DNA of 64,000 nt from Heterodontus francisci (Eukaryota). Made by a program: the position numbers and the translations under genes. Shown here piece by piece: positions 1 to 64,000 of this stretch. The stretch's first letter is position 1, and the number at the start of each line of letters is the position of its first letter. The stretch spans positions 20,804,182 through 20,868,181 of the forward strand of contig NC_090410.1 in NCBI RefSeq assembly GCF_036365525.1, written 5' to 3'. The notes under the pieces are model-generated. The model had not been told where the DNA came from, made no database searches, and was given only the letters and a program-made list of their open reading frames with translations.

Positions 1-504
1 GCTTTCATGGGACCATAAATACATTTATTTATACATCAGAAATAAACCAGCAATATCTAAGAGCAGAGAGATGACTGCAGTCAAAGATCAGGTTCAGAGA
101 TACCACAGCGGTTAAAGCACCTTTATGATCCCCCAAAGTACAGAGAACAGGACTGCAAAAATAAACTTGACCTTTCCAAAGCTCCAATTACTGGCAGAGA
201 AACCTGGTCTCAAACACTTGTGCTCGTTTTTCATTGCTGCTCCTTGGCACATATTTTAAAAAGGATGTTTCCTCTCCCTCCCTCCCCCCCCCCCACCCCC
301 GCCCAAAACACTAGATGAAACAAACAAGAGAGATACAGTGATGCTTCAAGTTTGACTTCCACACAAAACGAGAATACTCAAGTAAAATGGACCTTAAACC
401 ACAGCTTTGAATGGGGCAATGGCCTTGAGATTATTTGGTAAGATTGCTTTCCTCAAAGGCAACATCTTTCAGAGACACGAATGGAAATGTTGAGGGCAAC
501 AGTT

Positions 505-670
505 TGAAACAAAAAGCAAAAAAGGAAAAAGACTGCAGATGCTGGAAATCGGAATAGAAAATACACAAGTGAAAAACACAACAGGTCAACCAGCATCTGT
601 GGCGAGAAGAGGGGGTTTAATGTCTTGGTCAGAAATGCTAACTTGATCTGTGTTTCCAGCATCTCCTGTT
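505..670. mobile_element. Degenerate Penelope-derived palindromic element downstream of the CAPNS1 stop codon
   Basis: ctgcagatgctggaaa...tttccagcatct inverted ends; similar to the 34959-35191 family. Confidence 0.55.
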
Positions 671-727
671 CCTTAATCTCCCATTTTCAAAGCTCTTTCT
701 ACAGCAAGACCTTTCCATCAAACCTTT

Positions 728-733
728 TTTATT
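728..733 (-). promoter_or_regulatory. Candidate polyadenylation signal (AATAAA) for CAPNS1-like; a second one lies at 24-29
   Basis: tttatt on the + strand about 270 nt downstream of the stop codon; usage not verifiable from sequence. Confidence 0.35.
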
Positions 734-1004
734 TTGGCAATCACAACTATTGAAAAGAAAGCAGTGCGAAGTTTCAGAACAGTCAAGATTAGCCACCTTT
801 GAAGAATGAACGACATTTCCAACAAGCTGCATTCGCAGATATCTCTAACTATAAAAAGCCTACATGCAGAAAAATATATTTTCACCCCCACCCCCCACCC
901 ACCCCACCTCCAATCAGCCAAGCAAAGAACCGATTCTGCAGCTGTCTGGAAGATGGGTAGTGAGATCTTCAGTTCCCTGAAGGGCTGATACCGAGACGAG
1001 TGCT

Positions 1005-1031
1005 TTAGGAGTACATGGTGAGCTGCAGCCA
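1005..1031 (-). CDS. CAPNS1: CAPNS1-like coding exon 10 (WLQLTMYS*)
   Basis: Acceptor ctcctgttctctgttctag followed by TGG CTG CAG CTC ACC ATG TAC TCC TAA. Confidence 0.96.
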   Translation of the reverse strand, partial: WLQLTMYS

Positions 1032-4000
1032 CTAGAACAGAGAACAGGAGAAGGTCATTAGCCACCATTGCCTATTTGTAACATCAGTGCTCACTTTCCA
1101 TCATCATGGTATAAGGTAAGCTATAGACATACTTGCTACACACCACAGTCGTTATTTTACTAGACTGGTAACCTAGAGGCCCAAACAAAAACAAAAAATC
1201 CAGAGAACACAGAGTTCAGATCCCACCACAGCAGTTTGGGAACTTGAATTCGGTTTTAAATTTTTTTTAAAAATCAGGAAATAAAGTTTAAAAAGTTGGG
1301 CATCACTAGAAGTGACAAACTGTTGGATTGTCAAAAATCCAAATGGTTCATTTATGCCCTTTTGGGAAGGAAACCTGCTGTCCTCATGTGACTGAATCTT
1401 ATCTGTCCTCTGAAGTGGCTGTGAAAGCTCTTCACTTGTATCCAGCTCAACTAGGGATGGGCAATAAATTCCAGCCTTACCCACATTCAGAAAAATGAAT
1501 AAAAGCATAAAATGAAACTCTTATCTCTGAAGGAACCTTCTCAGTTATGGACAGTGCAACTCAGCAACTTCTTCCCTTCACACTTTCAAAAGAAGTCCTA
1601 GTTTTAGTTGGTCAGGTGTCTGACTAGTGGACAAGAAAATTGTTGGTCTGAATGTAGAATGTACACAGTTCCTTACAGGGAGGCTCCCTGCTTGATAAAG
1701 CAGGAGAACCAAAGATTGAGACTCATTTGAAGGACAGTAATCAAACGGAGTCATATTCAGCTCAGCTGTCACAAGTGGAGAAAATGCAGCTTCACCAATG
1801 GTGAAGCTTAAAACTCATTGTCACTCATTGGAGATAGTCATAGTCAAGGATGACCCATAGAAACTTTACACTTGATCAAATTATCAAATTGCATTTTCTT
1901 TGGCTCAAGTGACTAAACATGCCAGCCAACATGGCACCTGAATAGGCTGAGCCAAGATCTCACACCAGGTTTACAAAGAATAAGCAACAAGGATCCCAAA
2001 GACGAGGTAAAAACAGATGCTAGATGGTGGATATCCCTGTTTGAATTGTAATGCAGTAAGGGACAACTTCTGACCCTACCTCCACTATGTTAACTCTGAT
2101 GCAGCCTGTGTCATTCTTATCCAAAGCTTTGAACGATCCTGCAAGTGAAACAGAACATTAGTGAAACCTAACCAGTTCTTCCCAATAATTTGCATTTGTC
2201 CATTAAAAGACACTGTATAATGCCCTGAGGCACTTCAGTGAGATTAATCAAACAAATTTGACACTGAGCCACACAAGGAGATATTAGGACAGGTGACTAA
2301 AACCTACCTCTTTGACCAAGATTTTGAAGGAATATCTTAAAGGAAGAGAGCTAAAAAAGGTGAAAAGGTTTGGAGGAGAGGGAATTCCAGAGCTTAGGGC
2401 CTAACCAGCTGAAAGTACAATAATGGAGCAAAGAAAACTGAGGATGCACAAGAGACCAGAATTGGAGGAACAGAGGTTGTTGGGCGAGAGGAGGTTAGAG
2501 AGACAGGAAGGAGTGAGGTCATGGAGGGATTTGAAAACAAGGATGTGAATTTTAAAAATCAAAGCATTTGCAGACTGGGAGCAAGGATAGGGGTGATGGT
2601 TGAACAGGACTTGGAGAGTTTTGAAGGAGCTCAAATTCACATTTTCACTTTAAACAGAGGCTAATTGGTGCTGTTTGCAGGCTTCTAAATCTAAAGGTAA
2701 CAGATTAAAACTTAGACGACTAGACAGGGAAGGGAAACGGTGCGGGGTGGGGGGGGCGCGCTGGAAGAGGGATAAAATAGATAAAAGAATTGTAGCTTAG
2801 TTATCATTTAAATCAATGATCTGGAATGCACTCTGAAAGGGTAGTGGAAGCAGATTCAATAGTAGCTTTAAGAAAATTGGATAAATACTTAAAGGCAACA
2901 AATTTTACAAGGGTACAGGGGGAAAACAGCAGGGGGAGTGGGCTTAATTGGAGCATTCTTTCAAAAGAGCTGGCACTGACACAATGGGCCAAATGGCCTC
3001 CTCGCATGCTGTACGATTCTCTAATTCAATTAAGAGTGAACACAGCAGCTTGCTCTGCTGCTTACAGGTTCCAAAGATTGTTGGTATTTTCCTTCCCTCC
3101 ACACAAATTTACACAAATATTTTGTTTTAAAGTCAGTTTGAGGTCGTAATTAAAAGTACAGCTCACTGCAGAAAAATGTGCCTTTAACCAAATACTTACA
3201 GGGAATTGATCATTTGCAGTATGCACAAAACCAAGACCAGATGTGAACCAGAGACTCTGCTATCCAACGCAAGCAGCTCATTTCCATTTTGGGAATCACA
3301 ATGTTTGGATCTCATCAGCTTCTACAAAACTCAATATATAGGCAAGGTCTGTCATGTTGTTTCCCCTCCCTCTGAACTTTCTGTCCAACCTTCTGCCTAT
3401 GAGCTTCACTAGATCCCTGAACCCTGGCACCTTTTGACCAGGCAAAGGTGTCCTGTTTACATAGGACTATAGAATTTACAGCAGAGAAACTGGCCATTGG
3501 ACCCAACTGGTCTATGCTGTATATTAAAGGCCTGCTCAGGTCTGCAAGTGAAACCTGACCCAAGCCCGACACAACCACACCTGACCTGAGCCAGAGTCCT
3601 TTCATTTTTTTCCCGCGCCCGACCACCGGAATATAATCAACTTTATTTAGTGCGGAGTGTTTCCCGCCTTGACATCCTGGCGGTCATGGTGTCCGACCTG
3701 CCCCGAAAAAGCAGCCCAACCCGAACCCGCCATGTCGTCGGGTCTAGGTCAGGTAGCTATGCTCGACTGCATATGAGTTTCCTTCCATCCCTCTTCATCT
3801 AACCCTATCAGTATATCTTTCTATTCCTTTCTCCCTCTTGGATCTATCTAGCTTCCCCTTAAATGCATCTATGCTATTCACTTCAACTCTTCCATGTGGT
3901 AGTGGGTTCCACATTTTCTCTACTCTAAGATAAAGATGTTTCTCCAGAATTCCTTATTGGATTTATTACTATCTTATAATTATGGTCCTTAGTTTAGACC

Positions 4001-7000
4001 TCCCCCACATGTGGAAACTTGAATCTACTCCATCAAATACCTCAATAATTTTATTTTTTTTTATAAAAGAGATCTCTATTAGGTTACCCCCATCTTCCCT
4101 TTTCTAGAGAAAAGAGCCCCAGTCTGTTCAGTCTTCCCTGATGAGTATAATCTGAGTTCTGGAATCATCTATGTAAATCTATTTTGCACCGTCTCTAGCG
4201 TTTCAGTATCCTTTTTATAAAAAAATGTGCAAACTAGTATGCATAGTGCTTGTATTTTGGTTTGTTTTACTTCAAGTTCTGTACACAGCAACAACCTACA
4301 AACAGCTCCAATATTGCTGCTCTGCACAACCCAAAGACAAATTCACAAGTTTATTCCAATCAAATTGGCCCAGTGCTCTTAATTCCCAGAGGCAAGGATA
4401 CCAGTCAACATTGCAACAGTGTTGCAAACAGCAAAAGGTTACAACAGAATCCCACTCACTGATCATCGCATCTAGTCGGACTAAGCAGGCAATGTAGTTG
4501 TCGAAGTCCATGTCACCAGATTCATTGGCATATCGGCGATACAACAATCTGTAAAGTTCATCATTCAGGGGATATCCTGAGGGAGAGACAAGGAGAGAAG
4601 GTTAACTTGGTCAAACTCTGGCCTCTCCTCATGGTGAACTGCTACATGCACCCACTGCAGAATTACAACCTGCAGTCATGATATACAAGACATTTCTAAA
4701 CCACACAGAAGTGGAGGTACAAGACTTACTGCAGGTCAATCTTCACTATTTATAGCTCTCTCCAAAAGATCTTTCAGTATACTGCACTGTGCCAACTGCT
4801 GTCCCAAACCTCTATCCATTCACAAGTTCTTCATTTGCAAGCTGACAGTGCAGTCTGCTAAGTGGCACATTTTGTATCCCATTATCACCTGACCACACAC
4901 CAGCACTTTTTCCAAATAGGAGTCACTAGACAGCAATCAGGAGCAAGAGCCTTGGCCAACTTGGCCAGCCTTTGGGCAGCACAGTGGCTAGCACCGCAGC
5001 TTCACAGCTCCAGGGACCCGGGTTCAATTCTGGGTACTGCCTGTGAGGAGTTTGCAAGTTCTCCCTGTGACCACGTGGGTTTTCGCCGGGTGCTCCGGTT
5101 TCCTCCCACCGCCAAAGACTTGCAGGTGATAGGTAAATAGGCCATTGTAAATTGCCCCTAGTGTAGGTGGTAGGGAATATGGGATGACTGTAGGGTTAGT
5201 ATAAATGGGTGGTTCTTGGTCGGCACAGACTCGGTGGGCCGAAGGGCCTGTTTCAATGCTGTATCTCTAAACAACTCTTTGCCTCAAGACTGTAGCATCA
5301 AGATCACTTAACTGACCAGCAACCCAAACTACAACAGCCAGGTGTGTACAGTTACTTAAAAAATTCAGGATGTGGGCATCACTGGCAATCATTTATTACC
5401 CACCCCCAATTGCCCTCGAGCGGGTGGTTCTTGAACCGCTGCAGTTCATTTAGTGTAGGCATGCCCACAGTGCTGTTAGGGAGGGAATTCCAGCATTTTG
5501 ACCCAGCGACGATATAGTTCCAAGTCAGGATGGTGTGCGACTTGGAGGGGTACCTGCAGGTTGTGGTGTTCCCACACCCCTGCTGTCCTCCAGGTAGAGG
5601 ATGCAGGTTTGGAAAGTGCTATTGAGGATGCCTTAGTGAGCTTGGTGCTATAACAGCTAGTGATGGCCACTGACAAGCTTTTAATAGCTATTTTATATAG
5701 TAATGGCATCTATTATAAAACACTTATGTTTATCTTAAGGGCATTGAGGATAGGAAGCATTTGGGGTGGTTTCAAAGCAGTAAGTCTGAAAATCTACAGA
5801 CGTTGCTGAGGCAATTCAGTTAGCAGAGGAGTGCTGTCCATTTGATAATGTCTCAATTTACAGAAAATATTTAATAAGGTTCCATTTGAGACTTTTAAAT
5901 GATTAAGGTACTGAGATAATAAATCAGCTGATAGAGGATGCTTTTGCACTTGAAAGTAAAGGATAATGCAAAAAGATTTTCTACCTAGCAGAACGAAACC
6001 TAGTGGACATTTGCTGGAGGGCTTTTCTAAAGTAGGGCATGTCTGGTTATTATAAAGTCCGCTGATGTTGATCATGCTGACAAGAGACCAACGCACGTGG
6101 GCAAATGTCATGGATAGACTAGGAACGTCCCATGGACTTTATGCCATGCAAGAGCAGAAAAGATGAGAATTTTTTTTTTAATTTAATGCAGTGAGCTGGA
6201 CTGCACTGCTAAGCAAAAAAGGAACAGCAGATTTAGTAGTAACTTCCAATAGGGAATTGGGTAAATTCTTTAGAAGGAAAATTTTGAAGGGCAATGGGGA
6301 AAGAGCAGGGGAGCGAGACTAAACAGATAGCTCTTTCAAGGAGCCGTCACAGGTACAAAGAACAGTACAGCACAGGAACAGGCTATTCGGCCCTCCAAGC
6401 CTGCGCCAATCTTGATGCCTGTCTAAACTAAAACCTTCTGCACTTCCAGGGTCTGTATCCCTCTATTCCCATCCTATTCATTTATTTGTCAAGATGCCTC
6501 TTAAACGTCGCTATCGTACCTGCTTCCACCACCTCCCCCGGCAGCAAGTTCCAGGCACTCACCACCCTCTGTGTAAAAGAGCTTGCCTCACACATCCCCT
6601 CTAAACTTTGCCCCTCGCATCTTAAACCTATGTCCCCTAGTAACTGACTCTTCCACCCTGGGAAAAAGCTTCTGACTATCCACTCTGTCCATACCACTCA
6701 TAGCTTTGTCGCCCCTTCACCTCCGTCGTTCCAGTGAAAACAATCGGAGTTTATCCAACCTCTCCTCATAGCTAATACCCTCCAGACCAGGCAACATCCT
6801 GGTAAACCTCTTCTGTACCCTCGCCAAAGCCTCCACATCCTTCCAGTAGTGTGGCGACCAGAATTGCACGCAATATTCCAAGCGTGGCCTAACTAATGTT
6901 CTGTACAGCTGCAACATGACTTGCCAATTTTTATACTCTGCCCCGACCAGTACACTGGGATGCCTGGCTTCCTTCTACTCTATGATTCTCTGATCAATAA

Positions 7001-10000
7001 AGCTAATCAAATATTTGTGGAATTTAATTAAATGGGAATCCATGAGAAATACTTTACTGTAATGGAATTCTGTTTTGAGACATCATGCAACAGGCTAAAA
7101 TTGGGCCAGGGTGGTATGAAGGCAAGACACATGGATTTATGCCCCCAGGCTCCTTGTCTGTTAAGAATCCAATTTCTAGTCATGCCATTGCAAGAGAGTT
7201 CTGATGAAGGTTATGCTCAAAACATTAACCTCCTTTTGCTATTGCTGTCTGCCCCACTTCCGGTTTTCCCTGATCTCTCAGATCTGCACTACTTGGATGT
7301 TTGGAGGATGCACCAACAGAAGCTGCTCTAGCCTGCCATCTAGTGTTTGGTGGTGAAACTGCATTAGAAAAGGTCTGGAAGGTTACCTCAATCTTGCCAC
7401 AGGCAGCCATTCAGCCCATCATGCTTGTGCTGGCCCTATGAACAAGCTATCAATAAAGCCAAACACCATTCTTTCCTCCCCACCCCCCCCCCCCCCCTCC
7501 TCTCTCTTTTCCATCACCTGTTCTTCAGCCAAGAATGCTACAAAGAAATACTACCTATAATTATAGAAATTAAGTTTTGGGGAAATCACTATTTACAATA
7601 CAGAAACAGGCCATTTGGCCCAATGCCAGTGTTTATGCTCCACACGAGTCTCCTCCCACTATTTACTTCATCTCACCCAATCAAAATATTCTCTATTCCT
7701 TTCTCCTTCACATGCTTATCTGGCTTCCCCTTAAATGCATCTATACTATTCACCTCAAGCACCATGTGGTAGAGAGTTCCACATTCTCATCACTCTGAAG
7801 TTTCTCCTGAATTCTTTACTGGATTCATTAGGGACTACCTTGTATTCATGGCCACTAGTTTTGGACTCCCAAGTACATCCACCCTATCAAACACCTTCAT
7901 AATTTTTTTTTTAATAAAAGAGACCTCTATCAGATCACTCCTCAGCCTTCTCTTTTTTTTTCTAGAGAGAGAAAACAAAGAGTCCCAGCCCATTCAGAAA
8001 GGGGAAACAGATTAGGAATTAAATGACAAGAGCAGCAATTGGTTACATTCTTTGCCATTTAAACTGGGGAAGTGTTGAAAAATGCTACAAAAACGTGCCC
8101 TAGGCTCTTCCTCACTGTCCCCATTGTGGAGCTACAGGCCAGCCAGTCCATTCCATTCTCACACATCTCACCTGCTGCTTTGAATGCCCCAGGCAGCTCC
8201 TGGCTGTTAATTGTTCCCGATTGGTCAGCATCAAATCTTTTGTAGACAGCCTGCGGAGGAAATTACGCAGTTAGTTCAAACAGCACACATGGCCAGGGTG
8301 GCTACGAGCAGGGCACTGATGGCACAGGCACAATAAAGGGCACAGATTCACATTATTCAGCCGAAACTGTACCTACTCTTTCTGCAAGTGCCCAAACAGA
8401 CAAATGTGTTGCATGCCGCCAAGGCTGGCATTTGTTGCCCATCCTTAATTGCCACTGAACAGAGTGGCTTGCTAGGCCATTTCAGAAGGCAGTTAAGAAT
8501 CAACCACATTGTGGTGGGGCTGGAGTCACATCTAGGCCAGACCAGGTAAAGGACAGCAGATTTTGTTCCCTAAAGGAAAATCAGTGAACCAGATGGGTTT
8601 TTATGACAATCGATGATAGTTTCATGGTACCATTACTGAGACTAGCTTTAAACCCCATTTAGAAAGTTAACTCATGTCTGGAATATTCAGAGAGATGGCA
8701 CTTAAGAAACCTATGGGGACAAAAAACACGTGCAAGTACCCACGTGGAAGCAGAGGTTGGGGAAAAAAAGGTCTGTGGGCCTGCAAGTTGAATGCATCCC
8801 AAAGCTGAATGGTCAGAGAGGGAGAGAATTTACTGGGTGAAGGATAGTTAAAGTTTACTGGTGCTGATTGCAAGGATACCAGAGTATCAGTAACAGGATT
8901 GTGATTTAACGAGACAAATTCAGCAAGATTCATGGTCCACGCTGAGAAACTAGGGAATTACAGCAGAGCTGTGAAATAGAAGCGATAAGAAAAGGGTATA
9001 AAAAGGGAGGTGGTCGACATCTAGACAGAGAGCGTCTTCCACACAATAAACCCACTTGGCATAGTTCAAAGGTCAGAAATAATCACCGTCTCCTGTTGGT
9101 ATTTTATTACCATGTTCTCCTATTACTAGAGTCAAGTTGCAACTTTGCCGATTTGGAATCAGTGTTATAGATTCACTTGAATTTCACTTTATATATAATT
9201 CGACAGGTTTGAGCCCAAATTATATTTAAGAGAGAGTGATCGATTTGGTCAACCCAATCATTGAACATGGGACTTTCTGATCCATATGACTTAGTGACAC
9301 GACAGTCTAATCAGGGCACAATCAGCCCGAGGGAAACAATTCCCCAATATATACAGAGCCATATATAGACACAGGTCTTAGTTACTTACAATTATTTACA
9401 TTCTGCTCAAACGCATGCAACATACCTGCCACAACTTAATCTTGTTCCAAAGGTACTTAAATTCTTCAAAGCCCAGCCTCCCAGTGCTGTCGGCCTAAAG
9501 TGCACAGTTAAGGCAGTGTAACCAACTGAATTAAATACACCAGACACTCTCCATTACAGCTTACTCAACCAAAGGCTTCAAACAGGCCTCGAGTTGGGAA
9601 TCTCCAATACAGACATATTTAAACTTTAAAAGTGAAGCAAGCCCACCCTCCAGGGCTCAATCTTCCTAGTCAGCAGCTCAAACAGCAGATAGCCCCTCCA
9701 ACTTCTGACGGTGCAGTCACACTTCTGTACGGATGCCCAACACTTGACCCAGGTAAGCATTTACAGGTGGAACCCTGGATGTCAAAAGTATCAGCAGGCT
9801 ATTTAATTGAGAACATTGGGTGCAATGGGACAAGCCAATTGCTCCAGTCCAATTCAGTCCCAGCATGGATCATTATACACAACTTGCATTTACATAGTAT
9901 TTTCAATGTAGTAAAAGGTCCCAAAAGTACTTCACAGGAGCGTTAATAGACATAATTGGACACCAAACACACAAGCATTTTGGCAGAAGGAATAGAGAGG

Positions 10001-13000
10001 CAATATATACTTAATGGCACAGTTCTAAAGAGCATGCAGGAACCCAGGGATGCATTTGCATCAATCTTTGAAGGTGGCAAGACATATTGAGAGAGTAGTT
10101 AGCAAAGCATATGGGATCTTGGACTTCATAGAGGAATTGAGTACAAAAACATAATTATGCTGAACCTTTATAAAGCTCTGGCTAAGCCCCAACTGGAGTA
10201 TTGGGTCCAATTCTGGTCACCACACTTTAAGAAGAGTGTGAGAGTCCTTGAGAGGGTGCAGTGGAGATTTACCAGGATGGTTCCAGGGCTGGAGGATTTT
10301 AGTTACAAGGTTAAGTTGGAAAAGCTGAGTTTGTTCTCCTTAGAATAATGGAGATTCAGGGGAGATTTAATAGAAGTGTACAAGATAATCACAGGCTTAG
10401 ATAAAGGCAGACAAGGAAAAACTGTTCCCATTAACAAATAGTACTCAGACTAGGGGACACATTGAAAGTAATGGGCAAAGATGATGTGGGGGAATTTGAG
10501 GAAGCACTTTTTTTTGCATAGCAGTTGGTAATGACCACAAGAGTGGTGGAAGCAGAGACGATCAACAACTTCAAGAGGAAGTTGAATGGCCACCTGAGAG
10601 AAATAGACTTGCAGGGCTACGCGGAAAATAGAGCCGGGGAGTGGGACTCACTGCATAGCTTTGTGGAGAGCCAGCATGGACTCGATGGATCAAATGGCCT
10701 CCTTCTGTGTCATAAATGAGACTCAAAGGAGACTTCTGGACAGATGACCAAAAGCTTGGTCAAAGAGGTATACTTTAAGGAGCATCCTAAAAGGAGGAAT
10801 GAGGAAGTTAAGGAAGGGAATTCTAGAGCTTAGGGCCTCGACAGCTGAAAACATGGCCACCAATAATGGCGTGAAGAAATTTGGGGATGTACAGGTCAGA
10901 ATTGGAGGAGTTCTCAAAGGGTTGTAGGGTTTGAGGTGGAAACAGAGCAGTTGAGGCTTTGGAGGGATTTGAACAGAAAATGAGAATTTTAAGTGTAAGA
11001 CATCACTGGACCAGGAGCCAATGTAGGTCAGTGGTAATTGGGGTGTTGGGAGAACAGGACTTGGTGAAAATTAGGTTACAGGCAACAGAATGAACAAGTT
11101 TATAGAGGGTGAAAGATGGAAGGATTATAACAATATCAGCAACTTGTATTTATATATCACCTCTGATGTAATAAAATATTCCAAGGTGCTTCACCGGAGC
11201 ATTAGAAAACAATACGATTCACATAAGGAGACATTGCAGCAGGTGTCCAAAAGCTTGGTCAAAGAGGTCAGTTTTAAAGATTGTCTTCGAAAGAGAGAGG
11301 GAGGTAGAGAAGTGGAGAAGTTAAGGAATGGGAAGGTATTCCAGGGCTTAGCCAGCTGAAGGCACGGCCAACAACGGCAGAGTCATTACAATCCGGGATG
11401 CTCAAGAGGCCAGAATTGGAGGAGCGCAGGTATCTCAAGAGGGTTGCGGGCTGGAGACTAGAAATAGAGAGGGACGAGGCTATAGAGGGGATTTGAAAGC
11501 GAGGATGAGAATTTTAAAATCGAGGCACTGCTTAACCTGGACATAAGTCACTGAGCAAAGGGGTGATTGGGTTTCGGTGCAAGTTAGGACACTGGTAACA
11601 GTGTTTTTGTATGGCAATTCGCTAGCTACAATTAGACAGACAAGAATGGAACCAGGCGAGTGCAGTCCCATCCAGCTGGATGGTAGCAGAGGGGCGTTGA
11701 GGAGGATGGTGTGGTCAACCGTGTCAAAGGCTGCAGGAAAGTGAAGGACAAGGAGGGGTAGTTTACCTGTCAGAGTCACAATGTCATGTGACTTTGACAA
11801 GTGCTATTTCAGTACTGTGGCAGGGACGTAAACCTGACGTTTATTCTGGTTAAACTTCCCTTACCTAAATCAACTCAGATTCTCTAATTTGAGGTGAATT
11901 AATATTTCTGCAACAACCCCCCCTCTGCCCCCGATGAGTCAGCTAACTCAGCAGAAACCAGGGATGACCCATGTGATCTACCCAATCAGTATTCAGCCTA
12001 TTAGAACAAAAGAACTGAGATATTAGAAACAGATGTGACCAACAGCCAACATATTGGAGATGAAGGTTAGTTTTGCCTTTTACAGGAGGATACATCCATG
12101 ACAGCTACCATACTACGGCAGGACTCCAGGCTGAACCCATCAGTCTTCAGATCAGCATCTGCGGCAGAGAACAAAAACGGTCAACATCGCAATTAAATCC
12201 AGGAACCTATTGCATCCAAATGCTTGGCCCACCCAGGGAGCAGGGGCAGAGACCTCAAATCAATAGATTGGCATCTCACTACTGCACTGCTCAAAATTCA
12301 ACACTAATCACTTTAGTGGAACCATTTCTGAAATATCCAATGCCCTAGTGTAAATCAACCAGAAGTGCCTCTTTGGAAAAAAAAAAAGAGGGGCATAACT
12401 AAAAAAACGTAACTATTTTTTGAAAAAAGAAAACAAATGCGAATATTGTTATTGGTATCCACTATGCATTCCAATCGCTGCAGTGGCCATTGGTCACAGA
12501 AGGTAAAGACTATTGCACCATGGGGCGGCACAGTGGCTAGCACCGCAGCCTCACAGCTCCAGCGACCCGGGTTCAATTCTGGGTACTGCCTGCGTGGAGT
12601 TTGCAAGTTCTCCCTGTGTCTGCGTGGGTTTCCTCCGGGTGCTCCGGTTTCCTCCCCCATGCCAAAAGACCTAAAGGTTGATTGGTAAATTGGCCATTAT
12701 AAATTGCCCCTAGTATAGGTAGGTGGTAGGGAAATATAGGGACAGGTGGGGATGCGGTAAGAATATGGAATTAGTGTAGGATTAGTATAAATGGGTGGTT
12801 GATGGTCCGCACAGACTCGGTGGGCCGAAGGGCCTGTTTCAGTACTGTATCTCTAAACTAAACTAAACCTATTATTCCCAGGCAGTCTCCCAGCCAAGTA
12901 ACAGCTAACCCTTACCTTGCTTAGCGTCAAAGATTGAACTGGATCAGACATTGTTTTTAAATCAGATTTAATCAACATGAAACACATTTACATTGTTGTA

Positions 13001-16000
13001 ATCATTTTTTGTACCAGGCAAATCATTACTAGTGTTCAATTACAGAATTTAAAAGGACAGTAACATTATTTGTTTATATTGCACAGCTTTTCCTTTACCG
13101 TTTATTAGCTTCAGAAATTAAAGCTCAATTTGTTGTCCATGACGCATTGGTCAAAATATACATCATCCTTTGAAATGCATTCAGGTTTATTCTCCTTCCC
13201 TTACAAATCAGAGCATTAACTTCATTGAACTATCATGAATCGGACCACACTGAACATTAAGTTAATTATTGCTCCCCCAGAGTCAGGTGGCCCTACTATC
13301 AACATGAGCACCACAGAAGTCAACTAGTTTTAGTTCAGCAAGCAGACACCTATCCATAAGGGTACATGAGCATAGTGGTCATGTTACTGGACTAGTAATC
13401 CAGAGGTCTGAACCAATTTTTTTTTTTTTTTAATTCATTCATGGAATGTGGGCGTCGCTGGCTGGGCCAGCAATTATTGCCCATCCCTAATTGCCCTTTA
13501 GAAGGTGGTGGTGAGCAGCTGCCTTGAACCACTGCAGGCCATGAGGGGTAGGTACACCCACAGTGCTGTTAGGGAGGGAGTTCCAGAATTTTGACCCAGC
13601 GACAGTGAAGGAACAGCGACACAGTTCCAAGTCAGGATGGTGTGCGACTTGGAGGGGAACTTGTAGGTGGTGGTGTTCCCACGCATCCACTTTCCTTGTC
13701 CTACTAGGTGGTAGAGGTCACGGGTTTGGAAGGTGCTGTCAAAGGAACCTTAGTGTTTTTTTTTGATCTGGAGACAAGAGTTCAAATCCCACTATGGCAG
13801 CTGGTGAATTTAAATTCAGTTAATTAAATAAATCAGGATAAAAAGCTAGCATCAGTACTAATTCCCATGAAACTACTGAATTGCTGTAAAAATCCATCTG
13901 GTTCACCAATCTCTTTCACGGGAGAAAATCTCTGTCCTTACCCAGTCTGGCCTACGTGCAGACCCACAGCAATGTGGCTGATTCTTAACTGCCCTCTGTA
14001 ATGGCTTAACAAGCCACAGTTGTATTAAAAACCCAATACCAGTGATTCAAGGCAGTTCATCACCACCTTCTCAATTAAGGATGGACAATAAATGCTGGCC
14101 TTACCAGCAATGAATGAATGAATCCAGTGAATGAATGAGAAAAAAAAAAAAGTTGCTCCGAAAAATCCCAAAAGCAATGGTGGCGTATCTCACTGACTTC
14201 TGTACGCGTCAGCAAAACAATTGAACAAACCGCCCCTGGAGACAGGGCTATGAAAATCAGACTAGGACAGTTATGTAGTGGGCCACAAATCTCTACTCCT
14301 GTGCTCCCCCCCCCCAAACCTAACACAAAAACCTTATTAACCCTTTGAGCATTGTAAAGGCCTGACAGGTTCTTGCCAAGCCCAGTGTTGAACTGTGGAG
14401 GTCGACAGCCTGTCCATGACCAATTTATTCAGTCAAGAGCTCTAGAGAAAAATCACATTTGTTAGAACTTTTCCCACAACCAAGGCTGTGGTTGTTGGAG
14501 GTCAATCATCTCAGTCCCAGGACATCAGTGCAGGAGTTCCTCAGGGTAGTGTCCTAGGCCCAACCATCTTCGGCTGCTTCAATGGCCTTCCTTCAATCAT
14601 AAGGTCAGAAGTGGAGATGTTTGCTGACGATTGCACAATGTTCAGCACCATTCACAGCTCCTCTGATACTGAAGCAGCCAGTGTCCAGATGCAGCAACAC
14701 CTGGACAACATCCAGGCTTGGGCTGATAAGTGGCAAGTAACATTTGTGCCACACAAATGCCGGGCAATGATCATCAACAAGAGAGAATCGAATCATCGAT
14801 CCTTGATTTTCAACGGCATTACCATCGCTGAATCCCCAACTATCAACCTCCTGGGGTCGCCATTGACCAGAAACTGAACTGGTCCAGCCACTAAATGCTG
14901 CAGCTACAAGAGCAGGTCAGAGGTTGTGAATTCTGCGGCGAGTAACTCACCTCCTGACTCCCCAAAGCCTGTCCACCATCTACAAGGCACAAGTCAGGAG
15001 TGTGATGGAATACTCTCCATTTGCCTGGATGGATGCAGCTCCAACAACGCTCAAGAAGCTCGACACCATCCAGGACAAAGCAGCCCGCTTGATTGGCACC
15101 TCATCCACAAACATTCACCCCATCCACCACTGCACAGTGGCAGCAGTGTGTACCATCTACAAGATGCACTGCAGCAACGCACCAAGGCTCCTTAGATAGC
15201 ACCTTCCAAACTTTAAATCTCTACCACTTAGAAGGACAAGGGCAGCAGATGCACGGGAACACCACCACCTGCAAGTTCCCCTCCAAGTCACACCATCCTG
15301 ACTTGGAACTATATCGCCGTTCCTTCACTGTCGCTGGGTCAAAATCCTGGAACTCTCTTCCTAACAGCACTGTGGGTATACCTACATGGACTGTAGCGGT
15401 TCAAGAAGGCAGCTCACCACCACCTTCTCAAGAGCAATTAGGGATGGGCAATAAATGCTGGCCTAGCCAGAAATGTCCGCATCCCACAATCGAATAAAAA
15501 TTAAAAAATCCCCGGACTGTCTCGTGTTTTGCAGCTAATGAATTTGAAGTGCAGTCACGGGACAAAGCCAATTAAGCAGATTTTAATCCCACCATAAGCA
15601 ATTAGTGTGTTTGATGATGTTGGTGGAGAGATGAATATTGGCCAGGACACCAAATGGGACTCGAATTCAACATGTGAGCTGAAAGACCACAACTCCAAAG
15701 TTGCAGCACTGCCAGTGCAGGTTTACAAAAATGATACTTGGACTCCCAGTTAAGTCACATGGAGAGATTAAACAAACTAGGATTGTATTGAATTTAGAAT
15801 GCTCAGCGGTGTTTTGGTCTCAGTTCAAGATATTAGGGGGAACAGATTGGGAGAATCTACTTTTGCTACTGAGGAGTCTCGGACTAGGGGCATAGGTCTG
15901 GCTCGAATTATTTTTGGCAAGACTTTCAGGAGTGAAATTAGGAAACATTCCTTCATGCAAAGGGGGTTGAAGTTTGGAACTCTCTTCCGTAAACAGCAAC

Positions 16001-19000
16001 TGATGCTGGAGCAATCTTTAATTTAAAAGAAGAGATAGGTAGATGTGGAATTAAGGGATATGGGACAACGGTGGGTATGTGGAGTTAGGTCACAGTTCTG
16101 GAGTAAAGCTTGAACACTCAAACTCTGGCTCAAACATGAAGGCTACCAACTGAAGCATACGGATACATACAAGAAAGATTTCATTTAACCACATCATATA
16201 GCGATGCAGTGTCAAGGCCATGAAAAATAAAACCACTACTTACGTCTGCATACAATTTTGTTGAGAATATTCTTCAGCTCCATTGGACTCACCTCCATGT
16301 CCTGCAAAGAATCAGGAATCTTGATTACATCACAACACGTGGGATTTATTCCAAAAGAATATTGACTCCGACTGCTTTACAAGAGGAACACAAAAGAACA
16401 GGTGGCAAGAATTTTTCTTCACTCAGAACATCTCCCCATATTGAACATTAAACACAGATATCCAGTTCTCTTCACCTCCCTACTCCCCAGTAATGTCAAT
16501 GAGAAGATACCATTTCACCAGAAACATGGATCAGGTCAATTTCTCAGTCCTACACATTTATGGGTTTTCTTGCATTGGAATGTAGACACTGCTGGTGGAC
16601 ATCATCTTGCTTTTATAGCTGAAACTCAATTGTACTGAAATGGAGACACTGTCTTCCTGGTCTATACAGAAGGCTACACACCATCTGTTGCCAAGGGTTG
16701 GATCAGCAATTTCTCAGGCACAAATCTTATAATTTTGTCAAATCACAAAAATGTGCATCCTATAGTCTAATGGAGACATTGGCGGGATTGTTGGGGTATG
16801 AGGAGCCAAAGAGAAGCTAGGCCTCATCTCAGTACTTTCCTGCATTAATGCACGAGGGGCAAGAAAGTAGAGTGTCTGCGTTGGGGGTGGTTGGGGGGGG
16901 CAGCAAAATGGATTTCACACCTCGTGGACTTATTGTAAATTAACAAAAAATAAGCACAAACAAAAAAATGAAGGCAGACTGAAGCAGATGTTCTCCCACG
17001 TAACTGTCCTCCAAACATGCCAACTCTAGCGAATTGATTACGAGAGGGGAAATTTCTCAGTCAACCTCAGCCTCACTCACAATCACGTGAGGGGGCTGTG
17101 GAAACTCAATTTTTCTGCTGCCATGGCAATAAAACTCACTTCACTCTGGACACCTACCTGCTGTTTCCTCTCTGCCTCCCTCCCCTCCACCCCCCCCCTC
17201 CCCTCACCCATCCAGGGACACAATCGCATTGTCGTTTATAGTGAAGGAAAACATGTCGGTAGCACGGTCGCACACAGAGAAGGAGATAGTCAGTCAGTCA
17301 CCAGCTCCCTCATTCCCTACTCTTTATATTTGTTGGTAAAATAGCTGCAGATACACTCCCACCGCTCCTTTCAGTCAGAGGAAAAGATGTTGGGGGAAGG
17401 AAAAACCAAGCTGCACATCAACAAATCTTGTATACATTGGACGTCAGAGCCTGGTGCACACACTGCATTCTGTGCATGATGGGCGCGAACGGGAAAAATG
17501 AAAGCTCTGCTTAACCCAGTATGGGTTTCCATGTGCCAGCACAAAGGCCAGGGGTTTTGCTGCACAAATGCTGAAGCCATAAATTGGAAGATCTTCGACG
17601 ACACCTATATTTTCTCGTAGGGTTGGCAATTCTGGTTGGATGTGTTCCTGGAGGTCAGATGGTAAGATATCTGATCACGTGATGCATGGTTACATGACAC
17701 TTACAAGTGTCATTGCAAAGGTTGGTTTTGCTGTACTCAAGTGACTTTGCTCATGATTTTATTCCCACATCCAACTGAACTCTGTTGGCTGATGGGCAAC
17801 TTGGGTACAGAGGAGCTGCTCTACACAGCCCCAAAGTTACCACCACCACTTTCTTTTTGAAGAGTCTGTATCCCATGGAGGAAAGGTTGGAGATAGTAAG
17901 CTGGGGGCCAGAGTTTTAGCAGAACCTTTCTCTCTCGGCTCGGACGCTAGGAAAGCCCTGTGGGGGTAACTGACATTTTTGGCCGCATTTTCAAATTTCT
18001 GCATGCTCCCTTCACTCCAACAACATGCTTCTTACTGTTTTTCACTTCGCAATTGATGGCTCCACATTCAGCTACTCCAGTCCTGCCCTTTGTAATCAGT
18101 TCTTTCTGCTTTGAAAAAAAAACTTCCTAAAGCACTTAGGATGCCTCTCATTTCCCAAAATCTTTAAGCTTTCCCCCTCCTGCTTAGCATGCACTGTTTC
18201 ATACTCTTCAATGTAAAGCACTTGCGGGTGTGTCCCTGCATTAGGAGCACTGTCAAATTGCAGAAAGTCCATTGGTAGTGAAAGGGAACAGTATAGTTCT
18301 GCTGCCCTAATTATTATTCTGCATGACCATATTCATTTGTTAAATTATTTCAAAATATTGCAAATATTAAACTGATCATGGAAATCTTTTGCATTAACTC
18401 AACTACCACAATCATGTTTTGAATAACTCAAATTTGGAGGTGATAATAGTTACTGCACCACAAATAAATGTCTTTTTAATGCATTAAACTGGGACATGCC
18501 AGTTAGGTTACTCCTACAAAGAGGCAGCTGTTTTACCAATAGTAACTATAGTTAAAGAAGGATCTGCCCTCCCACTTGAAGGAGTAACTAGTCTTTTTGT
18601 AAAGCATTTCCAAATGCAGTAACAGTTTTTGTAGAGTCCTGACCCGTTTAATTAAACGAGCCACTATTGAGGGTTTTGAAAATTGTCAATCTATTCATGT
18701 TTGTGGGGGGAAAAAAATCATGACTTTTGCACCAAACCTCTTGATTTAGGATATGGTGAAGTTGGCATGTCTACTTCTGTCTCAATCACGGAAGAGGAAT
18801 CCAAAACTAGTATCAGGCAGAACAGAGGCTGTGCTCAACTGTTGTTCATTATGGGTTTTAGATTAGATTAGAGATACAGCACTGAAACAGGCCCTTCGGC
18901 CCACCGAGTCTGTGCCGAACATCAACCACCCATTTATACTAATCCTACACTAATCCCATATTCCTACCAAACATCCCCACCTGTCCCTATATTTCCCTAC

Positions 19001-22000
19001 CACCTACCTATACTAGTGACAATTTATAATGGCCAATTTACCTATCAACCTGCAAGTCTTTTGGCTTGTGGGAGGAAACCGGAGCACCCGGAGAAAACCC
19101 ACGCAGACACGGAGAACTTGCAAACTCCACACAGGCAGTACCCGGAATCGAACCCGGGTCCCTGGAGCTGTGAGGCTGCAGTGCTAACCACTGCGCCACT
19201 GTGCCGCCTGTGTGGTTTGTGGCCACACCTTCAGTGAGTCAATATTTGAGGGCAGATTTGATGACTCACCCACATGAAACACTTCCCAAAATGTGAGTCA
19301 ACTGTTGCTGCACTCCAGCAACATTCGGCCCTCCCTCTTAAGTAAATGCCCAATTTTTGATGAGTTACAAAATTCATTGAAATACATAAAGGGAGGACAT
19401 TCACTGGGTTAAATGCAATGGTTGACAAGAGAGAGTGTCCTGCTGCCAGGTCTCCACTTAATAAAAAGGAGATAAGAGACATGCAATTGGAGCCCAGCAG
19501 GCTCTCGCCTTCCTACTGTCCCTCATCCCCACTCACATGGGAAATCTGAGCAGAAGTCGTCCAACAGCTCAATGCAATGACATTGAAATGGAGCCCAGAG
19601 TTGGTGGGGGCGGGCACGGTAACTACACACAATCTCACAACCCCCTTCCCAAGCATTCACATGTTGGATCATGCAGTACTAACAGCCAACATTACCCTTT
19701 AACACTGAGATCCAACACCCCACTAAAGGTACGGGTTAGGTCGAGACTTTGTGTCAACACATTTTAACACAAGGGAACTTCCAACAGACACGATCCCTTC
19801 CACCAAATTTTGACTGTGAAATTGATCACGCTGCCACAAAGCCAGCCATGATTGGAGAACTGCTCAAAGAGGTCAAGGTCAGTACAAATTTGCATAAATT
19901 TCCATATTTTGTTTGATGCATTGCAGACACAAAAACAGTCCCGAGTGTGTCTGAATAATCTCACCCATATAAAACATTAAAGATTAGCCCTGGCACTCAA
20001 AGCAGTTGGCTGTTAACAAATTACTTTATTGCTTCACTGGAATAACGATCACAACCCACTTTCCTTCACTAGGAGGAATCTACAGCAAAGATGTCTTCCT
20101 TCATTTACTGACAGAACTCGTTGCTTATTTACAACATTAGCTGGGAGCAAACTAGTACAAGGGAGCCCAGGGTACAGAAAACCATGCTCTGAAAATACTA
20201 CTCACAAACAGGTCTGGGTGGGGTTACCAACCAAACCAGTGCGATTGGTTCAATCACAAGCAACAGGTGTTCTAAAATTCTAGATACTGGGCTGGGCTTG
20301 AATTCTCTGCCTCTGCGCAGAGTACAAAGGGTGGGGAGAGAGAAGTCAGCTGTCTTCATTTACATAAGAGACCAATTCTTTAATGTTTATACGGCAAAGG
20401 TACTGAGACTCAACCACCCCTGCAGCCCCTCTCCCTCTCTGGTTTTGAACAAAAAAATCCAGATTCAAAAATAAGATCCACCCCTACTTTGGGCAGACGC
20501 ATACACTCAAGGTATGAATCCAAAGAGATATACACCCTGGTATCTTGCACAAGGGACTATTCTTCATGCTCCAACCTCAGTGCTGGAAAGTTGTTGCACT
20601 ATACAAGGGAGTGGAGTGATCAGAGCCAAACCCAATCCGTCCCACGCACCTTTCAAGCGGTGGAGGCTGGGCACTCGCGAACTTTACCCAATTTCTCCCC
20701 TCTTCAAACATTTGGGAAGCACCAAGGCCAATGTGTAGAATCCTCTTCCAATATCTCACCTCCCAACACAAGCCCAGGATTGAACCCAGGCCCATCATGG
20801 TCAGTGCGCTTCAATTACTCAGTAAATAAAGTGAAGGAACTGACTGAGCCTCCCAGCTGTAGGAGTGCTGTGACAAAAACTTAGCTTCTAAAACTTTCAG
20901 TTAACTGCAGCAAGTTATTTGGCATGACCACACACTGCCCAGAACAGTTTACAAATATTCAATGGATCGTTCACATGTGCCTTTAATGCTTACTTCTCCG
21001 GCCAGGCTTTTGAAGATCTGCCGGAACCTACGTTCCTCCTCATTCTCATAGGACTCAACCTGCGAAATATGGCGGGGCTGCTCAGCCTATAAAACAAGAG
21101 CCAGTTGATCAGAAAGATCAATGGAGTCCAAAACACAGGCCTGTTACACAATACGTCAGAATACAATACAATAGAATATTACAAGAAACTTCCTTCCCCA
21201 CTGTCAATATTCATAAATGTCATGTTCTAAGTTTTAGAAAAGATTGAGAAATATACTTAAAGCCCCGAGATGCGAGATACAGGTAGGATTGTCAACTCTG
21301 CTTAGCTGCGTTCCTGGAAGTGATCACATGACCTACTGCCACAAGCACCTCTCTCTTCCCCAATCTATAGTATTTGGAATTTTTTTTTTAATTTTCAAAA
21401 TGAAAAACGTTAATGGCTCTATGATTGCATTCTGCAAGTTAACCTTCATTCCTGGAGAATTGAGGAGAATCCTGCACAGTTGGCAACTGAGATACAGGGC
21501 AGGAAAATGCAAAAGGGAAGGAGAGACAAGAAGCTACAAGTGGCAGTCAGTGTCAAGCCTGTACTTTATGCAGATTGATGGAGGGAAGAGAAACAAAGGG
21601 TCCTACAGATTGGAATGGCATGAAAGGATGAGTGAAGAGATGATTTTGATTTCAGTGAGGCTGGAGCACACTTGGAGAGGTAGAAGAGAAAATACAGAGC
21701 ACATTCATTTGCTATCTCTCTAGGAAATAGAACAGCACAGAAGGCAGCTAGCCGTTCAATGCATTATGCATGTGCTGGCTCTTTGAAAAAGCAATTAGTC
21801 CCACTCCCTGCACTTTCTCCATGGCCTTATAATATTCCCATCAAGTATAGTCAAACTTCCATTTTTACTATTGAATCTGCTTCGACTGCCCTTTCAAGCT
21901 GTGAATTCCAGATTATAATGCTGCCTAAAAAATTCTCCACATCTGAATCTTCTCATCAATTACCCAAAAGTCTGTCTTCTGGTTTCCAAAAGTTCTGCCA

Positions 22001-25000
22001 CTGGGAAGATTCTCTTAGTGCTCTATCAAAACTATTCACGATTTTGAATGCCTCTATTTAATCTGCTCTTAACGTTCCGTGCTCCAACAATCCCAACTTC
22101 TCCACATGACTTTTTTTTTCTTGGTTATCTTAGAACTACTGTTGAGTCTTTTCAGGATTACTGGCTGGCCCTCTTAACATGGGGCATAGTATGCAGGCAG
22201 GGGGCGAAGGGGATTCTCCATCAGTGCTTCTCACATTCCTCACCATTCTCAGACAAGTGAATCTCTTTCACAGAATCAGTCGTTACAGTGCAGAAAGAGG
22301 CCATTCGGCCCATCATGTCCACACTGGCTCTCCAAAACAGCAATGCCCTCAGTTCCATTCCCCTGCCCTCCCCCCGTAACCCTGCACATTCTTCCCTTTC
22401 ATAACTGTCTAATTCCCTTTTGAATGCTTCAATTGAACCTGCCTCCATCACATTCTCAGGCAGCGCATTACAGACCTTAACCACTCGCTGCTTGAAAAAG
22501 TTTTTCCTCATGTCACTTTTGCTTCTCTTACCAAATACTTTAAATCTGTGCTCTCTCATTTCTGATCCTTTCACAAGTGGGAACAGTTTCTCTCTATCTA
22601 CTCTGTTCAGACCCCTCATGATTTTGAATACCTCTAGCAAATCACCTCTCAGCCTTCTCTTCTCCAAGGAAAACAGTCCTAACTTCCCCAATCTATCTTC
22701 ATAACTGAAATTCCTCATCCCTGGAACCATTCTTGTGAATCTTTTCTGTACTCTCTCCAATGCCCTCACGTCTTTCATAAAGTGCGGCGCCCAGAACTGA
22801 ACAATACTCCAGCTGAGGCCGCACTGGCGACTTGTCTGCAGGCTGCTAACCAATGAATACAACCAACTCAGTGGGGACCCCATCCTGTCTGGGTTTTCCC
22901 CATTTGTGGAAGGGATCACTAGACCCCTTCCCTTAGCAGTAGAAGCAAGGTGAACTACAGCACAAGTGTGGGTCATGACATTCCATAACACTGACAACTG
23001 GTGCAGTGTCCTCCACTGTGCATAAACCTTTAGAAGACTGACATTCACCATAGCTGTTCAACATTCACTTTCGTTTAATCCCAGAAGTTGTCTCCACTTC
23101 TAGGCATCACAAATCTCCTGAACGCACCTGTTGTTCTCCAATAACTAAGGGGCTACTCTTCATGGTTGTGTATAGACACTGAATGTTGACAGCTTTAGTC
23201 AATACTTGTACTTTAAGGGTCACTGGACAGGAAGCAATGGAGCAACAACCCTTGCTGATTTCCCCACTGCCAAAGCACTGAAGACAATTGTCCTACAGCT
23301 CTAAACAGAAGCAGAACCCAAAAGTTACAGCAAACTTCTAAACATAAAATATTTCACTTTCATGCACAAATGCAGTCTTGATTGGCTTAAAACAATAAGG
23401 AGGATTTAGGATGTACTTACCGGGCCAGTCGTCATTTGTCTAGGGGTGTCGGGTGGGGGAGGAGGGAGGCCAGGAGGAAAGAAAAAAATATATTTAAATG
23501 CTGTAACCTTCAGTACTAAACATCTAAGCAGATTTTAACTATGCAAATTTAAAAACATAACGTACAGCATAGAAACAGCCATTCGGCCCAACTAGTGTTC
23601 AGCCCCATATAAGCCTCCTCCCACTTGCTTTACTGCCTCACCCTATTGACATATCCTTTGATACACAAGGGAGAAATTTATTTTTTAATTATTCTGGCGT
23701 GTGCAGAATTCTGTAGTGAAACCCCCTCTGTACTTAGAACCCCCCCCCCCCCCCCCCACACTGCACACACAAATCAGCGTGAACAAATACACTGATTTGT
23801 GAAACATTAATGTAGCATTTAAAATACACAATTACCAATTATATATATTGATAGTTATGACAAGCCCATCCCCTGTGCAATGCCCATGGTAAATCAGAGG
23901 TTACAATGTACCATAACAGCAGTGCTACACTACACAATGCAGTGTATTATGCTGCTAAGGTGCAGCAGTATCCCTTTTGTCACAAAGGGAAATTGTTGTC
24001 AAATAAACACTGGTTTAGTTCAGTTTAATTGCTGTTTAGTGACAACAGATTTCCAGATTTGAAGGTCAGAATTCAGTGAAATACTTCTCTTTTTAATGAG
24101 TTAGATTGCTGAGGCAAGAGGCTACAGATATTCTGACTCGTGTCATTGTTCAGGTACTCTCACTGGGGAACATCCTTTGTACATCACAAGTGACATTTTG
24201 AAGTGGAATTGAAATTTGGTTGAAACTCGTGCTACATATGCTGTTACAAATAGAGTATTTTGATACTGACTGTACCCTGACTGGTAGTAGGTTTAATTGC
24301 AATAGCTTAACCCATTGAGTGAGAATGTTAGTTTCAGTTTTCTACTACCTGCTCAAGGTAGCAGTATAGGAAACTCTGATGATCATTTTTCTCCAGTTAT
24401 GTGCTCAGCCACTGGTACCGGTAGGGTTGCCAACTATCTCGGATTGCCCTATGGACCCCAGGAATTAAAGATTAATCGCCAGGACACTGATGAGAAACCT
24501 CCTTGGGGCAATGTGTTTTTTTAAAAAAAGTTAACATCAGTTATAAAAAATACTGGACATGGGTTGGGAGAGCCAGGGAAAAGGCTGTTTCACTGAGTCA
24601 GAAGTCATCCAATTGGAGATTTGCTGTCCAATTGGTGGGGGAAATTAGGGCACTATGGGGATGGCCATGTCAAGCGATCAATGGTAGGAACTCGGGGTGG
24701 CACAGTTGGAGGTCATGTGATAACCACTAGGAACACAGCTGGGAGTTGGCAACCCTAGATACTGACCAATGTATTGATTATTTGTCCAGACCATTGAGCA
24801 ATCCTTGGGAGAGGGCAAGAAGGTGCGAATGGAAATAGAACAAAAGATTGCATTTCAACCCTGCTTTCAAACAATTAAGCACGCTAGTTGACAAACCAAA
24901 TTCTACATCTACTTGAACCAGTTCTGTAAAAACCCAAAGCCAGTAGCAAATCTCCATGGTGGAAATTAAGGAAAGAGTTTTAAGGAAAAGAGCTTGGAAA

Positions 25001-28000
25001 ATTGTTCAGTCACTGCCTCAGTACTCCAATGGAGTGTTTGCCAAGATTGTGTGTTCAGGTCTCTGGAATGGACCTTGAACTAAGTCTCTTCCAACTGAGC
25101 TGTTTCTTCACAAACCTGAACTGATTAAACAAATGAAGCTCAGTTATTTTTAAGTGAGCTTACAAGGATGCACATCAACTTGATAATTTTGTACACCATT
25201 AGTGTAAAACTCCTAGCTATACAAGACAATAGATTCTCTGCCTCATTATGGACAATGATAGAAGATTGACAAATGCTGTACCAAACTCCCAATGATAAAG
25301 CTGTCAGGAATTGTTCCCCATGAGGTGTGATGCAACTAACCCGAGGGAAGGGCTAGGCAGCTAATTTACAACATAATGGAGAGGAACCGACCCAGTTAAA
25401 GCCACTCCTGCTGAAACTCTGGGAGAATTCCAAGAATTGAGGGGATTATTTAGCATATGCCACGTCAAAATTCTGGGCATAAAAGTGATTCCCAGGGTGG
25501 AAGGTGCAAAAGATGACAACTTTGCTGCCAATTTCCTCACTTCCTATCCTAGAGCACCAGTATTAGCCTCCAATGCTCTGTCCAAGTGGCTTTTTGTCAG
25601 TTATGGGCCCAAACAGCAAGTAGCAACTGGACATTATTAGCCCAACCTCAGGTTTACTAACCCAATGGAAGGAGGTGGCCAGGAGTTGTCACGAGATAGT
25701 GAGCAGAAATCTAAATTTCCTCTCTGTACTCTGGGATCCTGAAACCAATCACAGAATCCCTACTGCCACTCAAGCAGAGATCAGAGATCAGTTATCAGGA
25801 CAAGGATCAGACCCAGGATCTCTGGTTGAAACAAATCAGTGCCATCTAAGGAAGAGCATTAACCCAGTATGGACCCCATAGAAAGACTTGCATTTAAATA
25901 GTGCCTTTCGTGACCTCAGATTCCAGAGTGCTTTGTAGCCAATGAAGTACTTTCCAAGTTAAGTCACTGTTGTAATTTAGAAGCTGCAACAGCCAATTTG
26001 CACACAGCAAGCTCCCACAAACAGTAATGCAATGACAAGATAATTTTATGATTTTTTTTTTAATGTTAGTTGAGGAATGAAACACTGAAGAACTCCCCTG
26101 CTTTGCTTTGAAATAGTGGCCACAGGATCTCTTGCTCCCGACTGAAGGGCCAGTTGGGGTCTTGGTTTATCAACTGAATACCGGCAACTCCAACCATGCA
26201 GCACTCCCTAAAACTGCAGTGGAATGTCTGCCTGGATTTTGTGCTCAAGTACCTGAACGCACAACCTTCTGTCTTAAAGAAAGAGCTACCCAATCAGCCA
26301 CAGACAGTATTTTCTCCTTTACTGGGTCCTATCATTTTTTTTTTTTTTTAATATATATTCCTTCATGGGATGTGGGTGCCGCTGCCTAGGCTAACATTTA
26401 TTGCCCATCAGGTGGTGGTAAGCTGCCTTCTTGAACCACTGCAGTCCATGTGGGGCAAGTACATCAACAGTGCTGTTAGGAAGGGAGTTCCAGGATTTTG
26501 ACCCAGCGACAGTGAAGGAACAGCGATATAATTCCAAGTCAGGATGGTGTGTGGCTCGGAGGGGAACTTGCAGCTGGTGATGTTCCCATGTATCTGCTGC
26601 CCTTGTCCTGCTAGGTGGTAGAGGTCGCATGTTTGGAAGGTGCTGTCAAAGGACCCTTGGGTGAGTTGCTGCAGTGCATCTTGTAGATGGTACACACTGC
26701 TGCCACTATGCATCTGTGAAGGAAATGAATGTTTGTGGATGGAGTGCCAGTCAAGCAGACCGCTTTGTTCTGGATGGTGTCGAGCTTCTTGAGTGTTGTT
26801 GGAGTTGCACCCATCCAGGCAGGGTGGTGTTCCACCACATTCCTGACTTGTGCCTTGTAGATAGACAGGCTTTGGGGAGTCAGGAGGTGAGTTACTTGCT
26901 GCAGGATTCCTAGCCTCTGAACTGCTCTTGTAGCCACAGTATTTATATGCCTACCCCAGTTCAGTTTTTGGTCAATGGTAGCCCCTAGGATGTTGATAGT
27001 AGGTGCTTCAGCGATGGTAATGCCATTGAATATCAAGGGGAGATGGTTAGATTCTCTCGTGGGAGGTGGTCATTGCCTAGCAGTTGTGGTGTGAATGTTA
27101 CTTGCCATTTATCAGCCCAAGCCTCTCTGCATTTCTACATGGACTGCTTCAGTATCTGAAAAGTCACAAATGGTGACGACCATTGTAATCAGCAAACAAA
27201 TTAACGAAGAACTGATGAAAGGTCACTGACCTGAAACATTAACTTTGATTCTCTCTCCACTGATGCTGCCGGACCTGCTGAGTATTTCCAGCAGTGTTTG
27301 CTTTTATTTCTGATTTCCAGCATCTGCAATATTTTGCCTTTATCTGAGCAGGTTATTGCTGAGCAAGTGCCGCTTGGTAGCACTGTCGATGACACCATCC
27401 ATCATTTTACTGATGATTGAGAGTAGACTGATGGGGCAGTAATTGGCCAGGTTGGATATTTCCTGCTTTTTGTGTACAGGACATACCTGGGCAATTTTCC
27501 ACATTGCTGGGTAGATGCCAGTGTTGTAGCTGTACTGGAACAGTGTGGCTCGGGGTGCGGCAAGTTCAGGAGCACAGGTCTTCAGTACTATTGCCAGAAT
27601 ATTGTCAGGGCCCACAGCCTTTGCAATATCCAGTGCTTTCAGCTGTTTCTTGATATCACATGGAGCGAATCGGATTGGCTGAAGACTGGCATCTGTGATG
27701 CTGAGGACCTGAAGAGGAGGCTGAGATGGATCATCCACTCATTACTTCTGGCTGAAGATTGCTGCAAATGCTTCAGCTTTATCTTTCGCACTGATGTGCT
27801 GGGCTCCCCAATCATTGAGGATGGGGATATTTGTGGAGCCTCCTCCTCCAGTTAATTGTTCAATTGTCCACCATTCACAACTGGATGTGGCAGGACTGCA
27901 GAGCTTAGATCTAATCCGTTGGTTTTGAGTACTATTCTGTCAGGAGGCAGCCTCCCACGTACTTTCTCCAATGTCGCTCTGCATCTCATCAGGGAGCATA

Positions 28001-29525
28001 GGAATTGTCCAAGTTTGATCACTTTTCTCATGAAAGGGAAATCTGACCTCCACTTACAGCCAAGACCTAGAGCTCAGCAAAGGCATAAAAGATTCCACAG
28101 CACTACTCAGAAAGCAGTGTCCTGGCCACTATTTATCCCTTAACCAGCACCCAAAAATCAGAAAGTCTGGTCATTATCGGATTGCTGTTTGTGGAACCTT
28201 GCTATGTGCAAACTGGCTGCTGCATTTCCTACATTTCAAATGCACTTGAAAAATGCTCTGGAATGACCCAAGTTGAGAAAAGTGATATATAAATACAGGT
28301 CTCTCTTTTTAAAGAGATGGTGCAGGCAAATCTGGATCAAATCACAAGACACCCAGTGAAACAGTTCATATCAAGTGATTAGATAGTGGACAGGATTCAC
28401 CCATTTACAATTCAAGCAGAACTTTGAGACATTCTGCACATTGGCTTGGGACTACTGGGTAGAAGCAAAGAGACAGACACAAAACACATTATAAAACAAA
28501 GGATGACAGCCATATAAGGTGATAATCAGTCAGATGACTGAAAGATTGGCCAAAGAGTTAGGTTTTAAGAAGTGACTTAAGGGAGGAAAGTGAGACAGGT
28601 GTAGGGAAGGTATTCCAGAGCTTGGGGGCGACTGAAACTACAGTTTTAACTCTTCCTACCCTAACTCCCCACAAAGAAACCTTGCTGGACTAAGCACTCC
28701 ACCACAACCCAAATAGTGTATTTCGATTTATGGACAGCAAAGGGTTAACTAGAAATAAACCATGAAAATGAAACCTGTAATACAAGCTGTTACCTGATGT
28801 TTGCTAAAGTCCTTATTCAGCTAATGAATTTACTAGACGAGATAATAGAAGTCTTGTGACAACAGTCTAAATGGTCACCATTCGACGTGACCCAGTATAT
28901 TTCAGAGCAATTCGAACCTTGGGATAAACCCGAAGTTTGAATTTTAATAATGACAGGGTGATTAGTATCAATAAAGTTTAGTTTGACAAGTTGTAATTTG
29001 TAGGCTTACACTTTATAAAACAGGGTGTGTTCGGTACAACAGGATACAAATAGATAGTTTAAACTCCACGATCCTAAGTTAGGTAAAATATCCTTCAAGA
29101 TCTGAGTTTGAAGCCACTGACGAGCTTAAAGTTCTTCAACCGGATTTTAGTAACTTGGTCAACCAGTTCTTTGCACAACTGGCCGATGTATAGTTTGAGA
29201 GTGTTGGCGAGCCACACCCGTTGAGCACAAATGGAATGAAATGTGGTCTGAGTTGGAATCGCATGCATATTGCATGTTAACACCAAGTGAGTGACAAAAT
29301 TATGTACTTGTTTACAAAAGTCAGCAATCTTGACAAACAAAATTAGTGACAAAAGAAATGGTTTTAAAACAGCCCGGGAGAGACGGTGTCATTTTAAACT
29401 CCTTATCTAAGTAGAGCGTGTAACGAAATAACTTACCCCATAACGCCAACCAGTCCTTTTAGTAGTTGGCCCGCTAGGTCGCCGCCGCCGCCACCACCAC
29501 CAAAAAGTGACCCAATCTTAAACAT
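1005..29525 (-). CDS. CAPNS1: Calpain small subunit 1-like gene (penta-EF-hand regulatory subunit), 10 coding exons, 675 nt CDS, 224 aa
   Basis: Manually spliced exons 29437-29525, 23421-23439, 20994-21086, 16244-16301, 12094-12158, 9426-9494, 8172-8250, 4460-4576, 2080-2138, 1005-1031, all GT-AG and phase-compatible. Product: MFKIGSLFGGGGGGGDLAGQLLKGLVGVMGQMTTGPAEQPRHISQVESYENEEERRFRQIFKSLAGEDMEVSPMELKNILNKIVCRHADLKTDGFSLESCRSMVAVMDADSTGRLGFEEFKYLWNKIKLWQAVYKRFDADQSGTINSQELPGAFKAAGYPLNDELYRLLYRRYANESGDMDFDNYIACLVRLDAMIRSFKALDKNDTGCIRVNIVEWLQLTMYS*, co-linear with vertebrate CAPNS1 including the Gly-rich N-terminus and the WLQLTMYS end. Confidence 0.95.
1180..1505 (+). mobile_element. Degraded tRNA-derived SINE (same family as 48972-49358)
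   Basis: gttcagatcccacc B-box-like head, ggttcatttatgccctttt core and agggatgggcaataaat tail. Confidence 0.6.
2080..2138 (-). CDS. CAPNS1: CAPNS1-like coding exon 9 (RSFKALDKNDTGCIRVNIVE), EF5
   Basis: 59 nt; ttgcag acceptor, GAG|gtaggg donor; phase 1 to 0. Confidence 0.95.
2190..2640 (-). mobile_element. L2-like LINE 3' fragment
   Basis: Translates ILVFKSLHDLTPSCLSNLL (L2 ORF2 C-terminus); same family at 10721, 38190, 57820 and 60530. Confidence 0.7.
2815..3025 (+). mobile_element. CR1/HER1-type LINE 3' fragment
   Basis: ERVVEADSIVALRKLDKYL motif plus atgggccaaatggcctcct tail. Confidence 0.75.
3465..4240 (-). mobile_element. CR1 3' fragment interrupted by a MITE-like DNA element (~3524-3766)
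   Basis: CR1 tail and ORF2 end flank a segment rich in cccgac/gtcggg subterminal repeats, with an imperfect ctgtata/ctgcata duplication. Confidence 0.55.
4460..4576 (-). CDS. CAPNS1: CAPNS1-like coding exon 8 (GYPLNDELY...DMDFDNYIACLVRLDAMI), EF4
   Basis: 117 nt; tctctccctcag acceptor, A|gtgagt donor; partly visible in ORF 4296..4547. Confidence 0.96.
4974..5271 (+). mobile_element. HE1-type V-SINE
   Basis: tRNA-like A/B boxes (cagtggctagc, gggttcaattc), V-domain gtggagtttgca...ggtttcctccc and CR1-derived tail gggccgaagggcctgttt. Confidence 0.9.
5368..5640 (-). mobile_element. 3' end of a second CR1-clade LINE (family B)
   Basis: Same sequence as the 3' ends at 15200-15500 and 33400-33715. 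Confidence 0.8.
6355..6950 (-). mobile_element. Young CR1/HER1 3' fragment nested in an older CR1 tail (~6080-6990, +)
   Basis: LYRTLVRPRLEYCVQFWSP and FTQRVVSAWNLLP motifs in ORFs 6717..6917 and 6482..6697; short gtaca duplication at the flanks. Confidence 0.9.
7595..7995 (-). mobile_element. Old CR1 3' fragment
   Basis: acagaaacaggccatttggccc tail and ttccccttaaatgcatct motif shared with 3780-4200. Confidence 0.7.
8172..8250 (-). CDS. CAPNS1: CAPNS1-like coding exon 7 (AVYKRFDADQSGTINSQELPGAFKAA), EF3
   Basis: 79 nt; tcctccgcag acceptor, G|gtgag donor; canonical EF loop DADQSGTINSQE. Confidence 0.96.
8405..8655 (-). mobile_element. tRNA-derived SINE fragment (family of 48972-49358)
   Basis: Reverse complement of the core and tail of 48972-49358. 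Confidence 0.75.
8675..9338 (+). mobile_element. Possible solo LTR, antisense within a CAPNS1 intron
   Basis: TG...CA ends, TATAAAA near 8997 and AATAAA near 9045 in LTR-like order; TSD not convincing. Confidence 0.4.
9426..9494 (-). CDS. CAPNS1: CAPNS1-like coding exon 6 (ADSTGRLGFEEFKYLWNKIKLWQ), EF2
   Basis: 69 nt; follows the U12-type acceptor; CAG|gtatg donor. Confidence 0.96.
9980..10720 (+). mobile_element. CR1 ORF2 3' fragment inside the U12 intron
   Basis: ORF 10157..10348 LYKALAKPQLEYWVQFWSPHFKK. Confidence 0.88.
10721..11840 (-). mobile_element. Two tandem L2-like LINE fragments
   Basis: AAFDTVDHTILL RT motif and LDFKILILAFKS motif (ORF 11480..11800). Confidence 0.75.
12094..12158 (-). 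CDS. CAPNS1: CAPNS1-like coding exon 5 (HADLKTDGFSLESCRSMVAVMD)
   Basis: 65 nt; tctctgccgcag acceptor; matches CAPNS1 HPDLKTDGFGIDTCRSMVAVMD. Confidence 0.96.
12522..12868 (+). mobile_element. HE1-type V-SINE, full length
   Basis: A/B boxes, V domain, (ctaaa)n tail. Confidence 0.92.
13365..14150 (+). mobile_element. tRNA-derived SINE interrupted by an inverted family-B LINE 3' fragment (~13417-13765)
   Basis: SINE head gttactggactagtaatccagagg resumes as gagttcaaatccc after the insert. Confidence 0.8.
14485..15505 (+). mobile_element. Family-B CR1-clade LINE, 5'-truncated, RT to 3' end
   Basis: [10 protein letters not shown] and FADD RT motifs (ORF 14488..14877) and YSPFAWMDAAPTTLKKLDTIQDKAARLIG. 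Confidence 0.9.
15700..16100 (+). mobile_element. Degraded CR1 3' fragment
   Basis: RFTKMILGL and FRSEIRKHSF motifs. Confidence 0.6.
16244..16301 (-). CDS. CAPNS1: CAPNS1-like coding exon 4 (DMEVSPMELKNILNKIVCR)
   Basis: 58 nt; tctttgcag acceptor, C|gtaagt donor. Confidence 0.96.
18858..19208 (-). mobile_element. HE1-type V-SINE, full length
   Basis: Reverse complement of 12522-12868; (ctaat)n tail. Confidence 0.92.
20994..21086 (-). CDS. CAPNS1: CAPNS1-like coding exon 3 (AEQPRHISQVESYENEEERRFRQIFKSLAGE)
   Basis: 93 nt; ctcttgttttatag acceptor, GAA|gtaagc donor; resembles CAPNS1 ANESEEVRQFRRLFAQLAGD. Confidence 0.94.
22262..22820 (-). mobile_element. CR1 3' fragment, relatively young; same subfamily as 55875-56485
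   Basis: VQFWAPHFMKDVRALERVQKRFTRMVPG...RRLRGDL in ORF 22221..23051. Confidence 0.9.
23421..23439 (-). CDS. CAPNS1: CAPNS1-like coding exon 2, 19-nt micro-exon (G-QMTTGP)
   Basis: Long C-rich pyrimidine tract then ctag acceptor, and CCG|gtaagt donor. It is the only candidate found that converts phase 2 (exon 1) to phase 0 (exon 3). Confidence 0.75.
24422..24757. mobile_element. MITE with 14-bp terminal inverted repeats
   Basis: TAGGGTTGCCAACT...AGTTGGCAACCCTA; a related end lies near 17618. Confidence 0.8.
25886..26290 (-). mobile_element. SacSINE1-type DeuSINE
   Basis: Deu-like core (ttgctgtgtgcaaattggctg) and L2-like tail aaggcactatttaaatgcaag; related copies near 15535-15660, 28050-28290 and 56945-57230. 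Confidence 0.7.
26345..27920 (-). mobile_element. Family-B CR1-clade LINE ORF2 fragment with a Penelope-derived insert
   Basis: KAVGPDNILAIVLKTCAPELA and PISLLSIISK motifs (ORF 27340..27738); 3' end near 26345. Confidence 0.88.
27200..27341 (+). mobile_element. Penelope-derived short element with a hammerhead-like core at its 5' end
   Basis: CTGATGA-A-AGGTC-act-GACCT-GAAA-CATT-AACT at 27212-27244; body matches the arms of 34959-35191. Confidence 0.7.
28050..28290 (+). mobile_element. SacSINE1-type DeuSINE, degraded
   Basis: gtgtcctggcc...atttatccct and gctatgtgcaaactggctgc core. Confidence 0.6.
29437..29525 (-). CDS. CAPNS1: CAPNS1-like coding exon 1 (MFKIGSLFGGGGGGGDLAGQLLKGLVGVM), Gly-rich domain V
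   Basis: ATG at 29525-29523; poly-Gly then amphipathic LLKGLVGVM; GG|gtaagt donor. Confidence 0.88.
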
Positions 29526-29616
29526 GCTGAATGCGGAGATTCAAACGAATGGAAGAAAAACTACAAGGGAGAAAAGAGACCAGGTCAATTACAGCGCAAC
29601 CGCGAGCCCAGATCCT

Positions 29617-29778
29617 CGTCAGTTTCAGGCCGAGCTACTGGATACAATGTTTCAACCGCGTCAGTTTCAGGCCGGGATACTGGATACAATGTTTCAACCG
29701 CGTCAGTTTCAGGCCGGGATACTGGATACAATGTTTCAACCGCGTCAGTTTCAGGCCGGGATACTGGATACAATGTTT
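29617..29778. repeat. 42-bp tandem repeat (~3.9 copies) in the inferred CAPNS1 5'UTR intron
   Basis: Unit cgtcagtttcaggccgggatactggatacaatgtttcaaccg starts at 29617, 29659, 29701 and 29743; copy 1 has two substitutions. Confidence 0.95.
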
Positions 29779-29863
29779 GAGTATTCTAAAAAAAAACCTC
29801 CTCAATACATTGTATTCAGGCCCATCGAACATAGACAAAAATCACCAAAGGAACTCTCCTTAC

Positions 29864-30060
29864 CAGTCAGGATCCAGCTAGATGCAAATGGCGCAGTCTC
29901 TCGGTTTCTGCAACCGGATTTGTGCGTGAAAAGCCGTCAGTCCGGTTCTGCTGCCCGTCCCCACCCACTGACGGTGCAGGCATAACCTACACTGGGTCCT
30001 AGTGCACCATCTGTTAACTGCAGTGAGGTTTGACGCGAGGTGGATTGCGGAACGATTTAA
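29864..30060 (-). promoter_or_regulatory. CAPNS1: Probable CAPNS1 promoter and non-coding first exon
   Basis: CpG-enriched unique sequence. Donor CTG|gtaagg at 29863 pairs with acceptor gtctcttttctcccttgtag at 29561, giving a ~300-bp 5'UTR intron. Mammalian CAPNS1 also has a non-coding exon 1. The TSS is not determinable. Confidence 0.55.
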
Positions 30061-30530
30061 ATCACAGGAAGGTGTCAATTTCTTTGTTGAGGGGGCGATA
30101 TATTAAATGCTTTCGTGCAATAAAGATTTGCTCTTTCTGGTGCGTTGACTCGCCTCTCAAAAACGTCTCAAAGCACTTCACCATACAATCAATTACTGAA
30201 AAGAGAGTAGGGGGCGAAAGGTGGTTACTCAGACTGAGAAGTTCCACAAGGTACTGGAACCATGGTTGTTCATAAGTTACATAGACAATTCTGACTCTGG
30301 ATTCGGAAGCACAACTTCAGAGTTTGTAGACGACACCACCAAATTGGCGGAGAGGGGTTCAGTTAATGCCGCCGAGAACTGCGACAAAATACAGGAAGAC
30401 ATTAATGTACTTGCAGAATTGGCATGTAATTGGTAAATAAACCTCAAAACAGACAAGTGTGAGATAGGTACATTTTGATAGGAAGAATAAGGAGGCCACA
30501 TGATCCTTGGAAAATCTGTGCTTAAATGGA

Positions 30531-31466
30531 ATATCCTGTGACTGATTGCAAGTCGTGGGAGTCAGTTGCCAGCGATCGCCAGAGCTGGCGGGCAGCCATA
30601 AAGACGGGGCTAAAGTGTGGCGAGTCGAAGAGACTTAGTAGTTGGCAGGAAAAAAGACAGAGGCGCAAGGAGAGAGCTGTGAGAATAAGAAATACTGAAA
30701 TGTTGTTTCTACAGCTTGTGGAAAGTTACCAAGAAGTCATTTGTACACAACATAATGAAATCACTGAAAAAGAGAACTGATAAGGGTATGTAAGTAGAGA
30801 CCTTAAGACAGTACATCACTGATAAAGAGAACTGATAAGGGTATGTAAGTGAAGACCTTGGGACAGTACATCACTTAAAAATTGTGCTTCGGCAGATAAA
30901 AGAGAAACAGCAAGAGTTAGAACAAAGGATGTAGTGAATAAGAAACTGCCCCACTAAGATAAAGGCTGACAGCTGCAAGTTAAAACACACAATGGAGAGC
31001 CAAATAAGGTAAAACAAAAACAAGAGTTAGGGGCTAGAAAGTTAGAGTAGGGGGAGAAGTAAACAGAGGAGGAGACTGTAGCAACCATAGGATAGGTTAG
31101 TGTCATAATACGTTATAACCAATAATGTAAAATAAAGGCGTGGACAAATGGATTTGTATTGTATAAACATGAACTGAATATGTTGATCGGTGTGCCTGCT
31201 TGTAGGACACCCGATCTTGCAAGAACGTTAAGTAAATTTACTTCTTCAGAGTTTGACTTGGTGTAAATTATTATCAAGTGGGCTACTTTTCTCACAGAGC
31301 CAACTGTGTAACAGCCCCGACAAACAAATTTCTCTGCAGCACCTGTGGAAGAGCCTGTCACTCTAGAATTGGCCTTTATAGCCACTCCAGGCGCTGCTTC
31401 ACAAACCACTGACCACCTCCAGGCGCTTATCCATTGTCTCTCGAGATAAGGAGGCCAAAGAAGAAG
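30531..31466 (+). mobile_element. RTE-clade LINE 3' end, split by a solo LTR
   Basis: WESVASDRQSWRAAIKTG...CSTCGRACHSRIGLYSHSRRC (RTE C-terminal zinc finger) and (gaa)n tail; close to 55535-55872. Confidence 0.85.
30678..31296 (+). mobile_element. Solo LTR (619 bp), ERV/LTR-retrotransposon type
   Basis: TGTGAGAA...TTCTCACA 8-bp terminal inverted repeat; perfect 4-bp TSD GAGC (30674-30677, 31297-31300); tandem ~55-bp U3-like repeat near 30768-30875. Confidence 0.9.
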
Positions 31467-33049
31467 AAATGGAGTAGAAGAGCACAGGGATATGGGGCAG
31501 TTACACAAATCACTAAAAAAGCGAATGCAGGTTAATACCATCCTTTTTTAAGGCAAACAAGGCATTGCAGTTTATTTCTGGAGGAATAGAATTGAAAAGC
31601 AGAGATTTATGTTAAATTTGTATAGAACCCTGTTAGATCACACTTGGGAAACTGTGGACAGTCCTGGTCTCCATATAAAAAGCATTTGGAGACAGTGGAG
31701 AAGGTGTTAGTCGAATGATACCAGAACTGAAAGATTATAGCCATTAGGACAGGTTGAAGAAGCTGGGGCTCTTTCACCTTGAGAAGAGGACTAAGAGGTG
31801 ACCTGATGGAGGTCTTTAAGGTGTGACAGGGTAGGCATATAGATGTTTACACTTGTGGGGGAGACTAGAATTATGACCTATAAATACAAGATAGTCACCA
31901 ATCAATCCAATAGGGAATTCAAGAGAAATGTCTTTATCCAGAGAGTGGTGAGAATGTAGAACTCACAACCACAAGAAGTAGTTGAGGTGTCCTCCTCACA
32001 ACTTGCTTTCCTACCTATCTTTGTATCATCAGCAAATTTGGCCACAATGCACTCAGTTCCTTCATTCAAGTAATTAATATAGATTATAAATAGTTGAGGC
32101 CCCAGCACTGATCCCTGTGGCACTCCACTAGTTACAGCTTGCCAACCTGAAAATGCCTGATTTATCCCAACTCTGCTTCCTGTTGGTTAGCCAATCCTCT
32201 ATCCATGATAATATATTACCCCCAACTCCATGAGCTCTTATCTTGTGTAGTAACCTTTCATGTGGCACCTTACAGAGTGCCTTTTGGGAAACCAAATACA
32301 CAACATCTGCTGGGTTTGTTTTATCCACCCTGCTTGTTACATCCTGAAATAGCTCATAATTTTGTCAAACAGGATTTCCCTTTCACAAAAACATGTTGAC
32401 TCTGCCTGATTGTATTCTGATTTCCTAAATGTCCTGCTACTATTTCCTTAATGATGGATTCTAGCATCAGGTCCTGGGGATATGTCAACTTTTAGCCCCT
32501 TAAGTTTTTCCAATACTTTTCTCTGCTGATATTAATTACATTAGGTTCCTCACTCTTATTAACTCCTTGGTTACCTCTATTTCTGGTATGTAATTTGTGT
32601 CTTTTTCTGTGGAGACAGATACCAAATATTTGTTCAAAATCTATGCCATTTCTTCATTCCTTATGATAAATTCTCATGTTTCTGCCTCTAAGGGGCCAAT
32701 GTTTAGTTTAGCTACTCTCCTTTTTGTATACTTGTAAAAGCTCTCACACTCTGTTTTTATATTCCTGGCCTGTTTACTTTCATTCTATCTTTTCCCTTTT
32801 TATCAACGTTTTGGTCATCCTTTGCTGGTTTCTAAAACTCTTCCAATCCTCTGACTTACTGCTATTCTTTGCAACATTATAGGCCTCTCCTTTTAATCTA
32901 ATGCTATCTTTAAATTCCCTAGTAAGCCATGGATGGATCTTACTGAGTTTTCTTATGGAATGTATTTTTGTTTAATATTTTGAATCATTTCTTTGGATAT
33001 TTTCCACTATTTATTTACGGCCATACCTTTTAAGTCTATTTATCCAATC

Positions 33050-33717
33050 AGCATCCTAGGGGCTACCATTGACCAAAAATTGAACTGGAGTAGCCATATA
33101 AATACCGTGGCTACAAGAGCAGGTCAGAGGCTAGGAATCTTGAGGTGAGTAACTCACCTCCTGACTCCCCAAAGCCTGTCCACAATCTACAAGGCACAAG
33201 TCAGGAGTGTGATGGAATACTCTCCACTTGCCTGGATGGGTGCAGCTCCAACAACACTTAAGAAGCTCGACACCATCCAGGACAAAGCAGCCCGCTTGAT
33301 TGGCACCCCATCCACAAACATTCACTCCCTCCACCACCAACGCACAGTGGCAGCAGTGTGTACCATCTACAAGATGCATTGTAGCAATGCACCAAGGCTG
33401 ACAGCACCTTCCAAACCCGCGACCTCTACCAACTAGAAGGACAAGGGCAGCAAATACATGGGAACACCACCACCTGCAAGTTCCCCTCCAAGTCACACAC
33501 CATCCTGACTTGGAACTATATCGCCGTTCCTTCACTGTCGCTGGGTCAAAATCCTGGAACTCCCTTCCTAACAGCACTGTGGGTGTACCTACCCCACATG
33601 GTCTGCAGCGGTTCAAGAAGGCAGCTCACCACCACCTTCTCAAGGGCAATTAGGGATGGGCAATAAATGTTGGCCTGGCCAGCGACGTCCACATCCCGTG
33701 AATGAACAAAAAAAAAC
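33050..33717 (+). mobile_element. Family-B CR1-clade LINE 3' fragment nested in CR1
   Basis: ORF 33209..33436 YSPLAWMGAAPTTLKKLDTIQDKAARLIG; A-rich tail near 33710. Confidence 0.9.
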
Positions 33718-34020
33718 CTTAGGCAGCTCTCCCCTCATACATATGTAATTGGCATTGTTTAAGTTTAAGATTCTTGTTTGGGACTGGAATATATCACTCT
33801 CAAACTTAGTATTGAATTCAGTTGTATTATGATCACTTTTTCCAGAAAATCTTTTACTATGAGATTACTAATTAAACCTGACTCATTGCACAGTACTAGA
33901 TCTAAAATAGTTTTATCCCTAGTTCCACGATGTATTTTTCCAGAAACTGTTGCAAAAGCATTTTACAAACCCATCTTCCAGACTACCTTTGCAAATTTTA
34001 TCTCTCCAGTCTATATGAAG

Positions 34021-34945
34021 TGTTATGGCCACATGGTGAGAGGCATGGGTGGTTCCCACTGTTCAACTCCCACCTGACTGCAGCAAGGTGTTTTTGTTAT
34101 TAGGGTTTAAACCCTTTGTATTTTATTTGTCAAATAAACAGACAGGCTTTCTTGTAGCTTTAAAAAATATTAATTATTTATGGAGCAATATGCCTTATCC
34201 CGAAATTGTGCCAACCACATCCACTCACACATTCACTCGCACACACAAACACAAGAAGAGACAGATAGAAAAGAAAAGGGGTAAGTGGTTTTTAAGTGAG
34301 GTAGGGTTTTGGGGTTCCCGGTAAACCTGTTGAATTCTGTTGAAAGTCAAGTTCTCATTGGTTGCAGGCCTGAGATATTTGTAGATTTCTCTGTGGGTTA
34401 AAAGTTCAGATTGAAGACAGAAGATCAGTTCTAATTCGTCGATGCACAAGTTAAAAATGCAGGATTCTCAGCAGGAAGCCTCCCTCTGGCTTGCTGGATT
34501 TTCTCCCAGTTCTTAGCTGGACAAGCTTTTTGGTGATGCTTCTTTCTGGGTCTCTCTCTCTCTCTCTCTCTGCCTCAAGGGCTGCTTTTTTTAAGGTAAA
34601 ACATTTGTCACTTCAGATTCTCGAAGGAGATGCTTTGGTTTTTCCCCCATGGTACTCACACAATGACCCAGGATGAGAATAATCCAGTTATGAATTTTCC
34701 ACTTCATACCTTCCTTGTTTCAGTAGAACTCATTCAATTTAGGAATGTTTCATGATGGGTGTAATTGACACTTCTCAACCTGGTTAGTTATCCTTTGTTC
34801 TAAACAGACAGCATGGCAATGTTCAAATACATATGCAGCCATCCTTTGCAGCATTGTCCAATTTTTTAAAAGGTAAAATCAATTTTTATAACCCTTCAGT
34901 GTGAGTCTGTATTTTTTCATCATCACACTTCTCATATGCACAACA
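34021..34945 (-). mobile_element. Solo LTR (925 bp)
   Basis: TGTTATG...CACAACA ends; perfect 4-bp TSD GAAG (34017-34020, 34946-34949) in the host CR1; strand inferred. Confidence 0.8.
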
Positions 34946-34958
34946 GAAGATTAATGTC

Positions 34959-35191
34959 ATAATAATAAAAGCAAAATACTGCGGATGCTGGAAATCTGAA
35001 ACAAAAACAAGAAATGCTGGATTCACTCAGCAGGTCTGGCAGCATCTGTGGAAAGAGAAGCAGAGTTAACGTTTCGGGTCAGTGACCCTTCTTCGGAACT
35101 CAGGTCACTGACCCGAAACGTTAACTCTGCTTCTCTTTCCACAGATGCTGCTAGACCTGCTGAGTGAATCCAGCATTTCTTGTTTTTGTTT
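34959..35191. mobile_element. Penelope-derived palindromic mini-element
   Basis: 93-bp inverted arms (34995-35087, 35103-35195; one mismatch), 15-bp spacer, 15-bp TSD CAGAAGATTAATGTC (34944-34958, 35192-35206). Confidence 0.85.
35063..35101 (-). ncRNA. Minimal type-I hammerhead ribozyme-like motif (U4C variant)
   Basis: GAGTT-CCGAAGA-A-GGGTC-act-GACCC-GAAA-CG-TT-AACTC: stem I, core, stem II and palindromic ACGT stem III. Confidence 0.5.
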
Positions 35192-36899
35192 CAGAAGATT
35201 AATGTCCCCCACACTTATTACATGTGCCTTGGTTACAAGCTCTAATTATTTCTTGTTTAATGCTCTGTCCAACAGTACTATTAGCGGGCCTATAAACTAC
35301 TTCCTACAGCTTTTTCTGATCTTATTATTCATAATTTCCACCAATACTGATTCTACTTACTGATCATCTGAGCCAAGATCCTGGCTCACGACTGTTCTTA
35401 TGTTATCCTTTACTATCAGGGCTACTGCTCCTACTTTTTCCTTCTGCCTGTATTTTTGAAATGTTGTGTGTCCTGGAATATCTATTTCCCAATCTTGTAA
35501 CCACATCTTTGTAATGGCAATTAGATCTGAACTATTTATCTTTATTTGTGCCGCTAGTTCATCTCCCTTATTATGAATGCGTAAAGTTGAGGGGCAACAT
35601 GCAGACGCGAAATAGGAGGATTCCAAAGGATAGATCCTTGAGGGACACCAGAGATGCTTTGCACCTTCACATAAAGAGATGTTTATTTTATCTTTTTACT
35701 ACCATCCTTTGCATGGACCTTATTCGCTGATGCACTATTATCATTAAACTCTCTTCCTGTCCCACTTTGCCTGTCTTTACCTAAATCAGTACACTGCACT
35801 ATGCTTTGACTTTTCTCTTTAAATTCCATTATCTTTCCCTCACCTGACCCTCGTCCACCACCCCCTTTTAGTTTAAAGCCCTATCCACAGCTTTAGGTAT
35901 ACTATACGCCAGAACACTGATCCCAGCCTGTAAATGGATTCCAACAGAACACCTCCTTCTTTCCCCAGTACTGGTGCCAGTGGCCTATGAATCAAAACCC
36001 TTTCTTCCCAGACCACTCTTTGAGCTATGCTTTTAATTCTCTAATCTCCAATTGGTGCATGGCTCAGGTAACAATCCAGAGATTATTATCTTTGAGGTTC
36101 TGCATTTTAATTTTTACCATAACTCCCTTAAATTCTCTCAGCCAAACATCTTTCCTAGTTCTGTCTATGTCGTTGGTTCCAATGTGGACCACGATAACTG
36201 AATCCTTCCCCTACTACTCCAAGTTCGTCTCCAGCCACAAGGAGATATTTTCAACCCTGACACCGCGCGGGCAACACAACCTTCGGAATTCCCAGTCGTG
36301 GCTGCTGAGAACAGTATCCATTCCCTATACTGTCCCCTTTCATTAACACGCTCCTTTTCACTCCCCCAACTTGGATGGCTTCCTGCACCATGGTGCCATG
36401 GTCAGTTTGCCCATCCATCCTGCAGTGTTTGTTCTCATCCACACAGGTAGCAAGTACCAGGGATCAGTGTTGGTCAAAGTCAAGGGCCGAGTCTCCTCTA
36501 TCACCTGCCTGGCTTGCAGTCACACCCTCCTGTCCCTGACTGTTGACCAACTCAAACGTTTTACTTAACCTAAGGGTGTGACTGCCTCCTGGAACAAAGT
36601 ACCTTTCTCTAGTTGCTCTCCTGTCTCCTTCATGCCCTCTCCGAACTCATCTTACCTATGAGACCCATCTTCTGCTCCCGCGACCCTATTTCCACTAAAC
36701 CTCTAACCTCCCCTCTTGGTCCCCATGTCGGCTGACATTAACAGTTTTCTCTTCTCAGGTGTTTTTTAATTGTATATTAAATGTGTTTAATTGTATGCAG
36801 GTGGTAGAGATGAACTGGGGATTCACTTGAGCACATAAAAAGAGACACTTATTGAAACCCTGGTATGGTTGAGTTAGGTGGTATATACTGTAAATATAT

Positions 36900-37845
36900 T
36901 TATTTCACCCAGAAGGTGGTCGGGGTCTGGAACCTACTGCCTGAAAGGGTGGTAGATGCAGAAACCCTCATCATATTTAAGAAGTACTTGGATATGCACT
37001 TGAAGTGCTGTAACCTACAGGGCTATGGACCAAAAGCTGGAAAGTGGGATTAGGCTCACTCAATGGCTTTTTTACAGCTACAACAAAAACAATAGCCTGA
37101 ATGGCCTGCCTCTGTGCCATAAATATCTATAATTCTATGGTAGTTTCATCAAAAATGTAGTTGTAGATTAATCCTAAAGAGTTTGTGGATCTCTCTCTCA
37201 TGTAATAGTAGAACATGTTGTGTGTGTGCAGCTTAAAGTATTAACAGGGGAATCACATTAAAGAATTCAAACAATGCACCCCAAATGAGTAATAGCTATA
37301 AAGGTGTGCCTGCCTGCAGACACATACCATGAGGCTGATTCATTGCTAATAATGGCCTCCTCCCACCTCATTACATATATTGTTTCAATAATGTGCTGAT
37401 TTGAAATTATTTCTTCCTCTTCTTTAACAAGGTATTAACAAGGGTTGTTTTCCCTGGAACTGAGGAGGCTAAGGGGTGACTTGATTGAGGTGTACAAAAT
37501 TATGAGAGACCTAGATACAGTGGACAGGAAGGACCTGTTTCCCCTGGCGGGGAGGTCAGTAACGAGGGGACACAGATTTAAGGTGATTGTTAGAAGGATT
37601 AGAAGGGACATGAGGGGAAACTTTTTCACCCAGAGGGTGGTGGGTGTTTGGAATTTGCTGCCAAGAACAGTGGTGGAGGCAGAGACCCTCAATTCTTTTA
37701 AATGGTACCTGAAGTGCTGTAACCTGCAGGGCTATGGACCAGGTGCTGGAAGGTGGGATTAGTTTGGGCGTCACAGCTGGCACGGACATGATTGGCTGAA
37801 TGGCCTCCTCCTATGCTGTACTTTTTCTTTGGTTCTATGGTTCTA
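36900..37845 (+). mobile_element. Two CR1 3' fragments (~36900-37135 and ~37440-37845)
   Basis: FTQKVVGVWNLLPERVV and RRLRGDLIEVYKIM motifs. Confidence 0.85.
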
Positions 37846-38370
37846 TAAGTTAATAGGTTAATGTCTCCATGAACACAGTGTATCAGAGAATTTACTGAGA
37901 ATGTGTTAAGCGTTCGTACATTAATATCATTACCGGGCAATTTCAAGACATTTACGATGATGTGAATGTAGTGTTTGTTGTAAAATCCTTTCCCTTTTTT
38001 ATTCATTCATGGGATGTGGGCATCACTGGCTAGGCCAGCATTTGTAGCCCATCCCTAACTGCCCAATTAGCTTGGAGTTGAGGTACAGATCAGCCATGAG
38101 CTAATCGAATAGACTCTGAAGGACGAATTGCCTCCTCCTGGTCCATGTTCCTAGAAAAAGAGACCAATGCTCTGTCAAATAATTATAACAACGACAACTT
38201 CTATTTATATAGAGCCTTTAATGTAACAAAATCGCCCAATGCTCTTCACAAGAACATGATATGAGTATGACACCGAGCCACTTAAGGAGATATTAAAAGC
38301 AAAATACTGCAGATGCTGGAAATCTGAAATACTCAGCAGGTCAGGCAGCATCTGTGAAGAGAGAAGCAGA

Positions 38371-38405
38371 GTTAACGTTTCAAGTCTGTGACCTTTCATC
38401 AGAAC
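38371..38405 (-). ncRNA. Minimal type-I hammerhead ribozyme-like motif
   Basis: GTT-CTGATGA-A-AGGTC-aca-GACTT-GAAA-CG-TT-AAC. Confidence 0.6.
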
Positions 38406-38416
38406 CCAAGTTTATC

Positions 38417-38454
38417 AGTTCTGATGAAAGGTCACGGACCTGAAATTGTTAACT
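38417..38454 (+). ncRNA. Minimal type-I hammerhead ribozyme-like motif
   Basis: AGTT-CTGATGA-A-AGGTC-acg-GACCT-GAAA-ttg-TT-AACT. Confidence 0.55.
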
Positions 38455-39960
38455 CTACTTTTCTCTCCACAGATGCCGCCAGACCTGCCGAATATTTCCA
38501 GCACTTTCTGTTTTTATTTAAGGAGATATTAAGGCAGGTGACCAAAAGCTTGGTCAAAGAGTTTTAAGGAGTGACTTAACGGGGAAAAAAGTGAGGTCGA
38601 GAGGTGGAGAGCTTTAGGAAGGGAATTCCAGAGCTTGGGACCTAGACAGTTAAAGGAATTAGAGGAGTGCAGATAGCTCAGAGGTTTGTGGGTCTGGAGG
38701 AGAATACAGGGATAGGAAGGGGCGAGACCATGAAAGGATTTGAAAATCAGGATGAGAATTTGAAAATGAAGGCATTGCTTGACCGTGAGCCAATGTAAGT
38801 CAGAGAGCACAGGGGGTGATGGGTGAACGGGACTCGGTGCGAGTTAGGACATGGGCAGCAGACTTATGGATGAGCTTAAGTTTACGGAGGGTACGATGGG
38901 AGATGCCAGCCAGGAGTGTGTTGTAATAGTCGAGTCTAGAGGTAACAAAGAGGGTGAGGGTTTCAGCAGCAGAAGAGCAGAGGCAGGTGATGCTACAGAG
39001 ATGGAAATATGCAGTCTTAGTGATAGATGTGTGGTTGAAAGCTCATCTCATGGTCAAATATGAGGTTGTGAACAGTCTGGTTCAGCCTCAGACAGTAGAC
39101 AGGGAGCGGGATGGAGTCAGTGGCTAGGGAACGGAATTTGTAGCAGGGACCGAACACAATGGCATCAGTCTCCCCAATATTTAATTGAAAGAAATTTCTC
39201 TCATCCAGTTCTGGACATCAGGTAATTTAGAAACAGTGGCGGGGTAAGGGGAGAGGTGGTGGTGAGGTAGAGTTGGGGGTCATCAGCGTACATGTGGAAA
39301 CTGATGTGTTTTCTGATGATGTCACTGAGGGGCAACATGCAGATGAGAAATAGGAGGATAGATCCTTGAGGGACACCAGAGGAAGAGAAGCCATTGATGG
39401 TGATTCTCTGGCCATCATTAGATAGATAAGAATGGAACCAGGTGAGAGCAGCCCCACCTAGCTGGATGATGGTGGAGAGGCTTTGGAGGGGTATGGTGCC
39501 GTTAATTGTGTCAAAGGCTGCAGACAGGTTGAGAAGGACGAGGATGTCATTTGCGACTTTGATAAGAGCCACTTCGTTGCTGTGGCAGGGGTGGAAACCT
39601 GATTGGAGGGTTTTAAACTTAGAGTTCCGGGAAAGGTGGGCACGGATTTAGAAGATGACAACATGTTCAAGGACATTTGAGAGGAAAGGGAGGTTGGAGA
39701 TGTGGCAGTAGTTTGCAAAGACAGATGGTCAATGGTTGTTTTTTGAGGAGAGGGGTGATGATGACAGATTTGAAGGAGAGAGGGACAACACTGTTACACC
39801 AACAGCCAGTTGGTGAAGAATCTTTACTTAGTCTTACAGTTATTTACATAATAAGTAGCACAATGTCCAGCTCAACTGAGTCCTGCGAGACAAAGTGCTT
39901 AACTCAGGGAATTTAGTAAGTGTGGGAATTCGGTGCAGTGAAGGAGGAGGTGCTGTTTAT

Positions 39961-40136
39961 TTATTTTTAAAATTTATTTAGCGATACAGCACTGAAACAG
40001 GCCCTTCGGCCCACCGAGTCTGTGCCGACCAACAACCACTCATTTATACTAACCCTACAGTAATCCCATATTCCCTATCACCTCCCTACACTAGGGGCAA
40101 TTTACAACGGCCAATTTACCTATCACCTGCAAGTCT
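39961..40136 (-). mobile_element. HE1-type V-SINE, 3' half
   Basis: gatacagcactgaaacaggcccttcggcccaccgagtc tail. Confidence 0.88.
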
Positions 40137-40502
40137 TCTAGTCTTTTACAGAACAAGCAGTGATTCAAGAGAGGGAGCCAGAGAGAGTGAGACCTGAGAG
40201 GTGAAGTCCAGAGGCAGTAATCAGGTGAGCAGGTAGGTGATTGGTTGGAGAGTTTTAATATTATTTTTCTCTTTCTAAGCTGGGACAGTAGTTTAAATTG
40301 GTAATGGGGAGATATAAGTATTGTATTAAAATTATAGCTTAACTAGTTAAACTATTTAATATAACTACAAATAATCATAATATTTTTAAACTTGAAATCT
40401 AATTAGTTAAAAAAAAAAGCTAAATAAAGATGGCAGGGCAGGTGATGCTATTCAGCTGCAGCATATGGAGCTGATGGACACCAGTGTGATCCACAGTAAC
40501 CG

Positions 40503-41040
40503 CAGGCTGGATTTTGAGCAGCATGGCGGGGCTCCTGGCAATGGGCTGAAAAGGTGGGGGGAACCCTGCTTCGGATTTTCGAGCCCACAACCATCCCCCC
40601 TCCCCCATCGCGATCCTCCATTGTTCCGGAAGCAAAGTTTCCGGTGCCGGAATCTCTGTCGCCTTCAACAGCTGCTGGCCAATCACAGGGCCAGCTCAGC
40701 AGTATCAGCAGCGCTAATGGGACCGGTGGCCACTGCTGGTACTGCAGAGGCCTTGGGCTTTGGACAGTGGCCCAGTGCTGGAACCCGGACTTCAGGTAGG
40801 TGAGGTGGGGTCTCCAGGGCCAGTCTGGAAGGCCCCGGTGATGGGAGGTGAGGGTTTGTGTGAGAAGTGCAGTGATAGGGGATCCATGGAAGTGGAGGTT
40901 TTGCCAGCTGGGTCCTCCATGTGCCACAGGTTGCCCACGGAGGAGGCACCTACCTCTAGACCACAGGGAGGGTGCTTCATATTACAAGGCATCCCCCACT
41001 ACTGAATAAATCCCAGCGGTGGGGGGAGTGAGGCCCTTAG
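40503..41040. mobile_element. GC-rich MITE-like DNA element (PIF/Harbinger-like)
   Basis: Begins ggctggatttt like 55296 and 50962; replaces most of the host CR1 ORF1. Confidence 0.6.
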
Positions 41041-41756
41041 GTGCTCTGTTAATAAAGGAAGAGATCAGTACAGTCATGAGAAATGATCCTAGCTTGGAAG
41101 ATCAAGATGTAGAATCAGTTTGGGTGGAGATAAGAAATAGCAAAGGAAAGAAATCAGTGGTGGGAGAGGTTTATAGGTGCCCTGACAGTATCTACACTGT
41201 GAAACAGAGTATAAATCAAGACATAATGGGAGCTTGTAAGAAAGGTACTGCAATAATTGTGAGCACTTTAATCGTTATGTAGATTGGATGAAGCATATTG
41301 GCATATGGCAATATAATTGGCAATATTAGCAAAGAACGATGAAGTTCATAGGGTGTATTCAGTACAGTTTATTAGAACAATACATTTTGGAACCAACCAA
41401 GGAGCAGGCCATTATAGACCTAGTAATGTGCAATGAGACAGGATTAATTAATGACCACATAGTAAAGGATCCTTTGGAAAGCGTGATCATAACATGATAG
41501 AAGGTCACATTCTGTTTGAAGATCAGAAATTTTGGTCTAAAACTAGTGTCTTAAAATTATGTAAAGGCAATGACAAGGTAATGAAAACAGAGTTAGCTAG
41601 ACTGGGAAAATATGTTAAAAGGTAAGACGTAGAGAAGCAGTGGCAGACATTTAAGGAGACAGTTCATAACTCTCAACAAAGATATATTCCATTGAGAAAG
41701 GAAGACTCTGTGAGAAGGATGCACCATCTGTGGCCGATTAAGGCAGTGAAGGATAG

Positions 41757-42729
41757 TGTTATGATCCCGTTAGGGACAGTTAACATTTAAAAAGAGTAAG
41801 TCGAATTCCGAGGTATTATTGAAAGAATTCCGTCACAAGATTTCTTGTTTTAAACAAAAAACTTTACTGTGCTAAACAAAACAAAACACTATTAACTTAA
41901 TATTACAATTTGAAATCACTCATACTTTAAACTTAACATCTTCACAGAACATGAAAACATATACTTTAAAACTCTAAATCTCAACCGAACACCCCTGTTT
42001 GACTTTTACTCCCACCCCAAGAGTACCCCTATACTTTACAGGATATCGGTGGTCTGCTCACCTCTCCTGGGACCAATCCAAAGTGTACCACAGCTCTTAG
42101 GAATTCACTTTGATTGTCCTTAATTTCTCCACTGTCTTCCCAGGTATGAGATCTCCTGGGGATTCTCCCTCGAGCATCCAAATAGGCAATCGTCCAACTC
42201 TCTTTCAACACCTCACGAATCTGGATTTCCAGCTTGAGCATGGACCTTAATCAAAACAGAAACACCCCTGGTTCCCGATGACCACTTTGCTCCTGAGTGC
42301 AGCAGCTTCCAAAGCCAACCACTTTCCAAAAGCCAACTGACTCCCTATGTCAGCAAGCACAGAGATAAAAAAAAACTTTGAGCAACAGGCACCATAGCAC
42401 AGTGCTACACATGGGAGGTCCTAGATAGCAATTTAAACTAATTACCTCCAACTCCCAAAACATCTCTGATTTTTGATACCCAAATGAATCATTGATATTG
42501 CTAACAATGACAGAGCAATCCCTTCCAGACTGTTTGGCTTCAACTCCCAACAAGTCCACCTGCTGTTTAATGGCTCTCACCTCTCTAACTTTGTCTCTGT
42601 AAGCACTCATGGAGAGATCTTTGAACTTTAAATCTTGAGTAGTCTGCAACCTTTTGAAGTTCATACAGCTACATAAATAATTCCCCAAAACTAAAAGCAG
42701 CCTCTAAATTATTAATACAAACCATAACA
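41757..42729 (-). mobile_element. Solo LTR (973 bp)
   Basis: TGTTATG...CATAACA 7-bp terminal inverted repeat; interrupts the host CR1 (aaggatag|...|aaggtatcaaattg); TSD degraded; strand inferred. Confidence 0.7.
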
Positions 42730-43095
42730 AAGGTATCAAATTGAAAGAAAAGGCGTACAATGCTGCAAAGATCAACGGTCGGCAGGAGTTTAAGAAATTT
42801 TAAGAACCAGCAAAGGATGGCTAAACAAATAAAGAGGGAGTAAAGTAGAAAGAAATATAAAAACAGAATATAAAAGCTTCTAAAAGTATATAAAAAGGAA
42901 AAGAGTAGTTCAAGTAAGTGCTGGTCCCTTAGAGGATGAGACTGGGGAATTAACAAAGGGAAACAAGGCAGCCACTATGAACATGTATTTTCTATCTGTT
43001 AAAACAGTAGAAGACACAAAAAGCATCCCAGGAATAGTAGAAAATTAAGAGACAGAAGGAGGGAGGAACTCAAAATAATCACTATCGCTATCACA

Positions 43096-43448
43096 GGGGC
43101 GGCACAGTGGCACAGTGATTAGCACCGCAGCCTCACAGCTCCAGCGACCCGGGTTCAATTCTGGGTACTGCCTGTGTGGAGTTTGCAAGTTCTCCCTGTG
43201 TCTGCGTGGGTTTCCTCCGGGTGCTCCGGTTTCCTCCCACATGCCAAAAGACTTGCAGGTTGATAGGTAAATTGGCCATTATAAATTGCCCCTAGAATAG
43301 GTAGGTGGTAGGGAAATATAGGGACAGGTTGGGATGTGGTAGGAATATGGGATTAATGTAGGATTAGTATAAATGGGTGGTTGATGGTCGGCACAGACTC
43401 GGTGGGCCGAAGGGCCTGTTTCAGTGCTGTATCTCTAACTAACTAACT
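43096..43448 (+). mobile_element. HE1-type V-SINE, full length
   Basis: A/B boxes, V domain, (ctaa)n tail. Confidence 0.92.
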
Positions 43449-43672
43449 GAAAAATAAGTACTAGGAAAACTAATTTGTTTCATGGAATGTGGGCATCACT
43501 GGCAAGGCCAGCATTTATTACCCATTCCTAATTGCCTTTGAGTCGGCAGTGGTGAGCCACCTTCTTGAATCGCTGCAGTCCATCTGGTGTGGGTACACCA
43601 GAATAGTGATATATGTTTCCTAATCAGGATGGTGTTTGGCATGGAGGGAAACTTGAAGATGGTGGTGTTCCC

Positions 43673-46600
43673 TTCCGGGAGCGGAGAGGAGCGCAGTGGA
43701 CCTGTGGGGAGAACGCCAATAGCGGAGCCTATAAATCGAACCCGAGGATCGAGGCCCGGTCTCTTACCTTCCAGGAGAGGAGCGGAGAGCAGTCGGACCT
43801 CTTCCAGCGTGCCGGAATTTTGAAAAAAAAAGCCAACAGTGACATCACAGGAGAGCTGCAAGGTGATTGGTTGGTGAGTCACTGCTGTTAGGGAATAGCT
43901 CTAACTAGCTGGGTAAGTATCTCAGGTAAAAAAGGTTTAAAGTTTCTTTCAAATATAGTAAGTAGTGTTTTTTTTTAGGGAGTTCTGTAGTAACGAGGAC
44001 CAGGGAAGAAGGGCCCTAGAGTAACTGATATTATTGGACATTAAGATCTTACATTAAGAAGGTTTAATTTAATTTAAAGGGTTAAGTCATGGCAGGAGAA
44101 CTCAAAGCCGTGGTGTGCTTCTCATGCTCCATGTTGGAAGCCGGGAACATTTACAGTGTCCGGGACCAACATGTGTGCAGGAAGTGTGTCCAGCTGCAGC
44201 TCCTGGAAGCCCAGGTTTCGGAGCTGCAGCGGCAGCTGGGGACACTGTGGAGCATCCATGAGGCGGAGAGTATACGTGCTATCCACGATAGAGAGGTGGT
44301 CACACCGCAGGCTCAGACCCCACAGGCAGGAAGGGAATGGGTGACCACCAGGCAGAGCAAGAGGACTAGGCAGGCAGTTCAGGAATCTCCTGTGGCTATT
44401 CCCCTGCAAAACAGATATACTGCTTTGGATACTGTTGTGGGGAATGGCCTCTTAGGGGAAAGCAGCAACAGCTCAATTTGTTGCACCACGGTTGGCTCTG
44501 CTGCACAGGGGAGGAGTAAAAAGTGTGGCAATGCGATAGTTATAGAGGATTCAATTGTAAGGGGAATAGATAGGCATTTCTGTGACTGCAAAAGACACTC
44601 CAGGATGGTATGTTGCCTCCCTGGTGCTAGGGTCAAGGATGTCTCAGAGCGGTTACAGGACATTCTGAAGGGGGAGGGTGAACAGCCAGTGGTCGTGGTA
44701 CACATTGGTACAAACGACATAGGTAAAAAAAAGGATGAGGTCCTAAAAGCAGAATATAGGGAGCTAGGAAGTAAGTTGAAAAGTAGGACCTCAAAGCTAG
44801 TGATCTCAGGATTACAACCAGTGCCACGTGCTAGTCAGAGTAGAAATAGCAGGATATATCGGATGAATACAGCTGAAGAGATGATGTGAGGGGGAGGATT
44901 TTAGTTTGCTGGGGCATTGGGACCGGTTCTGGGGGAGGTGGGACCAGTACAAACTGGACGGGTTACACCTGGGCAGGACCGGGACTGATGTCCTCGGGGG
45001 AGTATTTGCTAGAGTGGTTGGGGAGGGTTTAAACTAAAATGGCAGTTTGATGGGAACCTTTGCAAGGAGTCAGAGGAGGGGGGAATCAAAGACAAGAACA
45101 AAAGATAGTAAGAAGAATAAGAAAAGTGATAGGCCGAGAAATCAAGGGCCTGAATCAAACAGGGCCACATTGAAAAATAATGGGAAGAGGACAAGTAATG
45201 TGCCTTAACACGCGGAGCATTTGCAATAAGGTGGATGAATTAATCGCGCAAATAGACGTGAACGGGAATGATAAAGTGGGGATTACGGAGACATGGCTGC
45301 AGGGTGACCAGGGATGGGAAATGAACATCCAGGGATATTCAATATTTAGGAAGGGCAGACAAAAAGCAAAAGGCGGTGGAGATGCATTGCTGGTTAAAGA
45401 GGAAATAGTGAGGAAAGATATTAGCTCTGACGATGTGGAATGTGTATAGGTAGAGCTGAGAAACACTAAGGGGCAAAAAACATTAGTGGGGGTTGTATAT
45501 AGACCCCCAAACTGTAGTGGTGATGTTGGGAATGGCATTAAACAGGAAATTAGAGACGCATGCAATAAAGGAACATCTGTAATTATGGGCGACTTTAATT
45601 TGCATATAGATTGGACAAATCAAATTACTCACAATACCGTAGAGGGGGAATTCTTGGAATGTATATGGGATGGTTTTCTGGACCAATATGATAGAATTCT
45701 TCATCAAGATGGAGAGTGACGTATTGCTTCTGAGACAAGGGTCCTTAATCTTAGTAAAGGAAACTACGAAGGTATGGGACGCGAGTTGACCATGACGGAT
45801 TGCGAAATGTTACTTAAAGGGACGACGGTGGATAGGCAATGGCAAACATTTAAAGAGCGCGTGAATGAATTGCAACAATTGTTTATCCCTGTCTTGCGCA
45901 AAAGTAAAACTGGAAAGGTAGCCAAACCATGGCTTACAAGGGAAATTAGAGATAGCATTAGATCCAAGGAAGAGGCAAATAAATTTGCCAGGAAAAACAA
46001 TAGACCTGAGGATTGAGAGCAGTTTAGAATTCAGCAAAGGAGGACTAAGGGATTGATTAAGAAGGGGAAAATAGAGTACGAAAGCAAGCTTGCGGGGAAC
46101 ATAAAAACTGACTGTAAAAGTTTCTATAGGTATGTGAAGAGAAAAAGATTGGTGAAGACAAATGTAGGTCCCTTACAGTCAGAAACAGGGGAATTTATTA
46201 TGGGGAATAAAGAAATGGCTAACTAAATGACCAACTAAATGCATACTTTGGTTCTGTCTTCACAAAGGAGGACACAAATATCATACCAGTAATGTTGGGG
46301 AACACAGGGCTTAGTGAGGGAAGAAACTGAAAGAAATCAGTATTAGTATAAAATGATGTTGGAGAAATTGATGGGATTGAAGGCCGATAAATCCCCAGGG
46401 CCTGATGGTCTGCATCCCAGAGCACTTAAGGAAGTGGCCCTCGAAATAATGGATGCATTGGTGGTCATCTTCCAAGATTCTCTAGACTCTGGAACAGTTC
46501 CTACAGATTGGAGGGTAGCTAATGTAGAGAGAAAGCAGGGAATTATAGATCAGTCAGCCTGACGTCTGTAGTGGGGAAAATTCTAGAGTCCATTATCAAA

Positions 46601-48015
46601 GATTTTATCGCAGAGCACTTGGAGAACAGTGGTAGAATCGGGCAGAGTCAGCATGGATTTATGAAAGGGAAATCATGCTTGACAAATCTACTAGAATTCT
46701 TCGAGGATGTAACTAATAGAGTTCATGAGGGGGACCTAGGGGATGTGGTTTATTTGGACTTTCAGAAGGCTTTCGACAAAGTCCCACATAAGAGATTAGC
46801 GTGTAAAGTTAATGCGCATGGGATTTGGGGTAGTGCATTGCAATGGATAGAAAATTGGTTGGTGGACAGGAAACAAAGAGTAGGGATAAATGGGTCTTTT
46901 CCGAATAACAGACAGTGACTAGTGGGGTACCGCAGAGACTGGCGCTAGGACCCCAGTTATTCACAATATACATTTACGATTTAGATGAGGGAACTAAATG
47001 TAATATTTCCAAATTTGCAGATGACACAAAACTGGGTGGGAGAGTGAGTTGTGAGTTGTTTAGATCTGACTAGACTTTATGTTCACGGGCATTTTCGTGC
47101 TTTCTTTTGACTCTGAACATAGCAAGAGGCTGCCTCCTTGTTAGAGAGGCTTCAGGGTGATTTGGACAAGTTGAGTGAGTGGGCTAATGCATGGCAGATG
47201 CAGTATAATGTGGATAAATGTGAGGTTTTCCACTTTGGTAGCAAAAACAGGAAGGCAGATTATTATCTGAACGGCTATAAACTGAGAGAGAGGACTATGC
47301 AGTGAGACCTGGGTGTTCTCGTACATCAGTCGCTGAAGGTAAGCATGCAGGTGCAACAGGCAGTAAAAAAGGCAAATGGTATGTTGGCCTTCACAGCAAG
47401 AGGAGTCGAGTACAGGAGCAGGGATGTCTTGCTGCAATTATACAGGGCCTTGGTGAGGCCACTTCTGAAATATTGTGTGCCGTTTTGGTCTCCTTATCTG
47501 AGGAAGGATGTTCTTGCTATATAGGGAGTGCAGCGAAGGTTTACCAGACTGATTCCTGGGATGGTGGGACTGATGTATGAGGAGCGATTGAGTCAGTTCG
47601 GATTATATTCACTGGAGTTCAGAAGAGTGAGGGGGGATCTCATAGAAACCTAGAAAATTCTAATAGGACTTGACAGGGTAGATGCAGAAAGGAAGTTCCC
47701 GATGGTGGGAGAGTCCAGAACCAGGGGTCATAGTCTAAGGATACGGGGTAAACCTTTCAGCACTGAGATGAGGAGAAATTTCTTCACCCAGAGAGTGGTG
47801 AGCCTGTGGAATTCGCTATCACAGAAATCAGTTGAGGCCAAAACATTGTATGTTTTCAAGAAGGAGTTAGATATAGCTCTTGGGTCTAAAGGGATCAAAG
47901 GGTATGGGGCAAAAGCGGGAACAGGTTACTGAGTTGGATGATCAGCTATGATCCTAATGAATGGTGGAGCAGGCTCGAAGGCCGTTTGGCCTACTCCTGC
48001 TCCTATTTTCTATGT
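43673..48015 (+). mobile_element. Near full-length CR1/HER1-type LINE (5'UTR, ORF1, endonuclease, RT, 3' tail), inactivated
   Basis: ORF1 at 44089; endonuclease VGITETWL and IMGDFN; RT QHGFMKGKSCLTNLLEFF, DFQKAFDKVPH, FADDTKL; ctatgttt tail; ttccc duplication; many stops and frameshifts. Confidence 0.92.
44089..44889 (+). pseudogene. CR1 ORF1 protein: CxxC...CxxC zinc finger, leucine zipper and SGNH/GDSL esterase; disrupted
   Basis: CFSC...CRKC, LEAQVSEL, VIEDSIVRG (GDS changed to EDS), CCLPGA, VHIGTNDIG; the C-terminal DGLHL lies after a frameshift. Confidence 0.85.
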
Positions 48016-48971
48016 TTCCCATGCATCTGCTGCCCTTGTCCTTCTGGGTGGAGGAGGTTGTGGGTTTGGAAGGTGCTGTCAAAGGAGGCATGGTGAATTG
48101 CTGCAGTGATACACACTGTTGCCACTGTGTGTCGGTAGCGGAGGGAGTGAATGTTTCAGGTGGTGGATGGGGTGCCGATCAAGCGGGCTGCTTTGTCCTG
48201 GATGATTTTGGGCTTCCTGAGTGTTGTTGGAGCCGCGCTCATCCAGGCAAGTGAAGAGCATTCCATCATGCTCCTGACTTTTTTTTGTTCTTTCAGGAGC
48301 TGTGGGCATTGTTGGCAAGGCCAGCATTTGTTGCCTATCCCCCCTTGCCCTTGACAACTGATTGGCTTGCTAGACCATTTCAGAGGGCAGTTAAGAGTCA
48401 ACCGCTTGTGCCTTGTAGATGGTGGACAGGCACTGGGGAGTCAGGAGGTGAGTTACTGCAGAATTCCGAGCCTCTGACCTGCTCTTGTAGCCACAGTATT
48501 CAGGTGGCTGCTCCAGTTCAATTTCTGGTCAATGTTAACTCCCAAGATGTTGATAGTAGGGGATTCAGCGATGGTAATGCTATTGAATGTCAAGGGGGGA
48601 TGGTTAGATTCTCTCTTGTTGGATATTGTTATTGCCTGGTCCTTGTGTGGTGCAACTGTTACTTGCCACTTATCAGCCCAAGCCTGAATGTTGCTCAGGT
48701 CTTGTTGCATATGGACTGGGCTGCTTCAGTATCTGAGGAGTTGCGAATGGAGCTGAACATCATACCTGGACTTGATGGCCTGCATTCTAGAGGCTTCAAA
48801 GAAGTAGCTGTATTGGTTGTCGTCTTTCAAAATTCCTTAGATTCTGGAAAGGCCCCAGCGGATTGTAATCCACAAATGGCACACCTCTATTCTAGAAAGG
48901 AGGGAGACAGAAAGCAGGAAACTATAGGCCAGTTAGCCTAAAACCTGTCATTGGGAAAATGCTGGAAACCA

Positions 48972-49358
48972 GGGGGAGATGGTGGCGTAGTGGTAATGTC
49001 ACTGGACTAGTAATCCAGAGGCCATGGCTAATGCTCTGGGGACATGGGTTTGAATCCCACCATGGCAGATGGTGGAATTTGAATTCAATTAATAAAAAAA
49101 ATCTGGAATTAAAAGCTAGTCTAATGGTGACATGAAACCATTGTTGACTGTCATTTAAAAAAACCCCATCTGGTTCACTAATGTCCTTTAGGGAGAAAGA
49201 CCTGCTAACCTTACCTGATCCGGCCTTTATGTGACTCCAGACCCACAGCAATGTGGTCAACTCTTAACTGTCCTCTGAAATGGCCCAGAAAGCCACTTAG
49301 TTCACGGGCAATTAGGGATGGCCTAGCCAGTGATGTCTACATCCCACAAACAATAAAA
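48972..49358 (+). mobile_element. Full-length tRNA-derived SINE sharing its 3' tail with the family-B LINE
   Basis: A box tggcgtagtgg, B box ggtttgaatccc; tail gggcaattagggatggc as in family-B 3' ends. Confidence 0.85.
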
Positions 49359-49737
49359 ATTATTTAGGAGGTAGGAGCAGGACATTTAGAAAATCATAAT
49401 AAAATTAGGCAGAGTCAACATGGTTTTATGAAAGGGAAATCGTTTTTGACAAATTTATTAGAGTTCTTTGATGATGTAACAAGCAGGGTAGATAAAGGGG
49501 AACCAGTAGATGTAATGTATTTGGATTTTCAAAAGGCACTCAATAAGGTGCAATAACAGTTTACTACACAAGATAAGAGCTCATGGTGTTGGGGGTAATA
49601 TATTAGCATGGATAGAGGATTGGCTAACTAACAGAAAACAGAGTCAGAATAAATGGAGCATTTTCAGGTTGACAAACTGTAATTAGTGGAGTACCACAGG
49701 GATCAGTGCTGGGGCCTCAACTGTTTACAATCTATGT

Positions 49738-50860
49738 CATAGTTGTGCAACCTTTTTGAGCGGTGTGCCGCATTAGGATTTACGCTCGGCCGGGTGGGGC
49801 CGATGAACAAATTTTGAAAGATAAAGGCATTAAAAATTTATCTTACTAATAAAAACAACAACAAATGTGCATTTTTGTTAAGAAGCTTTAAATGAGAAGA
49901 CTAATTTATTGACTTACTTCTCGTCATTATATTTAAAACTGATTTAGTGACATAGCTGGCATTGTCTTTGCTTGCCTAAATAGTCAATCTCTGCCCACAC
50001 AGTTGATGTAGTGATGCAGAGTATTCTGGATAGATATCCATCTGTCAGGAGTGATCTTGATCTCTCTCTCTGTCTCTATCTCTCTTTCTCTCCCTGTGTT
50101 CCCCCTCTCTATGTTGTTCCCCTCCTCTCTGTGTTGTCCTCACTCTCTGTGTTCCCCCTGCCACCTCTGTCCCCTGCCTCTCTCTGTCTCCCCTCTCACT
50201 CTCTGTTCCCCCCTCTCTCTCTCTGGCCCCTCTCTGTTTCCCTCCCTCTCTTTGTTTCCCCCCCTCTCTCTCAGTTTCCTCTCTCTGTTTGTTTCCCTCC
50301 CTCTCACTCTGTTCACTCCCCCCTCTGTCCTCTCTCTCTCTGTTTCCCTCTCTCTCTTTGTTTCCCCCCCATTCTCCCAGTTCCCCCTTTCTCTTTGTTT
50401 CCCTCGCTCTCAGTTCCCCCTCTCTCTCTTTGTTTCCCCCCTCTCTCTTTGTTTCCCTCCCTCTTTGTTTCCCTCCCCTCTCTCTCTGACAGTTACACTG
50501 AGCGGAAGCGCTCAGCACAGAAGCTTAGTGGTTCGTCAGTTTGTTTAAAAACATTGTGCTGTCAGTTTCACAGCTGACAGCTGCTGAAGCAGGAACGCGC
50601 TTCCCAACTTTGGACAGTTTTGGGGTTTTCCAGTGGGCTTTTAAAAAAAGTCAGAAAACCCCAATTTGGGAAGCGCATTCCTGCTTCAGCAGCTCTCGGC
50701 TGTGAAACTGACAGCGTGATTTTTTAAAAAGGGAAATTTACCAGTCACGGAGCCCTGGCGAGGATGAGGAACGCCCCGGGTACAGTTTACGCCCGCGGGC
50801 TGGATGGAAGCCTTTAGTAGGCCGAATTCTGGCCCATGGGCCATATGTTGGACAACCCTG
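49738..50860 (-). mobile_element. Non-autonomous hAT (Charlie/SPIN-like) DNA transposon
   Basis: TIRs CATAGTTGTGCAAC / CAGGGTTGTCCAAC; perfect 8-bp TSD ATCTATGT (49730-49737, 50861-50868); transposase C-terminal remnant SRSLLTDGYLSRILCITTSTVWAEIDYLGKQRQCQLCH* at 50060-49944. Confidence 0.9.
50061..50488. repeat. CT-rich low-complexity polypyrimidine tract
   Basis: Degenerate ctctctgtttcccc units over ~430 bp. Confidence 0.95.
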
Positions 50861-50961
50861 ATCTATGTTAATGACGTGGATGAAGGGCCCAAGTGTGTTG
50901 TAGCCAAGTTTGCTGACAATACAAAGATAGGTTGGAAAGCAAGTTGTGAGGAGGACAGAAA

Positions 50962-51566
50962 GGGTGGAATTTAATGGGCCCCTGTGAGACAGGCTGAGAC
51001 AGGCTGGGCCCATAGTATTGTGATGGAAGTGCGGGGAGTGGAGGCGGAAGGCCGATCACCTTCCCATCGCAATTAAGTCAGGGGTGGGAAGGAGGAAGCT
51101 GGCCTTCCCCCCATAGGCCATTTAAGGTCCTTCAGTGCTGGTTACGAGCCACTTAAGGGCCTCTTCCTGCCGCCGCTGGAATTATACCAGTAAAACAAGG
51201 TGGCCTCCCTGTGACCTTGAGGAGGGGGACGGAAGGCCCCTGGCGGCAAAGGCCACCCTCTGTGAAGACAACCCTTCTCTCAACGCCGTCCTTCCTCGCC
51301 CTCGCCGAGGCTTACCAGACTGGCACCAATAATCCCACCAAACTCACCTTGGGTCCGGGTCACCAGTGCCGGGCCTGGTCCCGGGTCTAGCCCTCTGATT
51401 GGTCGGCAGCCTGGGAGGCAGGATCCCCATCTTCATGGCACCGGACAGTTAATTGCCCGAGCGCAGTTGAATTGTGCCGGGGGGGAATCTGAAGGGTCGA
51501 GGCAGGGTTCCCCTCGCCTTTTTTGCCCTACATCAGGACCCCAGCCAACTCGATTAAATACAGCCC
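50962..51566. mobile_element. GC-rich PIF/Harbinger-like MITE
   Basis: Imperfect TIRs GGGTGGAATTTAAT / GGGCTGTATTTAAT; 3-bp AAA flanks; host CR1 resumes at 51567. Confidence 0.7.
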
Positions 51567-51664
51567 AAAGATTCTGCAAAGGAACATAGATAGGTTAAGT
51601 GAGTGGGCAAAAATTTGGCAGATGAGGTCTAATGTGGGAAAATGTGAAGTTGTGCACTTTGGCA

Positions 51665-51785
51665 ATCCTGAAATGTTAACTCCACTTCTCTCTCCACAGA
51701 TGCAGCCTGACCTGCTGAGTATTTCCAGCACTTTTTGTTTTTATTGCAGATTTCCAGCATCTGCAGTATTTTGCTTTTATTTTAG
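51665..51785 (+). mobile_element. Penelope-derived single-arm fragment
   Basis: ctgaaatgttaact...tttccagcatctgcagtattttgctttt, matching the 34959 arm. Confidence 0.75.
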
Positions 51786-51811
51786 TGGCAAGCTCTGACA
51801 TTGGTAACTGA

Positions 51812-52178
51812 TTTTTTTTTTAGCGATACAGCACTGAAACAGGCCCTTCGGCCCACCGAGTCTGTGCCGAACATCAACCACCCATTTATACTAATCCTAC
51901 ACTAATTTCATATTCCTACCACATCCCCACCTGTCCCTATATTTTCCCTACCACCTAACTATACTAGGGGCAATTTATAATGGCCAATTTACCTATCAAC
52001 CTGCAAGTCTTTGGCATGTGGGAGGAAACCGGAGCACCCGGAGGAAACCGGAGCACCCAGAGGAAACCCACGCAGACACAGGGAGAACTTGCAAACTCCA
52101 CACAGGCAGTACCCGGAATTGAACCGGGGTCGCTGGAGCTGTGAGGCTGCGGTGCTAACAACTGCGCCACTGTGCCGC
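51812..52178 (-). mobile_element. HE1-type V-SINE with an internal 19-bp tandem duplication
   Basis: ggaggaaaccggagcaccc occurs twice at 52021-52058. Confidence 0.92.
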
Positions 52179-52323
52179 ATGTTAAATGGGGACTGAATTC
52201 ATTAACAAGCGTCTGTTCTTTTTTGTTGCTTTTTTCTCTTTCAGGTCTCTTTATGTCTGCTTCCTGTATCTATGTACAGATTCCTGAAAAATATGGGAAT
52301 TCTGGTTAATCTGGGAACAAATA

Positions 52324-52658
52324 GGGCAGCACAGTGGCGCAGTGGTTAGCACTGCAGCCTCATAGCTCCAGCAACCCAGGTTCAGTTCTGGGTACTGCCT
52401 GTGCGGAGTTTGCAAGTTCTCTCTGTGATCGCGTGGGTTTCTGCCGGGTGCTGCAGTTTCCTCCCACAGCCAAAGACTTGCAAGTTGGTAGGTAAATTGG
52501 CCATTGTAATTTGCCCCTGGTGTAGGTAGGTGGTAGGAGAATGGTGGGGATGTGGTAGGGAATATGGGATTAATGTAGGATTAGTATAAATGGGTGGTTG
52601 ACGGTCGGCACAGACTCGGTGGGCCGAAGGGCCTGTTTCAGTGCTGTATGATTCTATG
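52324..52658 (+). mobile_element. HE1-type V-SINE
   Basis: A/B boxes, V domain and CR1-like tail. Confidence 0.92.
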
Positions 52659-52689
52659 ACTAACAGTATACACCTACACAAAGCTAGCA

Positions 52690-55600
52690 TTCTTGCCTCT
52701 GAATAGTGAGAGAAGAGGTGCTGTTCTGGTATCTTACAAAGCAAGGAGCAGTTTGAGAGAGGGAGCCAGAGAGTGTGAGAGCTGAAGTCTAGAGGCATTA
52801 ATTAGGTGAGCAGGTAGGCGATTTGGTTGGTGAGTTGTAAAGTTTTTTTCTAGAGCAGTAGTTTAAACTGGGACAGGTATAAGTACTATATCAAATTTAC
52901 AGCTTAACTAGTTAAACTATTTAACATAACTATAAATAATCATTGAATAAAGAACTGAATTAATTAAGTAAAATAAGGCTAGTCTAAGATATGGCAGAGC
53001 AGGTTGTGCGTCTGGACAGCTGAATGTGGGAGCAAACATATCTGCAGAAAATGTCTCCATTTTGAATCTCTCCAGGGAAGGGAGGGTGTGACTGTTAGGC
53101 ACCCGGGTAGTGGGGATTTAGGAGAGGTTGAGAAGGCGGTCCCACAGACACTTCTCCTGGCTATCAGGTACGATATACCTGTGAGGACAAGGAGAAAGAC
53201 TACAGGGAGGAAAGCTACCATGCAGGCCTGGGTACTGTGGCTCAGAAGGCTGTCCAAGTGGGGGGAGAGCAAATAGAAATGTGGTAGTTATAGGGAACTC
53301 TATAATTATGAGGATAGATAGCGTCCTCTGCAGCCAAAAACGAGAATCCCGAAGGGTGTGTTGCCTACCCGGTGCCAGGGTAAGGGTTTCTCATAGCAGC
53401 TGGAGAGGAGCTTGGAAAGGGAGGGGGTAAATCCAGTTGCTGTGATCCATGTTGGAACAAACAACATAGGTAGGTACAGGAAGCAGGAACTGCTGAAAGC
53501 GTATCTGAAGTTAGGCTGTAAATTAAACAGCAGGACCATGAGGGTAATAATCTCCAGATTATTGCCTGAGCCACGTGCAAATTGGCACAGAAGCAGACAG
53601 ATCGGGAGAATTAACACGTGGCTGAAGGGCTGGTGTGGGAAAGAGGGTTTCCTTTTCATGGGACACTGGCACCAGTTCTGGGACAGGAAGGAGCTGTACC
53701 GATGGAATGGCCCCATGTCCCAGCAGAAAGGGTAAATAGGGAGGTGACAAAGCCTTTAAATTAGTAAGGTTGGGGGGAGGGATCTACAAGAAATGATCGC
53801 GATCTCCCACGCTGCACCTCTTTTAATCACGTGGAGGGGGCAGGCTCTCCGACACTGGCAATGGCGTCAGCTGCCTGTGCACAGGTACCGTCACCATTTT
53901 TAAAGGACAGCTAGCCCTGCCAGTAGATTTAAATTAAAATTTTAAAAGACATACGACCCTCCCCGCCCCCGACAGTTGCAATCAAAATTCTATCGACCCT
54001 TTCCCACCCCCCCAATAACAATAACATTAAGTATTTGCCCTTTCCCTCCCCCCGCAAAATAGTTACCTTTCAAATATGACCTCTCCCCCCAAAGTTCATA
54101 GGTCACCCCTTCCCACCATCCCCTACACTAATGACGATAATTTGACCCCCATCCTCCCCACAAATCTTAAGTTCCCCCCTTCCCCACCAGTGCGGCATCT
54201 GCTTTCCCCAGACGGGAAAGTGAAGGCGCGGGAGTGCCGACCGCTGCGGAAATGTAAGATGGCAGGTAAGTGTATTTTAATTTATTCATTTAATTAATTT
54301 GCATATGTTAATGTAGGTCCCATCGCGAGCGGCGGTGGAGCTGCCACAGATCCTCGCCGCCTCTGGAAAGATCGGGCCCGGCTCTCCCGGCATCGGGCTC
54401 CGTGGCGGAATGATCATCCAGCTCCCCCTGCCACAGAGCCTAACGTCAGGGGCCCCCGGCCCTAAATGTAAACAAAACAGGGAGGGAGAGCGGAGGAAAA
54501 AAATAAAGTAAGGAAAGACGTTGATGGCAAGGGAATAAATGGAGTTATAGAACAGGAGTCTGAAAAGATGGTTAAACATAAAGTGAGAGGAAATCCTATT
54601 CATAATAAATTAAAATATTTGTACAGCAATGCACACAGTGTCCATAATAAAACAGGGAAGCTGGAGGTAATCATGCATTGGGAGGAGCCAGACACAGTCG
54701 GAATTACTGAAACATGGCTCCAGAAATATCAGGACCGGGAATTAAACACTGCAGGATATAATAGATTTAGAAAAGATAGAGAGGGAAAAAGGGGAGGCAG
54801 AGTAGCTGTACTTTTTAGGGTTAACATAATGACAGTGGAAAAAAGGGGTGCAGCTATCAGCAAGGCAAAAATAGAATCCAGATGGATAGAGGTAAAGATA
54901 ATAAAGGATTAATCACACTAATAACTGTAGTCTACATACCAGCTAATAGTGGAAGGGAGCTGGAGGAAGAAATATGCAGACAAATTAGGGAATTGAGAAA
55001 AAAAGCAGAATAATAATCATGGGGATATTAATGGGACAGAAGAGGTAGGTAAAGGGGATAATGGAATGGATTCCTACAATGTGTACAGGACTCCTTTCTG
55101 ACCCGATATGTAAAAAGCCCAACAAGGGAAGATTCACTATTAGATCGAGTAATGCGGAATGAAACTGGACAGACAAGAGAAGTAAAAGTAAGGGAACATC
55201 TATGTAACAGAGACAATAATATAATATACTTTAAGATAATAACAGAGAAAGATATAAGTATTACAAAAACCAGGTTAATAGATTGGAGAAAAGCTGGGCT
55301 GGATTTTACCCTGACGGCGGGGGTCCTGGCGACACGCTGGAAGGCAGGAGGGATGACGCCGCCTCGGCCTTGTTTCGAAAGCCTGGCCGAATTCCACAGC
55401 AGGCAGTCAATTAACTGCCCGCCCGGAGTCGCCGTCCCTTTAAGGAACAATCTCCCACCTCCAGAGCTGCCAGTCAATTGGAGGGCTGCAGCTCAGCATT
55501 ATCAGCAGTGCCATTGGAAATGGTGGCTGCTTTAAAGACGTCTGCAAACGCGACATGAAGTTCCGTGACATTGACCACAAGTTGTGGGAGTCAGTTGCCA

Positions 55601-56485
55601 GTGATCGCCGGAGCTGGCGGACAGCCATAAAGGCGGGGCTAAAGAGTGGCGAGTGGAAGAGACTTAGCAGTTGGCAGGAAAAAAGACAGAAGTGCAAGGA
55701 GAGAGCCAACTGTGTAACAGCCCCAACAATTAATTTTATCTGCAGCGCCTGTGGAAGAGTCTGTCACTCTAGAATTGGCTTTTATAGCCACTCCAGGCGC
55801 AGCTCCACACACCACTGACCACCTCCAGGCGCTTACCCATTGTCTCTCGAGACAAGGAGGCCAAAGAAGAGAAGATTAATAGGGGCATAGAGTACAAGAG
55901 CAAGGAAGTTATGTTGAACTTGTATAAGACTCTAGTTCGGCCTGAGCTGGAGTATTGCGTCCAGTTCTGGGTGCCGCACTTTAGGAAAGACACGAGGGCA
56001 TTGGAGAAAGTAGAGAAAAGAATCACGTGAATGGTTCCAAGGATGAGGAACTTCAGTTATGAAGATAGAGTGGAGAGGTTCAGACTGTTTTCCTTGTAGA
56101 AGAGAAGGCTGAGAGGTGATTTGACAGAGGTATTCAAAATCATGAGGGATCTGGACAGAGCAGATAGAGAGAAACTATTCCCACTCATGAAAGGATTGAG
56201 AACGAGAGATTTAAAGTATTTGGTAAGAGAAGCAAAAGTGACATGAGGAAAAACTTTTTCAAGCAGCGAATTGTTAAGGTCTGGAATGCGCTGCCTGACA
56301 GTGTGGTGGAGGCAGGTTCAACTGAAGCATTCAAAAGGGACTTAGACAGTTATATGAAAGGGAAGAATGTGCAGGGTTATAGGTGGAAGGTGGGGGAATG
56401 GAACTGAGGGAACTGATCTTTCAGAGAGACAGTGCCGACACGATGGGCCGAATGGCCTCCTTCTGCACTGTAATGAATCTGTGAA
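52690..56485 (+). mobile_element. CR1 remnants: 5'UTR, esterase ORF1 and endonuclease to ~55290, and a 3' end at 55875-56485; MITE inserts at ~53795-54465 and ~55296-55530
   Basis: VIHVGTNNIG esterase (ORF 53412..53735); VGITETWL (ORF 54568..54912); LEYCVQFW near 55950. Confidence 0.8.
55535..55872 (+). mobile_element. RTE-clade LINE 3' end
   Basis: ORF 55555..55818 LWESVASDRRSWR...CSACGRVCHSRIGFYSHSRR; gaag tail. Confidence 0.88.
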
Positions 56486-56944
56486 ATCTGGCAAAGCAGA
56501 ACAGGTGCCAGCAGCGTAGGACCCAGATAGAAGAATAAAGCAGAGCAAGTTTAAATGTAGCTGATGTAACATCAGTCACTTTATGGCGCAAGCATTGTTA
56601 AAAGAGTCAGAATTAAAATAATCAGAAATGGAGGCCCATGGTGACATCATTATCCTGGCCTCACATGTACAAACACGGATCTCAAAATCGTAATTGGAAT
56701 TCTGTGGGATTATGGAGAGTGACAATGGGTGAGATGAAAGAAGTAAAAGAACAATGCCAAATGATCCACTGTGCCACAGGCACATCCCTCTGCCAGTCAT
56801 TGCCCTCGAAGCAACCAACAGACTCAGGATCGTTGATTTTTAAGCTATCGCCAAGTTCAAATGTGTAGCGTTAGTATCGGGGGGGGGTGGTGGTGGTGGG
56901 GGTGTGGAACTGCTTAGAGACCACTGCTATGAAGAAAAGCGAGA

Positions 56945-57230
56945 ACATGCATTTATATACCGCCTTTCACAACCTCAAAGTGCTTTACCACCAACAATCC
57001 ACTTTTGAAGTGCAGTCACTGATGTAATGTTGGAAACACGGCAGCCAAATTGTGCACTGCAAAATCCCACAAACAAGAGTCTATTCTAATGATGTTGGTT
57101 GAGGGATAAATATTGGCCAGGACACCGGGGAGAACTCCCCAACTCTTTGAAATAGTGTCATGGGGTCTTTTATATCTACCTAAGAGGGCAGACGGAGCCT
57201 CGGTTTGACATCTCATCCAAAAGACGGATC
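56945..57230 (-). mobile_element. SacSINE1-type DeuSINE
   Basis: ggagttctcccggtgtcctggccaatatttatccctcaaccaacatc core; aaggcggtatataaatgca tail. Confidence 0.75.
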
Positions 57231-57819
57231 TGAAAGTGAAATAACTACTCTGTGGAGAGGCTAGATGTTTGTTACAGAGGAAGAGGACAAAGGAACATGG
57301 TGTCAGCTCCCAGAGATCAAACAAATCCCTCAGTTATTCCTTATACATTGTTAAAACCGATATTTTCCTACTTATTCATTCCCGTCCTCAAACTAATGTA
57401 ATTAGAAGATATTTTTTAATTAAAAGCTTTGATGTTAAATATCATTATGCTCCCAGATTCTCACATGTAAGCTGTGCTGGTAATTAGAATGGATTGGTTA
57501 CAGTGAATATATCTGATTAGAAAACCACAGGAAATGTGGAATTATAATAAGATTCTTCGGAGTGGGAAGGGCTTTTGTCAGTTAAGTCAATTAATCGGCT
57601 GAATGACTATTAAATTGAATAGATCCCTCACAATAGCAATTAGGATAATTAATACATTAATCAATGTATGAGGACTCCCTTGACAGATCAACATGTTCAG
57701 CCACCAAGTCATACAGACCAGAAGGTTCTAGCTTCATTCGCAGATCTGTGCGGAATTAGCTGAGTTTAGCCAGGTTGGTGGGAGTGGCGGTACAGTTAGC
57801 CTTTCTTTCCAACTTCTGT

Positions 57820-58260
57820 AAGCTTGAACTCATTCAAAACTCTGCTGCCCGTCTCCTAACTCACACCCAGTCCCATTCACCCATCACCTTGTGACCCACA
57901 TTGTCTCTCAAAATTACATTTCTCATGCTTGTCTTCAAAGCCCTCCACGGCCTTGCCCCGTTCCCATCTCAGCAACCTCCTCTAGCCCTACAATTCTCAG
58001 AGAACTCTGTGCTTCTCCAATTCTAGCATTCCCAATTTTCATTGCTTCACAATTGCCCTAATCTCTGGAATTCCCTCCCAAAATCTCTACATCTCCTCTG
58101 TTAATATGCTTCTTAAAATCGACCCCTTTGGCCAAGCTTTGGGTCATTTGTCCGAATATCTCCTGTGCTCGATATCACATTTTGTCTCCTAACCTTCTTG
58201 TGAAGTGCTTTGGGACATTTTACTATATTAATGGTACTAAATAAATCCAAATTTTTGTTA
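57820..58260 (+). mobile_element. L2-like LINE 3' fragment
   Basis: attcaaaactctgctgccc (QNSAA) and ttcaaagccctccacggcctt motifs. Confidence 0.7.
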
Positions 58261-58924
58261 TTGAAGTGTCTGTCTGCGCATGGACATCGATTGAAAACAG
58301 TGTTGAGTTTGAATGTGAAGATCCCATGACCAAATAGTCACCTGACACTCATTGTTAAGCCTTACACATGAAGATAGTAACCTGGAATGGGTGCAAGAGG
58401 GCAGCCAACATCCAGGAAACTGCATGGCCTACCATCATATTCCTATCCCCGACCTGGATTTTCTCCCCTCCCGCTTCAGTGGGTAAGTTGGGCGGGCAGT
58501 CCTTCACCACCTTGCTGCCTGTAAACGATAGCAGCGAGGTTGGATCTGGAAATGTGCCTGCTGCTACCAACTTCCAGGAATTATCAGTATGGTGATGGCA
58601 ACAGACCCAGGGCCGCAGCTGCCTGCTAGTTCATTGGCTGGAGGGAGAGGGTCTGGCTTGGAAAATAACTGCTTTTTAAAAACTATATTGGAATACACAA
58701 ATACTTTGAGCACAAATAGTGAATAAACAAACTCTGACTCTTGAAACCATCAGCTCATCTTAAAACATTTCTGCCTCAAATCTGTGTCCAATTAAATGGT
58801 GGAGAAAGTACAATCTAATTGATTGAGTCCAGCCGCCTTCAGTGCTGCCTTTTAACTGATCTGAGTGGTTTATAAGAAGATGATTTGTCAGGTTAAAAAA
58901 ATTGTACGTTGGCAAAATGGATGT

Positions 58925-59460
58925 TAGTACATTAGCTTTTGTTACAAAGGGATTAGAGTATAACAGTAAAGAAGTCTTACTACAATTGTACAGAGCATTG
59001 GTGAGGCCACACCTGCAGTACTGTGTGCAGTTTTGGTCTCTTTACAGGTGAGGAGAGATTGGGTAGAATATATTTCCTGGAGTTTAGAAGAATAAGAGGT
59101 GATCTCATTGCAACATGTAAAATTCTTAAGGGGCTTGACAGGGTAGCTGCTGTGAAGAACATGGGGTCACCGTCTCAGAATAAGGGGACCCGGGCATTTA
59201 GGACTGAGATGTGGAGAAATTTCTTCACTCAAAGGATTACGAATCTTTGGATTTCTCTTCCCCCAGAGAACTATGGATTTTCAGCTGTTGAGTGTATTTC
59301 TAACAGAGGTCGATGAAGTTTTGAGTATGAAGGGAATTTAGGGGTTTGGGGATAGTACTGGAAGATGGAATTGAGGTAGAAGACCAGCCATGATTTTATT
59401 GAATGGCGGAGAAGGCTCGAAGGGCCTGTTGGTCCACTCCAGCACCTATTTCTTATGCTC
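58925..59460 (+). mobile_element. Degraded CR1 3' fragment just upstream of the TMEM87 promoter
   Basis: RRIRGDLI and FFTQRITNLW motifs. Confidence 0.75.
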
Positions 59461-59689
59461 TTGTGGATAAAGCAGTAGCCCTGGCCAAAGTGACCATCTA
59501 GTCCAGATTGGACTTGGTCAGTGGAGGGTTCACTCTCTTCCAATGGTCATATCCTCGCTTGAGTTGTCCTGGAGATGGAGCACTCGGTATCTGCTGGTAC
59601 TTGAGGTCTTCCGTGAGCAGATAACAGTAATAATACCGTTATTTAAGCTTTTTTTTAAAGAGGTGTCCTTTTTGTTCGGTTTCGGACAC

Positions 59690-60270
59690 TGGAGCAGCCA
59701 GCAGCAGGCGCTGCAACCTTCCCTGCAAAAGATGGGCGGAGTTTCACCGCAATGATTGACACCTTACGCGATGACATCACTGAAAGTTGCACCTGCGTAG
59801 TGCCGTCTCGGAAAGTGCGGGCTATGCGCGGCGATGTCACAAACCGCCGCGTACTAACGTCACAGAACGGGAGACAGGTCACTTCCGGTCAATGTGTAAA
59901 CAAGATGGCGGCGGGGAGGCGGCGCTGCTTGAGTCCGCTCGGCCCCTACTCACTATTCTTGTTGTTCATGACTCTGGCCTTTGGGCCCGAGCTGACCCAT
60001 GGCGTCTCGGAGGCCGGCAAATGGAGGCTGAGTATCGGTGGGGTAAGTGGGCGTGTTGCGGTGTGGACTGGAGCTGGGGGCCTGGCCGCAGCTGCAGGGT
60101 CCTCGGCCGCTGACACCGGAACTGGCCGCCCTGGGGCCTCAGCTGACCCGGTACGATGCTGCTGTCATGTCCCAGCAAGTGAGAATGGAGAAGTCACCTA
60201 GCGGGACGGTTGTTGTAACCTCCGCGAGCGGACTGGGTCTGAGCGACCCTGCCCTCTGGGGTTGGGGTGG
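59690..60270 (+). promoter_or_regulatory. CpG island / housekeeping promoter of the TMEM87-like gene
   Basis: High CpG density; ETS motif CACTTCCGGT at 59880-59889; YY1 motif CAAGATGGCGGC over the start codon (59901-59912); CRE/ATF-like TGACATCA at 59772-59779 and ACGTCA near 59857. Confidence 0.8.
59905..60042 (+). CDS. TMEM87A: First coding exon (signal peptide) of a TMEM87-family gene (GOLD-domain seven-TM protein); A vs B paralogue uncertain; remaining exons not found in window
   Basis: ATG in caagATGGCGGC; MAAGRRRCLSPLGPYSLFLLFMTLAFGPELTHGVSEAGKWRLSIGG then GGG|gtaagt (phase 0). A hydrophobic signal peptide followed by VSEAGKW resembles the end of TMEM87A/B exon 1 (e.g. TMEM87B AVPELGLW), as recalled rather than searched. 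Confidence 0.65.
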
Positions 60271-60529
60271 GTCCCAGACAGGGAGCCAGCTCTGTCAGCT
60301 GTCATAGAGAAGACAACTTGACCCTGTTCGTACACAAGCACCATCACCATTATATTGGACCGAGCAACCTAACTCCTCCACCCCCCCGCGCCCCGACTTG
60401 TCTCAGTTCCTTTCTTTACCTTGATTCATTTCTACAGAGTAGCAAACTCTGACATTTCTCACTCCAAGCCACGCAGCCCGTGAGTTCACGATAATGGAAT
60501 GACTTCACACACAAATTTCAAGTAAGGGA

Positions 60530-60850
60530 CGTTCAAGAGGCCAGAATTCGAAGAGCACAGATATTTCAGAGGGTTGTGGGGCTGGAGGAGATTAGAGATA
60601 GCGAGGGGTGAGGCCCTGGAGGGATTTGTAAACAACGAGAGCTTTAAAATCAAGGCATTGCTTGACCAGGAGTCAGTGTAGGTCAGCGAGTACAGAGATG
60701 ATAGGGGAATGGGATTTGGTGCGAGTTAGGACAGGGGCAGTAGAGTTTCGGATGACCATGTTTATGAAGGGTGAAATGTGGGAGGTTAGTCAGGTGTGCG
60801 TTGGAATAGTCAACTTTAGAGGTAACAAAGGCGTGAATGAGGATTTCATG
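60530..60850 (-). mobile_element. L2-like fragment in the first TMEM87 intron
   Basis: Similar to 38650-38950. Confidence 0.7.
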
Positions 60851-61954
60851 TCTACCTAAGCAGCAGATGAAAGAAGGAAGGTCTAACTATCAAGCATCTG
60901 CAGCCTTCCAATTCAGAAACAACTATACCAACTGAGCCAAACTAAGGAAGATAGGAACAGGACTGAGCCACTCAGCCCTTAAGCCTGTTTTGCCGTTCAG
61001 TTAGATCATAGCTAAGTATTATAGGGAATATGTATTATGGGGATAGTGTGGGAAAAAGGCATTGAAGTGAATGATCAGCCATTATCATATTGAATGGTGG
61101 GGCAGACTCGATGGGCTGAATGGCCTACTCTTGCTCCTATGTTCCTATGGGCCAGTTATATCTCAATTTCAGACTAGTATTTGTGGAGTTCAATTTGGAA
61201 ATATTCAAATAGCATGACATGATGTATTCACATTTAGAGCTCTGTTCAGCAGAAGGTTAAATTCGAAAGGATGGGACTACTGAAAGCATTAAAATCATTC
61301 CACTATGAAAAGGTCCTTCAAACTCCAAAGAATGCCAAGGAAACTTTTAAACTTAGCATTGCACAAGGCTGCATTATAGGAGATATTCCAGAATGCCTCC
61401 AACAGATGACAGTTCTGATCTGAATCCCTCGTACATTATGTATCCACAGACTCTTGAAGGTGTGGACTGTCAGTCACATTGCCACTAGTTAGATCACTTT
61501 GCAGTGATGCAGAAATTATATAACTGGATCATTAGTGGCAATTAGACTTATATCAAATTCATGTTTAAATTGTGTGTTCACTGTCCATTTGTGGAAGTTA
61601 TGGCGAGCAGGAGGGCACAGTATCCTTTGACTTCAGTCAGATTGTGACACATAGTGTTTGAGGATTCCTGGTGTGAGTTGCTGTGGAACACAAGTAATGA
61701 TTGGACAAGGCATTCCATTCACTTTTTCTCAATAAAGATGAGTAAGAATGGGCAATGGGAGATGATGCAGTAAACTTATTCTTAATACATTTGATGTACA
61801 GAAACAGGCCATTCAGACTGATCAGTTTGTCAGCGTTTGAACTCCACGAGCCAGTGCTGAGGTGGAGTACATGGTGAGATGGGAGATCTAGCTTTAGTTG
61901 TGCAATGATTAGCCACTCCAGCACAATGAACTATTATGCTCAAGATCTGGCCAC

Positions 61955-63320
61955 AGTAATCCAGAAAATTACAGGCCAGTCAGTCTAACATCAGTAGTGG
62001 GCAAATTATTGGAATCTATTCTGAGAGACAGGATAAACTGACACTTAAAAAAGGCACAGTTTAATCAAGGATAGTCAGCATGGATTTGTTAAGGGAAGAT
62101 CTTGTTTGACCAACTTGATTGAATTTTTTGAGGAAGTAACAAGGGAGATAGATGAGGGTAGTGCAGTTGATGTCTGCATGGGTTTTAGCAAGGCTTTTGA
62201 CAAGGTCCCACTTGGCAGGCTGGTTAAAAAAAATAAAATCATATCGGATCCAAGTTGGATACAAAAGTGGCTCATTGGCAGGAAACAAAGGGTAATTGTT
62301 GATGGATGTTTTTGTGACTGGAGGGCTGTTTCCAGTGGCGTTCCGCAGGGCTCAGTACTGGGTCCCCAGCTATTTGTGGTATATATTGATGATTTGGACG
62401 TAAATGTAGGGGACATAATAAAGAAGTTTGCAGACGACAAAGATTGGCCATGTGGAAGATAGCGAGGAGGATAGCTGTAGGCTGCAGGAGGATATTTGTG
62501 GTCTGGTCAGATGGGCAGAAAAGTGGCAAATGGAATTCAACCTGGAGAAGTGTGAGGCGATGCATTTGGGGAGGTCAAACAAAGCAAAGGAATACACAAT
62601 TAATTGGAAAATACTGACAAGTGTAGAGGAAGTGAGGGATCTTGGAGTGAATGTCCACAGATCCCTGAAGGTAGCAGGACAGGTCGCTAAGGTGGCTAAG
62701 AGGGCATATGGAATCCTTTCCTTTATTAGCCGAGGTATGGAACATAAGAGCAGGGAGGTTATGCTGGAACTGTATAACTCATTGGTTAAGCCACAACTTG
62801 AGTAATGTGTGCAGTTCTGGTCATGTCATTACAGATAGGATGTAATTACAGTTGAGAGGGTACAGAGGAAATTTACGAGGATGTTGCCAGGACTAGAAAA
62901 ATGCAGCTCTGAGGAAGGATTGGTTAGCTGGGGTTGTTCTCCTTGGGACAGAGAAGGTTGAGGGGAAATCTGATTGAAATGTACAAAATTTTGAGGGGCC
63001 TGGATATGTTAGCAGAGGTGCCAGTAACTAGGGGGCATAGATTTAAAGTGATTGGTAGAAAAGTTAGGGAGGAGATGAGGAAATCTTTTTTCACCCAGAG
63101 GGTGGTGGGGGTCTGGAACTCACTGCTGGAAAGGGCAGTTGAGGCAGAGACCCTCAACTTGTTCAAAAGGAATCTAGATATGCACCTCAAGTGCCTTAAG
63201 CTGCAGGGCTGCGCACCAAATGTTGGAAGGTGGGGTTAAAATGGGTGGATTGTTTTTCGGCCGGCACAGACACAATGGGCTGAATGGCCTCTTTCTGTGC
63301 CTAAACTTTCTATGATTCTA
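61955..63320 (+). mobile_element. CR1 RT-to-3' fragment in the first TMEM87 intron
   Basis: [17 protein letters not shown] and KFADD motifs (ORF 62106..62462); ctatgattcta tail. Confidence 0.9.
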
Positions 63321-64000
63321 TAATACACATATGGATTCATACTGACAGGTGTACAATGACTTCTGCATTCTTAAGTCGCTAACTGAAATTTATGGCAAAT
63401 TACATATAAAGTGTGTTTTAGGCCTTGTGATTTTCAGTTGGATTACAGCACAATATTGCCTGACTCTGTGCATCATCGCTGGTGCTGCATGTGAGTCCTT
63501 ATCAAAAATCGGAGGTTTTACTTAATCTTTTCCTTCCCATTGTTCATTATTGGAAAGGTTTCTATCTCCTTGTGCATCTATATAGTACAGTTTGACTTGC
63601 ATTTGACTGTACATTCCTGTGTCAATGCACCAGCCGAAAACAATTATCGGTACTTACTGTGATAATTGCAAATGTAATCATTGCCTTTTGTAAAAATGTT
63701 GGTTTTCTCCCCTCCCTCCTTAAGCAATGCTCCCACTAAGCTGCTCAGGCACACAGCAGCCTAGAAGGTAACGCACCGAGGTTTTGTTCCAGGATAAATG
63801 CCACACAAAAAAATTTAAAGGGGCCATGCACTGAAAAATCTTTCCAGGCACTAAATTTTAAAGGGAACATTGTCCATAAAGCGTTGACTTCCCACTGGGA
63901 TGTAGTTTCATGGGCACTGGCTGCTTTTGGGGAACTTGCATAAGTGATCATTCTGCTCCTGTGAGTCAAGATGATGTGTTGGTGGAGGAGGAGCAAATTC

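What the first reader, a model, noticed from the sequence alone, without database searches (positions are those of the whole stretch)
34959..38517. Family of short palindromic retroelements with back-to-back minimal hammerhead ribozyme motifs
Seen: two ~230-bp elements (34959-35191, 38297-38517) are inverted-repeat hairpins, each with a 15-bp TSD, which is a retrotransposition signature rather than a MITE signature. At the hairpin centre are motifs of the form stem I-CUGAUGA-A-stem II-GAAA-(CG)-UU-stem I. 38297 carries two, one per strand. Stem II covaries between copies (AGGTC/GACCT vs GGGTC/GACCC), and stem III is reduced to the palindrome ACGT. Single-arm or degenerate copies lie at 27200, 51665, ~7197 and ~505. 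Established: Penelope-like elements (PLEs) carry minimal hammerheads in their pseudo-LTRs, often form inverted 5'-truncated insertions, and such ribozymes are proposed to cleave as dimers. Inference: this is a high-copy shark PLE-derived family dispersing self-cleaving RNA motifs on both strands. It may be little characterised in sharks.
Basis: partly seen in the sequence, partly recalled or inferred. Interest (0 to 1): 0.7.

Follow-up and report, generated by a model that had tools for sequence, protein, structure and literature searches.

The report
Mirror-image Penelope stubs in likely shark
The two hairpin-shaped inserts are real, but they are the shortest leftovers of an abundant, known kind of jumping gene (Penelope-like), likely made when it copied the first 100-137 letters of its uncut RNA onto both cut DNA strands, so their hammerhead-ribozyme motifs are probably inert passengers rather than a new mobile ribozyme family.

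Summary
Observation mostly right. Both palindromes and their exact 15-bp TSDs are real. They are not a separate family. Each arm is the hammerhead-bearing pLTR leader of a protein-coding Penelope-like element (RT plus GIY-YIG; Neptune-type zinc linker) with about 380,000 insertions in this 6.0-Gb genome, about a fifth of them head-to-head inverted. Inverted pLTR, one-sided tail, TSD and opposite-strand minimal hammerheads are all published PLE features. Copy ends point to a mechanism: arms start at the first or second base of stem I (G excess just before, as from a cap), show no strong peak at the ribozyme cut site, and end at +100 or +137, one of each in 18 of 18 young pairs. Corrections: 34959 carries one motif, with a U4C/U7A core that marks the youngest subfamily (at least 42,000 copies); the 38297 plus-strand motif has a broken stem III; covariation is a single pair; read-through RNA is predicted to bury the ribozyme in a long hairpin. 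Cleavage untested. This scan has already noted the same kind of element, and a U4C core, in other genomes (177 notes, at least 16 genomes). Low-to-moderate interest.

The parts
34944..34958 (.). E1 left TSD copy (15 bp)
   Evidence: exact match to 35192-35206
34959..34964 (.). short TAA-type stutter between the TSD and the tail end; likely added at priming
   Evidence: sequence; a similar addition in L101; origin inferred
34965..35100 (-). E1 long arm: pLTR leader +1..+136 with tail, youngest subfamily
   Evidence: same diagnostic bases as full-length 5' ends L195, L198, L202
35064..35100 (-). E1 minimal hammerhead-like motif, variant core CCGAAGA (U4C, U7A), stem II GGGUC/GACCC, stem III ACGU; predicted cut between 35068 and 35067
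   Evidence: descriptor hit; fold; cut site inferred from hammerhead numbering
35101..35102 (.). 2-nt junction; the base next to +1 reads G in element sense, as expected for a copied cap
   Evidence: sequence; class statistics; interpretation inferred
35103..35191 (+). E1 short arm, +14..+102, no tail, no CUGANGA-type core
35192..35206 (.). E1 right TSD copy
38282..38296 (.). E2 left TSD copy (15 bp), inside a copy of another dispersed repeat
38297..38405 (-). E2 long arm +2..+135 with tail and an internal ~22-nt deletion; older subfamily
38370..38406 (-). E2 minimal hammerhead motif, canonical CUGAUGA core, stem II with a G-U wobble, stem III ACGU; predicted cut between 38374 and 38373
   Evidence: descriptor hit
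38406..38410 (.). E2 junction spacer
   Evidence: sequence
38411..38517 (+). E2 short arm, about -6..+100, no tail; hammerhead-like motif 38417-38454 with broken stem III
38518..38532 (.). E2 right TSD copy
27206..27343 (+). single arm, about +5..+136; core present, stem I 5' strand missing, stem III CpG decayed, no TSD found
51667..51780 (+). single arm +23..+136, no core, no TSD found
525..625 (-). old degenerate single arm, about +27..+130
   Evidence: nhmmer E 4e-11
7197..7233 (+). degenerate hammerhead-like 37-mer; family link weak
   Evidence: sequence; not detected by the family HMM

Best explanation
The two hairpins are minimal head-to-head insertions of the pLTR leader of a protein-coding Penelope-like retrotransposon, likely built at the moment of integration and likely inert afterwards. 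Shown: arms are the element's +1..+100/+137 segment, which lies downstream of the RT/GIY-YIG ORF in 3' pLTRs and upstream of the ORF start (about +172) in full-length copies; 3' ends fall at two sites; inverted pairs almost always use one of each; TSDs are mostly 12-15 bp; 5' ends pile up at +1/+2 with a G excess just before. Inferred: transcription starts at the initiator-like CAGTT, so the hammerhead is the first 37 nt of a capped RNA; the endonuclease cuts both strands about 14 bp apart; each 3'-OH primes reverse transcription, one at +137 and one at +100, most simply on the same uncut RNA; both cDNAs run to or towards the cap and are end-joined, bluntly or through microhomology and short templated patches. 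If only one side is copied, a single arm results; if a 3' pLTR is primed, a long arm results. The hammerhead is selected, if at all, in the source elements and not in these stubs.
For: ORF link: GIY-YIG-like ends upstream of arms; a 634-aa open frame in L076 hits RVT_1 (E 5e-9, above cut-off) and GIY-YIG (E 0.006, below cut-off); 26 of 30 loci taken by the ORF 5' region carry the pLTR from at least +86 through +136 just upstream, and the other 4 only its last ~20-35 nt. Abundance: 50 insertions, 11 inverted, in 80 sampled 10-kb stretches, about 376,000 (279,000-495,000) and 83,000 (41,000-148,000) genome-wide; 52,829 exact intact motifs, control 0; 137 exact back-to-back centres, control 0. 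Asymmetry: 18 of 18 independent young pairs flagged by the script have ends at about 100 and 137; 10 of 11 random pairs; none of 15 pattern-selected pairs has two tails. 5' ends: 28 of 30 and 23 of 30 loci with a mismatch in front begin at +2 and +1, about 11,300 of 42,102 young arms by extrapolation; G precedes the +2 start in 54 of 100 against about 30 expected (p 5e-7). Cut site: 2,063 mismatches at +33 against 1,562 at +32, mostly point mutations; by my reading 5 of 30 and 3 of 30 are true truncations. Arms share a subfamily-diagnostic triplet in 23 of 26 pairs (26% expected if independent). 19 of 50 listed centres have a 1-nt spacer with both arms complete to +2, which a fold-back primer could hardly give. 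Literature: anole Poseidon cuts and extends both strands, initiates at two internal sites that define the tail, is predicted to be a dimer, and does not need hammerhead cleavage (PMC11167929, parts 1-2 of 4 read).
Against: No transcript start was observed: the runs laid were contigs only. E2's own plus arm begins about 6 nt upstream of +1 and E1's plus arm at +14, so not every arm is a clean run-off. One random pair (L136) has two tails. One pair (L249) differs at two diagnostic sites, which suggests two templates, and concordance is also expected if one source was active at a time. Five of 15 pairs have a short arm ending at +19..+49 rather than +100. CAG|TT also resembles a 3' splice site. 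PMC11167929 saw no strand difference in start-site use in vitro. GIY-YIG Pfam score is below the curated cut-off, and no RT tree was built.
Confidence: 0.72

Rival explanations
1. Same PLE origin, but the second arm arises by fold-back self-priming of the first cDNA (or from an antisense template), after which the hairpin is joined to the other target end.
For: Proposed for inverted PLE junctions in PMC3846280 (passages read). Many young centres read CTTCTTC-C-GAAGAAG, a near-palindrome that could snap back: most of the first 100 of 4,044 H-TTCC sites have C in front. Arms are usually concordant. Short +19..+49 arms fit partial snap-back copying.
Against: Single arms end at +100 about as often as at +137, so +100 is a priming site in its own right. 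19 of 50 centres keep both arms to +2 with a 1-nt spacer. The same near-palindrome would also let two cDNA ends anneal.
Confidence: 0.15
2. One reading: a non-autonomous palindromic family that moves as a unit and spreads active self-cleaving RNA on both strands.
For: Real TSDs; 137 exact back-to-back centres; 52,829 intact-looking motifs; one compensatory stem II pair (G-C 108, A-U 91, G-U 52, A-C 1 of 252).
Against: Centres vary from copy to copy; arm lengths form a continuum up to full-length elements; the ribozyme fold is predicted to be buried in a -122 to -178 kcal/mol hairpin, and the double-hammerhead fold (-13.7) is far above the dimer minimum (-24.8) for the E1 motif; the stem-III CpG is intact in only 35 of 74 older copies.
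Confidence: 0.06
3. The sharp 5' boundary is not a transcription start but a strong RT stop at the base of the folded or protein-bound hammerhead, or a splice junction, in a longer RNA.
For: The boundary coincides exactly with the 5' strand of stem I; CAG|TT follows a pyrimidine-rich tract; in D. virilis the intron end maps to helix I (PMC4209133, parts 1-2 of 4 read).
Against: No shared upstream exon sequence in 60 junction loci; an RT stop at a structure is expected on its 3' side; the G excess fits a cap; 24 of 30 C-AG loci read through the site.
Confidence: 0.12
4. MITE (DNA transposon) with long terminal inverted repeats.
For: Short, hairpin-shaped, high copy.
Against: TSD length varies (10-16 bp, mode 14), ends are asymmetric, most copies are single arms (39 of 50), and the sequence is the pLTR of an RT element.
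Confidence: 0.01

Closest known systems
EN+ Penelope-like element insertions with an inverted 5' pLTR, one-sided tail and TSD (Adineta vaga Pen2a_Av, PMC3846280; general scheme in PMC8557442 Fig. 2 legend)
   Same: Head-to-head inverted pLTR, a 30-40-nt tail on one arm only, TSD, heavy 5' truncation, partial tandems in front of full-length ORFs.
   Different: Here the body is often lost altogether, leaving ~230-bp pLTR-only palindromes in the tens of thousands; TSD about 14 bp against 8-10 bp.
[quoted passage not shown]
   Same: 4-bp stem I, extra nucleotide between 9 and 10.1, palindromic 15.2-16.2 with no loop; mostly dispersed single motifs; opposite-strand pairs 100-700 bp apart were already noted there.
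   Different: Stem II is 5 bp; the youngest subfamily has U4C plus U7A, which the parts I read do not list (supplements not seen); sharks are not named in the parts read.
Poseidon_Ac (PAc) of Anolis (Frangieh et al. 2024, PMC11167929)
   Same: Two internal RT start sites bounding the tail, about 110-140 nt past the hammerhead; both strands cut and extended; cleavage not needed for insertion.
   Different: PAc's ORF starts inside the hammerhead; here a conserved stop precedes the first conserved ATG at about +172, and a CX4CX2C linker points to Neptune rather than Poseidon.
Non-LTR retrozymes (bioRxiv 10.64898/2026.07.22.740005; part 1 of 5 and passages read)
   Same: Short non-coding PLE-pLTR derivatives with type I hammerheads, reported from one chondrichthyan genome.
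   Different: Retrozymes are head-to-tail tandem repeats with same-strand ribozymes; these are head-to-head with opposite-strand motifs.

Membership tests
EN+ Penelope-like element | single ORF with an RT domain | tested here: met
   L076 634-aa frame, RVT_1 E 5.4e-9, 36.5 bits over cut-off 29.6; parent element, not the stubs
EN+ Penelope-like element | [quoted passage not shown] | tested here: met
   Pfam GIY-YIG E 0.0059, below cut-off; VYCIxCxxCxxLYIGET motif in many copies; criterion from PMC8557442 passages
EN+ Penelope-like element | pLTR formed by partial tandem, with optional inverted 5' copy and 30-40-nt tail | tested here: met
EN+ Penelope-like element | hammerhead motif in the pLTR | tested here: met
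EN+ Penelope-like element | RT groups with PLE/telomerase RTs in a tree | not tested
   no reference RTs in hand; PDB sequence search found nothing at E 0.01
Neptune clade | CX2-5CxxC zinc-finger linker between RT and EN | tested here: met
   CNRRRCNTC in the translations; criterion from PMC8557442
Neptune clade | placement by RT phylogeny | not tested
   no tree built
Penelope/Poseidon clade | linker zinc finger absent | tested here: not met
   linker present
minimal type I hammerhead of PLEs | core CUGANGA ... GAAA ... UH | tested here: inconclusive
   met in E2 (both strands for CUGAUGA); not met in E1 (CCGAAGA); 69 of the first 100 genome matches carry C4
minimal type I hammerhead of PLEs | short stem I, stem II, extra base after A9, palindromic stem III | tested here: met
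   E1 minus and E2 minus; stem III broken in E2 plus
minimal type I hammerhead of PLEs | covariation across copies | tested here: inconclusive
   one pair (10.1-11.1) shifts A-U / G-U / G-C with 1 mismatch in 252; other stem II pairs and stem I show no compensatory change; one historical event, pattern-biased sample
minimal type I hammerhead of PLEs | self-cleavage (as dimer or protein-assisted) | not testable with these tools
   no genomic sign of a major cleaved template
Rfam hammerhead families | covariance-model match | tested here: not met
   no hammerhead hit up to E 5 in the window
non-LTR retrozyme | head-to-tail tandem units, each with a same-strand hammerhead | tested here: not met
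   E1, E2 and the 11 sampled pairs are head-to-head
MITE | symmetric terminal inverted repeats with a fixed short TSD | tested here: not met
   asymmetric ends and 10-16-bp TSDs

The most novel reading that the evidence does not exclude
These stubs record how Penelope-like elements integrate: both cut target strands prime on one capped, uncut RNA leader, always one at each of two fixed sites, and the two run-off cDNAs are joined, which would explain the inverted pLTR and the one-sided tail of the whole class. The most recent burst (at least 42,000 copies) came from a source whose hammerhead core is changed at positions 4 and 7 while stem II was tightened to G-C, so the motif may be kept as a 5' RNA structure or protein-binding site, or as a slowed ribozyme, and not for fast cleavage.
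Probability: 0.5. Interest if true: 0.55.

Novelty: new member of a known kind. Interest (0 to 1): 0.3.

Why it matters
As a discovery it is ordinary: every structural feature is a published PLE trait. Its value is as a very large natural data set for two open questions named in the papers read: how PLEs make inverted pLTRs with a one-sided tail, and whether the pLTR hammerhead must cleave for mobility. The end statistics give sharp predictions (start at +1/+2, one arm per start site, no peak at the cut site) that an existing in vitro PLE system can test, and the C4/A7 subfamily is a natural mutant for a cleavage assay. Tens of thousands of ~100-bp perfect hairpins could also be a source of double-stranded RNA when they fall in introns (inference, untested).

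Tried and rejected
Rfam scan: no hammerhead, only sub-threshold miRNA hairpins. Isolated motif folds are no more stable than shuffles (z -0.6 to +0.65). PDB sequence search with the ORF: nothing. Cap test on the older subfamily was uninformative, because 9 of 30 loci were long copies with a changed base. Divergence by core class separated the subfamilies only weakly (mean 0.028 against 0.049, medians alike, biased sample), so age rests on CpG retention (94 of 103 against 35 of 74). The first concordance pattern was wrong and returned 0 pairs; redone. TSD null: 11 of 100 random position pairs scored 13 or more, probably tandem-repeat loci (not checked), so single TSD calls are weaker than the peak at 14. 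Sequencing runs: only contigs were offered; 4 of 22 laid; the leader has far higher summed depth than the ORF start, which copy number alone explains, so nothing on expression, start or strand. Translation from the AUG inside the core: a conserved stop follows and the young subfamily lacks this AUG, so rejected as the ORF start unless spliced. Literature: 'Penelope + hammerhead + shark' gave 4 papers, none on this family by title or abstract start; 'Penelope + twin priming + pseudo-LTR' 0; 'Penelope + transcription start + initiator + hammerhead + intron' 0; 'hammerhead + U4C' 1. Lunse et al. 2017 and Nelson and Uhlenbeck 2008 were not held, and no supplements were read, so shark motifs or a C4 variant may already be in print there; Repbase and Dfam were not available. 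MITE and retrozyme readings rejected as above.
Full report
Observation. E1 (34959-35191) and E2 (38297-38517) are inverted repeats, each with an exact 15-bp TSD. For E2, other copies of the repeat it interrupts carry the target once with no insert. E1's arms match at 88 of 89 nt; E2's are about 88% alike. A hammerhead descriptor that allowed U or C at position 4 found the minus-strand motifs of E1 and E2 and 12 more in 800 kb of sampled genome, all of one family, against 0 in each of five Markov controls. E1 has one complete motif, with core CCGAAGA; its plus arm starts inside stem II. E2 has CUGAUGA on both strands, but the plus copy has lost the ACGU palindrome. Rfam gives no hammerhead match. 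Copies at 27206, 51667 and 525 are single arms; 7197 is a degenerate 37-mer not detected by the family HMM.

What the arms are. I number the element from +1, the A of AGTTC at the start of stem I. The genome is 6.0 Gb; 'shark' is my inference from its size and from repeat types I recall, not from a call. Among the 30 best relatives of the E2 arm, several run upstream into a GIY-YIG-like C-terminus. Thirty loci taken with that upstream region carry long RT plus endonuclease frames, most followed by the same +1..+100/+137 segment. A 634-aa open frame in L076 hits RVT_1 (E 5e-9) and, below cut-off, GIY-YIG (E 0.006). It has a CX4CX2C linker, which PMC8557442 (passages read) says is absent in Penelope/Poseidon and reduced in Nematis, so the element is Neptune-like by motif; no tree was built. 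In 30 loci taken by the ORF's 5' region the leader continues past +137 into an ORF whose first conserved ATG lies at about +172; many are preceded by a partial tandem. The arms are therefore the pLTR leader of an ordinary EN+ PLE.

Abundance. Eighty 10-kb stretches at round coordinates on 40 large contigs hold 61 arms in 50 insertions, 11 of them inverted pairs; 8 of the 11 have a 13-15-bp TSD. That extrapolates to about 376,000 insertions and 83,000 pairs. An exact intact-motif pattern matches 52,829 times and an exact back-to-back pattern 137 times, with 0 for both reversed controls. Palindromes are a minority and grade into long-plus-short pairs and full-length copies, and their centres differ from copy to copy, so they are not a family that moves as a unit.

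Ends. 3' ends cluster at about +100 and +137, in single arms too. In 18 of 18 independent young pairs flagged by the script (23 arms, 5 seen twice) one arm has each end; so do 10 of 11 random pairs, counting one short arm that ends at +74 (L136 has two tails); of 15 pattern-selected pairs 9 are 100/137, 5 have a +19..+49 arm with a 137 arm, and 1 is 36/99. TSD length is 14 in 17 of 36 arms with a TSD call. For the young subfamily, 42,102 exact matches split into 24,667 with the genomic C-A-G in front, 7,015 with a mismatch at -1, 6,376 at +1 and 4,044 at +2. Of 30 loci each, 28 begin at +2 and 23 at +1, while 24 of the C-A-G class extend 20 nt or more upstream: about 11,300 arms (27%) start at exactly +1 or +2 with a foreign base in front. 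That base is G in 54 of 100 (+2 class; p 5e-7 against composition) and in 12 of 23 (+1 class). No shared upstream exon is visible. The simplest reading is a capped RNA that starts at an initiator-like CAGTT; copying of a cap as an extra G is established for other RTs (recalled). D. virilis Penelope has an internal, initiator-type promoter in this region (PMC2377424, passages read). At the predicted cut site (33|34) there are 2,063 mismatch matches against 1,562 one base upstream; most are point mutations, and by my reading 5 of 30 against 3 of 30 are truncations, two of the five joined through the AACT of stem I. A small excess cannot be excluded, but cleaved RNA is not the main template.

Mechanism. 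PMC11167929 (parts 1-2 of 4 read) shows that an anole PLE protein cuts and extends both strands, starts reverse transcription at two internal sites that bound the tail, is predicted to dimerise, and does not need hammerhead cleavage. Joined with the counts above, the best model is twin priming: one target end at +137, the other at +100, both copying towards the cap, then end-joining. Arms share a subfamily-diagnostic triplet in 23 of 26 pairs, which fits one RNA but also one active source. 19 of 50 listed centres keep both arms to +2 with one base between them, which argues against fold-back priming, the explanation offered in PMC3846280 (passages read). Against the model: E2's plus arm starts near -6 and E1's at +14, one pair is clearly discordant, one has two tails, and no start site was observed (contigs only).

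The ribozyme. Across 252 distinct motifs in the fetched loci (a pattern-biased set), only pair 10.1-11.1 covaries: G-C 108, A-U 91, G-U 52, A-C 1. This is one subfamily-level event; it fits selection on the fold in source elements but is not family-wide covariation. Of the first 100 genome matches, 64 read CCGAAGA, 17 CUGAUGA, 14 CUGAAGA, 4 CCGAUGA and 1 CCGAGGA (counted by hand; first 13 Mb of one contig, and exact matching favours young copies). The stem-III CpG is intact in 94 of 103 C4/A7 copies but 35 of 74 U4/U7 copies, so C4/A7 is the younger class and dispersed copies decay freely. PMC3088659 (passage read) reports that U4C lowers activity in vitro yet still allows viroid infection. 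That U4 and U7 contact each other in the active fold is recalled, so compensation by A7 is only a possibility. In read-through RNA of E1 or E2 the predicted stem II pairing is 0.0 inside a -122 to -178 kcal/mol hairpin, and opposite-strand motifs cannot dimerise in cis. The stubs are therefore unlikely to act as ribozymes.

Comparison and novelty. Inverted pLTR, one-sided tail and TSD are the typical PLE layout (PMC3846280, PMC8557442). Minimal hammerheads in PLE pLTRs, mostly dispersed and sometimes paired on opposite strands 100-700 bp apart, are in PMC4209133 (parts 1-2 of 4 read). Retrozymes differ in being head-to-tail (bioRxiv 10.64898/2026.07.22.740005, part 1 and passages). My searches found no paper on this shark family or on twin priming in PLEs, but two relevant papers were not held and no supplements were read. 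This scan's own notes describe the same palindromes, the run-off reading and a U4C core in other genomes (177 notes in at least 16 genomes; none matched by sequence); I had reached my reading before opening them, and they are not independent support. Verdict: a new member of a known kind, real and abundant, interesting mainly as a readout of PLE integration. Interest 0.3.

Noticed in passing
G000 genome-wide; window 35064-35100 (-): The youngest subfamily has hammerhead core CCGAAGA (U4C, U7A) with G10.1-C11.1, in at least 42,102 exact copies; both single variants also occur.
   Followed up: partly
L193-L221, about +140 to +172 of the element: A conserved in-frame stop, a pyrimidine tract and CAG|G lie just before the first conserved ATG; this looks like a 3' splice site of a 5'-UTR intron. 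No donor was mapped.
   Followed up: no
window 34959-34964; L101 about 1402-1412: Short (TAA)n stutters between the TSD and the tail end, as if the RT repeated the priming motif.
   Followed up: no
element +70..+137: The tail is an imperfect repeat of the preceding ~35 nt; both priming sites follow a T-rich TTTTATT-like motif, and +54..+127 folds as a long hairpin that is not more stable than shuffles.
   Followed up: partly
G000:C1:235.84-236.08 Mb (listing); L274-L276 (about 12-kb period): Clusters of the same junction variant, suggesting local tandem or segmental amplification that carries PLE stubs along.
   Followed up: no
L188 (G000:C2:91947500-91957400), L191: Complex multi-copy PLE loci with several direct and inverted partial copies within 7 kb.
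   Followed up: no
window 2275, 10726, 11225, 28516, 38520, 58164: Another dispersed repeat family (D13) hosts E2; it is common in the sampled stretches too and was not identified.
   Followed up: no
window 4979-5279, 12527-12865, 43109-43447, 52337-52664; 37435-37837, 47593-47840, 56075-56315, 62924-63321: Repeat families that look like the shark tRNA-derived SINE and CR1-type LINE 3' ends (names recalled, not tested); 52040-52464 is an inverted pair of the former.
   Followed up: no
window 50190-50434: Tandem low-complexity array (D2).
   Followed up: no
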